Shown here: piece by piece, positions 1 through 64,000 of the stretch | How the letters are laid out: every line of letters begins with the position of its first letter | Numbering within the stretch: the stretch's first letter is position 1 | Assembly (NCBI GenBank): GCA_030704615.1 | Contig: CM060732.1 | Coordinates: forward strand, 46,686,001 to 46,750,000 | DNA length: 64,000 nucleotides | Direction of reading: 5' to 3' | Source: Takakia lepidozioides | Taxonomy: Eukaryota > Plantae > Bryophyta | Notes under the pieces: model-generated | Database searches by the model: none | What the model was told of the DNA's origin: nothing | Seen by the model: only the letters and a program-made list of their open reading frames with translations | Made by a program: the position numbers and the translations under genes

Positions 1-1070
1 AGCCCCTCATAGCTCGCCACAGCCTGTCACAGCCCGTCACAGCCCCACAGGCCACAGGGCGCAGCTCGCCACAGCCTGTCACAGCCCTGCACAGCCCGTC
101 ACAGCTCGCCACAGCCTGTCACAGCCCGTCATAGCCCCACAGGCCACTGGGCACAGCCTGTCACAGCCCGTCACAGCCCGTCACAGCCCCAAAGGCCTCA
201 GGCACGGCCTGACACAGCCCCTCACAGCCTGCCACAGCCCCAAAGGCCTCAGGCACGGCTTGTCACAGCCCCTCACAGCCCCAAAGGCCACGGGCACAGC
301 CTGTCACAGCCCCTCACAGCCCGTCACAGCCCCACAGGCCTCAGGCCCGGCCTAACACAGCCCCTCACAGCCCGTCACAGCCCCAAAGGCCTCAGGCACG
401 GCCTGTCACAGCCCCTCACAGCCCGTCACAGCCCCAAAGGCCTCAGGCACGGCCTGTCATAGCCCCTCACAGCCCATCACCCTAAAGGCCACGGGCACAG
501 CCTGTCACAGCCCCAAAAGGCCACCGGCGCAGCCCCTCACAGCCCATCACAGCCCCCAAGACCACCGGCGTAGCCCGTCACAGGCCCTCACAGCCCGTCA
601 CGACCCCGAAGGCCACCGGCGCAGCCCGGCACAGCCCCTCGTAGCCCGGCACAGCCCTCGCAACCCGGCACAGCCCGTCACAGCCCGTCACAGCCCCAAA
701 GGCCTCAGGCACGGCCTGACACAGCCCCTCACAGCCCGCCACAGCCCCAAAGGCCTCAGGCACGGCCTGTCACAGCCCCTCACAGCCCGTCACAGCCCCA
801 AAGGCCTGAGGCACGGCCTGTCACAGCCCTCACAGCCCATCACAGCCCCAAAGGCCATGGGCACAGCCCGTCACAGCCCCACAGGCCACTGGGCACAGCC
901 TGTCACAGCCCCGCGCAGCCCGTCACAGCTCGCCACAGCCCCTCACAGCCCCAAAGGCCTTAGGCAGGGCCCGTCACAGCCCCTCACAGCCCCAAAGGCC
1001 TTAGGCAGGGCCCGTCACAGCCCGTCACAGCCCCCAAGGCCACAGGGACAGCCCGTCACAGCCCCATCCA
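1..1070. repeat. Degenerate minisatellite (10-bp TCACAGCCC(C/G) subunit, about 51-bp higher-order unit)
   Basis: Dozens of copies of cacagccc; recurring higher-order unit cacagcccctcacagcccgtcacagccccaaaggcctcaggcacggcctgt; runs off the left edge of the window. Confidence 0.95.
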
Positions 1071-2895
1071 TGGCCGCTCTGGCAGTTTAGCCATTTCTCC
1101 AAGGGGTTTAGCCACGCCAAGCTAGGGTTTGTGTCTCTTGGACTCTAGGCTTCTTTCCACCGAGCTATGGCGGCTGTGAGGAAATCAGCAAGGTATTCTT
1201 GCTCTTTCGGCTCCCACACACCACCGTAGTAGCCCTAAGCCATGAGGTGGTTGCCACAAACCAAGCCTTCTTTCTCACTTAGCCTTCCCAAACACGCCAC
1301 TAAACTCAATGGCAAACAACCAAGCCCTGCTGGTTCCCAGCCCTTATGAGCACTCATTCAAGCACTCTCCTTGGCCATAGCATCTGTCTTAGAGCCTATT
1401 CCAGCCCCCTACACCTGCTGCTTCAAAAGTTGCGCTCCCTTCAAGCTTGAAGTTGAAACCCCAACTCACATAGGCCCTACAAGTGCTTTTCTTTCACTCC
1501 AAGTGGAAACCAGCCCTAGACCTTCCGTTCTAGCTCTCTAAAGCTTGAAAACAAGAGCCTCAATGGGCTGAAGGCATGCTCCACACATGCCCCACTCTCA
1601 CCATAAGAGAATCAGCTCATTTGCTTCATTTCTTGCACCCACAAACCTGAAAATACAAGCTTCAGCAGGCTGAAAGCATGCTCCACATGCCCTACAGGGA
1701 AACCAGCCCCTTCCTTCCTTTCTTGCACTCCCACACCTGAAAGTGCAAGCCTTCACCAGGCTGATAGCATGCTCCACACATGCATTGCCCTCACATAAGG
1801 GAAGTCAGCCCTTCCCTCTTCCTTGCTTGCCCTCCAAGCTTGAAGATGGAAGCTTCAATGAGCTGAATACATGCTCCACACATGCAACCTCTTCACACAA
1901 GAGATATCAGCCCCCTATCTTGGCTCCTTGGCTCCTTGATGCTCTCTAAGACAAGACTAAGCACTCCACAGCCTTTGCCAAGCTCCTGAAACCCTAAGGC
2001 TTACATTTCCAGCCACAAGACACTTCTCTTGTGGTGCAAGAGCTCTTCTTCCAAGCTCTGAAACCCTAGGTGCACATTCCATGGCCTTGCCGCACCTCTT
2101 AGCTCCTGTTCTAGCCCTGCTCTTGCCATGACAAGAGCCCTCTCAATGCTGAAGCTCGAGATTGAAACCCAATCTCACCATACTTCACAAAGTGCACTGA
2201 TTTGCCCCAAGCCAAATCAGCCCTTTTGCTTGGTCTTGCAATCATTCACACAATGAAAGCTCGCATTCCCAAGTCCAGTTCTCAGCTTTGCCACCAAAGC
2301 CACTATAACCTGCTCTTGACTGGTCCTCTTCCCAATCGTGCTTGCTCATGCATGTACACAATCTGAAACCATCAAGGTGCTCTGGAATTACCTGCAGCAT
2401 GGTGCTTTCATCTCTGAAGCTGAAGATCGAATGCCAAGGTCTACCACCTCGTAACCCACATCGCCTCCGCTTCTAACAACCAAGAGCTCCACGGTGCTCC
2501 TTGCATAACAACTTGGTTTCTCTCATTCTCAAGCAAAAACCACAAGTGCTACAACTAACTCGTATCTGGCACTCACAAATACGAGCTGATCTTTCTCGAG
2601 TGATAAAGAAGAAGAATACAAGCACGAGCTCACAAATCTGAAGCCTAAACTCATGCATATATAACCTCATCACTCAAATACAAGTCAAGCCAAGTGCACC
2701 CCACGCCATGGGGAATCCACACTACGGCGCCATAGCTAGGCGCGGTGAGGCTCAACTTGAGAAAGATGAGCCTTCCGCGCTTGCCGTGAAGATAACCACT
2801 CCAGGGCCTAAATCTGCCTTGACCCCTGGATTGACACTTGGGCCAATCCCAAATGTCAATATGTAAAAGCTAGCTATTTCCTAGCTAGTTTCACA
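1071..2895 (-). mobile_element. Probable decayed LTR-retrotransposon 5' region (LTR about 2514-2895)
   Basis: 2680-2780 resembles 46410-46540 (caagtcaagccaag..cacc..gggaatccac...gaggctcaact..gaa..tgagcc). The minus strand starts TGTG at 2895. There are internal degenerate repeats of gcatgctccacacatgc at 1550-1900. No clean PBS or ORF. Confidence 0.35.
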
Positions 2896-3002
2896 CTAGT
2901 GGTCACAGCTTTATAATGTGTCAGATGAAATTGCCATTGACTTCTCTTCTGAGTTTTGGAATTCTATGCATAATTCCAGGGGAACTTTGGACAGAGCAAT
3001 AT

Positions 3003-3273
3003 CTGTTTGAATAATTCAATAGGCCGAGACAATGCTGGTGTCCCAGTGAGAAGCAAGGCATACTTTGCTCTCTGCAAATCACCAACACCCACTAGGAGTC
3101 ACAATTTTGTGGATGAAAAAACTAGACTGGACCCTTCTTGCAGTGACCACATGTATGCACCAGGAAATCTGTCTCAAGGAGCACATAGCTCTTACTTGCA
3201 GAAGCGGCACACAAGCATTTGTGCGCTTTGCCTGTGCATTCTTCAAGTAGTGTGCCTCATCCGCAATGAGTAT
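3003..3273 (-). pseudogene. SNF2-family helicase (SMARCAL1/ZRANB3-like) two-exon gene fragment
   Basis: Exon 3273-3196 encodes ILIADEAHYLKNAQAKRTNACVPLLQ (motif II DEAH), then a GT-AG intron, then exon 3071-3003 encodes RAKYALLLTGTPALSRPIELFKQ (motif III). The next donor reads AT rather than GT, and no further exons were recognised. Confidence 0.8.
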
Positions 3274-4747
3274 CTGCAAATAACAAGGTAACAACATTAG
3301 ACTAGGGACTGGATTAGGGCAGATTACTGAGTTCACTCTGTACAGAAACCAAATGCTACTGTATTATTCAGAGGTTTAAGCAAAAGACATACCCTAGCCC
3401 AAGTGTTGAGCATGCAAGCCAGAGCATGTTACTTCCAAATTTGGACAATCCCAGATTTCAGAGACCACAGGGGCTGTCTCAGTATGCAAAGGGACAAAAC
3501 CTACCTCTGTCAGGGGCTGACATTGGTAGTAAGACTTACCTTTATACATAGAATAGCCCAGATTTGTTCTAGCAAAAACCCCAACCCTACTCATCACACA
3601 CTAGTTCCGCTCCTGAATTGCTCCCAAGACATAATGTACTGAAGAGAGAGAGGATGACAATTTCTAGCAAAGATTTGCAGTGCATCTTGTTGTCTGCTTC
3701 TCTCTGTAAGCTAACAGACACTCACCTTTTTGCCTCGATTGTCCCACCATTGCCTAGAGTACATTCGTTTATGCTGAATTGCGCAACACAATTTCGAGCC
3801 TGGATCTGACGGGGCATTCATTCAATACAGCGAATGTACAACCGGAGAAATTCCATGGAACTCCTGGAGCTTCTGAAGACACAATTCCGACCCCCGTTTA
3901 ATCCATGAAACACCACTCTTGAGCTTGAGCTCAAGAAGTCATTTTTGGTTTTTTCGGGCATTCCGGGCAGATTCCAAAGAAATTGACGGCGACGATGATG
4001 TGGCACTATGGCACCCTATTCCTGCTCTACGCTAAACTAGCTTCCGACCTTCGGTCGTCGCTAGAATAATGTTTTATGATGTATTTGTGGATCCCAGCAG
4101 ACTCGCTTCCCCCTAGGCTTAGCTGAGCAAATTGAGCCCCACCGTTGCGACCCCCTCTCCCAAATGTGGGCCCCGCCACAACCACACGTGCCCGCATTGA
4201 AGTCGCTATTATCAAACAATGAGAAGCTAAGGTTAGTGTGATATAGTCATGTGAATAAATTTCAATTAACTTAGGGCTCTGGTGGTGGTAAGACATCATG
4301 TGCATTGGAGGGGCTCAAATCCTTTCCGCAAGGGTGAGTGGCGAGGCCGGCTAGCGAGGGCAGTAGGGTTAGGCTCACCCAACCAACTGTAACTACCCTT
4401 CCGCCAAATTTAGGAGTTGTAACTTGATGAGAGTAAAATGAGAAGAGGACCCAACATCTTTCCAAAAGATGACATTATATTGGTAGCATTGCCCCGGTGG
4501 AACTCTTTACAAAAGACCAAATCGGAACTGGACATCGTTGTCCCAGGGTGGGTGAGAGAAGACGGAAGGGGCTAAACGACACTAACGTGTGGATTGTACG
4601 AGGTGGATAAGAGGTTTCTCCCAGTCTAATATCTCCAAGATCTCCATAGAGTTTGATCTTGGCAGCATGGAATGGAAGGAGATCCGGGAGAATCACCAAG
4701 ACAGCCGCGATTGTCATGAACGAGGGTGATTAAGAAAGGAACCTCTT

Positions 4748-5600
4748 ACTATCCATCAATTAGTCAAGAAACCAACAAAAGAACAAAAGAACCTCTCTCT
4801 CTTTAGATTGTCAGATTAAATTAAATTAAGTTACTATCCATCCATTAGTCAAAGAACCAACAAAAGAACAAAAGAACCTCTCTCTCTCTTAGATCGTCAA
4901 ATTAAATTAAATTAAATTACTATCCATCAATTAGTCAAAGAACCACAAAAGAACAAAAGAACATTTGTCCCTTTAGCACTTGAGCAGGTAGCCCAGTGGT
5001 TGGGTGTTTGTGCCTTGCATGTGTATAACCTAGGTGATCCTAGGTTCAATCCTTCAACATGTGCCTTCAGACCGTCCATTGGGCCCTCGATGGCCTGTGT
5101 GTTGAGCAGTAGGCTCTCTAAATTCACTGGACATTAAAGAATCTTTATCTTTTATCTTTATCTTAGATCGTCAAATTAAATTACTATCCATCAATTAGTC
5201 AAAGAACCAACAAAAGAACAAAAGAACCTCTCTCTCTTTAGATCGTCAAATTAAATTAAATTAAATTCCTATCCCTCAATTAGTCAAAGAACCAACAAAA
5301 TAACAAAAGAACCTCTCTCTATTTAAATTGTTACATTACTATCCGTCAATTAGTCAAGAACCAACAAAAGAACAAAAGAACCTCTCTCTCCTAGTAGGCT
5401 CTGTAACTGGACGTTAAAGAAACTTTATCTTTATCTCTTTAAATTGTTACATTACTATCCGTCAATTAGTCTCTTTCGTAGTTAGGCTCTGTAAGTTCAC
5501 TGGACGTTAAAGAAACTTTATCTTTATCTCTTTAAATTGTTACATTACTATCCGTCAATTAGTAACAAAAGAACAAAAGAACCTCTCTCTCCTTAGATAG
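4748..5600. repeat. Degenerate tandem repeat, unit about 80-90 bp
   Basis: About 7-8 copies of actatccatcaattagtcaaagaaccaacaaaagaacaaaagaacctctctct...aaattaaatt, interrupted by a SINE. Confidence 0.9.
4977..5135 (+). mobile_element. tRNA-derived SINE, copy 1
   Basis: Pol III A box tagcccagtgg (4989-4999) and B box ggttcaatcc (5043-5052); near-identical to 5604-5760. Confidence 0.65.
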
Positions 5601-5603
5601 TAT

Positions 5604-5760
5604 CACTTGAGCAGGTAGCCCAGTGGTTGGGTGTTTGCGCTGCCTGTGCATAACCAAGGTGATCCTGGGTTCAATCCTTCAACATGTGCCTTCAGACCGT
5701 CCATTGGGCCCTCGATGGCCTGTGTGTTGAGCAGTAGGCTCTGGACGTTAAGGAAAAAAT
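5604..5760 (+). mobile_element. tRNA-derived SINE, copy 2
   Basis: A box 5616-5626 and B box 5668-5677; duplicate of 4977-5135. Confidence 0.65.
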
Positions 5761-6364
5761 CTTTATCTTTATCTCTTAGATCGTTGAAGGAGTTGGCAAT
5801 GGAGGTAATTCCACAAGCAAGGCCTAACAAGTCGAGCTTTAATCTGGAGCTCAGATGACTCCATGTAACTGTGGTACGTGTCCGGATTAGAGAACAGTGT
5901 TGTAGGCATTGCAGCAGAACGCCGCCCACCGGCTCTTAAGTATATAGTAGCTGGCAGTCGTGCCATTCGCACACACAAAGACCTCAAGCCTTCTTATATT
6001 GTCTCGCTGCGCGAGGAACCTGCCACACATACAGAAACCACATTCTGCTTGTCCAGCCAATTCGCTACTCCTCTAGACATCATTCAGATATTCTGGAGCT
6101 CTGCACCATTTCACACATCAGATCAGTAGCCCCTCGGTTTCCTGGAGACTCCCTCATTCCCGTTTGTTCGTTACCTGTTCGTTACCCTCGTTTGGAGCCC
6201 TCTGGCTGAAGATATACATTATAGTGCACATAAGCTAGCAAGGTTTGCCGAAATGCTTGAGTGAAGCCCAGTATCCAACTCAGACTTTGTAGGCAGTCAT
6301 AATTGAGGAACGCGCAGCTCTGCAGAGCCCATCGTGAAAACCTCAAAAGCAGATTTCTCCACCG

Positions 6365-9300
6365 ATGGAAGATACAAATAGAGTAAGTGCTGGTCACAGA
6401 TCTCAAGAAGCTGGGGCCCCGTGGTTGGTCACAGAGCTAGGCATAACACTGTTGTTAGCTTACCTGATCTGGCACTTCTTGCACTATCGAAAATTACGGG
6501 GACCGATCGTCTGGCCTGTGGTGGGCACTGTGCCGCAATTTCTTTGGAATCTTCCACATATGTACGACTGGACAACTGATATGCTCAGGAAACATGATGG
6601 CACCTACACTTCCATTGCTCCTAAGTGCACCAGACTGACGGCGGTCGCTACTTGCAGGTGCACGCATACTTGCGATGTGATCATCTACGGGTGAATTGTT
6701 GGAAATCTTTAAAAAAAGATAGGGTCTAGAGTCTGGATGCTGTCTGACGGTGATGAGTAATTAATCTTCTGATGGATGCGGTACTTACATGTGGTAATAA
6801 TTAAAGAAATATTGCGGACTCCTAGACTCTCAACAGCTGCAGTGGATACGTCTATACCTGGAGCTTTTATAATAGTCGTGAATGTCAACTAATAGTCGAA
6901 TGGGCAGATGTCTGATTGGCTCATCCAGCCTACTCTGAGAATTACAAATGCTAACCTGATGAGAAGTGCTCGCAGGCCTGATAATGTGGAATATGTTTTG
7001 AAGACCAATTTCGCAAACTATCCCAAGGGCCGGAGTTTCCTATTCCCTTTCCATGAGCTGTTAGGTAATGGCATTTTTAACAGTGATGGTCTCCAGTGGA
7101 AAACTCAACGGAAGATTGCTAGTTTGGAGTTCAGCAACCGTTCTTTGCGGGACTTGATGGTGAAGTCCAATGTTACGTCTGTGAAGGAACGCCTTCTACC
7201 TATCCTTGCCGACATAGCTCAGAGAAGGTAAAGGTTTAGCTCATCTGTACCTGAATGTAAATTTTTTGTCCAGAACAAGTTAGTGCCTGATCTGCCATTG
7301 TGCTGCAGTATGCCAACGTTTGAACATAAGCTCTAAATCCTTTGATCAGCTCGTGCAATTCAACATGTAGATCGAACATGTATGCCCTGGAACATCGAGC
7401 ATTTCCTAGCGGCAGCTATTCACGGTCTGGATGAGCTGAAACTACAGAAATTAAATGAAGAAGAATCCTTGGCATGCTAACTTACACATAACAGAGCTAT
7501 AGAGCTCTTTGAAATATACAGTGACGTGTTCAAGGAAGGTTGTCGATTTTCTGTTTGATTGAGCTCGTCGGTATCATGAGTTTAGACGCAATACGGTCGT
7601 ATGTCTTGAAGGAGCACAATTAAGTGATTTGGCCTAAGTTGGAACCAACGAGCTGTATATGAGTCATAGAGGGGATTTATGGGACAAGAGAAAGCAAGAA
7701 AGAGAGTGCCTGGTCCTCAACAAGCAGCCCAAATCCAACTACTGATCAAGGGATTGTGTAAGAGTCAATGCCAGCTTACATGCAGATATGTTGCTAAGCA
7801 TTTCTTATCACCTCTACAGTTGAGAGAGCTCGGAATAGACAATAGTATGGGAGAGAGAGGAGCTGAGAGACTGCTTGATCCAACTCTGCTCTTGTGGAGG
7901 TCTTGTGGGCCGCATCGTCAGAGGAGAACAATAAAACGAGTTTCGTTTCTTCATAACTCAAGGATCAGGAGAGATTGAAATCATAAGAAGATAAGCTTGT
8001 TATATGGCAACTCATGATCACAATTTCTTATGAGCCAGTTTGAGGGGTCAGGGGCGAATGTGAGGTCCTACATTCCAAATTTGGTAAGACCGCGCATCAC
8101 AAGACAACAGGCCAACAGTTCGGTTAGAATCATTGACACAACGTAACCGGGCAACTTACTGGACTGCCGAATAATATAATAATGATCTCCGTAACTAAAG
8201 ACAGATATAATGACTATGTCCAGACTCATTAAAACAGTCTTAGGTCAGTTTTTTGACAGTCGCCCGCAGGCTGACATAGTCTTGCGTGTAGCTAATATAA
8301 CGGAGGTAGCACTGTAAGCCAAACCGAATCGAGCCAAAGAGAAAGAGAGGTTGTCTTAGGTGTCTTGAAAGATTAAGTAACATTGCAGTGGAGCTTAAGA
8401 AGCTATTAAAGCTATTAAGATGCTTTAATAGTTTGGAGAAGATTAGACTGCAGATATCACAACTTTTCTGGAACACTATTAGATATCCAAGATTGGGATT
8501 GTTCGTTGACACACAGAAAAATAAGCTCTACAAGACAACATCAAATATTGTGCAGAACATACATTGCGGCAGGGGTTCCTGTGTAGGATCTGTTGATCAG
8601 ATGTCATGAACATCACAGAGATCAGGAAGTTCCTATGATCAGAGTAAATTTTATGCATCGATCTGCACAAATGGAGTTCTACATGAGTGGAATGGCTAGG
8701 ATTTTCAGATAGACTGATCAATCGCTGTTGTGGTCTATCCTAGGGTTCCAATCGACCTACAAGATGTGCTTCTTCGCTACACTTTCGACAACATCTGCAT
8801 CGTCGGGTTTGGAGTGGATCCCGGGTGCCTTGCTCCGGGCTTGCCTTCGGTCCCTTTTGCCACAGCGTTCGATGTCGCCACAGAAGCAACCCTGGTACGC
8901 ATGGTGACCCCTGAGATTTTGTGGCGTACTAACCGTGTCCTAGGTTGGGGCATGGAGGGAAGACTGCAGACAGCGCTGCAAACCGTAGACAAATTTGCTT
9001 CAGAGGTGATTTGTGCTCGAAGGAAGGAACTAGCTCTCATGGAGGACTTCAAGAGCCAGGACTCTCATGTTGACCTTCTTTCCCGATTCATGCAAATGGG
9101 CGATGCTAATGGAAAACCGTATACCGACACATTCTTGAGGGCTATCACAACCAATTTCATTCTCGCGGGACGGGATACTTCAGCGGTCGCCTTGTCCTGG
9201 TTCTTCTGGCTTCTCACACAGCACCCGTCTGTTGAGGAGAAGATACTAGAGGAGCTCAGATGCGTCTTGCAAGCAAGACTAGAAGACACCGATCCGGATG

Positions 9301-9773
9301 ATTCTTTCACATTTGATGAGCTGAAGCAAATGAATTACTTGCACGCAGCCTTGTCAGAATCAATGAGGTTATATCCGTCAGTTCCCATTGACACCAAGGA
9401 GGTGGTGGCAGATGATATCTTACCCGATGGAACAGCAGTATGGAAAGGAAGCCGCCTCATGTACTGTATCTACTCAATGGGCCGCATGGAGAGTATCTGG
9501 GGGAAAGATTGCCGGGAGTACAGGCCTGAGCGATGGTTGAGAAGTGGAATTTTCATACCAGAGTCTCCTTTCAAATTTGCTGTCTTCAATGGAGGCCCAC
9601 GCCTGTGTCTTGGAAAGGAGATGGCCTACCTCCAAATGAAATCAGCCGCCGCTGCTGTGATTCGAAACTACCATGTCGCCCTTGTACCCGGGCATAAAGT
9701 AGAATACAAGCTGTCCCTCACTTTGTTTATGAAGCACGGTCTTCAAGTGACCCTCCATCCACGACGTCAATAA
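6365..9773 (+). CDS. Cytochrome P450, CYP86 family (probable fatty-acid omega-hydroxylase), 524 aa
   Basis: Exons 6365-6657, 6976-7227 and 8744-9773 (1575 nt, phases consistent, GT-AG). N-terminal TM plus GPIVWPVVG hinge, NVEYVLKTNFANYPKG, DLQDVLLRYTFDNIC, I-helix AGRDTS, ESMRLYP (ExxR), PERW, heme motif FNGGPRLCLG. These match CYP86-clan signatures, closest to CYP86A/B by recall. Confidence 0.93.
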
Positions 9774-9779
9774 CTTCAG

Positions 9780-10760
9780 GACTCTCTGCCCAGGGTCATT
9801 CTCTAGGGATTTCACTGCAATGGGAAACAACTAGGGAAGTTGACATATTCTAGGGGACTTCAAGGAGGGGTTTTTTTTTTTTTTTTCTTGATTTTAACAA
9901 GAAGGGGAGCCAGGAGGAAGCCCTTGAGAGCTTTATTTATGATTATTGAAGATGGAGGGAAATTATATCCTAAAATGCATAGGGAAATGTTATATTCTAG
10001 GGATTTCCAGGGGGAAGTTCATATCCTGGGGACTTGAATGCAAAGGGTAAAACTATAATCTAGAGAATTCAACGAGGGAAACTATCAGGGCTGTGCCGGA
10101 ATAATTAATTTTTCTTGAAGAAGAGGTTCAGCAGTCTTTTTGGAATTTCTGTAATTCCGGCAATTATCATTACATATAATCAAATGTATGCAGATGTGTT
10201 TGGGCAGCTCAGTTGGTAGCTCGCAAGGTTATGCCAGAGCAGGTTAGGGTTTAGAGGGAATTCCGGCATAGGAAGAACAATGGTTATTATTCTTTTCCGA
10301 CAGCCTGTTTTTGCTTTAATTATTGTCGGACAGCGTAGGCAAGTAGGGTGGTCTAGGGAATGAGGGAAATCACATCTTAAAATGCTTAAGGAAATTATAT
10401 TCTAGGGATTTAAAGGAGGGAAGTTCATATCCTAGGGAATTGAATGCAAAGGGAAGTAAGTAGGGAAGTTAATATATTTTAAGGGACTTCAAGGAGAGAT
10501 ATTGTATCCGAAAATGCATAGGAAAATAAAGAGCTAATTTGTATTCAAGGATTTCAAGGAAGCAAGTTCATATCCTAGGGACTTGAATGCAAAGAAATAA
10601 ATAAGGAAGTTAATATATTTCAGGGGACTTCAAGGATGAATATATCCTAAAATGCATAGGGAAATATAGAGAGAATTTATACTCTGGGGACTTCGACAAG
10701 GGCGATCACCATCAAAGGCATTTGAATGCAAAGGGGAACAAATGAGGACCTCTAAACTTG
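9780..10760. repeat. Degenerate tandem repeats immediately 3' of the P450 stop
   Basis: Repeated tagggacttcaagg..., aagttcatatcctagggacttgaatgcaaagg and cctaaaatgcataggga modules. Confidence 0.7.
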
Positions 10761-10842
10761 ATATAAGAAAATGGGAAGGAAATATATTTATATTGCAGAA
10801 GACAAATTTTATGTCATAGGGATTTGCATTATGAACCTTTAA

Positions 10843-11642
10843 CCCTCAAGTTCCCAAGCCCTTTTTTGACTTTTTACCAATTTTGGGTACCCAGCTGCAG
10901 TAAATTGCCCCTAGAAACCTACAGAAAATCATCCAGAGATTCCAGCCTTATAGCAATGGGCCCAGCTCATTTATGCATGACATACCAAAAAAAGAGCCAA
11001 GTCCACCGTGGAAATTGTGAGATTATAGCGTTGGCCCGGACCTCAAATATCAGGTCCCAAAGAAAAAGTGAGAAAGAAATTGGTTTGACCAAATCAAAAC
11101 CTAGCTTTATCCAATTTTTCTTTCCCCAAGACCCCCCATTTCCAAATCAATAGTGGAGTGGCTATGACCCCACTAAATTGCAGGTCCAACTGATTTTTTC
11201 TGCATGCAAATTACATGGGGGTTGAAATCTCAAAATTGACAAGAGAAAATGTGCCTCCAAATGAAGTACAAATTTTTTAAAAGCCAATGGTGGATGTGTG
11301 TATGTAATGCTCACGCACCACAAGGTGAAGTGCTTTTTCCAAAATTGCTAGTTTTATGCCAAAAATGGCCTTTGGAGTGCAATCTGTTTTGGGCTTGTTT
11401 ACCTGCCACGTCAGCGGTCAACAAGCCCTTTTCAGGCCCCCAAAACGCAAATGAGAGATCTAAGATATTTTTTTGTAGGTGGAAGCTTTTTTTTTTTTTT
11501 TAAATTTTGTTTTTTCATCATACTCGAGACAAATCCCTTGTCATTAAATTCAGGAGTGGGCCCCATCATATTAGATCTGCAAAAATTAGGTCCAACTGCA
11601 AATTCAAAATGACCCGATTCAGGTCGCTTGGGAACTTGAGGG
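10843..11642. mobile_element. Non-autonomous DNA transposon (MITE) with piggyBac-type ends
   Basis: Perfect 17-bp TIRs CCCTCAAGTTCCCAAGC (10843-10859 and 11626-11642), flanked on both sides by TTAA (10839-10842, 11643-11646); 800 bp, no transposase. Confidence 0.8.
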
Positions 11643-14527
11643 TTAATCTATTTATTTTAAATACTAAGTGCTTTGACCAGTTGCATACATCAGAGCCATC
11701 ACATGTGGGTGACATTCTACAACACATTCGTGGTTTGTTGAGTGTATTGTATACTAGCACGATCGCTACATATTGGCCGCTCCATCACTACATGGCCACT
11801 CCTCCCTTCATAACAGCTAAAGCTCTTACCCCATGACTTCCTGGATTAAGGGCGAGGACGAAGCACAAGGGCATACTCGAAAACCCAGGAAAGTTTGAGG
11901 GTGAGAACTTGAAATTACCCTTTGCCCATGCCCAGATTGCGACAATGCCCTGGGCTGAGGATTATAATCCACAATTGGCTGTGCCAGAGCACATAATCCT
12001 GCGACAGGAAATTCCTGCTTGCGGATGGCGCTATATTTACAAAGAGAATTTTCGAGCAAGGCTTTACGATCCTTAACCTAAGCACCATTACTGCCTCCTA
12101 CAGGGCACTTCAGATGGAGTGTCTGTCTTCTCTCGACGCACAACACACAACCCTAGCCCTATGCTGCACCTCTCAAAGCACCTCAAGGAGCACTATAGTG
12201 GATGAGATTGAGCAGACGTTAAGAGATACAAAGGAAAACAGGCAAAGATAAGGAAGCAGAACATGTCCAGACCGTACGACTTCAAGCTTCAAAATACCTC
12301 CAATATACACCTAGTTTATTTGCACCTTCTGAATTTACAAGATCCTCAACAGGGTACAAAATAATAAAATACAAGGAATCATACATTTGTCAGTGACTGG
12401 CAGTACCTTGAGAAACTTCCCTCTTTGTCTACAAAACTGGGTCAAAAAATCATCGTCATCTTCCCTGAAGAAGTGCAACCGGCTGATCAGATAAAAATTT
12501 GAGCTTCAGTAGAGATGGATCGAAAGTAAAGAATGTAGAACTCTACGAATGCCATTAGCAAGGAAGAACACCCACACATCCATGGAGACAGTATTAATGC
12601 TGCTCGTCAGTGTTTCTGTAAATTATTTTGGGCACTGCACAGACGCACTCACCCCTTCATGCAGCCCACTGGCTTCCTTTCTTTTCATAGAGTATTCGTA
12701 AAAGTTTCAGACATAAATTGAGTGGAACAGAGTCCCCCTTGGTACTCATAAACGAAACCAAAATGGGAGCAATAACGGAAGTTACCAGTCATGAATGCGA
12801 TACGCTCATTTAAGACAGTCCTTTTTTACAGGCTGCAACCTCACCTATGTGTTCTGTGCCATCCTCCAAGTTCCCACCCGCACCTAACCTAGATCTAAGG
12901 CGTCCTGGAGGTCAACATTCTTAAATCAGTCGTAGATTTTTCTGTCACTCCTGATCCCGCACTCCGCATCTAGTCGAAGGGCAGGTTGGTCCGACAGATG
13001 CCGTGCTTTATGAGTTCATTACAACGTTAGCAAACGATGAAAGTTTTCTTGAAATTTTTATAAATGGAGATTACAATATTCTAGACATGCACTCTTTGGA
13101 TACAGGACAGGCAAAGCCCCATATCTGCATTGATGAGAAGCTGACGGGTATGATTTTGTTGACTAGCTTTGAAAGGAAGGCAAATTAAACGTCAGCAAAC
13201 CTGCATATTAATTAGCTGTCTACGATCTAATTCAAATCTGTTGGACTGACAAGTCACAGTTTCAATCTAGATGTGCATCATGGTCAGTGGCATTCAGCAG
13301 TGAAGAGTCAAACAAACAGAGTCTCCAACTGGCAGGACTGAGGACTGATCAGAGGAGAGGTGTAGGGGAAAAAGATTCAAGCCCTGGTCAAAGGTTTCCA
13401 ACTTCGTATCAACTGCCGAGATGCATTGACGGTTGTGTCACAGATCAGTCTTGACGTCCGTTATTCATGAAACCCAAAATTTTCATCCAGCAGTTTAGGC
13501 TAAAGTACCAAACGGGCATGCACGTGTGACCTGAGACATGAATGGGCACCTCCTGAACTTGACACAGTTGCGAAGGGATTCGCTGAAGGGTCATGATCCA
13601 GCTTGCCCTTTCCTCCAGGGTTCAACCATCTCTTTCAAATATCCCTCCTGCAAAAGTTTCTCATTGCCCTTCCTTGCAGCATGTTCCTAAGAAACGACAG
13701 GATCCAGATCTATGAAGGGGGTTGGTCCAAACCTGTAGCTCTTTCATAGCAAGTGAAGTCTACAGGTAGGGAAGAATAAATATTCTAGCCCTGGGGCTCC
13801 ACGCTGTTTCCTTTCTTCCTTCCCCACCACAATCCAAACTATATCTTCTGAGCTGTGAGGCTCAGTTATGACATTCTTGAGAAGAGATTTGAGGCAAAAG
13901 GCCTTCGTTTTGAACGGCACAATTTGCACAATTCAAAGTTTGCTGAAAACATGCCGCAATGTTATGAAGTGTCTCGCACGACAGAAGCAAGTGAGCTCAG
14001 TCCTTAGAGTCCCCCATAAAAGAGTACAACCTCCATCAAGAAAATACGACATCCATCAAACGTCTTGTGAGTTACATGGAAAACGCACTCTTCCTAAAAA
14101 CAATCTAAATGACAGAAAACCCTTCGATCTTCGACCAGCTCTCAAGTCATGACTTACGTTTCATACTTTAAAACGAATGAAAATTCCACAAGTTAAATTA
14201 GTTCAGACTTGAAGACGAATCTTGGGAGGTTTGGTTTCCAGCTATGGCTCCAGCGAGGCTGCATTTGACGTTTGAAGTGAGAACTGGTTTGATTAGTCTC
14301 AGAGTTTTTCGAGGGACAAATAATGGATTCCACATGTGTGATGTACAGCAATGCACACACATTATGTTATCCAAGAATTTGAGATTTTTGAAACATATTC
14401 AATTCACGGATTGAAACTGATGTCTGATGAATAAAGAGTTGGGGAGGGCATTTCAGTTTTACTTGTCTTTTTTTTTCAAACTTCTTGTTTGTAAAGATTG
14501 GTTCACGTTCCAATTTGCAGTTTTAAA

Positions 14528-14815
14528 GGGGCCTTGCTTGCAGAGCCCACCAAATTGAGGCCGAAGAAGCCCTGTCGAAGGTAGCCCTCCCCCTCCTTTC
14601 TATGCTTTCTCGTGGAGCCTTGGCCCCACCGCCTCATCCTAATTACTTATTTGGAAATCTCTAGAATGATCACCGCCCCACCGCCTCTCATGCCCTACTT
14701 CTATGGTCTCCTCTACACATGGCCTCACATCTTCCAACACGTACTGGCCTCCCTCCCCACTCCCTCCCCATGTGCCGCTCCATTCCTCTCCCTTTTATTT
14801 GACCTTCAGGAATAA
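14528..14815 (+). repeat. Dispersed repeat family (related copies near 16700-16975 and 49358-49640)
   Basis: All three begin with gcttgcagagcccacc and contain ctagaa motifs followed by C-rich tails; boundaries approximate. Confidence 0.55.
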
Positions 14816-16032
14816 CCCATGAATATGTAGAGCAATTTCAAATGAGCGGACTTGACCCTTACTTTGACCTATTATCATAACATACACGTGACTGCTGTAC
14901 AGAGGTTGCTTGATCAGTTGTCTTTTTGTATTTTCATTTAAATGTTTGAGATGTTTTGCTCTCCTGTACAATCACGTCATCTTCCATGGATTTTTCATTC
15001 TGCTTTGGATCTGCAAAAACTAACCATTGTCAAGATTCGGGACCCTTATTTCCTCCCGTCAGACATTTCGATAAGCTGACAAACAGGTGACTGCAAATTT
15101 GATTCAATAAGACAAACACCTCTGATGAAATGTGTACCATTTACAAGGTGCGCTCTGCATGGACATAGTACAATAGTCTGAAGCCTACGGCCAGGATAAG
15201 CAATATGTATGTACAAAGTAACACGGATGCTCCAGATAAAACAGTGGACTCGGCCTATACTAGTATTATAATAAGCCAACATAAAACTCAGTCCATTGAA
15301 AAGGTCTGAAAATCTGTCGGCTAGCCCGAAAAGACAGCTTCATACCCGTGGGTCACCTCGCGGGCATCTTATGATTTGGGGTGACATCTCCATCTACGTG
15401 TGTCTTACACTTCCAAGAACAGGATTCACTGAGCCAGTGTTTATACAACAGCTTCAGTACAAAGTATGTCAGCCATCATTTCAATTTCTAAGCTTAAATT
15501 ACACTCAAGCCGACTTTGTAACGTGACGATGCCGCGGCCGCAATCTTGAGATGGAGCTGTCTGATGAGACAAGACAATTCGTTAGGCTAGAGCACCGGCA
15601 AATCCTCAATCTGACATCTCCATACGGAGAAGAAAAACCTGATCAGCTGAGAGCTTTGGTGTCAGAAACAAATAGCGGTATGTAGAGTCAAACAGATCTG
15701 TACAGGCGCGCACAGAGATCCACAACGATGAGATCAGAGCATGGGCATGCAACAGCTCGTCGGCCCCGCTGAGATGAGATCGATGGGTGCGCAAATGTGG
15801 AGAGGTGGAGCAGGGCCCACTGCAAAGTTTTGTCGCAGGCCGTTACACCTACTCGCGCACCAACCTCGCTTGCTTGCCGGGCTGGCTCTCCTTCCCAGTC
15901 GTCCACCCCGCGCATAGATCCGCTCCCAACCACTCCCATAATTGTCAGCCCCGACTGAAAGCAAAAGTAGCGACTGGGCCCCCTCTTGACGTTTCCACAC
16001 GCTTGTCCTTCGCGCTCTCCTCATGTTCTGAC

Positions 16033-16380
16033 CTGGACATGAATCATGTTGCATCGATGGGGATATGAGTCATGTTGCATGGATACAAACATGGTACAAC
16101 GGTATGACATGAATCATGTTGCATGGATGCGGACATGAGCTAAGTTACATAAATAGAGACATGAGTCATGGTACATGAATGGGGACATGAGCTATGTTGC
16201 ATGGATAGAGACATGAGTCATGGTACCAAAATGGGGGACATGAGCAATGCTGTGGACATGAGTCATGTTACATGAATCAGGTAACATTCATAGGGACATG
16301 AGCTATGTTTTATGGTTAAAAACATGAATCATAGTGCATGGATAGGGACATGAGTCATGTTTTTTGGTCATGTTACATGT
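16033..16380. repeat. Minisatellite, unit about 27 bp
   Basis: About 12 degenerate copies of ggacatgagtcatgttgcatggata. Confidence 0.9.
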
Positions 16381-18856
16381 AGCAACCCTTGAAACCCTTG
16401 CAATCCTTGAAATAATTTTATTTAAAGGGAAAAATTTAAAAAAAAAGGAGAGGGAAAAATTTAAACCCTCTCAAAAGGGCCAAAAGGCATAACCCACAGT
16501 GAAATTATTGATTGTTCAATGGCACCCACAAGGGCATCGTTTGGTGCTTTAAAGATTCACTTGGCTTTTTCTCCAGATGTATATATATATATATATTCTT
16601 TTTTTAAAAACCCATACAGAATGGCCTTATCCCGTACTCCCCCTTACCTGTCTTTTTTGTTCATTTGAATATGGTTTAGGTTCCAACTTTACTCCTTCAA
16701 GTGGGCTGCTTGCAGAGCCCACCTAAGTGAGGTAGAGGCCTCTAGAGTTTCCGCCTTATACCCTCTATATGTACTGTCTCAAGGCAGTGGTGAAGCCTTC
16801 TAGAAGGGCCACCGCCTCGTCCTGCTTCTGGAATGCTCTAGAACTATGAGCAGTCCCACCCTCCTACTTCTATGCTACCCTCTACAGCTGTCCTTGTATT
16901 TCATCCATTCCAACAGGCCTGCCCTCCATCCCCATTGGCCAGTCCAATATTCTCCCTTTTTCCGACCTTCCCAGGATTTGGGATCCTTATTTATTTTAGG
17001 TTCTTTTCTTAAGAACATAGGGTTGTGATTTTGTCTAGAGGTCAAAGAAATTTAAAGTTGATTAGATAATTGTGTTGTCATGTACTTGTCTCCGAGCCAG
17101 TACAGGAGAAACCAGATTTTAAAAAATTTGTGAAACATTTTAAAATAGTTTTTAAATAATTGTGCTAGGGGCTAGTATATATAATGACGAATAGTTTGGG
17201 CTTTGGGGAAAATAACAACAGCTCAAAATATAGATTACATTGTGGAAAATTCTCACCCGCCGTAAGTGTAGGGTAATGGCCAGGGCATTCCCGGATTTGA
17301 GGGATGGGGCGGTAGCCCCAAGGGAAGGCCTGAAAATCCGAGAATGCCCCCCCACACAAGGGGCGTTATCCTGCATAAAGAAATAGGATGATTTCTTTTC
17401 TTTTCATCGTTCTTTTATCCTTTCTCCCCCTAGTAGTAGCTTCCTTGTGAGAAAAGATCTTGGAGGTAAAGATAAAGAAATGTCGCATGTGTGCATTTCA
17501 CACTCATGTAATGCAGGGGTAATCGTGTGGCTGGCTGTTACGCTGTACAACACGCAGAAATTTAATCAGCCCTAGTTCTTTACTCACGGAGAGGGCCCTT
17601 GCCCGCACCCCCGCCCGAACTTTCCGGAACTTTGGGCAACATCAAATCCGGCTAAAGACTTTGCTTCGGGCACATTTTTTCTCTTCCGGCAGCGCTCTGT
17701 GGCACTCGTGGTTCCACCCGTTGAAGTTTCTGGCGAATGTAGAGTTTATTTGACGACGCAAATTAATGGATGCCATCAACCCTTCATCCACGAGCAATGG
17801 TGGGCGCCAACTTGACCTGCGGTCCACAGTTGGGGCCCGCAGTTGACCGCGAGTTCACATTTCAGACGGCTGTCAACCGCGTTGACATTTTGACATCTAA
17901 AACTGTTCTCTCTGTCAGTCTACTAGATATTATATTACATCTGGGTTTTGAAAGCATCTCGATGACGTGTCGTCTAACGCTGGACGCTAGCTACATCGGG
18001 TAACCTGGGACCCTGAGCAGATTTGGTACTAACTCACCTACCTACCAGGTACCTCTCTGTGCATGGATGGAAAGCATAAAAGTTGGATGATTACAGGGAA
18101 TCGCAGGTCAACCCGGTCAACCTCAATGTTTCTCCATTAGGGCACCCTATATTTCAACAGAAAAAAAAGCGATGGCAAGGAAAGAACAAAGAACCGGCTG
18201 GCAAGTACCCACCTGGCCCTATTGTTGACACCTGTCGCCTGCCCATCTTGCTGACACCTGCCCCCTAGCTGACCGACATGCCCAATATCACACAAAAAGT
18301 TCACCGCCTCATTCTCGGTTCCAATACTCTTATTGCTCGTGTTGGAGAGAAAATAGATTACAAGAAAATTATGTACTAGGTAACCGACGATAGGGGACGT
18401 CGGTTACCGCGTGTAGCGCGGTAGCGCCGAAACTGCATCCCGTAACCGGTGGCCCCCAGCGGGTTACCGGACACCTTTTTGAGAATTCTAGAGTGGTGCT
18501 CAAAAGTTTCTCCTTGTCCCTGCCCGGTTAAGGAATTTGTCCCGGGCTGAGGGCGGCGACAGACACGACCCCAACCGAAGTTTGTGTCAAGAGAGCCTTT
18601 TACCCCCTTGCGGGTAAAGTAGCTGGCGGGGCCTCTGATATTTTACCCCTGCACCATGTGGCAAAAAACCTAGCTGGCACCTGTAGCAATGTGGCCATAT
18701 GACAGGTGGCACGTCTTGTCAGTTTTGTGGTGCGATGTGCCTCATAGTCCACCACGGGCACGTTCACCCGAAGTTTCCCGATTTTGTGCCCCATAAGTTA
18801 ATTCTTTTGTACATGTAGCTCACCCATCGCCAGAAAGAAATACGCAGTCAGACACC

Positions 18857-19262
18857 GGCGGCAGTTCTCTTCACAATATTAAAATTAAAATACACATTAT
18901 ATACATGTAATAAAAGAACCCAGTGTCAAAGCTTTGGATGTGGACGTAAGGCTTTCTGTTATAGGGTAGAGAGCCCAATAGTCGCGCAAATAGTAACTTA
19001 TTGGAGTTATTTCCTAGGGTAAAATAAGGTGAAATGAAATATTATAGTCTTTTCAGAAAGGCGGCAGTTCTCTTCACAATATTAAAATTAAAATACACAT
19101 TATATACATGTAATAAAAGAACCCAGTGTCAAAGCTTTGGATGTGGACGTAAGGCTTTCTGTTATAGGGTAGAGAGCCCAATAGTCGCGCAAATAGTAAC
19201 TTATTGGAGTTATTTCCTAGGGTAAAATAAGGTGAAATGAAATATTATAGTCTTTTCTGAAA
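18857..19262. repeat. 203-bp tandem duplication that includes the left TIR of the pogo element
   Basis: 18857-19059 is nearly identical to 19060-19262; the TIR appears at both 18964 and 19167. Confidence 0.95.
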
Positions 19263-22200
19263 GGGTTTCACCTTTTTTATGAGCTGCACTAATCTGCACC
19301 TTGAATTGGTCTTTTAATAAAAAGTTACTGGACTCTAAACATAAGGGGGTACATCTATTGAGAGATACTTTGAAAGAACTTAAACTACTCATAATTGACA
19401 GGTGCAATCACGCAAAATTCAATATAAACAGCGCAAAATAGCCCTATTATCGCGCAATCAGATTTGGACGTTGCGCAAGAAGCCCTAATGTTACGACACA
19501 TGTCAGATCTTCATCAAACTACTTTAATGCTCAAAAATCTAGATTGCATCGTGCAAACTAACAACGTTCTATCAACCTATTTCTCTCTTTCTTTGCTCTG
19601 AATGTTCTCAATTTCTGCATTCTAACAGTACGCACTACTGTGCTCCGGATCGTCGATGGCCCCAATCGTGTGGTTCTAGAGTTCAATGTTCAATGAAATC
19701 TCTAAATTTCTTCATCTCCGCTTCTTCAATTGCTTCTCGCTCAAAAGCTTCTTTAGCGAGTATTGCTTTTTGCAACTGAGCCTCTGTTCTTCTTTTCAAA
19801 GCCGCCTCACGTAGACATCTTTTCTTCAGTTTCTCTTTTTTCTTCAATTGTTGCACGTTATGGTATTCTTCCAAATGCTGCTTGAATGTCTTGCTCATTA
19901 GGAGAGCTCCAGAGCTTGTGTCCAATCCTGCTCCGCAACGAGGTGTGGCTCCAGAGCTTCTCTGCTGCATTGAACAATAAGAAGGCACCGTAAGCACAGA
20001 CTGCAAATCAACTGGAACATGAAACGATCCCATCTGTGGGGGCACATGTTGTACTTGTGTTTCAAGTAGAACTCCATCAACATTATGATCCAGGGTTTGC
20101 CTGTCATCGCATGAATTTAGGTCCACAACAGAAACCTCCATGTCGACATTCTTTTTTTCTTGTAAATGTGCATGCAGATGTTCCCCATCAACTTGTTCAT
20201 GCTCTGGTACTATTATGTATGTTCCAGAGCAATTCATGTCTTCGATCCCATATGCAAGTATGTTTTCATCGTGTATGGCCTCACAGAGAGGTACGTATGG
20301 TGATCTGCAAATCGAACCTGCGTTCTTCCATACATATAGTCGGTGGATCAAGTGGATTTTCCTCCTGCAGTGGTATGTAGGGTTTTGGAATATAGGGCTC
20401 CACCACCTCCTCATCCATCTCAACTATACCGCTTCTAAGCTGCAATACAGTGTTCACTCCATTTTCCTCGTCCACTTCCATTTCATTCACATGAATCTCT
20501 GGAGAGAAATGTGAATCAAGCTCCTCCTCTTCACTGCATGTTGTAGTCTCATACGGTTCACTTGGTCCAAATTGGCTTGCACATGCAAGTGGATTCAATG
20601 GCCATAACCCTGTTGCTCGAAATCCACTTGTAATATTGCTAGGAGTAAGGGCACGAGCCATTGCTCGATTTACTATTCTAGCCAACGCAGCTTTCTCCAA
20701 ATTCCCAACGGGATGTCAATCTGTCGTGACATTCCGTTCCAATCTAAATCCCAACTTGAAAGGTCGATAACAAGCAACATCCAAAGGTTGCAATGCATGA
20801 GAGGTATGCGGGGGTATCACAATAAGATCAAGATCCATAGCAGCGGCAGTGATCGCATCTAGACTGACGTGAGACCCATGACCGTCAACGAACAAAAGAT
20901 GGCGATTATCAAGACTTATACCTTCTGGAACAAATCATTTGAAATGTTGCAACCACCGTGAGAACAATGCAGCCGTCATCCAAGTTTTTTTTTGCATCGC
21001 CATGCCTACCTTCGGCTCACAAAAACGCACGTAGTCTTCCATTTAATGTTCTCCTTTGAAAATATAGAAGTTCGGAATATAAGTGCCGATTGCACTCATA
21101 CATACCAAGCACGTTAGCCACTCACGGTTCTCTAAAAGTGTAGTGTAGACTGCACGAGATTCTTGCAATGCTAGAACTTTTATCCCGCTTGTCCTCCCTG
21201 CCATGCACCCAGTCTCATCACAATTGTGAATATTTTGGGGTGGATATGCATGATCTACATATGTATTTGTCAGCAATTTATAAAAGTTGTCGATTTTTGC
21301 TCTCACGACAGCTGTAGCTCGACTTCTCTCTAAACCCTGGCCTGCTCGAAAGACAATTTGTGGATGTCTTTTGTGGAAGCCCCTCCACCAATGTTTGCCG
21401 GGCAAACCGTTAAGGAATGAAGTTCCTCTTATTCGAGCAGTTTCTGCTGCCTTTGATCGCAACACATCAATTGTAATACACTGACCGAGCCTCTACATTT
21501 CAAGAACCCATGAAACTAGTGCATTTTCGTCAAACTGATGGCCTCATTGGGGCCTATCCAATGGTTCCAACCATTCCTTATCATTTGCTAAAACACGCCC
21601 TCATTCCCATGCAAGAAGAACACCATGAATAGTGCACAAGAAATCAAAGGCATAGGGAGAAAACCCAATTGAGGACGAACTCCTTTTTTCTTGCTAGTAG
21701 TCTTTTAATCCAACCAACCTCTCACACTAGATTCAGGTATACCGTGTTTTCTTCCTTCTTTTCGAATAGATAATCCATGTTCACGAATATCTACTATGGC
21801 AGCCTACATACACTCCACTGTCCAAAGACCCGTAGTTGGTGTGTTCTTGGTTGCAGCACGTTTTCTACGAGCTTTCCCTGTCTGTGCACATTTGTCCGTA
21901 TTGAGAGGCTCTTCACCAATTCCTTGTGCTCTTGCTCTAGGTCCCAATACTCTCATAGTACTACGAGCTGCACGTGGAATCGTTATACCTACAGTGGTGT
22001 CTACGACTCTTCTCTTGCTGCGAGTACTAGATGCCATGCTCAAATAATACTACTAAGAGCTATAATTTGTTATGTCACACAGATCATGTCTATTCTAGTG
22101 TTAAGAATCCTTCATCTGAAACCTCAATGTACTAGAGCCACATACACTCATTCCCATGTTTGATCAAATCTCCATCTGGACATTGACAAATACGTGCCCT

Positions 22201-22755
22201 CTCTTTTAATGCATCAACTATAGACAATTTCCCTTTCAGCTTCCATTCACAAACACAATGCGCAGTGTAAATGTACTGACCATCTAGTGTAGTATCATGC
22301 AATCTACACACCAACAGAAGTATTTGGCTCCTGCCATCTTCACTGTGCATCATGTTGTATGAAACATGTCTCATCTAGCTTTGTTCGAAAGGATGATCAT
22401 CTCTCAAGTGGATGGCGGGCTTTTCCATAGTAGCAGAGTAGCAGACTGTTCAAATTTTGAAAGAGTGGCGCTAGTTGGGAATACAAATTCTAGACGGGCT
22501 GTCAGGATGCTTTGAAATACTTCATACCAAAATCTGCGGCTGGGGATTGTGATCATGTGCAATTATAATAGCCAATGAAAGCTATGGAGGCATTTATAAT
22601 CACAAGGTCTCTGTGCGTGAGCATACGTGGATTGTGCGTAACCATAGGGCCCACTCTGCGTAAGAAGCTGGTCACGTTTGCGTGAGAAATGGTGTAGGGT
22701 GCGGGGCTTTGGTTGCGCGATTCAATGACATGTGGGGTAATTGGGCTCTCTACCC
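19167..22755 (-). mobile_element. pogo/Fot1-type (IS630-Tc1-mariner superfamily) DNA transposon, inactivated
   Basis: Perfect 16-bp TIRs GGGTAGAGAGCCCAAT with TA on both sides. The minus-strand transposase relic (about 21530-19683) has CENP-B-type HTH residues (GKHWWRGFHKRHP), NCDETG and LLFVDGHGSH...PPHTSHALQPLD (34 residues between the last two Asp), broken by in-frame TAA/TGA stops. Confidence 0.9.
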
Positions 22756-24068
22756 TATGTAGGCAACAAAGAGAACTAGCAACATAGTGTAAATGGCATA
22801 CACCACCTTTTTTCTTTTTTACCTTTTTTGGATGGAATGGAACCCATGAACTGAATTAAAGGCTGGAAAAAATAACCACAAGGAGGCCTTGACGAGTTAC
22901 AAGGGGAAATTAGCAATGGGGAGGTTACTTTGAAGGAGCTTGATTTTCTCCTCTCAACTTGGTACTTATTTGAGGTACTATATAACTTTCTTATGGTACC
23001 TATTCCATGTTTTGGAGGCCTTGGAGCCGGAGATAGAGTAGAGCCCTCCCCTACTTTATATAACTTAGCCTCTGGGGTGAAGAGACATCATAATTTATGC
23101 TCCCTTGGGGAGGCATCAAATATTTAAATATTTATTTGTACCATCTCAGGGCGGCATGTCCAGCCCTATGAAGCCCACATTGGAGCTTCTAGAAGGCTAG
23201 TCCACACCCCCTGTCCAAAGACCAAACTCGACGCCTCGACACACGTCGTCCTCCCTTGCACCTCCCTATTGTCGCTCCCACCGTCTCTAGCTGTTGGGTG
23301 CTTATAGCCATTGCTTCATTTTTTTTTTAAATTATTTATTTTCCCACTTTTTGTAGTATACATTATTTTTATCTTTATTTTGGGCATTATAATTTCTGAA
23401 GTGGGAACTGGGAACCTAAGTTTCAGCTTGCCAGATTGTAAGTTGACGTGGTGCTGACAAAGCGAGATGGAGAAAGTTTTTTTCTCGTCACGAAAAACTA
23501 TTGGGCAGACGGGCAGGATGAAAAACTTAAAGGTTTGTTTGTGTAACGTTGGGCTGGCCTGCCATGAGGAATGATAGCTGTGATGACCCGGGGAAGAAGA
23601 GAGAGTAAGTTGACGCGGCAGGACCGGAGCACAAGTCGTGGTCAACGAGGGTTGACCAGTCCGTCCCCCCTATATTATGCCGCCCTGCGCTCACTCTCTC
23701 TCATTCCAGCCCTCCCATCACTTCTCTTCCCCACCCGCTCTCCACCACAGTCCAGAGCTCGATCAACAGCTCTTTGAAGATTTTCCTGCAGCTCACTGAC
23801 ATTTCAGCGTTTGAACTGCGAATTCTACATCTGTTCTCTATTTTCAGCTGCCTGCATCACCAACATCTGTCTCTAGGACTTGTATGATAAATAAAGTGAC
23901 TGTTCTGCAGGCTTTGGAATACTCATAGATCTATCTCTCTAGAAAACGGGGATCGAGATATTCTCTGTTTGAGAAGTACAATTTGGGCATTGAAAACAGA
24001 ACCTGTTGATCAAGAGTGAGTGACAGGCCATAGATTCGACAGATCGGGTCTTCACCCAACAGCATAAT

Positions 24069-25816
24069 ATGAGTCTAGTGAAGGAGATGATACCTGAGCC
24101 GGAGCCGTTCGATTACATTGAGAAATGTAGCTCGGAAGGGCGAGAGAAACAGACGGTAATATCCGATTTGGATGGCACCCTGGTCAGAGGGCGGAGCTCA
24201 TTTCCCTATTTCATGCTGGTGGCATTCGAGGCCGGCGGCTTTTTGCGTTCTCTCCTCCTCCTCTTCTTCGCCCCCGTTGCTTGGGTCCTTTATCACTTCG
24301 TCTCAGAAGCTGCAGGAATCCAGGTGTTAATCTTTGTCACCTTTGCTGGTCTCAAAGTGCGTCAAATTGAGAGTGTAGCCCGCGCGGTTCTGCCAAAGTT
24401 CTACTGCGAGGATCTGCACCCAGAGACATGGCGTGTGTTTTCCTCCTTTGGGAAGCGCTATGTGCTGACTGCCAATCCCCGCATAATGGTCGAGACCTTT
24501 GCAAAGGAGTATCTGGGTGCCGATGCGGTACTTGGGTCCGAGATCGAGGTGACCAAGAGCGGGCGTGCCACAGGTTTCCTGAAAGCCCCCGGTGTCCTTG
24601 TGGGTGTGAAGAAAGAAAACTGTTTGAAAGCAACTTTCGGGGACGCTGCACCTGACGTTGGCCTAGGCGACCGCAAGACCGACTACCCCTTCATGGCTCT
24701 GTGCAAGGTGAGATCCAGTTCTGCCATCCTCCCGCATGCTTCATTAGCGGACGTAGAAAGACTTGATTGACGAGAAAGACTTAACTGTTCACTGTTCAAA
24801 AGAAAATTGTATCATCTCGGGCACGCAAACAAGCAGGCTAACAGAAAACTGCACCCTACAGAGTTCGCCCTCAAATAGCTACATCTGACCTGTGGAATAT
24901 TCTTGATTGATGCTTGCAGGAAGGCTATGTCGTGCCTGCCATCAAGGTAGAAGCTGTGCCAAAGGAGAAACTTCCAAAGCCGATCGTGTTCCACGACGGG
25001 CGTCTTGTGCAACGCCCTACTCCACTCAACGCTCTTCTCACCCTCGTCTGGATGCCTATTGGTTTCATTCTTTCCGTGTGTCGGATTGCTGCATCGTCTT
25101 TGCTCCCCATGTCCATGGTATACTACGCTTACACTGCCCTTGGAGTGCGTGTAAAGGTCAGGGGAACACCCCCAGCTGCAGTGAAGGATGGCAAAACGGG
25201 AGTCCTATTTATCTGCTCCCATCGGACCTTGTTGGACCCAATCTTCCTGTCGATTGCCCTTAGGCGACCCGTCTCAACAGTCACATACTCCATTTCACGT
25301 GTATCTGAGGTCCTTTCCCCAATCAAGACGGTTGCTCTGACTCGCAACAGAGAGCAAGATGCTGCCAACATCAGCAACCTTTTGAAAGAAGGAGACTTAG
25401 CCATCTGTCCAGAGGGAACAACATGCCGAGAGCCATTTCTCCTACGCTTCTCAGCTCTTTTCGCCGAGCTGACGGACAAGATCACCCCCGTGGCGATGCT
25501 CAATAGAATGTCCATGTTCCACGGCACGACTGCCACAGGGTGGAAGGGCATGGATCCTTTCTTCTTCTTCATGAACCCAAGTCCTGTCTACGAGGTTACA
25601 TTTTTGAACCAACTGCCTGTGGAACTTACATGTGCGGGTGGAAAGTCATCGGTTGAGGTAGCAAACTATATCCAAAGGGTTATTGCAGGGACACTGGGTT
25701 TCCAGTGCACAAACTTCACTCGCAGGGACAAGTACAGGGTTCTCGCTGGGAGTGAGGGTACCGTGCCCGCCAAGAGCAAGTCGCGATCTCCCGACAAGCA
25801 GCTTATCAGTAGCTAG
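24069..25816 (+). CDS. GPAT: Glycerol-3-phosphate sn-2 acyltransferase/phosphatase, GPAT4/6/8-like, 511 aa
   Basis: Exons 24069-24707 and 24920-25816 (phase-0 GT-AG intron). HAD motifs DLDGTL and GLGDRKTD are intact; acyltransferase motifs HRTLLD and [10 protein letters not shown]; [10 protein letters not shown]; DPFFFFMNP. Confidence 0.95.
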
Positions 25817-26479
25817 AACTTCGTGTTCCAGAACCTGGGCCATCATACTCTGCAACCCAACTCTGAAGGAGGCTGTTTTATCTTGCACAAATTTCGTGAT
25901 TGGGTGTTTACAGGATCGACTTGACTCGCTACTAAACTAGATTTTGGGCTGCGAGCTGCAGCCATTCATAGAATCCGAGTTTCTCAATTTTTGGGATTTC
26001 TTTCAAAGAGAGAGGGCCCCAACTTTAACACAGTCACAGAGCCAATGCTAGGCTGCGTTAATACTCAAAACTTCACTCTATTAACTCCATCTGAAACATT
26101 AATATGCAGTTTTAAGAACCCCAAAATTTAGAACTTAAATTGCACTTCCGCTTCTACTGTACATACAGTAAAAATTTGCGTACATGTTTCTCTTGAAGTT
26201 AGTAAAAAACGATACATTCAAGTTCATGAGTGAAAACTCCAGAAAGTGGATTTTGTAGAAGTCGAAATATAATATATTCCCCAAAGAGTTGCTGGGAATT
26301 TGTACTATGACTCCCCAGCAGAAGATAAAACGTTTTCCCAACTCTCATATGCAAGGCACATGCTACGACAGTCATTCATGAAAAGTTTAAATGTGTTACA
26401 AGTCATACGAGCCACGTCTGCACACTCTGATTTACTCCCACGCAACCTGCTTACGTCGATTTGCATCCCTGCGACCGAG

Positions 26480-27856
26480 CTACCCTCCTACTTTGGGCGA
26501 ATCTCGCACATGATTTTCCAATGCAGCCAGTTTAATCTGGTTCTGTTGTAGTGTCATCTCTAACTCTTGTAATCTCTTCTGTAGTGACAGCACTATCTCC
26601 TGCCAGTTTGTTCCTTCATCCGATGCAGGAGGCAGCGATATTGGCAAACCCGAGTCTGTGACATTCCCAGCACTCGGTACACCGGCGTCGGATTTCATCG
26701 GAAGACGAGGCAGACCGTCTGCGATATATCCAGCATTCTGTATTACCACGTCGATTTACTTCCCAGGTAAGCAACTCCATATCAAGATTATGTCGTAGGT
26801 AAGTCTTCTTGAAAGTACATTGGGTAGTATCCACTGACAACATCTGCAACTAGACAACGAAATCACTAGACAGAAAGTGAAATGAACTGAACTACATCGT
26901 TAACATAGATGGGCTAACATAAGGAAGGTCCTTTCGAGTTAGATTTGACGCCATCCTAGCCCCATCCCACGCTTCTGGGAGGTATATAGATAGATCTGGG
27001 TTTATACAGTTGTAAAGTTTTTGGGTTTTTCCCAGCTTTTTTCGAGCGGAATCCTGGAAGATGGCCTCAGCACTTTTTAACGATGACGGAGAGGCTGATC
27101 CCGGCCCAGAATTCGACCTTTGTGGATGCGAGACCAGCTCACGCTGGAAAGAGAAAAAATAAAAAGGAAAACTTATAACCAAACTGACGAGTGTTTGATT
27201 TGAGACAAGGTTTCTCCACATGCCCATGGAAGGAGAGTAGGGGAAAAATAGAAGTCACCATCTAACATGGTAAAGGCCCAGAGTACAGGGTAACAAAGGA
27301 AAATGGAATATTAACCAAAAAATGATTATGAACAACTTAGAGAAAGAACATATTATGCCCGCTATGTAACGTGATCTCGAGCGATCACATCGGAAAACCA
27401 AGTGTACCAAATTTCAAGCTGGTCGTGGCCCTCAATTTCGCTCGCACCTATTGTAGAGAAGGGGAATTGATTCTGTTCTCTGACCTGAGTATAGGTCTCT
27501 TTCTGATCAGCTCCAACGCTATGCTCTTCCCCATGATACACCTCGGTCGTGGAGTCAACGGAAGTCTCTTCTGTCATAGAAGAAGACCAAACATGTTCTA
27601 CTTCCTCCCCCGGCTTCGGGTGCCGGTGCCATGTTCTGGTGGGATCCCAATCATGCCTGTAATGTGTCGCCGGCCACAACTGGAGTGCGAGGAAGCTTGC
27701 ACAGATAATAACAGCTATGTAAGGTAACCCAGCCCAATGTCTTGGGCTGTCTTCTAAGCCTTCTGGTAATCCCACTACTCTAGTGGACCCTCCATTACTT
27801 CTCGTATGTCTCCGTGTGGTCTGTGAGCTTCCCCTTTGTGGATTGTAATCTGCCAT
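26480..27856 (-). pseudogene. Unknown gene, copy A (N-terminal TM anchor, C-terminal coiled coil); exon-1 donor disrupted
   Basis: ATG at 27856, MADYNPQ...LPYIAVIICASFLALQLWPATHYRH. A 15-nt segment (27353-27367) replaces the G of the GT donor seen in copy B and introduces TAG. Downstream ORF 26480-26749 has a heptad pattern. Confidence 0.55.
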
Positions 27857-28263
27857 GGCGTTCAAACTGTGGTTCGTGATCAGTACCGTCTCTCTTTTGG
27901 CCTTCTTCTCCCTCCGCCTGTGATTGCATCTAATTGTGAGCGTCTCTTTGTTTGTGAGTGAATATTCCTCTTCTCTCTGTGCACACTACATAATCATCTT
28001 TAGAAATGGCCCAAAATCATGGCTATCATCACCATCTCTTCTAAGTGGACCCAGTACATAACTCTCTTTCGTTCTTTCTTCTTTCTCTCGTTTGTTTGTG
28101 ACCTCCTGAGCAGTGCAAGAATGTACGTACAAGCGGCCACACTCGCCGGCACGCGTCAGCACAACAGACAAACGAGGCTGCCGGCCACCCAACTCACGAA
28201 ATGTCAAACTTTCCAACATAACAAACATCGATATATAATAATGTGGCCAAAGGACGTTGGCAC

Positions 28264-28975
28264 CAGTGTTGGATTGGTATCATGGTTTTATGAGATCGCT
28301 AGGGTAATGGTATTGGGGTACAGTTGAATTATTGAAACAGTATGGTACTGGTGTCAAATGATGTGTAAATTTGATAGCGTGGTATGGTATATGGTATGGT
28401 ATCAAAGTCAGACTGGCATGGTATTAAACAAATTTTTAAAAGTCATACCAGCCTGGTATGTGCCAGGGTCTGGTACCAGCGATAAAAATAAAATAAAAAT
28501 AAAAATAAAAAAGGGACTGAGGCCTTTTAAATCACATTAAGATTTCAACTATTCAAATGGCCCATTTCAATATTGAAAAATATCCCAAATGGCCCCTAAC
28601 TCTTCTCTACCACTCTTGAAGAGCAGAAACTAACATTGCATCTCGTCAAATCTGCCTCAAATCTCATTGAAGTGCCCTCTTGAAAATGCTCTATGTAGTT
28701 TGTATCCCTAATGAAAACTACCCTAAACCTTACCCCTGCATCCTGTCCCTCAACCGACGCATGCATGGTATTGGAGTGGTAGCGCGAGGAAGAAGACCCC
28801 GACTGGTCTGTTTTGCGCCAGGGTTTAGAAGTCCATATATCCTACCCCACCAGGGTATTGTTCCTGGGTATTGTTGGGTTTTGCCCTTGCAGGTACCCGC
28901 CTGGTATGATCTTTCATACCATTACCCATACCCTAGTTGATACCCGCCCAAGACGTATATACCGGTCCAACACTA
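28264..28975. mobile_element. Non-autonomous hAT element
   Basis: TIRs cagtgttggattggtat and tagtgttggaccggtat; exact 8-bp TSD GTTGGCAC (28256-28263, 28976-28983); the empty site is visible in the duplicated arm near 50660-50680. Confidence 0.92.
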
Positions 28976-29119
28976 GTTGGCACTAACTACCATCCTGGCA
29001 GGTTTTGGGTTCAAATCCCACCTAGTATTGTTATTACTAAACTTGGGCTTCTTGTTGCTCCCCACATATTCTCACTTGAGTCCCTTATAAAATGGGTGTA
29101 GAGTGTAGAGTAAGTATGG

Positions 29120-29358
29120 CGTTGTAACTGAATATAACAAACTCCGTTGGAGATGTAAGTAGTTTTGAGGGGGTTGGTATCCCCTCAGCTGGAAAGGCTG
29201 AGCACATCGTGAGCAGGAAAGTAAACAAGTGTGAACACAATCCACGGTTATAGGGATAATATGTTTGCAAACGGAAATACAGGTCATATGCAGACATAGG
29301 GTACCGCTACGTCAATAGGGTCAGTTACAAGGTATATGAGTATATTTTTGCTTAAAAT
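29120..29358 (-). mobile_element. Solo-LTR relic related to the copia LTR at 47417-47718
   Basis: The reverse complement shares accttgtaact.acccta, tttgcaaacatattatccctataacc, tgtgctcagccttt and ggggataccaaccccctcaaaa with 47425-47640. Confidence 0.8.
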
Positions 29359-29371
29359 CTTTTCCACCATT

Positions 29372-30317
29372 CATCGAGGAAAGGACCACCACCCTCAACC
29401 ATAGGTACTAGGTGAGCAATACTGCCACAATGGACCTGTAGATACCCCCTTAAGTCCCATCTCCCTTAAGTCCCATCTCACAGTGTTTTCCTGCAGAGAG
29501 TGAGCCTGGCCCTACCTGGCTTGGGCACCGAGCCTGAAGGTTCATGTGGTCCATTTGCCATCCAAGGTTCTCTTAATCCATCTGGCTTCAACGAAAGATC
29601 CACACATCCATGGGTGGGGACTTTCTAGAGGGGTCCCACTCACACACTAACTGGCCATCACAAAGCTGTAGACCGAATCTCTCCGACTGCAAGCAGTCAC
29701 AGAAACTTCAATGCACTATCCGTCACATGGACATCAACTGGCCATCACAAGTAGACCGAATCTGCTTCATGATGTTGTACTCAAACAATTCAAGAGACCA
29801 ATGTTCGTCCATGGGTGGGACTTGATCGAGATGGGTCCCCAGATGCATGGAAGATGAACAACAACAAATCAGTGAAATGCTCTTTCCTGAAAAGTTCCTA
29901 GTTCAAGTGGTGCACCCTCCGAATGAGATCTGTACTGTCTGACCAGTCCATGGATGTCATCACTTGAGCTTAAAGCCTTGATGACCGCTAGATACCTATC
30001 CACGTACTTTTGGACATGATTAGCTTAGTCTGACCAGTCAAAAAATTAGAGTTCCACTTTTCATGCACTTAACCGGAACACACAAGTAATCAGACACAAG
30101 GGCCTCCTAAATCTTTTCTAGCCAGGTGGCCATCCCAACCAGACCAAAGTTGGTCGCACCTCCTGTTCAATGAGGCAAAGCTAGCTCCAACGTGCCTCAT
30201 CGATGAAAATCTAAAAAGTTTTGAGGAGGTGAGTGGTGCACCATGCGACGTCTGCGCCACATGTGAATCCATAAATTGAGCAACTCATTGGTGAGAAGAG
30301 GCTTCACAAGATAGTCA
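29372..30317 (-). pseudogene. TOC1 pseudogene fragment (same orientation as 54980-56357, with deletions)
   Basis: Retains the 3' part of exon 3 ([25 protein letters not shown], 30317-30242), intron sequence and part of exon 5. Exon 4 is deleted; there is no receiver N-terminus or CCT domain. Confidence 0.9.
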
Positions 30318-32574
30318 CACAACAACAAAAAGCCTATTCATTTGAGAATCCTACATTTCATGTCAAAAGAGCATGCTTGTTTCCAAGTTTACTCCACATA
30401 TATGTGTACTTTCTGTCAATTGGATCGGGTCGATTAAACCTTGTGATGGATCGACAAAATTCATTTCTCAGGTTGAATCGACATTGTAGTGCAATACAGG
30501 TTAAAACGAAGTACTCTAATCATTTCACATGTTCTTTTCATTTCATTTGCTTTTCCATTTGCTTCAGTGAAGGGCTCTGGAGACGAAATTTAGAAAACCA
30601 TAATATGTGATAATAACAAGCCCCTAGCGCAAACCCAAACCTAGTCCATGAATCAATCCTTTGAACACATCCAGATTTGATGTCCATTTTGCTAGGTCCT
30701 CCTTCTCCCACAGTCTCATCTGAAAACGCTCAAAAAAATGTGTACAGACACTTTACACTGGTGAAAAAGGGATATGGACATTTAATAACCTTATGTAAGC
30801 CTTCACGGCCTCATTGGTGGTTATTTTTTCCACCTTCTGCAATGAATCTTCAATCTGGGGCACCAACCTCTTCATCAATTTTTTTTTTTCATAAAAATCT
30901 TGTACCCCAGAGCTGTGTACCTCGAGGAAATCAGGGCGTGTCTTTGAAGCATGACTAGCAAAGTTATATTCGATCACTCAAGGGAACGACCTCAGCTATT
31001 TACTCTGAAAACAATTCCACAAGAAATACTCTTCCGTTGAAGCTGAGGTTCTCGCTTGAGAGGTACGTTGTCTCTCTGATTTAGTTGCAATATAGTATGT
31101 TGCTGAACTGATTAAGTGCGTTGAAAACAATGTAGATCTTTATGCTCAGGTTATCTAAACCGTGCTGGCCATCTACTCTGATCGGTGAACGACTTTAAGG
31201 GATTTAACAATGGTCTGTTTATGCATGCCTTTGTGTGCGCTAGGGTAGTGTAGCATGCTCAAATTTCAATGGAGTTTCTGTCCTCGAGAGTTAAATTATA
31301 TACAAGACATATGCAAACACGTTGACATCGATATTGTTAGGGTTTTACATGTAGAGCAAATTCAACCAAATTCAACAAATTTGTCTTCCATTAACTCAAA
31401 TGTTAATCGTTTAAGTGACGTATGATCCATAGAAGGTACATCAAAATCAGGGGCCCGGAGGACTTCAATTTCTAAATACAGAAGAGAAGAAGATCAGAGG
31501 TGTGTGTGGGCATCTCGCACTTAAATTTCTTCTAAAGATCCAAATGCTGTTAAGATTAAATCAATGTCCTGTTTGATGTACATTTTGTATTTCATGGAAA
31601 AGCCCTGAGAGCAATCTCTGCAACCATGTGGCAGAGCTCATCTAGGATGATTACTCTGAATTCATAAGCTCTTCATTCCATGTGGAGATGTTCACAACCT
31701 GAAAGGGAACATTAGTCTCTCAAACATCTCGAATGTAATTTATGATCTCAGTATTCCATTATGCATCTATGTAGATCCGTGTTTCACTAATGCGCTCTCT
31801 ATGTAAATTCTTCTTCCTGTGCAGATTGACCCTTGACGTAGTCCCAGAAGTACGTTCAAGAGGCGTGACTTCTTGTATTCATGAGATGCGACTCTCCGAT
31901 CGCCATACCCTTTCGATTTTGTCATGTTCATTTCAACACCGATTGGTTACAACAATTGATCGAGCAACGATTGGTCACTGTAAATGTCTGGACCTCAGCC
32001 GTTCTGTTATAGATCGATCCATCACCTTGTCTCTTTCTCTTTTTTCCCTCTCATTTTCTCATGGTTCCAGTCAGGAGTGCTAATGTAGAAGTCCTTCTTC
32101 CTCCATTTCCATAGGTGTTAGGTTGTTTACATAATTAGTCTGGTTCTGTCACTCTACGCTCCCTTTGTAGTTTATTCTATACACCTTTCGGAAATTTAAT
32201 TGCTGATTCTATTGCACGAACTTTACAGAGTCATGTTTGCATTTCTAGACGCCTTTCTTAGTGGAATCCCTTTGTACTGAGATTCTAACTTGAAGCTATG
32301 CCTGCTTAAAGAGTACAAGGCCTGAAAAAATTGCAGGGCTCAGTACCTCTGATTCAGCGGTAAAAAGATTCCTCAAACATTCTCCAGATGTACATATTAC
32401 AAGTTTGACTTCTTAGATCTCTCAACCTTCGGACCTATCTCTGCAAACTGCGTTCTCCATCTAAACCCAATTATGAGTGCAATTTTCACTCAGATTGCTG
32501 ACCCGACAAACTTTCAAAGCCTAGTCTTAAGAAATCCGCTTGGTGAAAGCACGGTCAAGAAGCATTTATAAAGA

Positions 32575-35500
32575 ATGGGGAAAGGGGGGAGGAGAAGGGC
32601 GCAGAACCAAAATCCTAGACAAGCTGGGGGAACTCCTGGAGATGGAGGCCCCCCGAATCAGAGGCAACAAGGGGGTAGAGGGGGAGGCCCACAAAATCAG
32701 TCACCTCAGCGTCACCGGGCTGGCCCTCCACCATGGAACCCGGCAGGAAATGTAGACCGAACGCCGGCTCGCCCGCTTCCGGAAGTCGAAGAGGAGGACA
32801 ATGACAGCAACTGGATCACCGTTGGTAGGGGGCGGGGTCGGGGTCGGCAACTTGGGCAACCTCATGCTGTCGATGGAACTTATAACAACCCCCTAAATGA
32901 TCCTGCAGTGTTGGACAGTACTCTTGAGAGACCTGTCGGATGGGAAACACGAGAACAACGGATTAACGCAGAGCATCATCACGTCCATGGTGGGAATTTT
33001 GGTGGGGTTTCATCAACTCAATCACAAGGCGGATATAATAATCCTGCGAGGTTTGCTCGATCTGGTGGCCGGGGGGAAGGATCAGATTCGGGTAATCGGT
33101 CGGGTCAAGCAAACCAAAACAATGCCTGGCGTCGCCCTTCCGCCAATGTAGACCGTGAAGGCTTCTTCGATTCTGGCCGCTTTCAAAATCCTCAACCATC
33201 ACAATTACAAAGAGAAGAAGTTCGGCACCATCAAATCCATGGAGCAGAAACCTCTCGACAAAGGGCCCAGACAGGTTATATCTCTCATGCTCTCTCACTG
33301 GGGAGGATAAATCTGTGACTGCTTATGAGCTTTTCTTAGGGGATTAGGGTTAGGTTAGGGGATTATCCTAGGGAAACAGGGTCTAGATTTCTAGTATGAT
33401 AGAAACGGTCTGTTGTTTTAGTTTGTAGGGCTCCCCATTGCACATCCTCACTTGGACTAGGTTGCACACGGGTTCTCCCTAGAAAGGAGCTCTCTAGAAG
33501 AGCTTGCAAGGCATTTCATACCTCTCATTGACCACGTGTACTTTCGAAACAGTATTGGCTGGCTTCCGATGCTTAGATTACGTGTTGTAAAGTGACTCCG
33601 TTTGAAGCTTCGTAACCCCCTTCCAACGTCTTTCAGTTGAGAGTTTTCGTGAAAACGCTTAGTGATTCCTCCATGGATCTCTTTCCCGAGTGAACACTCT
33701 CTTAGTATTCTGCGACCTCATTTGGAGCTCCTTTATTTTAATCCGTCAAGTCTTTGCAGGCTTGCATCACGCTATAAATTCTACATGAACGTGTTTGAGC
33801 ATACAAAGTAAGTTCGAACATATGGAGCTGACTCGGAGCCCATAACTTGAAACCTTTGTAAAAATATTCTGAAATTTGGTGGGCTTGCGGACATGCCATC
33901 AATGAATCCTTCTGGAGTCCTGAGTGAACCCACTCATATCTCCTTATGCACCCTCGGAACTTCATTTCGAGAGAGGGAGTGTCCCAATTTAATCACGTGT
34001 GAGAATTATATGCAAGCTGCCTTGCCTAGTGATTCTATTAAGCTTCTTGGGGAATGAGGAACTACTCGGCCTGGATGTCATACTTGTTGTTGAAGCTGTA
34101 TATATGGAGCCCATACCTTTGTAAAAGTCTGTATAATATTCACAAGACAGCTGGCTTGCGGGCGCAAGCCATTGAATGTGCATGTGGGTCTTGAGCAGGA
34201 GTCAGAAAACTCCAGCTAAGTAGTACTCTTACTTTTCAAACATCAGTTGGAGCCCTTGCAGACCGAGCCTTTCCTGAAATCCTGCAGGCTCTGCAGGGCG
34301 TGCATGTGAGCCAGATACTCTATGCGTCCTTAGGCATAGAGTATCCTCTTGTTTGGGAATGAACATACTTCAATTCCATTCATGAACATCTTTCTCATGC
34401 ACTTCTTTGATTCCATCACTAATACTAACACACCTGACTCATCTTTTGCCCTTTCCTTCTATAGCCCCTTCACCTCGAGCCCAACCCGGTTACCGTACGA
34501 GGCCGACTGGACCTCTTCCGGCCCCTTCAAACCCACCCGGCTCCTCAGCCCCTGCGTTTCCATCGCAGCCTCCTAGCCCACCTCAAGAAGCATCCACTAG
34601 CCAAGGGAGCTCTGGTTGGCTACCCGATGGCATAACCAATGCCCTCTCCACCCTCACTGGGGGCATTGTGGACCCGTCCACTTCCAATATAGTCTATCGA
34701 ATCCCTCCCCGCCCTCCCAGAGCAGGCACCTTGGGAAAGGTACCAGAATACCATACCCCATACCACTAATCATGCTAGATATAAGATTTCACTAATTACC
34801 GCATCCACCTGCACACCAGAGGCATTCATAGCTTTGAGTCCTGAGCTCTGAAGGAAAGTGCAATTAGGCCTCATTTTTCAGCACAATGACTCAGATGGAT
34901 CAGTTGTCTAACATCTAGTAATCAATTGTCCATACCTTTGTTTCATGTGCATGCTTGCAGGTACTACATGTGAGGACAAACCATTTCAAGTGTATAGGAT
35001 TTAACTTTCCATTACTCCACCAGTACAAATTTGAAATAACACCCCTAGAGAGAGACTTGGTGAAGCGAAAAGCAATCAAGAAAGCATTTGAAGATGCACA
35101 CCTGCAGGGCCTGCTCAAGAATACACGTCTGGTCTACGATGGCCGTTCGGCGATATGCACAGCGACGCCCTTACCGCAAATGGAGATGTCTGTTAACTTC
35201 ACCTACATTGAAGGGTGAGGTCACTCCCCTTCCATCTCTCGCAAGTCTATGAGCATTTCAAATGATGTTATTTGTAAAGTCTAGCACATTGTGACTCAAC
35301 GGTGATGGTTCTGCGTACACAAACCGTGTTAATAGTTGGTGAACGCATAGTTGAATCGAGGCATCTCTTACTGCACATGATAATTTCTAACTGTCAATCA
35401 AACTTGTAAGCTTGCTCAAGTTTTTTTTTTTTTTTTTTTGGTTATACATCATGTAGCCAGAACCAACCACCAAGGAACTACGCGGTGAAAATCTCACAAA

Positions 35501-38500
35501 AGCCACAGCTCGCTAGGGGAAACGAAGCAGATCAAGACGACGAAGACGGTGGTGCAGGGACTGACGATTCAAAGCTAAGCGGCGATCAATTACAACGTTT
35601 ATTAGAGGGAAATGCAGCCGGAGGCCATTCAGCCTACATTAGAGCGTTGGATAATGTGGTGAGGGAGGGCAGTAGCAGGCATACCCAATTTGGTCGCAGT
35701 TACTACAACTCAGAGTTCGGCAGCACTCCTTGCGCGAAGGGCCAAGTGGCATTATTGCATGGCTACTTCAAGAGCTTGCGCCCTACTGGGCAAGGTTTGG
35801 CTTTGAATGTGGACATAACCACAGCCATGTTTCATACTGACACTGGTGCAATCGACTATATCTCTGGCATTTTGAAGGACTGTAAATTATTACAGCCCCG
35901 AGATGATCTAGCACACATGAGGTTAGCGTAATCTCCCATTTCAACCTTGTAATATAACTCACGAGTGTTGTCAGTTTTAACTTGGTCATCCCTTGGATCA
36001 ATTTTGTTGACCATTTCACTACTAGAAGACAACCAACATTCAGCCCAGTGGTAAGGTCATGAGCTGCTTCACTCGTGGGTTGGGGGTTCAGATAAAGGTG
36101 TCCAGTGTCCACCTTCCGTTGGGAAGGCAGTAGGTCATACCATAAGTTACGCTTGCTTAGACAACGCCTTCACATTTTTGTTATGTACTAGATAAGCATT
36201 ACTGTACTGTATGTAATGTTGTGCAGGGAAGCTCTACTACAAGTTATGCAAAACGTAATTATATCTGTAAGTCATTATCCTGGAAATCAAATTCGAACTT
36301 TCACTGTAATAGGTTTGTCGGAGCTACCCACTCGTGCTATGATGTTTGAGGTTGCAAACTCCAATAATCCAATCAATTTGGTGGACTACTACAGAAGCAC
36401 ATATGACAGGACCCTCAAGTATGTAAACCTACCATGCCTGTCAGTGCGGGCCAAACGACCAACCTTCTTCCCCATTGAATTGTGTCGTATTGTAAAAAAT
36501 AAGAGGTACAAGGGGAGATATACAGATGAAATGAACGAGAAAAATACTGTAACCTCAAAACTCGACCCAAAAAAACGGCTGGCAAGGATTTGTCAGATGA
36601 TGGCAGATTGCTACCGCGAAACAGCTCTCAGCTACACGTATGTACTGATTTCTTCTTAACCGGTTTTCAGTTGCAGGCTCTTTTCTTCGGTACTAAAACT
36701 GCTTATGTTCATGTATTAAGATGTTGAATATAGTGGGAGGCTAACAATTGTAGAGTCATGGAAATCATGCAAAGGTCACCAAGAGAAAGCTTTAAATTAT
36801 AAACTTATATTGAAGTACCACTACAAAGCACTTTTTGCTCGTCTTCCTCGTTTCACATGAAGTTTGACTTTGAATACACTGACGAGACTGTGTGTAAATT
36901 CCTTCCCATGACACAGGGATGATCATTGCCAAGAATTCAATCTCAGATTTTCGAAAGAACCCTCTATAGTGGACGCCAGGATTCTACCTCCTCCCACACT
37001 CGAATTCAGGAGAGGGATGACCGTTACTCCAGTAGGTGGAGGATGGGCATTTAGTCAGAACGTGTTCTGGGAAGGCAGTGACATCCAATGGTGGGGGATG
37101 ATTAACTTGACCGAGGACTACAACGAAGAATTCTGTGTTGGCTTTGCAAAGGACCTCAGCCAGTAAGCTCTGTCTTAACTACAGCGAACCAAGTAATTTT
37201 AACTTATCCGCTTGAGAAGTCATTGTATTGAATCTAAAGACGTCCGGACCTTCCAATTGATTAGCTTCCTACCACAAACTTTGCAACTGCAAACACTGAT
37301 GAAAAAAATGTATGCGTACAGTTCTTAATATTGGATTTACAACATGTAGGCTTGTTTCTTTGTTTGCAGGAGAGCACGTTCCATGGGATGTAAATTGATT
37401 GATAAGTTCGCATATCTTGACTGGAATCCGACAGTTGATAACGTTGGGGGAGGCCCACGCGAGATTTATATTGAGAGAGGGCTACTCGAGATTTATAACA
37501 CAATTAAGGCTGGCATGAAGTCCAGAAAAAGTAAGATCCCCAACGTGCAACTCATCGTTGTACTCATCGACGAGAAAAAGAAAAGCCCATACTACAATGA
37601 GATTAAACGGATAGGAGACTCCATTCTAGGTGTTGCCACTCAAGTACTTGCCATGCAAACTTTGTGCGGTAATAGGAGCGGTGGGTCAAACTCTTACTTT
37701 GTCAATGTAGTGTTAAAGATCAACGGCAAAACTGGGGGTCGGAATGTCAGATTATCTGGCGGTTCTAATGTGAATTTGCCCAGCATTCGCTCTCGCACCT
37801 TTATTATTTTTGGGGCGGACGTCACCCACCCGGACGCAGGTGATAGTAGCAGCCCGTCGTTGGCAGCGGTTGTCGCCAACATTGATTATCCCGACTGTGG
37901 TCGTTTCATATCTAGGATTCGCAGTCAACCCAATCGTCAAGAAATCATCACAGACTTGGGTGAAATGGCAGTCGAGCTCATCAATGAATGGAAATCCGCC
38001 AACAACAATCATTTGCCTGATGTACTCTCTTTCTCCCTCTCTTGTTTTGGGTTGCTTGTTGAAGGCCCCACGTTGTAAAGTTACATAAATTCTTCATTTC
38101 ATTTCTTTCTCTCGAGTTTCCAATGAGGCTTACCCTGATATTACACATCATTGCAGCTCATACTGTTTTTTCGAGATGGTGTGGGCGAAAGCCAGTTCAG
38201 GGAAGTGTTGCGACAGGAAGTGTCCAAGCTCAAGTTGGCAGCTCAAAGTATACAGTCTGGATACGACCCAAAAATCACCTTTGCAGTGATACAGAAGCGC
38301 CATCACACTCGCATTTTTCATCGGCAACCTGCAACTACAAATATACCTGCGGGCACCGTTGTGGACACCGTCATTTGCCATCCCCGCGAGTTTGATTTCT
38401 ATCTATGCAGCCATCCTGGAATGTTAGGCACCAGTCGCCCTTCTCACTACCATGTTTTGTGGGACGAGGTTTCTTTCACGTAAGTGTTTTAACTTGTTTC

Positions 38501-38961
38501 TCTCTTTACAGTAGTCGGGCTGAGAGAACTTGTGTTCTTAAAAACAACATAATTATATTTCTTCTAAGTCTACACAGTAGCTGGATTCCTTAGGGCGATC
38601 TAAAGTCATCCACCTCTACATGAGCACAGTCTAATACCAGTTTCGACGATATTGACATGGTGAATTTGATCGATCCAGGATTGATGATTTCGAGATCCTC
38701 ACATACAATTTGTGCTATCTCTTTGCGCGGTGCACTAAAGCAGTCTCCATGGTGGCCCCAGCCTACTATGCACATCTTGTGGCCTTCAGAGCTCGGGTTC
38801 TCTATCAGGCTGCCAAAGCGCGTGCAAGGATGGAGGGCCGTGGCCCACAACAAAGAGGAGGGCCGGGGGGCAGGCGAGACCCAGCCCCACCCATGGCTCC
38901 CCCTGCCATTGCTTTGCCCTCCATCCATCCAAATCAACTCAACCAAATGTACTTTCTTTGA
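32575..38961 (+). CDS. AGO: Argonaute protein, divergent, 1202 aa, catalytic tetrad intact
   Basis: Exons 32575-33274, 34465-34739, 34961-35214, 35457-35921, 36227-36637, 36917-37162, 37370-38021, 38157-38479 and 38679-38961 (3609 nt, all GT-AG, phases consistent). Motifs [26 protein letters not shown] (YVNLPCL...FPIELC), [34 protein letters not shown] / RQEII / RDGV / YYAHL. Confidence 0.93.
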
Positions 38962-40365
38962 TAGCAGTTCTATAACTTACATGTGTTGGATTATTAGAGC
39001 TGGGGTTGTGTGATCAATCAATACTGAAGTTCTTTTTCATGTTTCATGTAATCATTAATGTCTCGAATTATCTTTTTCAAGGAAGATAATTAAATAGTTA
39101 ACTGAAGATAATAACTAGTGGTTACTGAAGGTCTAAGACTAGTTTTAGTGTAGAGCAGAATATGGTGCCTACTGCCACGTCATTGTCATGCCACATCATC
39201 ATCGTCATTTTCTTAAGCTGCCAATAAATAAATAGATTACTGAATTTTGAAGATCTTTTTTGGCAAATCTACTCTACTCACACTTTCTTCCTTTCTTCAG
39301 CGTCATCACCATTATTTTTAAGCTGCCCCGAAAAACCCAAAACTGAGTTTAGAAATTTTCTTGTGCGAATTTGCTCTAATATCTCTTTGTTCCTTTCTTC
39401 CGTTCTTCACATTCACTGTAAATGTTACAATTATACTTCTAAATATTCCTTATGATAAAACCACCAATTTTGGAAACCCTCACACTTTCATTTCTTTGGT
39501 TTTGTGGTGAGCACATTTCAATTTACTGATATATTACGATAGTATATGTATATTATATAAAGGAAAAATAATAGATAATGAAATGTCAAAAAATTAAAGG
39601 TTGTTTCTCTTATCTATATTTTGGAAAATTAAAATATAGATCTATAAATTTCTTTTAAATACACATCAACCAATACATCTATTTAATCTCTAAGTTTAGA
39701 TATTGTAAGTCTACTTGTTAAAATTTTGATATAAAAAATATGTATAGAACCCACCTTTGACATGAGTAGTAGCCATAAAGGCTCTTAATTACGTCAACTC
39801 TTACTCCCATGATGTCTAACAAAAATACCATTAGATTGTACTCCTCCATTAAGTTTTTATAAAATTTAAATATTGTTTTCAGAAGTCGTCATAGTAGTGC
39901 GAAGTGGCAAAGCGCAGCCCTACTTTTCTATTGTAAGAAAACAATTGCTAACAAAATAGGGCTGTGGCTCTGGGGATCAAATCCCTGTTATACCGTAGTA
40001 CAAGGGCAATTTCGACACAAATTTTAATATTTCAAAGATTGTTGAAAATTTTGGAAATTGATTTTGTGAAATTAAGTAACTTTGTGAATGATAATAAAGC
40101 ATCTTTGGGAATATTTTATATGTCGAAAGGGAATTCTCAAAATATTATAAATATTCGACCGATGACTGTCGATCTTGCCAAGGTACTAGAGTATGTCTCT
40201 TTGTCTTGGCCTACTGTAATGCCTACATGGCTCAGAATGGGGGTTTATTTTCTTCCTCAAGGCCGAGTTGTTGGGATTGGTGTTTCATTTGAAAACAAAA
40301 AATAACAAATAACAAATGAAAATAAAGAGGGAGAGAGAAGACTCCGGCCGAGGCCGGCGTAACTA

Positions 40366-42502
40366 AGAGTCACTTCTCCTTGCGGCTACTGCCCCCTTTT
40401 GGGTGTCTATAACAAAAAGTGTAAAGGGGGACACCATGTGACCGCTAAGAATAGAGGGGGCGAGGGTACTTCCTAGGGGACCTAAGGTGCGTTTGAAGTG
40501 CCGGATTTTAGTTGGCGTTTGTCGGTGATAATAGTTGTGAGTGAACGGAGTGCCGTGAGATGGGAAGAATGGGAATTTGGAAGTTATCGTGTATGTCCGT
40601 GATACTAGCGTTATGAATGTCACCTCGAGTGCCAGCTGTGATGACAGTTAACGGGCCGGTTTTCCAGCCACGCCTTCGGAGTGCAAGGATAAGTGAGGCA
40701 TATTTTTGCCGTTTTTCTAAGATTGAATCATTTGGATAACGATCATGGCAAAATGTGAATTCAATGAAATGGATGGTGAGTTGTGGGGATGGTGAGGTGG
40801 GGGGTAAAGTGTTGATAGGTAGACCTTGGACAAGGAGTATGTTCGGGCAAAGTCGAGTGGGGCATGAGCATGGTGTTTGGGTACATATGCATGGTAGTAG
40901 TCATGGAGGTACTGAGTGGTTCGAGTGGCCGTCCCTGGTAGGTGCCTGCGTTCATGAGCGAGAACCAACGGGTTTCAGCACGTTTTAGAAAGAGCTTGTG
41001 GAGGTGCCAGACTGCCTGGTTATGACGCGTGATATGCAAGCCATGTATAACTGGGTGTGTACATTGGCTGAGGAGATGTGGCCAAGTGTCACGAGCTTGG
41101 TGGGTGGTTACACATAACGGGCAATATGGGGATGGGAACAGATGTGGCCAGAAGATGTGTTTGCGCTGGTGGCCCATGTATTGGGCATATCGGAATTTGA
41201 GTGTTTGTCGAATTTGTGCGTCGGTGGTGGCTTTGGTAGCCAGAAATGATTGGAGAGTTTATGGTGCAGTACATTGGATTGAGTCCATTTTTGGATGTGT
41301 ACTTTGGTATGGCTGATGGAGGCTGCCGCTTGTTTATTTGTCTCTCTGGTCAGAGTGGTCAGGAGGTTTCGGACTGGTTTGGGTGCAGGGGGGTCCGGAA
41401 CGGGGTGTATGAACCAGAAGGGATGGGTGTGGGCGATGTGAATAGGGTCGTTCGAGGGTTCAACTATGGGTTGGGAGGCGCCGAGTTGGGCGAGTAGGTC
41501 TACTTCTTCATTACCATGGATGTCAGTATGCGAACGGACTTTGAGTATATGGACTGGGTGGCCTAGGGAGATGGCCCTCTGGACAATAGCGGCAATGAGG
41601 TTGCGGTCGGGATGATGATGATGGGCAGAGGGGTGGGAGATGTGGTTGCGAATGAGGAATAGTGAGGTAAGGTTGTCGGTGAAGATGAGTGTGGGGGGAG
41701 GGGGGAGGTGTCAAGTACAGAGAGGGCGTCATAAATGGCCATGAGTTCAGCCCGGAGGATGGTGGCAGGGCCAAGGAGCCTGAGGGCAACGCCTTGACTG
41801 GTGGCAGCGTGATAGATTCCATACCATGCGTTAGGTTTGGTGAGGGATCCGTCAGTGTAATGTGAATTGGCCAGTGGGTATTTGGGGATGGTGTTTTGTT
41901 GATATATTGTAGGGATTGGGGGTAGAGGTGTTGTTGGCGCGACCTGGGAAGGACGTGGTGTCGCAATGTTCCAAGCTTTGTTGGTTTTGATCCGAGACAA
42001 TGTGGTGGGTGCATGGGTGTGGGAGAGGATGGTTGGATAATGGATGGTGGCCTTTATTTTATGAGTGATGGTGAGCAATTGTTCGAGCTGAGAAAAGAAA
42101 GATGGCGGTATGGTTGTATGCCGGGGGTTTTGGATGTGTAGAATCAGGGTTAGGGTGGGTTCCTTCCGTTTGAGATATTTGGGAAGAGGAAGGGTGTGAA
42201 TATACTTAAGCTGGTTTGGGTCAATTGTGGCGAGCAAATTGACCCCTTCTGGGACTTATAGAAGAGGGTGAGAGATATTAGGAGAGTTTTGTTGTATGAG
42301 GATGAGGATTGTGGATGCAGTAGGAGAGGAGTGCGCATCAAGTTTTGCCCATTGAAGAGCTTCGTGAGAAGGAGAACCAGGTGGAGGATAGGCAAGGCCT
42401 CGGCCTTCCCAAGTGTGCTGGGTGGCAGTACCAGTGGCTCCAAAGATACTGTCTCTGTGGTGCGGGCTAGAGAATGTGGGCAATGCCACAGGGCATGTCA
42501 GT
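40366..42502 (-). mobile_element. 5'-truncated non-LTR retrotransposon with RNase H, CCHC and restriction-like endonuclease (Dualen/RandI-like), decayed
   Basis: Across frameshifts: RNase H YTDGS...RAELMAI...IFTDN...KVRSH...GNEEVD (about 41870-41490); CPLC...H...C zinc finger then RHN (41140-41020); RLE LCPNIL (degenerate LRPDIL)...IEFTFCHD...KRQKY...L...GW...TAGTRG (40860-40615). No RT or APE in the window. Confidence 0.82.
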
Positions 42503-42937
42503 AAATAAAACTATAATTAACCTTTAACTACCTACGAGGTACAAAATATACGGTGAAAAAATTGCACCTTGAACGTAAAAGAGATGTCGTCAATCTTCCA
42601 ACTTTCATCTAGAAAAATTGAATGTAAATAGAGGTGCCTATTTGGTACCTTCATCATCTCCACAAATTTCCCAAATTTCCACCGGAAAATTATAGTGCTT
42701 TAGTAAAAGGGTTTGTCAAACTTGGTATTTTTCAAACAATACATTCACAGGTATTACGAGCCTATTACTGAGAAGCAATGCAACGTGGGATTTGAACCCA
42801 CAACTAAATTATGGATTTATATATTTCTGTCAAAATCCTACTGGGCATCAGCATGATTTTGCTTCTTGAACACTATTTTGGTTGAAATGGTCACTAATAT
42901 GTACCCCAAGATTAAAATATATATAAATATCAATATA

Positions 42938-45154
42938 TGAAGCGAGACGTTACGTTTGTTTTGTTTTGTTTTGTTTTGTTTTGTTTTGTAGCGTCGTTGA
43001 GATCTCCCAAACCGCGGGGCCAGTGCGGGTGCTTGGTGCCGTTGGAAAGCCCTCGACGAGGAGGGGTGCACCGGCTTGGTCTCATGATTTTTGGACAAGC
43101 GGCGTGGGAGATGTGGAATTCCAAGTACTTTTGGTCGCTGGAAATTCACAAAAACTAGCAAAAATGGCAAAGTGGGCATTTCTGTGACAATGGTTGGAGC
43201 CTCGACGGGAGAGATATCACGGAAAGGTCTCCGGTTCAAATCTGGTCGTAGGCTCTGTGGAAAAAAACTTACTTAGATGACATTAGACACTTGGGCCAAC
43301 GGCAAAGGCTACCCTAGAGGTTGCATTTGGGTCGACATAGGAGACGCACTTTGATACATAGGGGATTGCACTTGGGCTTAGATCACACTGGACACTTGGG
43401 CCAATGGCACAGGCCACCCTAGACATGGAAGACGTACTTGGATACTTAGGAGATTGCACTTGCGTTAAGATGATCCACTAGATACTTGGGCCTCTACATG
43501 GGAGATGCACTTGGGCTTAGATGGGCCTCGACATATGAGACGCACTTGGATACATAGGAAATTGCACTTGGTCTTTGATTTCAATTCATCACGCATGGGC
43601 CAACGGCATAGGCTACACTAGAGGTCGCAGTTGGGCCTCAACATAGGATACGCAGTGGGGATACATAGAAGATCTTACACTTGGTCTAAGATGACACTGG
43701 ACACTTGGACATGCTACCCTAGAGGTTGCATTTGGGCCTCGACATAGGAGATGCACTTGGATTCATAGGGGATTGCACTTGGACTTAGATGATGACACTG
43801 GACACTTGGGCCAATGGCATAGGCTACCCTAGAGGTCGCATTTGGGCCTCGACGTAGGAGACGCACTTGGATACATAGGGGATTGCACTTGGACTTAGAT
43901 GATGACACTGGAGACTTGGAAATTATGGAAAAATAGCAAAGTGGGCTTTCCGGGAGCAATGACTGGCCCTTCATGTGGCAGATTTGGAATTTCAAGTACT
44001 TTGGGTAGCTAGAAATTCACAAAAAATTGCAAAGTGGGCATTCCTGGGACAATGGTTGGAGCCTCGACGGGAAAGATATCAAGGAAAGGTCTCCGGTTCA
44101 AATCTGGTCGTAAGCTCTTTGGAAAAAAAACTTATTTAGATGACATTGGGTCATTGGAAATTCGGGGAAAATAGCAAAAGTGGGCATTCCTCGGAGAATG
44201 GTTGGAGCCTTGATGGGAGAGACAACAAGGGAGAGGTCTCCGGTTCAAATCTGGTCATAGTCTATGTGGGGAAAAAAATGATTAGATATGGCTAAATCAT
44301 TAGACTTAGATGACTTAGATGACAGTGGACACTTGGGCCAACGACACAGGCTACCCTAGAGGTCGCACTTGGGTCTCACTTAGGAGACGCACTAAAATAC
44401 ATATGAGATCTTGCACTTGGGCTTAGATGACACTGGGCATTTGGGCCAACGACACAAGCTACCCTAGAGGTCGCATTTGAGCCTCGATGTAGGAGGCACA
44501 CTTGGATATATAGGGGATAGCACTTGGAGATATCAAGGGAAAGGTCTCCGGTTCAGATCTGATCGTAGGCTCCATGGAAAAAAAAATGATTGGATATGGC
44601 TTGCTTCATATATTGATGCACTTGGACTTAGATGACACTAGACACTTGGGCCAACGACACAGGCTACCCTAGTATGAATTAAGACAATTTGTTTGTTTGT
44701 TTGTTTGTTTTGTCATGTTGAGATGTCCCAAACCGCGAGGCCCCAGCACTCCTGCTTGGTATTGTTGGAAAGTCCTCGACGAGGACGGGTGCACCAGCTT
44801 GGTCTCATGAATGGACCTGCGGTGTGGGAGATACCTAATTCCAAGTATTTTTGGTCGCCGGAAATTCACAAAAAATAGCAAAAATGGCAAAGTGGGCATT
44901 CCTGGGACAATGGTTGGAGCCTCGACGGGAGAGATATCAAGGGAAAGGTCTCCGGTTCAAATCAGGTCATAGATTCCGTGGAAAAAAATTGATTAGACTT
45001 GGATGACTGAGATGACATTGGACACTTGGGCCAACGGCAAAAGCTACCCTGGAGGTATGGGCCTAGACATAGGAGACACACTTGAATGCATATAAGATTG
45101 CACGTGGGCTTACATGACCCTGGACACTTGGGCCAACGGCACAAGCTACCCTAG
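42938..45154 (+). repeat. Satellite-bearing repeat element array (units about 105-115 bp, gcacttgg subrepeats)
   Basis: Repeated gacacttgggccaacggcataggctaccctagaggtcgcatttgggcctcgacataggagacgcacttggatacat. A shared head (atgaa...(ttttg)n...gttgagat.tcccaaaccgc) occurs at 42938 and again near 44673. Confidence 0.9.
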
Positions 45155-45559
45155 CAATAATAATGAAATGGGCTGGACCTGTCGGAACCATGTAGCTGTT
45201 ATAGAGGCATCCCCACATGGCTATTGCATGCCCTTGAAAGTGGCATGTGCATGTGGAACCCATGTAGAGTGCATGCAATAGCCAAACATTTGGTGAAGGT
45301 TTTAGACTATAGGACTGAATGTAAGGACGCTGGCCAAAGCTGTGGTAAGACGAGGTAAGCCAAACATGGTAAGGGAGACTGCCAAGAGAGAGAGCGGAGG
45401 TTGGGGGCTTTGGGATTGGCAATGCAAAGGCGGGCGGCATAGTAACAATAGTGTGGAAGGCATGTAGAACATGGCATCTACCTACTTGGCGGGGGTGGGG
45501 AAGGGAAGGAGGGGCTTGGCAATAGGGAACTTTAGTCATTCTTCAAGCAGATGACAACC

Positions 45560-45725
45560 AAGTTGTAGCCCAGTGGTAATGGGCACATACTACCTCGGAA
45601 GTGTTGTGGGTTCCATCCATCGATTGGTGTCACAAATGTGTCCACCTTCCTGCTGAAAGGCTGTAGCCCTTCGGGGTCAAGAGACACCATAATTTACGTT
45701 TCATTTGGAAGGCGTCATATATATT
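45560..45725 (+). mobile_element. tRNA-derived SINE
   Basis: A box tagcccagtgg and degenerate B box ggttccatcc; the 3' tail (gagacaccataatttacg...ggcgtcatata) resembles 23065-23125. Confidence 0.55.
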
Positions 45726-45967
45726 ATATTATTATTCCAGCTGACGGCTCTGCACCATTCCGTATTTTTTTTACTTGAATGCTCACTGTGATTTTTTTTT
45801 TTAAATGTCCCATATCAAAATGGGTGTGCACGTTGAAGAGCAAGATATAACATTATATTATACATATATCTTATCTCAAATCACGAGTTATATGTCAGAA
45901 TATCTATTTATATGTTTAACTATATACGTATGACTGTCATTTTTTTGGCTCAAAATGAGGTTGGTAG

Positions 45968-47090
45968 CAGTGTTGGTTTGGTATCTGGGTTTCGCCGAGT
46001 ATCAACCCGGGTCTCTCCTAGCCTAACCTACTATTCTCTGTTCCTGTAAACATTTGTAGTACCCTATCAAAAGGTTCTCGAGTTCCCTGGCGGCCCCCCA
46101 AACCCTGACAAGTGGTGGTTAGGGTTCCTTTCCCCGCCCCCTACCAGAGCTCGACTCGTTGTCGTAGGTCTGTTTGGGTATCATGTTAATATGCACATAT
46201 AGACATTATGGATGCAGGGTTCCATGTGTTTATGAGCGCCTCTTTATGATCTTTGTCGTGCACCTAAGCATCGTGCCGCAACATACATCGTTGTCCACCA
46301 CACAATCTAAGCACACAATCCTAGAAAGCTATACCACAATTCAAAGCATGAAGCAATCACATTAAGAACAAGCCCTAGTCCTTCCAAATGAAATCCACTT
46401 TATTACATAAACTAAGTCAAGCCAAGGGCACCCTTGCTAAGGGAATCCACCCTACAAAGCCCTCAACACACTCTTTCTCAATACCTAGAGCTATGGAGGT
46501 GAGAGAAGCTCATGGAGGCTCAACTACAAGAAGCTGAGCCTCGGAAAACCTATCCTCATGTCCCAAGTGAGGCTCGACAGCTCACTTGGCATGTGAGACC
46601 CAATGAAGTCCCAACACACAAAATATAAATATAAATATCTAAAATATCCTAGTTAACTAGAAGTAGGTAATTCTAGATAACCATGACTAAAACCATGACA
46701 TCTTCATTTGCAAGACACTATGGATGCAATTCTAATTCAGTGTATAATTGTATGGGGGTTGGTATCCTATGAGATGAGCAGGTTTCCTTGTGGTTTTCTT
46801 GAATATTAATGACCATTTCAATATTGAATTTGAATTTGAATACTAGTACCATTTTTATTTTTTTTATTTTTTAATACCATATCCGAGTTCATATTCCTAG
46901 GTTTATTGACATTCAAATACCATTGCTCATATCCGGATTGATTTTTTTTTTAAACCACTCTATGCATACCAGATTCATAGTTGAAAAAATCAAGGGCTGC
47001 ATTATTGGAAAACCTACCTGCCTTAAAAAAATTCAGCCCATGCATACCAGGACCCTTATGGTATTTCCAATTCAAGATACCAGACCAACA
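45968..47090. mobile_element. Older non-autonomous hAT element with a nested LTR-like insert (about 46160-46700)
   Basis: Left TIR cagtgttggtttggtat; right TIR remnant ataccagaccaaca; 7/8 TSD match GTTGGTAG / GTTGGTAT. The inner TG...CA segment is similar to 2680-2780. Confidence 0.65.
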
Positions 47091-47416
47091 GTTGGTATTG
47101 TGTGAGCACACTCACATTGGCATAAGCCTACGTATGCAAGCAGACAAGCATATTCTGCATATTTCCAAAGATCCTCAGAATACGAAATTGTACTCACACA
47201 ACAAAAGTACAAAATATATTCAAAACTAGGTGAGCACAGTGAGTTTCTCTACGAAAATATCTATTTAATTTTCAGATTTCTTGTTGGTTGGCTAGCGAAA
47301 TTCTCTACACTCGAGGTGCTTCTCACATTTAGCGAAATACTGCTGTGTATAATATTATAACATTAAAAGCAGTATTTCACTATTAACTATTTATGTTTTA
47401 ATGTATGTCCAAAGGG

Positions 47417-48172
47417 TGTTAATAGCTAAAATGTACTCATAGACCTTGTAACTAACCCTACTAACTTAGCAGTACCCTATATCTGTCATTTCTGTTTGCA
47501 AACATATTATCCCTATAACCATGGATTGTGTTCACACTGGGTTTTCTTTCATGCTCACATTGTGCTCAGCCTTTCTTGCTCAGGGGATACCAACCCCCTC
47601 AAAATTATATCTCCAATGGATCCAATGGAGTTTGTTAACCGAGATTCTTACAATTGACCAGAACCGGTTGTTCTTTCCATAAGAAACTAGGGTAGCCTAT
47701 TCTTGCTCAATTCTAACATGGTATCAGAGCCATTCTTCTCTAGGTGAGAGTTGGTAGTTGAGATTGAGAGAACTTGATTATGGCTGGAGCGTCGTCTTCT
47801 AGCAATCCTCCTTCTATGTCTATGACGAGTGCATTAGATGTGAGAGTGGAAGATCGATTCAATGGAGCTAACTATCAAACCTGGAAGTTTAGGATAGAGA
47901 TGGTCCTTCTAGACAAAGATCTATGGGAAGTGGTTGATGGATCAGTCCCAAGACTTGACACTATTGTTGGCCAAGCCATATGGGATAGGAAAGATCAGAA
48001 AGCAAGAGCTAGCATCATCACAAGCTTGAGAGACAATCAGTTGCATCTCATTATAAGTGCTAAGAGTGCTAAGGATGTTTGGGACAAGCTAGCAAGCATA
48101 TATGAGACGAAGGATGTCACATCGCAAGTGTATGCGACGCAAAAGTTGGCCCAGGTGTCCAATATCATCTAA
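47417..48172 (+). mobile_element. Ty1/copia remnant: 5' LTR, PBS and truncated gag
   Basis: LTR TGTTA...TAACA at 47417-47718; tRNA-iMet PBS TGGTATCAGAGC at 47719-47730; gag FNGANYQTWKFRIEMVLLDKDLWEVVDG...WDRKDQKARASI (47774-48172) is cut by the satellite element. Confidence 0.92.
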
Positions 48173-49014
48173 GCCCAAGTGCAATCTCCTATGTATCCAA
48201 AGGCATCTCCCATGTGCGTCTCCCATGTCGAGGCCCATCTGAGTCTAGTGTGCAATCCCCAATGTATCCAAGTGCGTCTCCTATGTCAAGGCCCAAATGC
48301 AACCTCTAGGGTAGCATCTTCCAGTGTCATCGAAGCCCCCAAGTGTAAGATCTTCTATGTATCCTAGTGCATATCCTATGACGAGGCCCAAGTGCGACCT
48401 CTAGTGTAGCCTATGCCGTTGGCCTAGTGTGAAGAATTGAAAATCTAAGACCAAGTGCAATTTCTTATGTATCCAAGTGCGTCTTCTATGTCGAGGCCAA
48501 TCTAAGTCCAAGTGCGTCTCGTATGTCGAGGCCCAAATGCGACCTCTAGGGTAACCCCTGCCGTTGGCCCAAGTGTCAAGTGTCATCTAAGTCCCAGTGC
48601 AATCCCCTATGTATCCAAGTGTGTCTCCTATGTCGAGGCCCAAATTATGCGACCTCTAGGGTAGCCTGTGTTGTTGGCCCAAGTGTCCAATGTCATCTAA
48701 GTAATTTTTTTTTTCCACGTAGCCTACGACCAGATTTGAACCGGATACGTTTCCCTTGATATCTCTCTTGTCGAGGCTCCAACCATTGTCCCATTAATGC
48801 CCACTTTGCCATTTTTGCTAATTTTTTGTGAATTTCCATCGACCAAAAGCACTTGGAATTCGACATCTCCCACACCGCAGGTCAAAAAATCGTGAGACCA
48901 AGCCCGTGCACCCCTCCTTGTCGAGGGCTTTCCAACGGTACCAAGCATCAAGGCTGGGGCTTTGCGGTTTGGGACATCTCAACGTGACAAAACAAACCAA
49001 ACTTCTTGCTTCAT
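48147..49014 (-). repeat. Inverted copy of the satellite-bearing element at 42938-45154
   Basis: Reverse complement of the same units and the same head (...gacatctcaac...aaacaaacc...cttgcttcata). A further head fragment lies near 62300-62400. Confidence 0.9.
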
Positions 49015-49729
49015 AGATAGATAGCTGAAAAAACCGGAAACAGAGGTTATCAAATCAAATAACTGCTCAACACTCAAACCTGCTTTCCTTATGATCAGTT
49101 GTCATATCAACTGCTCCAATGCCATAAGATCAGCCAAACAAGTGTGGTAGACAGTCTTTGTGTGAATCTCTAACCATCCATCCACACACTAGACTGGGTC
49201 GCAATCTAGTGTTTTCTCACAATCCTTATTTACATGTTAGGTTGAATTTCTACTACAACGCCATATGGCTCTACACCCATGATCAGTGGGGGCTTATTCA
49301 GCATTGTGTTGTTCTTATTAATTAATATACCTATGGTTCGTGTTTATGTTTTGTTTTTGGGCTTGCGCTTGCAGAGCCCACCACTTATTAACTAGGAAGT
49401 GGTAACTTAGTAAGTACTAGGGAGGGGGCTTGTTTATATACCCTCTCGGGGCGGTGGGCCCTTCTAGAAGCCCGCGGAATCCTCACGCGGGGCAATCCTT
49501 CTAGAAGGTTGTGATGTGTGTAATGTATGAGCCCTAGAAACCGGCATGCCACACCTTCTTATCCAATTTGCAGCCTGAACCCTCCCCCATTTATTAGATG
49601 TCAGCTTCATGCCTTGTTTTTTCTTACCCCCCTTACACAACAGTTAATAATTCAAGTCGTGGTGTAGCTTACTATATCACCCGCTTTTTAATTCCTGGAC
49701 CACTCTCTAATCCTCACACCCGTTAAAAC

Positions 49730-50542
49730 CAGTCTTGGGCGGTTACCCGCCGGACCCAGGTTAACCGCCAGTTCAGGTTCACGTTAACCGGAACCGGGCC
49801 CATTCCTACAGAACCTGACCCATAACCGGAACCTGCCAATGGGGATCGGGGCAAAACCGAACCGGCGGTTCCTGCCGGGTGTGAGAACCGGAGGACCGGG
49901 GTGAGGGGGAGGGGGATAAAAACAGGTTCCGGTTCTTGACCCCTTGGTGGGGCTGGTGGGCCCAGGGCAAAACTTATTTAATGCTCTCAAGCTCCTGAGA
50001 TCCTGGGTTCAATGCTTGAAAGCCATGAGATTCTATGTTCAATGCTTCAGCGCCATGAGATCTTGGGTTCAATCTCAAGCTCCATGATATCCTGGCTAAG
50101 TTCATTAATAGAATGTTTGAAGATGCCAATACTTGCGGTAGCTGAATAATACTTTCAACCCATAAAACTTTACCCATTTTCTTCTACCAGTTTATTTAGA
50201 GTATTTTTGTTTGTTATTTTGTGTTAGTGAAAACTAACAAAATCGTTGGATTTTAATTCAAATATGTGAATACACTGCTATTTAATCTACCGGACTGATA
50301 AAATATTTTAAATCTAATTAAATTAAACAATTTTAAAAAAAAAAATAGAACCGGAACCTAACCGGAACCGATGGTTTTTATCAGCAACTAACCGGTAACC
50401 GGAACCGCCCCAATGTTTAAAAGTTGGATCCAGAACCGGCTCAATAAAAAAAAACCGGAACCGGATCCGAAACCGTCTCTTGAAATAATTGTGGAACCGG
50501 AACCGAAGGTTCCTTCACAAATGCAAGAACTGCCCAACACTG
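49730..50542. mobile_element. Non-autonomous hAT element
   Basis: TIRs cagtcttgggcggtt and cagtgttgggcagtt; exact 8-bp TSD GTTAAAAC (49722-49729, 50543-50550); many subterminal AACCGG repeats. Confidence 0.92.
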
Positions 50543-50559
50543 GTTAAAACCTGGGCCCC

Positions 50560-52550
50560 TTATTGTAAAGGACTCAAGTGAATGTATGTGGGCAAGCCCG
50601 AATTTAATAATAACGATACAAAAAAAAATTAAATAAAAAATTGAACCCAAAACCTGGATGGTAGGTAGTGCCAACTTCGTGGGGCCACATTATTATATAT
50701 CGATGTTTGTTATGTTGGAAAGTTTGACATTTCGTGAGTTGGGTGGCCGGCAGCCTCGTTTGTCTGTTGTGCTGACGCGTGCCGGCGAGTGTGGCCGCTT
50801 GTACGTACATTCTTGCACTGCTCAGGAGGTCACAAACAAACGAGAGAAAGAAGAAAGAACGAAAGAGAGTTATGTACTGGGTCCACTTAGAAGAGATGGT
50901 GATGATAGCCATGATTTTGGGCCATTTCTAAAGATGATTATGTAGTGTGCACAGAGAGAAGAGGAATATTCACTCACAAACAAAGAGACGCTCACAATTA
51001 GATGCAATCACAGGCGGAGGGAGAAGAAGGCCAAAAGAGAGACGGTACTGATCACGAACCACAGTTTGAACGCCATGGCAGATTACAACCCACAAAGGGG
51101 AAGCTCACAGACCACACGGAGACATACGAGAAGTAATGGAGGGTCCACTAGAGTAGTGGGATTACCAGAAGGCTTAGAAGACAGCCCAAGACATTGGGCT
51201 GGGTTACCTTACATAGCTGTTATTATCTGTGCAAGCTTCCTCGCACTCCAGTTGTGGCCGGCGACACATTACAGGCATGATTGGGATCCCACCAGAACAT
51301 GGCACCGGCACCCGAAGCCGGGGGAGGAAGTAGAACATGTTTGGTCGACAGAAGAGACTTCCGTTGACTCCACGACCGAGGTGTATCATGGGGAAGAGCG
51401 GAGCGTTGGAGCTGATCAGAAAGAGACCTATACTCAGGTCAGAGAACACAATCAATTCCCCTTCTCTACAACAGGTGCGATGAAAATTGAGGGCCATGAC
51501 CAGCTTGAAATTTGGTACACTTGGTTTTCCGATGTGATCGCTCGAGATCACGTTGTATGTTCTTTCTCTAAGTTGTTCATAATCATTTTTTGGTTAATAT
51601 TCCATTTTCCTTTGCTACCCTGTACTCTGGGCCTTTACCATGTCAGATGTTGACTTCTATTTTTCCCCTACTCTCCTTCCATGGGCATGTGGAGAAACCT
51701 TGTCTCAAATCAAACACTCGTCAGTTTGGTTATACGTGTTCCTTTTTATATTTTCTCTTTCCAGTGTGAGCTGGTGTCGCATCCACAAAGGTCGAATTCT
51801 GGCGCTGAGGCCATCTACTAGGATTCCGCTCGAAAAAAGCTGGAAAAAACCCCAAAAGCTTTGTAAGATATATCTATATATCTCCCATAAGCGTGGGATG
51901 GGGCTAGGATGGCACTCGAAAGGGCCTTCCTTATGTTAGCCGATCTATGTTAACGATGTAGTTCAGGTCCTGTCTAGTGATTTCGTTGTCTAGTTTCAGA
52001 TGTTGTCAGTGGGTGCTACCCAATGAACTCGAAGACTTACCTACGACATAATCTTGATATGGAGTGTTACTTACCTGGAAAGTAAATTGACTAACTTAGC
52101 GGTAATACAGAATGCTGGATATATCGCAGACGGTCTGCCTCGCCTTCCGATGAAATCCGACGCCGGTGTACCGAGTGCTGAGAATGTCACAGACTCGGGT
52201 TTGCCAATATCGCTGCCTTCTGCATCGGATGAAGGAACAAACTGGCAGGAGATAGTGCTGTCACTACAGAAGAGATTACAAGAGCAAGAGAAGACACTAC
52301 AACAGAATCAGATTAAACTGGCTGCGCTGGAAGAGCATGTGCGAGATTCGCCCAAAGTAGGAGGGTAGCTCGGTCGCAGGGCTGCAAATCGTAAGCAGGT
52401 TGCGTGGGAGTTAATCCGAGTCTGCAGCCATGGCTCTTATGACTTGTAACATCATTCAAACTCTTCATGAATGACTGTCGTTAGTATGACAAGTGTGCCT
52501 TGATATAGGGGAGCCCTAATAATACAAAGGAAAGTTCCCAGCAGCTCTTT
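50560..52550. repeat. Right arm of the inverted segmental duplication
   Basis: Reverse complement of 26283-29090 without the hAT insertion. Confidence 0.95.
51075..52368 (+). CDS. Unknown gene, copy B (single TM near the N-terminus); possibly truncated
   Basis: Exon 1 is 51075-51554 with a GTATGT donor. Putative exon 2 from 51765 has a 33-nt deletion relative to copy A and TAG at 51819-51821. A downstream coiled-coil ORF ends at 52368. The full splice model is uncertain. Confidence 0.5.
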
Positions 52551-53267
52551 CCGTTGTGTAAAGGCTCCAAGACTGTATGAAGCGCAATTTCTGCCTTGAA
52601 GGCAAAACAGTTTTGTCTGTCATGGAATAGTCATGTGTGGCTGCAAAGTTTTCCATCTGATAGCAGAAAGTGTGATCACTGATCTCTTCTTGGCCTGTCC
52701 GACAAAGGAGTATTTGCTTCCGCATCCACGGACATGTGTTAAGACTTTGTGTCTGACCATTTTTCCTCCTCTAGTCATGGCACTTGTCATCCTCAAAGTT
52801 CCCATTCTGCAACTCTTTCTCTCATACTTTTGCCACCACACTGTATATCTTTCACTCCTTTGAGTTTCCCCCACATAGATTCTGCAAACATGTGGGGAGA
52901 GAGGTGTGACCATGGTAGTAGGCAACATCTGATGTACAAACTCCTCTTGAAAGCAAAGCTACATGGCAACAACAGAGTCAGGCAGAGGCACAACTGAGAA
53001 GGGCCTGTGGAAGGAGTTGGAACCAGACTCACCAACATGCAGGCATCTTGTAATCACATATCAATGCTCATTCCAATCTTGATATTGGGATCATCACATG
53101 AAAACATGTCCTCACTTTGATGCAAACAAGAACCCGATGCACTAGGTGCAAAATAATTTGTCCAGCAGGCTGGGTAATCCCATCACCAATTGGGCGACAG
53201 GTCATTTCACATCTCCATGATCGTTGAGTCCGACAAGTAACTGTGTAGTTGCAACCCTGGCTACAGA

Positions 53268-56200
53268 TCAACTTGTCTGGCAAGGAGCCTGATCCCCAGC
53301 CTCAATGCAGCCATCCTCCTCATCGTCTTCCTCATCCTCCAACTCATCCACCTTCTTGCTCTCATCGTTGACCCGCCGCACAAACTGCCCTCTATTTCGG
53401 GGTCGCTGTTCAGCCAGCCGCTTTCGACTCATGTACCTTATCTTCTTTTCGAAGAACCTGTCTTTCCGCTTCTGCCTAAATTTGCTCAACGCCACCTCCC
53501 GCCTCCCAGCTTGCTCCAACTTGTTCCCAGTTACAGGGTCACCTGGCATTGGGGACCATGCGAGGGGAAACTGGCTGTTCAAATGGGAGACTGGCAGAGT
53601 TATCGGGTAAAAAGAGAATGCATTAGGGGGTAGAAGGCCGTGACTAGGGGGCATCAATTGGACAGCTCCGATCCCTGGATAAATGCTAAGCGGGCCCTCA
53701 TGTGGCAATTGGGGTACAACATGCAGACCCGACTGCATTACAGCTGGAGAGTAGAGTGAGGGCTGCACAAAACCAGGTGGAAGAAGGGAGGAACTCCCAA
53801 TGCCGCCAATGGCACCAGCCAACCCACCCTGTATGCCACCTTGGGACTGAATCTGCTTGACCGTAGGCTGATCACCTTGAGGATACCTCATCACTGGATT
53901 GCATGGTAAAGATGGAGTAATCCAATGGCCGTGATTACCGCAGGTATCTGCATCCCCTATCCCACTGTGACTCCATCCATGAGTAGACCCTGGCGTTGCT
54001 GCCTCCCAATGTGAAGGGCCAGCTGAATGCCTAAGGTTTTGGTCTTGTACTACGAGAGGCACGTCCTGTGGGATGCTGTATCTATGCTGCCCATCTACTG
54101 AACAATCAAGATTCCCCATGCACTCAATGGAAGGGCATTCAGTTGCAAAGCTATCATTTGCCATCCTGTCATCCAGGTGGCTTCCACCCCTCATGCGATT
54201 GCTTGCAGGACTTTCAAGCACCGCACGTTCCTGAAAGCACTGTCTACTTGTTGCCCGGTCATGCACGTGAGTTCCACTTGCTGTCAATCCATGCACAGGG
54301 GCTCCATCCGCTGTATGTGCCTGCGTGTGCTTTACAGTTGTTGCCCGTTCGGTCACAACCCGTGCATATGTGAGAAACGCAGATGACCCAGGCACTCTGA
54401 GCTCACTCCTTTTTGGCAGTTCTGGAAGCGATACTGCATTGACCATCAGATGCCCCAGTCACTAACTGAAAAGACAAAAGAAATGTGATTGCAGAACTAG
54501 ACAGCAAATAGACCTGACCAGGAGACCCTCCATAGTGCTCCAGTCTAGCCCTCCCAGGGGTGTCAGTTGCTTTCGACATGGTTCATTTGTACGAGCATAT
54601 ATCAATGTGAGAGCCTAGTGAACTCGAACTCCACTTGAGAAGTAACCAAAGACTCAAAGATAGCCACATCCTCGTTAAAGGACAGCACAGCAGATGATAA
54701 GAGCATATTAGATAAGAACAAAAATAACCAGAATGTAATAACATAAATGACTGACATAGCCTGCATGATATGATTTCCGACAGGTAGCAGTGCTGTCCCC
54801 CAAATCCCACAGTGGCCTCTGGCATGTTCACACTCAGGTGCAAGTAGAGTTTTGACCTCCATACACAACCCCCGTCAATTTATGGTCACAAGCTCTGGAT
54901 TGGAGCATTTCACTGCTCTGGTAAATGTCTCAAGCACAATCTGCTTGCCTCTTGCAATCTTCCAGAACCTTAAAATCTTTTCCATCATTCAACGGGGACC
55001 ACCACACCCACCCCTCAACCATACTAGTTAGGCAATACTGCCACAATGGACCTGTAGATACCCCTATAAGTCCAATCTCAACGTGTTTGCCTGCAGAGTT
55101 GCGACACCTAGGAAAATCATGTACCACAGTGAGGGCCCTACCTGGCTTGGGCACCGAGCCTGAAGGTTCATGTGGTCCATTTGCCATCCAAGGTTCTCTT
55201 AATCCATCTGACGAAGGCTTCAACGAAAGGTCCAATGCTGGTGAGCTCTCCGACTGCATGCAGTCACAGAAACTCACAGAAACTTCAACGCACTATCTTA
55301 CACACGGACACTAACTGGCCATCACAAGCTGTAGACCGAATCTCTCCGACTGAAAGCAGTCACAGAAACTTCAATGCACTATCTGTCACATGGACATCAA
55401 CTGGCCATCACAAGTAGACCAAATATCATGATTTTGTACTCAATCAATTCAAGAGACCATTAATCCATGGGTGGGACTTCGAGATGGGTCCCACAGCTTT
55501 AATGAATGTGATGCCAGATAAGAAACAATTTTGTGGCAGTGACAGAAGAAGTACCAGATTTGCACACTCTAAGGAATCCTAGAACTTAGTCGTGGCAGAC
55601 ACCAGGTCTGTCAATTCTGAACATCAAATATATATGACAAAATAGTCAGTCCGTTGCAGATTCTCATGTGGGATTTGGCTCTCCACAAGATCAACTGAAT
55701 TTCCCTCTCAATAGACGCAACAAGAGATACAGAGAAGACATACCAATGTTTGGCTACCATGCTCCATAGAATTGACAACAAGAGTCTTGCTCAGGCTGTC
55801 TTCTGAAAACAGGTCAGTGCTCAGAGATTCACTTGTGTCAAGACAGTCGATAACTGATGGCGGGTCATTGATATTCAGACTTCCCCTTATGAGCTGCCTT
55901 TCACTCAACCCCAGCTGTATGGAAGAAGAACAACAACAAATCAGTGAAACGTTTTTTCCTTAAAACTTCCAAGTTCAAGTGGTGCACCCTCTGAATGAGA
56001 TCTGTACTGTCCAGTCCATGGATGTCTAGATACCTATTCACGTACTTTTGGTCATGATTAATTTAGTCTAGTCTGAGAGAAAAAATTGAAGTACCACTTT
56101 TCATGCACTTAACCGGAACACACAAGTAACCCAGACACAAGGGCAGAACAAATCTTTTCTGTCCACATGGCAATCCCAACCAGACCAAAGTTGGTCGCAC

Positions 56201-59116
56201 CTCCTGTTCAATGAGGCAAAGCTAGCTCCAGTGTGCCTCATCAATGAAAGTCTAAAAAGTTCTGAGGAGGTGAGCAGTGCACCATGCGACGTCTGCGCCA
56301 CATGTGAGTCCATAAATTGAGCAACTCATTGGTGCGAAGAGGCTTCACAAGATAGTCAGCAGCACCTAGCTGCAAGCACTTGACCACCACCGCCACTTCA
56401 TCTCGAGCAGACATCACTGTCACGAAAAAAAACCAGATGCAGCTCAATTACTTGATTTTGAACTTGAACCTGCACATTGCGAGTCCCTTTCTCTCTCCCC
56501 ATGAAGTTTCTTTTTTGCTTCTTTCTTTGTCTCTCCCTCCCTCTTCACTTGTTCCTTGTTACCCAAAGAACTCTTTATCCCCAAATACTGCAAGCCTTCT
56601 TGTTGTTCAAATTGCATCAGTGCTGATAAAGCACCGTGCACATGTCACCTCCAAGAAGATGAAGCATCCAAATCCAATGACCTCAAACGCATAGAGTATG
56701 GTGTCCAGATGCCTCCACGTCTTATCTTACTCAGACAGCTGACAGGACATCCCAGTGATAAGGGCACAGCACTGAGCAACTCACTCAATGTCAAGACACA
56801 CCCTTCATGCACACCGGAAAGCTCCAGCAGTAAATTCACACACACGACATTAGATTTTGCTATCCAGACATAGTGGTGCTACTTACTAACAATAGGGATC
56901 TGCTTGAGTTGTTCTTCCTTCATAATGTGCTTCAACATCTTGAAACCCTTCCCCTGTGGAAGCTCAACCTCTGCCAGTATGAGATCCACATCTGACATAT
57001 TTGCCCTCAGCACATCCAGAACCTGTCGAACAGTCTTCACTTCTGTCACTGCTTACAACCGAGTAAAAAGATTGTCAGGGCAGTAACTTAGCCAGAGGTG
57101 ACTCAAGAGAAGCAACAACTCCCCCATCTCCTGAATTGTTCCGCATAGGAATATACAGTGTTTTCATAATAATCGGACCCACAAACAAGTATGTCATTGA
57201 CCAATCACCCGACCTTAGGTGGAAAGGACGAGTGCCTACCACATGTCAGGAGATACGAAAAGAACTGGAGAAGGGAAAAAGTTGTTCAAAAAAGATCACA
57301 TAACTCTCATATGAGAGACTGACATAACCAGCAAACCCACTATCCACAAGAGCTAATACTCTATAACGGGTGGCAGCACATGTACTGCAGTAGTCAGATA
57401 TGTGTCAAGGGGTTCAGCAAAATCTCCAAAATATCAGTAAGCTTCTCCTCCCTCCCTTAAACCAACGGATAACAGGCAGCCTGCCGCACAAGCCCCTGGA
57501 TGATTATTGTGGGAGGAACCTGCAATCAACCCCAGTCAAAGTTAACATGTGCCTGTGGGTCTGAGAGGAACTTTATAGACGATCGGGGATGATAGTTCTT
57601 CCAGCAATTTTTTGGTCCAGATGGATGGACAAAAAGTTTTAATGGAATTTATCGGTGGCACAGAAGGCTCCTCTGATCAGATAGAGAAAGACCTACGAGA
57701 CTCAGACAGTACCTGGAGTTTACGAATCCTACCAAAGAACAGAAGGGAAGCCTGGCAGCTGTAACACTGACAGAATATAAGGACCAGCAATCAGAGAAAT
57801 GCGTCGAGACCACGAGATTGTAGAACCATGCATACTTTCAGCCACTTCAAACTTATGAGTTGAAAGGCAGTCTCTAGTCCAACCGTGGCATCTTCACTGA
57901 GTCCCTGTCCAGCGAACCCTGTTGTTTTTTGAAGTGTGACTAACCACAAGATCAAGGCTTTGAGACAGCTTGGAAAACCAAAGAGCACATGCTTCTCTTT
58001 GGAAAAGTGGTCATGCGATGTCCTCTAACCCTACAAAAATTACTTCAGCCACAATCCCAAGGAGATGAGGAGATTTTCTGGTGTGCAGAGACTGGCACTT
58101 ACCCCTAGATATGCTGGGAGGCTCCCCCTCCATTAAAACTGGATGACATTTATTTGAAAACAGATTGATTGTAGAGCTCTTGTGCCCACACACTTATAAG
58201 CGCAAAGATGCTGCTAGGACCTTGATGAATTATAACATCTCCTAGGTTGTGATACTGAGTTAAACCTCAGACCACAGGGAGGGTTTCCATGGCAGTAAAA
58301 GCCAGCTAGTAAGACATCTTGTATTGCACCTTTAGTGTAAGCTTGGCAGAAAAGCACCAATAAATGAACTCACACCATGCTAGTCACGTGAACACCAGAA
58401 AAAATTGACTAGCTATGTGTAAAATAAGACCATTTGGCACCAAAAACCCTGGTGATCTTCAGATTGACCCATCCCTTTGACATTGTGAGTAGAAATTTTT
58501 GTCACACAGCAGAGACACAAACAACATGAAAGAGGTAGAATTAGAGACAACCAAACAAAAATAAAGCCTCGGTTCTTCCCTCAGACGTCTATAATGCCTA
58601 AGTTGCTACTTCTTGTTAAACCAAGGTAATCACCTTGCAGAATGAATCTGTATCCACTCCATGCATTCATCATCCTGGCATGTATGCAGTATCCCTTGAG
58701 TTTTTCTATTATTGCAGTGGCAGGTCTCCACAACAGTAGTCTACTATAGTGACTGAAGTTGGCTGGTCTCTTTCCCAGATCTTCCTACACTCATGTTAAA
58801 CCTATGAAAGAAATCTGATATAGACACATACCCTCCTGAAGCCTGATGCAGAAATTGGTCCCTGAACTTCTAAGATATACTAGGATACTTTTTCTCAACA
58901 CAGAAATGACGGCACAAAAACCACTGATTCTACAGCTATTTCTCACACAGTCAGCCTCACCAGAATAAAATTACCTTTGTACGCACAGCCGCGGAGTAGA
59001 TCGCCAACTTCATGTGAGGTACTGGGATCCCAGAGAAGAATACGAACCCTGCTCCGATCAAACAACAGGCCACTGCCACGCGGCGGCACCCCACCAGAAC
59101 TTGAATCAAGTATCAT
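53268..59116 (-). CDS. TOC1: Pseudo-response regulator TOC1/PRR1, 628 aa
   Basis: Exons 59116-58975, 57048-56887, 56416-56283, 55914-55744, 55253-55142 and 54433-53268 (1887 nt, phases consistent). [14 protein letters not shown] (Glu at the phosphoacceptor site), [47 protein letters not shown] domain [16 protein letters not shown]...[10 protein letters not shown]. Confidence 0.93.
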
Positions 59117-60789
59117 GTTGCACTATGCTATAATGCTAGGCACACATTCGGGCACTCCTCACCGGCTTCCATGCAGCTCCAAGTGCTGCGGCCATGCCAC
59201 TGACAACTGGTACTCTGTAGCCACAACTATGAATCTACTTGGCCTTTATGCATCTCTTCTTTGTGCGATCCGTTGTAACTTGCTCCTGACATCCTCCCTC
59301 TTCGATCACGTGCCTTGTGACCATTACTGGCTGTAAAGAATCCAGCAGGAAGAAGAACACCACAGGCCGGCCTCCCTCTCTCTTCAAAGTAGCACTTGTG
59401 ATGAAATAACACTCAACCTTAAAAATGGAAAGGGGTGAGCTATGAGGTCTAAGGCAGTTTGAACTAACGCTTTATACCCAGTCTCGCTGGAAGGTCAATC
59501 GCATACGCTAGACCACCAGACCACCATACTTTGAGTCAAAGTATAGACATATCGCTAATGATGGGGAACAGCACCGTTGACTGTCTGGACAGTAGCCCTT
59601 TTGATAAAAGAAGGAACACTCTTCCACAAAAAATCAGAAGAGACTGACCCTTCGCAGACAGAGAAATAGATCCTCGCAACTATGGATTCCAGGGAGTGGA
59701 TGCTGCTTGTTCCAGCGTCTTCTGATAGATCTAGGCTTCTGCGGCTCGCGTTGTGGAATGCACCGCGAAATCATCTATAACAGACAACCAAATCAAATGA
59801 AGCCAAAATGGCGACGGACAGCAGCAGAACATTAGGAAATAAACATTTGAAACAGCAAACCAGACCAGCTTGACTCATGAAAACCTCTTCCAGAACGGCT
59901 GTAGAGCATCACAAAAAATCTAACCAAACCGAAACTGAAACAACACCATCACGGTCAACTAGCATACACAGAATCCCTTGAAAAACGCTCCAAAAACCCT
60001 ATCCACACCAAGTACATCTTCTTCACAAGGCGCACGCAGCACGGCTGGAGTGCCGACGGACAACATGGACCTCTCATCAGCTCTTCGGCCTTTCCATCTC
60101 CACAAACCAACGCCACCATCCCACAGCCTTCACATTCTAAGTTACTTTACCATGGAGTATTGTTTGCAGGCCTGCGATTGGGCACCATCCCAGGCAGTAT
60201 TGTTTTCGTTACCGCCATTGGGCCCTATCTGCACTCTTTGCGAGGCTGCCATTGGAGGAGGCCCAATCTAGGATACCCTAAGCAGGTCCACGAAGGCGTA
60301 GATCTGGCACACTTCGCGCACAATCAGGGCCCATCCCAACACGATAAGTGCAAACCCTAAAGGGCTTGGATTTCGGCAGCCTTCCACACCATGACGCCGG
60401 CCACCTGTCGACGGCACCTTTTGGTTGACCTCAACCCGCCACCCTGCCCCCCTTTCCAGCAACTGGCCGATGTACTCTGCCCGCTTGAAAACAGCTGAGC
60501 CCGCCCAGAAAACAATAATAATGTTTTTAATCGTTTTGTTTTTTTTGAATAAAGGGGATGAAGCCCCGTTATTCGTTTTATTAAATAAAAAGGCGTTGGC
60601 CAATTGATCAATTTTAGTTGAAAGGCATGATACACATCCATGGGATGAGGGAAGAGCCCGAGACATAATCAAGAGAGACCGCCGACATGCCCAGAACCAG
60701 AAGGGGCCGGGGATGATTTTTATTTTTATTTTTATAAAGGGAAACACCTGGGAGCGACAGCTCACAAATCAGGCCCCTTGATAGAGAGA

Positions 60790-60947
60790 GGAGAAAATAA
60801 CCTCTCAGTCACCTCGCCGTAAGGCTTTCAGATGCCACACCGGGCAGAGAAGGGGGAGAAGAGCGTACCACACCCGTCAAGTAGCAGAATTTGACCCCAG
60901 GGTCATCCGGATGCACTCAGCGCACTTTACCAACTGAGCTACTGACT
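60790..60947 (-). mobile_element. tRNA-derived SINE upstream of TOC1
   Basis: Minus-strand A box tagctcagttgg (60941-60930) and B-box-like ggtcaaattc (60896-60887); no full cloverleaf. Confidence 0.5.
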
Positions 60948-63679
60948 GTTGGTGATGATTTTAATTATTCGTTTTAATTTTTGGCTGGGGGGCAAGAACA
61001 TTTTCAAAGCGTGACAACAGATGCATTTGTTTTATTAATATGATTCTAATTGTTTGTTCAAAAACAAATTTGCTTTTAAGGGAAACCTTTTTCAGACTTT
61101 CGAAATAATTGTTTTCTGACGATCGCATTTTCCCAGAAAATAATTATAATATTTTTAATTTGTCTAATTATTGACTGGGGGAAAATAATTTCAGAAAAGC
61201 ACATCTTCGAATAATTTTTGCTGAAGATTATTGGCTTACGTTTTCCAGAACACAATTATAGCGTGTTCTCTAATATTCATGATGTTTTAAATTTTTGGCT
61301 GCTGGGGACACAATCTCAAAAATCACATCCAATAGCATATTTCTCTGGTATTTTTCTTTACTATTAATATTTTGAGACTTTTGAGACTTTTGAGCTTAGT
61401 AGAAAACAATTATAATTTGACCAGGGGAAAATAATTTCAAAATCACATCATTCTTCAGCATATTTCTTTGCTATTTTGTTTTATCTATATAAGTTTATGT
61501 TTTCCATACTTTCGAAATAATTTTTGCTGACGCTCATGGGTGTGCATTTTAGAATTATCCGACCACGCTGTAATACAGGGGGGTGGCAGTTCGGAACTTC
61601 GGATATTACCTAGTAACCAAATTCGGGCAGGCCCTGCCTCGTGACACGTGCTGATTCCGGATAATGCCACGCACGAGACGTGGCGGGCGCCACGAAAAAA
61701 GCCCCTGTCAGCTGCTACAGCCAATGAGAGCGAAAAGGATTTGGCCACTTGTAAGTCCTACTCTATCCGACCAACGTAGGTCCACGGGCCCACCCCTCGA
61801 GTCTTCCCTCCCGGTTACCCACAGATTGGAAAGGCCGCCCGACAGAATGAGCTGGCCACCCGGAGAATTGGTCATGGCTATCCCTTAGCTGAATTTTAGC
61901 CATAGCTGGTGAAGGTAGCACTCTAGTGTAAAACTCACAACTCTCCTTAAATGACCATGAGACCCCCATTCAAGTCCCAATGGATTTCATCGATGCTCGC
62001 ATTTTGCCCGATGAGATCAGATACAAATCAGTACTTGAACGAAAAATGTAGCGAGCATCATCGAGATGCACATGCAGGAATTAGGAATTAGTTTCACACT
62101 GAAAATCATAAAAGCGGCTAGCCAGTTGGAGTCAGTTTGTTGAGGGTTTGGCCAGTCCGCTAGAAGGTCCGCCGTTAAAGAATGAGGACTTGGAAAAATT
62201 CAGAATCTAAACCCGGTGAAAGGGGTGGGTTCATGAGCTCACCCCATGGGCCGTCCTGGCGGGGCCCATAGGTGCATTCAAGTCTCAATTATTAAAAAAT
62301 GAGAGGGCTTTCCAAGACCCCAGGCGCAGGCCTCCTGATTGGGAGATCTCAATGACAATACACACAAAACAAAACAAAACAAAACAAACTACCAAACTTA
62401 ATGTATTGATAGTAGACTATTGTGGTGGAGACCTTCCATTGCTATTGAATGCATGCATTATATCATATAGATTAATTATGAAGGGTGCTTGAATTGGTTT
62501 AACAAGAAGTTGCAGCATTTGCATTATAGACCTCTGAAGGAAGAACTAAGGCTTTATTTTTTGTTTGGTTGTCTCTAGTCCTACCTCATAGTTTGCTTTC
62601 CATAGTTTTTTTGTTTGTTTGTTTTTTCTTATGACCAGTTTGCTTTCATGACAAATGTCTACATTTCTACTATTTGAACTATTTCTTTTTCTTTCATTCT
62701 TATCCACATGATTACATGTAGCTTGAAATAATGGAAGACAATAGTCTTTTAGTGTGAAGTGACATCATAAGTTATCTTTATAGCAGTTGGAAGAATGATT
62801 CAAAAATACTCACAAACATCTAGACTGTTTTTTTGTTTTTTAATAAATCTTCTAAGGGGAGGAGGCCCTGTTATATTGTCAAGACCTTCTGAAATATTGA
62901 TTTTCCATTGAGCACGAATTCATTCAGATGATTTACTTGGCAAATTCAATTTTGTGTAAGCAAAATAAACAAATAAATAAAAAGTTGATGAAGTTGTTTG
63001 AGGTGTGCTTTTTGAAGTGCTGTTTGCAGCTATTTATGGTGACTTTTAATCAATTTTACTGATGTGCAAATTTCTGGAAGTGTTTCAAAATGTCAAGAAA
63101 ATATATTAAAGAAAAATAAAATTGCAGTTAAAGAAAAGAAATGGCAGGTAACACCAAAGAAGGCCTGGTGTTAGGTGTAAGATCCCATGGGTGGGTCATA
63201 CTATAATAATTCATAACTCTGGGTGACTCACCCTCAAAAACAAAGACAAAGAAAGAGAAAAAACTCGGAAGTCTTTACATCGGACGTGACAAGTTCCATA
63301 GTTCACAATGTTTCTTCCCGTTGATTTGATCTGTTCTCGTTGGAGCCTGGAGGTATCTGTATTCGTCCCATAGTCGTGCAAATTCCAGAAGTCCGATTTG
63401 TATTTTATAACAATTTTGTCATCTGGTTGCTGTCCTTGTTGAGTGGATTTGATTTCCCCCGGCAACTGACCAAAGTTGTATTATCCACATGTAGCAAAAA
63501 AGCAAAGACTTCATTCACAGAGAGAAGACCAAGCATCTTCAAAGTTGATCTTTGTAATCCCTGCTTCACACCTGTTTGGGTGTCTGAGAGAGAGAAAGGG
63601 CAGCACCATATTGAGCAGGTGTGTCCTATACTACCCTAATATTTGACCATTTCCATATCAAAGATGATTACCACATATA

Positions 63680-63967
63680 AACCGGTGTTGGGAGGTTCTT
63701 TGATTCCACAACAAACCCCCAAAGGTGATCGATATGCATATATAACCGCTGTTCTAAGAAAAAACAAAAAGCTCCTAACCGCCAAAGTTTTGAAACAACC
63801 AGCCTGAAAACCGTCAAAGACCTGTCAAAGACCCACCGGTTGTTTGATGAAAACCACCGTTTCTTTGAGGTTCTTACAATCAACCGGGAACCAGTTGTTC
63901 TTTGCATAAGAAATATCTGAAAAAACCGGAAACGGAGGTTATGAAATCAAATAACTGCCCAACACTG
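63680..63967. mobile_element. Terminal fragment of a hAT element of the 49730-50542 family
   Basis: AACCGG subrepeats and the terminus aactgcccaacactg, identical to the right TIR ending at 50542. Confidence 0.65.
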
Positions 63968-64000
63968 ATACAAACATGAGTTGGTATCAACTGCTCCAAT

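What the first reader, a model, noticed from the sequence alone, without database searches (positions are those of the whole stretch)
32575..38961. Divergent, intron-poor Argonaute with a mosaic of clade features
Seen: only 8 introns; a G/R/Q/P-rich N-terminus of about 320 aa with a GRGRGRG box and two GW dipeptides; an acidic insert in the N domain ([10 protein letters not shown]); a MID specificity-loop region [14 protein letters not shown]1-like KRHHTR and AHLVAFRAR but a short AGO4-like loop after KRHHTRIF; an Arg/Gly/Pro-rich insert before a C-terminal MYFL. The slicer tetrad and QF-V motif are intact. Established: plant AGO1- and AGO4-clade genes usually have about 20 introns and AGO2/3/7 have very few; plant AGOs typically end MF(Y/F)C. 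Inference: a lineage-specific AGO class, possibly with its own guide preference.
Basis: partly seen in the sequence, partly recalled or inferred. Interest (0 to 1): 0.72.

Follow-up and report, generated by a model that had tools for sequence, protein, structure and literature searches.

The report
Fast-evolving bryophyte AGO2/7-like Argonaute
This is an intact nine-exon Argonaute gene that groups with the already described, fast-evolving moss members of the plant AGO2/7 family; it likely encodes a small-RNA-guided RNA cutter used in defence, but the spliced transcripts seen so far would not make the full-length protein.

Summary
The observation mostly holds: nine exons, eight GT-AG introns, an open 1202-aa frame, an intact DEDH tetrad and 5'-phosphate pocket. 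It is not a new class. The gene groups with Physcomitrium 'argonaute 7-like' and Sphagnum proteins (100/100) inside the AGO2/3/7 clade (98/94), and joins AGO2/3/7 without those moss rows (97/94). Five of eight introns match moss intron positions exactly. Moss AGO2/7-like proteins are in print (Xia 2016; Bélanger 2023). The 'mosaic' is mostly ancestral or labile sequence; only the 22-residue acidic insert is private. The branch is very long (42% best identity). A position outside AGO1 plus AGO2/7 is not rejected (AU p=0.054), and the tree had no AGO4 or AGO-like rows. Contigs from both runs laid skip exon 2, which breaks the frame, so full-length expression is not shown. A TOC1 neighbour suggests a liverwort or Takakia host. 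Verdict: new member of a known, untested moss subclade; likely a defence-type slicer.

The parts
32575..33274 (+). Exon 1: ATG and G/P/R/Q-rich N-terminal extension (aa 1-233), GR box at 32824-32847
   Evidence: donor 33274 used in spliced contigs of both runs; contigs cover 32828-33274
33239..33241 (+). Internal ATG in frame with exon 3 when exon 2 is skipped (would give an 889-aa AGO without the extension)
   Evidence: six ATGs lie upstream of it within the contig-covered part; use not shown
34465..34739 (+). Exon 2: Pro/Ser-rich end of the extension plus the conserved P-x-R-P..G lead-in to the N domain; skipped in the spliced contigs
   Evidence: intron 2 position shared with Physcomitrium; skip joint 33274|34961
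34961..35214 (+). Exon 3: N domain
   Evidence: Pfam ArgoN E=2e-10; both ends used in contigs
35457..35921 (+). Exon 4: end of N domain with a private 22-aa acidic insert ([10 protein letters not shown] at 35524-35553), L1; alternative frameshifting acceptor at 35509
   Evidence: acceptor 35509 in a listed joint; acceptor 35457 in one X2 contig with only 28 letters on the 5' side
35922..36226 (+). Intron 4, retained in one contig (stop after aa 567)
   Evidence: X2 record 8 spans 35508-36292; position shared with Physcomitrium and Sphagnum
36227..36637 (+). Exon 5: PAZ
   Evidence: Pfam PAZ E=1e-21
36917..37162 (+). Exon 6: L2
   Evidence: Pfam ArgoL2 E=9e-7, below the curated cut-off
37370..38021 (+). 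Exon 7: MID (specificity loop 37563-37595; Y859, K863, Q875, K900, K904) and start of PIWI (D934 at 37818, E975 at 37941)
   Evidence: AlphaFold pLDDT 82; Foldseek best hits hAGO2 and AtAGO10
38157..38479 (+). Exon 8: PIWI core (D1008 at 38175, QF-V, KRHHTR and short loop)
   Evidence: Pfam Piwi E=9e-42
38679..38961 (+). Exon 9: PIWI end (H1141 at 38773), basic Ser/Thr-free linker, MYFL and stop

Best explanation
The gene is the orthologue of the long-branch moss AGO2/7-like Argonautes and likely encodes a working small-RNA-guided slicer, most likely used AGO2-style against viral or transposon RNA. SHOWN: open frame, full domain set, catalytic and 5'-phosphate residues, grouping with moss AGO2/7-like proteins, shared introns. 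INFERRED from the family: it loads a ~21-nt guide, anchors the guide's 5' phosphate in the MID-PIWI pocket, holds the 3' end in PAZ and cuts the paired target with DEDH; a 5'-A bias is likely, as in Arabidopsis AGO2 and the AGO7-miR390 pair. INFERRED from rate: orthologues only 37-42% identical look like the fast AGO2 branches and unlike AGO1 or AGO7, which favours defence over development. INFERRED from RNA: in the sampled material the transcript is spliced unproductively (exon 2 skipped, intron 4 kept), so the full protein is likely confined to other tissues or conditions. Odds: orthologue of the moss proteins about 0.95; inside AGO2/3/7 about 0.85; functional slicer about 0.8; defence as main role about 0.5.
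For: ML tree LG+C20, 37 rows x 792 columns: window + Physcomitrium + 2 Sphagnum 100/100, inside a 17-row AGO2/7 clade 98/94. With moss rows and 9 others removed it still joins AGO2/7 at 97/94. AU rejects taking the window out of that clade (p=5e-5) and rejects joining the moss group to AGO1/5/10 (p=0.024). 12 columns are shared privately with Physcomitrium and Sphagnum against a mean of 0.22 and a maximum of 3 for 528 control pairs. Introns 2, 4, 6, 7 and 8 fall at the same aligned residue, with read-through letters fitting the same phase, as exon ends read from genomic read-through ORFs of the moss genes. 106 of 113 near-invariant columns are kept, more than in Physcomitrium (97/113) or two AGO2 rows (0.90-0.92). 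NCBI names the Physcomitrium protein 'argonaute 7-like'. DDH triad is typical of seed-free AGO2/7-like proteins (10.1101/2022.01.18.476847, section 10). End branches: AGO1 0.07-0.18, AGO7 0.16-0.23, AGO2 0.56-0.80, window 0.97 on a 1.01 stem.
Against: No contig shows a full-length productive splice; the joints seen break the frame. AU does not reject placing the moss group outside AGO1 + AGO2/7 (p=0.054); the AU groups were chosen after a first tree was seen. No AGO4/6/8/9 or AGO-like sequence was in my trees (none among the fetched proteins). You et al. list no P. patens gene under AGO2/3/7. The MID loop has the length of AtAGO4's (8 residues) rather than AGO2/7's (6). Loop sequence is not the main determinant of 5' choice in AGO4/6 (PMC9825178, passages), so the 5'-A guess rests on clade alone. 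No direct evidence for a defence role.
Confidence: 0.55

Rival explanations
1. Same gene identity, but an AGO7-like developmental role: it would load miR390 and start phased tasiRNA production from TAS3.
For: Proposed as a hypothesis for moss AGO2/7-like proteins (10.1101/2022.01.18.476847, section 10). DDH triad as in AGO7. The PIWI stretch resembles AtAGO7 by eye, and the top Atlas cluster for exon 7 is 'argonaute 7-like' (0.96). TAS3 loci exist in mosses including Takakia (PMC5907777, passages).
Against: miR390, TAS3 and ARF are present in liverworts, where no AGO2/7 was found in two Marchantia genomes, so the pathway can run without it. AGO7 proper arose in seed plants. Very fast evolution is unlike AGO7.
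Confidence: 0.2
2. The moss group is a separate, fifth land-plant AGO lineage with its own guide class, drawn to AGO2/7 by sparse sampling.
For: AU p=0.054 for a position outside AGO1 + AGO2/7 + Closterium. Stem 1.01. It keeps an animal-like stretch after the stacking Tyr. MID loop of 7-8 residues is unlike vascular AGO2/7. Lack of the insert after the catalytic Glu is shared with animals and so is not a derived AGO2/7 mark.
Against: 98/94 and 97/94 support for AGO2/7 in two taxon sets under a site-heterogeneous model. It is not pulled to the long outgroup rows. A published tree with all three major clades reached the same placement.
Confidence: 0.12
3. The gene is decaying or makes no full-length protein; at most it yields an 889-aa form from ATG 33239 that lacks the N-terminal extension.
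For: Both runs join exon 1 to exon 3 (stop after 247 aa). X1's main contig also uses acceptor 35509, and X2 holds a contig with intron 4 retained.
Against: No stop or frameshift in 1202 codons, all splice sites GT-AG. 94% of near-invariant columns kept. Exon 2 encodes the conserved lead-in motif and has a moss-shared intron. Only two runs, contigs only, tissue unknown. Six upstream ATGs precede 33239 in the contigs.
Confidence: 0.13

Closest known systems
Physcomitrium patens 'protein argonaute 7-like' (XP_024400268.1 / PHYPA_021482; P0430, P0298); probably the Pp3c17_350 of Xia et al. (identity of the two ids inferred, not checked)
   Same: Same 100/100 clade; introns 2, 4, 7, 8 at the same positions; long extension (424 aa); same tail length; ends in Leu; DEDH.
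   Different: 37% identity over 781 columns; no acidic insert; 40-aa KRHHTR segment against 21; 7-residue MID loop; Ser-rich tail.
Sphagnum AGO2/7-like proteins (CAM6038706.1, CAK9867345.1, KAH8935588.1; P0127, P0297, P0453)
   Same: Best identity (42% over 678 columns); introns 4, 6, 7 shared, intron 5 within about two codons; Ser/Thr-free basic tail; shared private PIWI residues.
   Different: One more intron in MID (near window aa 885); 44-52-aa KRHHTR segment; ends MYWC; annotated models lack the N domain.
Lycophyte and fern AGO2/7-like proteins, seed-plant AGO2 and AGO7
   Same: Same clade; no insert after the catalytic Glu; basic MID loop; DDH as in AGO7 and seed-free members.
   Different: 32-37% identity; 6-residue MID loop; seed-plant genes have very few introns (recalled, not tested).
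AGO-like clade of hornworts, lycophytes, ferns and gymnosperms (You et al. 2017, PMC5569507)
   Same: Also a long-branch clade absent from angiosperms, with intact catalytic residues.
   Different: Its marks in Fig. S3 (ADVSHPR, an insert after the catalytic Glu, a ~20-aa LGW insert) are all absent here.

Membership tests
Eukaryotic Argonaute, slicer type | N-L1-PAZ-L2-MID-PIWI order | tested here: met
Eukaryotic Argonaute, slicer type | DEDH/D tetrad and 5'-phosphate pocket residues | tested here: met
   D934, E975, D1008, H1141; Y859, K863, Q875, K900, K904
Eukaryotic Argonaute, slicer type | Guide loading and target cleavage | not testable with these tools
   needs biochemistry
Moss AGO2/7-like subclade | Monophyly with Physcomitrium and Sphagnum members | tested here: met
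   100/100; 100/99 on MID-PIWI alone; exclusion rejected; 12 private columns
Moss AGO2/7-like subclade | Shared intron positions | tested here: met
   5 of 8 exact, 1 within about two codons, 2 without usable data; read from genomic read-through ORFs, not annotated gene models
AGO2/3/7 clade | Placement within the clade | tested here: met
   98/94 and 97/94; caveat AU p=0.054 for an outside position; no AGO4 or AGO-like rows
AGO2/3/7 clade | No insert after the catalytic Glu | tested here: met
   ancestral state, also in animals and rice AGO18, so weak
AGO2/3/7 clade | 5'-A guide preference; miR390 loading (AGO7) | not testable with these tools
   needs AGO-IP
AGO1/5/10 clade | Placement, PDNNG-type loop and insert after the catalytic Glu | tested here: not met
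   AU p=0.024
AGO4/6/8/9 clade | MDVSHG, KNHHTK, insert after the catalytic Glu | tested here: not met
   by eye against AthAGO4 and AthAGO6 rows of PMC5569507 Fig. S3
AGO4/6/8/9 clade | Placement in a tree that holds AGO4 sequences | not tested
   no AGO4 among fetched proteins
AGO-like clade (You et al. 2017) | ADVSHPR, FW..E insert, LGW insert | tested here: not met
   by eye against Fig. S3 rows; no such row in my trees

The most novel reading that the evidence does not exclude
The bryophyte AGO2/7-like group is a functionally distinct slicer class with its own guide specificity (longer basic MID loop, Ser/Thr-free tail, acidic N-domain insert), switched off in most tissue by unproductive splicing. 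This copy is its deepest-branching full-length member found here; if the host is a liverwort, it overturns the statement that liverworts lack AGO2/7.
Probability: 0.2. Interest if true: 0.55.

Novelty: new member of a known kind. Interest (0 to 1): 0.27.

Why it matters
The clade is known but I found no functional study of it: one paper of the library names the moss gene ids, and a 2025 review table lists no moss AGO7 mutant. This copy branches outside Physcomitrium + Sphagnum (91/75) and lacks one of their introns, so it helps date the AGO2/7 clade in bryophytes and shows 37-42% divergence between orthologues, fast for a plant Argonaute. What it loads would decide whether the first AGO2/7 worked in defence or with miR390-TAS3. 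The frame-breaking splicing is a testable lead. None of this is a new system.

Tried and rejected
No genome is held for this window, so copy number and paralogues elsewhere were not checked; the window holds one copy. One search listed two runs only, both 'RNA?' by guess; no holder is on record as RNA. Neither run has cover 3' of 36292 or 5' of 32828. The index shares (0.23, 0.21) match the laid pieces (0.234, 0.210) and not all nine exons (0.49), but a hole proves nothing and no DNA run or silent stretch was laid, so this is not used as evidence. The word-based search with exon 7 found 6 proteins among 1696 candidates and missed the moss orthologues; the HMMER library search found them. A search with the Sphagnum MID-PIWI listed 120 of 3471 hits, with Sphagnum and Physcomitrium as the only bryophytes named; the P0001 search listed liverwort AGO1s only; neither shows absence in liverworts. 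Hypotheses dropped: AGO-like clade; fungal or animal origin; GW motifs as AGO hooks (chance); Marchantia MpPIWIa/b as relatives (only expression remarks found, no sequence; untested). Rfam: 0 matches in the window. Atlas on the TOC1 receiver exon was uninformative. The exon-7 model confirms the fold but says nothing on guide choice. Searches for PpAGO5, PpAGO7, the accession numbers, and Takakia + argonaute gave nothing relevant. Supplements of the two bioRxiv phylogeny papers could not be seen; they hold the member lists that would confirm the Physcomitrium id.

Full report
GENE MODEL. Nine exons between ATG 32575 and TGA 38961 give an open 1202-aa frame with eight GT-AG introns of 135-1190 nt. 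Pfam places ArgoN, ArgoL1, PAZ, ArgoL2 and Piwi on exons 3-9. The tetrad D934/E975/D1008/H1141, QF-V and the 5'-phosphate residues Y859, K863, Q875, K900, K904 are present. Of 113 columns nearly invariant in non-moss references, 106 are kept, against 97 of 113 in Physcomitrium and 0.90-0.92 in two AGO2 rows. An AlphaFold model of exon 7 alone has mean pLDDT 82, and its best Foldseek hits are human AGO2 and Arabidopsis AGO10. The protein looks constrained, not decayed.

THE LISTED ODDITIES. The 325-aa extension is within the range of relatives (152-429 aa in ten rows). GRGRG occurs in 40 of 105 plant AGOs tested, and two GW/WG are chance (P=0.44). KRHHTR and AHLVAFRAR both occur in Xenopus AGO2, so they are ancestral. 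The KRHHTR segment is 21 aa, the shortest of my 37 full rows, equal to Arabidopsis AGO7 and one longer than AGO4; it is 40-52 aa in the moss orthologues, so it is labile. The tail is of normal length but has no Ser/Thr, as in Sphagnum. Ends without Cys occur in Physcomitrium and in AGO2 rows. Two features stay unusual: a 22-residue acidic insert in the N domain (40 aa against 18 in 30 of 34 rows), and an 8-residue basic MID loop, shared with the unnamed fragment cluster P0126 and as long as AtAGO4's.

RELATIVES. The HMMER library search with exon 7 gave an unnamed 202-aa ORF (P0126, 48%) and a Sphagnum compactum protein (P0127) as the top two hits. Searching with P0127 added S. jensenii and a Physcomitrium protein whose cluster NCBI names 'argonaute 7-like'. 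Identity over trimmed columns is 42% to Sphagnum, 37% to Physcomitrium and 29-37% to the other 33 rows. In an LG+C20 tree of 37 rows x 792 columns the window, Physcomitrium and two Sphagnum form a 100/100 clade on a 1.01 stem, inside a 17-row AGO2/7 clade (98/94), with Closterium next (98/96). A FastTree of 89 rows agreed. With the three moss rows and nine others removed, the window alone still joins AGO2/7 (97/94), on a 2.39 branch against a median of 0.6. AU tests reject removing the window from AGO2/7 (p=5e-5) and joining the moss group to AGO1/5/10 (p=0.024). They do not reject a place outside AGO1 + AGO2/7 (p=0.054). The groups were named after a first tree was seen. Row labels such as AGO2, AGO5 and 2/7-like are partly mine, from source names, motifs and placement. 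No AGO4 or AGO-like sequence was available; both were excluded only by eye against Fig. S3 of PMC5569507. Twelve columns are private to window + Physcomitrium + Sphagnum, against a mean of 0.22 over 528 control pairs.

INTRONS. Clusters of the moss proteins contain genomic ORFs that run off the exon ends. These leave or join their own spliced proteins at window residues 325, 565, 784, 1001/1002 and 1108/1109, which are introns 2, 4, 6, 7 and 8, with junction letters fitting the same phases. Intron 5 matches within about two codons in a gappy loop; introns 1 and 3 could not be compared. Sphagnum has a further intron near residue 885 that the window lacks. Whether these positions also occur in AGO1 genes was not tested, and the '20 introns versus very few' rule is recalled.

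EXPRESSION. Two runs, 'RNA?' by guess and kept as contigs, hold the locus. Both join 33274 to 34961 at GT..AG, skipping exon 2; from ATG 32575 this stops after 247 aa. X1's main contig uses acceptor 35509, also frame-breaking for the short form. X2 has that joint at depth 4.2 and a contig fitting the predicted acceptor 35457 at depth 12.4, with 28 letters on the short side, under the tool's 31-letter rule. One X2 contig spans intron 4 unspliced, which stops the frame at aa 567. Exon 2 appears only in two low-depth X1 contigs, one running 69 nt into intron 1. An ATG at 33239 is in frame with exon 3 and would give 889 aa, but six ATGs precede it in the contigs. So the locus is transcribed and spliced, and no productive full-length form was seen. 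Two contig sets of unknown tissue cannot show that none exists.

HOST. A neighbour at 53268-57086 (minus strand) has a CCT domain and a receiver exon nearly identical to the MpTOC1 row, with the LWTH form rather than the LWQH of the PRR rows shown. TOC1 is reported lost in hornworts and in all mosses except Takakia (PMC5638080, passages). With the moss-side placement of the AGO, the host is likely Takakia or a liverwort; this is inference, and a vascular host is not excluded. Earlier scan notes call the genome moss-like (AI notes, unchecked).

LITERATURE. 10.1101/090647 (passages): AGO2/3/7 holds two moss proteins, Pp3c17_350 and one of S. fallax; AGO7 arose with gymnosperms. That Pp3c17_350 is my P0430 is inferred. 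10.1101/2022.01.18.476847 (passages and section 10): 12 AGO2/7-like proteins in moss, lycophyte and ferns, none in liverworts or filamentous algae, DDH triad, tasiARF role hypothesised. PMC5569507 (passages, section 5, parts of supplements 1 and 2): four clades including AGO-like; no P. patens gene listed under AGO2/3/7. PMC7994812 (passages), PMC12884037 (passages), PMC9825178 (passages), PMC5907777 (passages), PMC11317149 (one passage), PMC5784723 and 10.64898/2026.05.18.725958 (passages on MpPIWI), PMC9135061 (passages, nothing relevant). Searches for a functional study of the moss gene found none; the library lacks most subscription papers.

MECHANISM AND VERDICT. Most likely a 21-nt-guide slicer of the AGO2/3/7 clade. 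I favour an AGO2-like defence role because orthologues diverge far faster than AGO1 or AGO7 and because liverworts have the miR390-TAS3 components without a known AGO2/7. That step, the 5'-A bias and the reading of the splicing as regulation are all inferred. It is a new member of a described but untested subclade: interest 0.27.

Noticed in passing
window 53268-57086 (-): TOC1-clade pseudo-response regulator (receiver exons at about 56241-57052, CCT exon 53268-54458); TOC1 is reported absent from hornworts and most mosses, so it narrows the host lineage.
   Followed up: partly
window 26359-28263 and 50668-52488: Inverted duplicate of about 1.9 kb (96% over 1158 nt, 87% over 724 nt) on either side of the AGO gene; each copy holds a 207-235-aa ORF, the one scanned having no Pfam match.
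   Followed up: no
window 24024-25816 (+): Two-exon acyltransferase gene of GPAT4/6/8 type (Pfam Acyltransferase; subtype recalled); a cytochrome P450 exon at 8718-9773. Both may belong to cuticle-type lipid metabolism.
   Followed up: no
window 1-1065: GC-rich satellite with a 10-bp base unit (AGCCCGTCAC) and higher-order periods of 51, 92 and 121 bp.
   Followed up: no
window 40500-42255 (-): Broken ORFs with RNase H-like text, probably a decayed retroelement; the one ORF scanned had no Pfam match. A repeat family with 110-bp units lies at 42960-45154 and inverted at 48236-49002.
   Followed up: no
window 32828: Main contigs of both runs begin at the same base, with 4 and 2 unlaid letters, at the G of a TAG just before a G-rich tract; could be an unseen acceptor, a start or an assembly break.
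   Followed up: no
P0446 against P0297 and P0127: A genomic Sphagnum ORF runs in frame upstream of the annotated start and aligns with the window's N domain, so public Sphagnum models of this gene look truncated at the 5' end.
   Followed up: partly
P0126 cluster (18 unnamed members): Exon-7-sized ORFs from unnamed contigs group with the window (89/79) and share its 8-residue MID loop and lack of the MID intron; organism unknown.
   Followed up: partly
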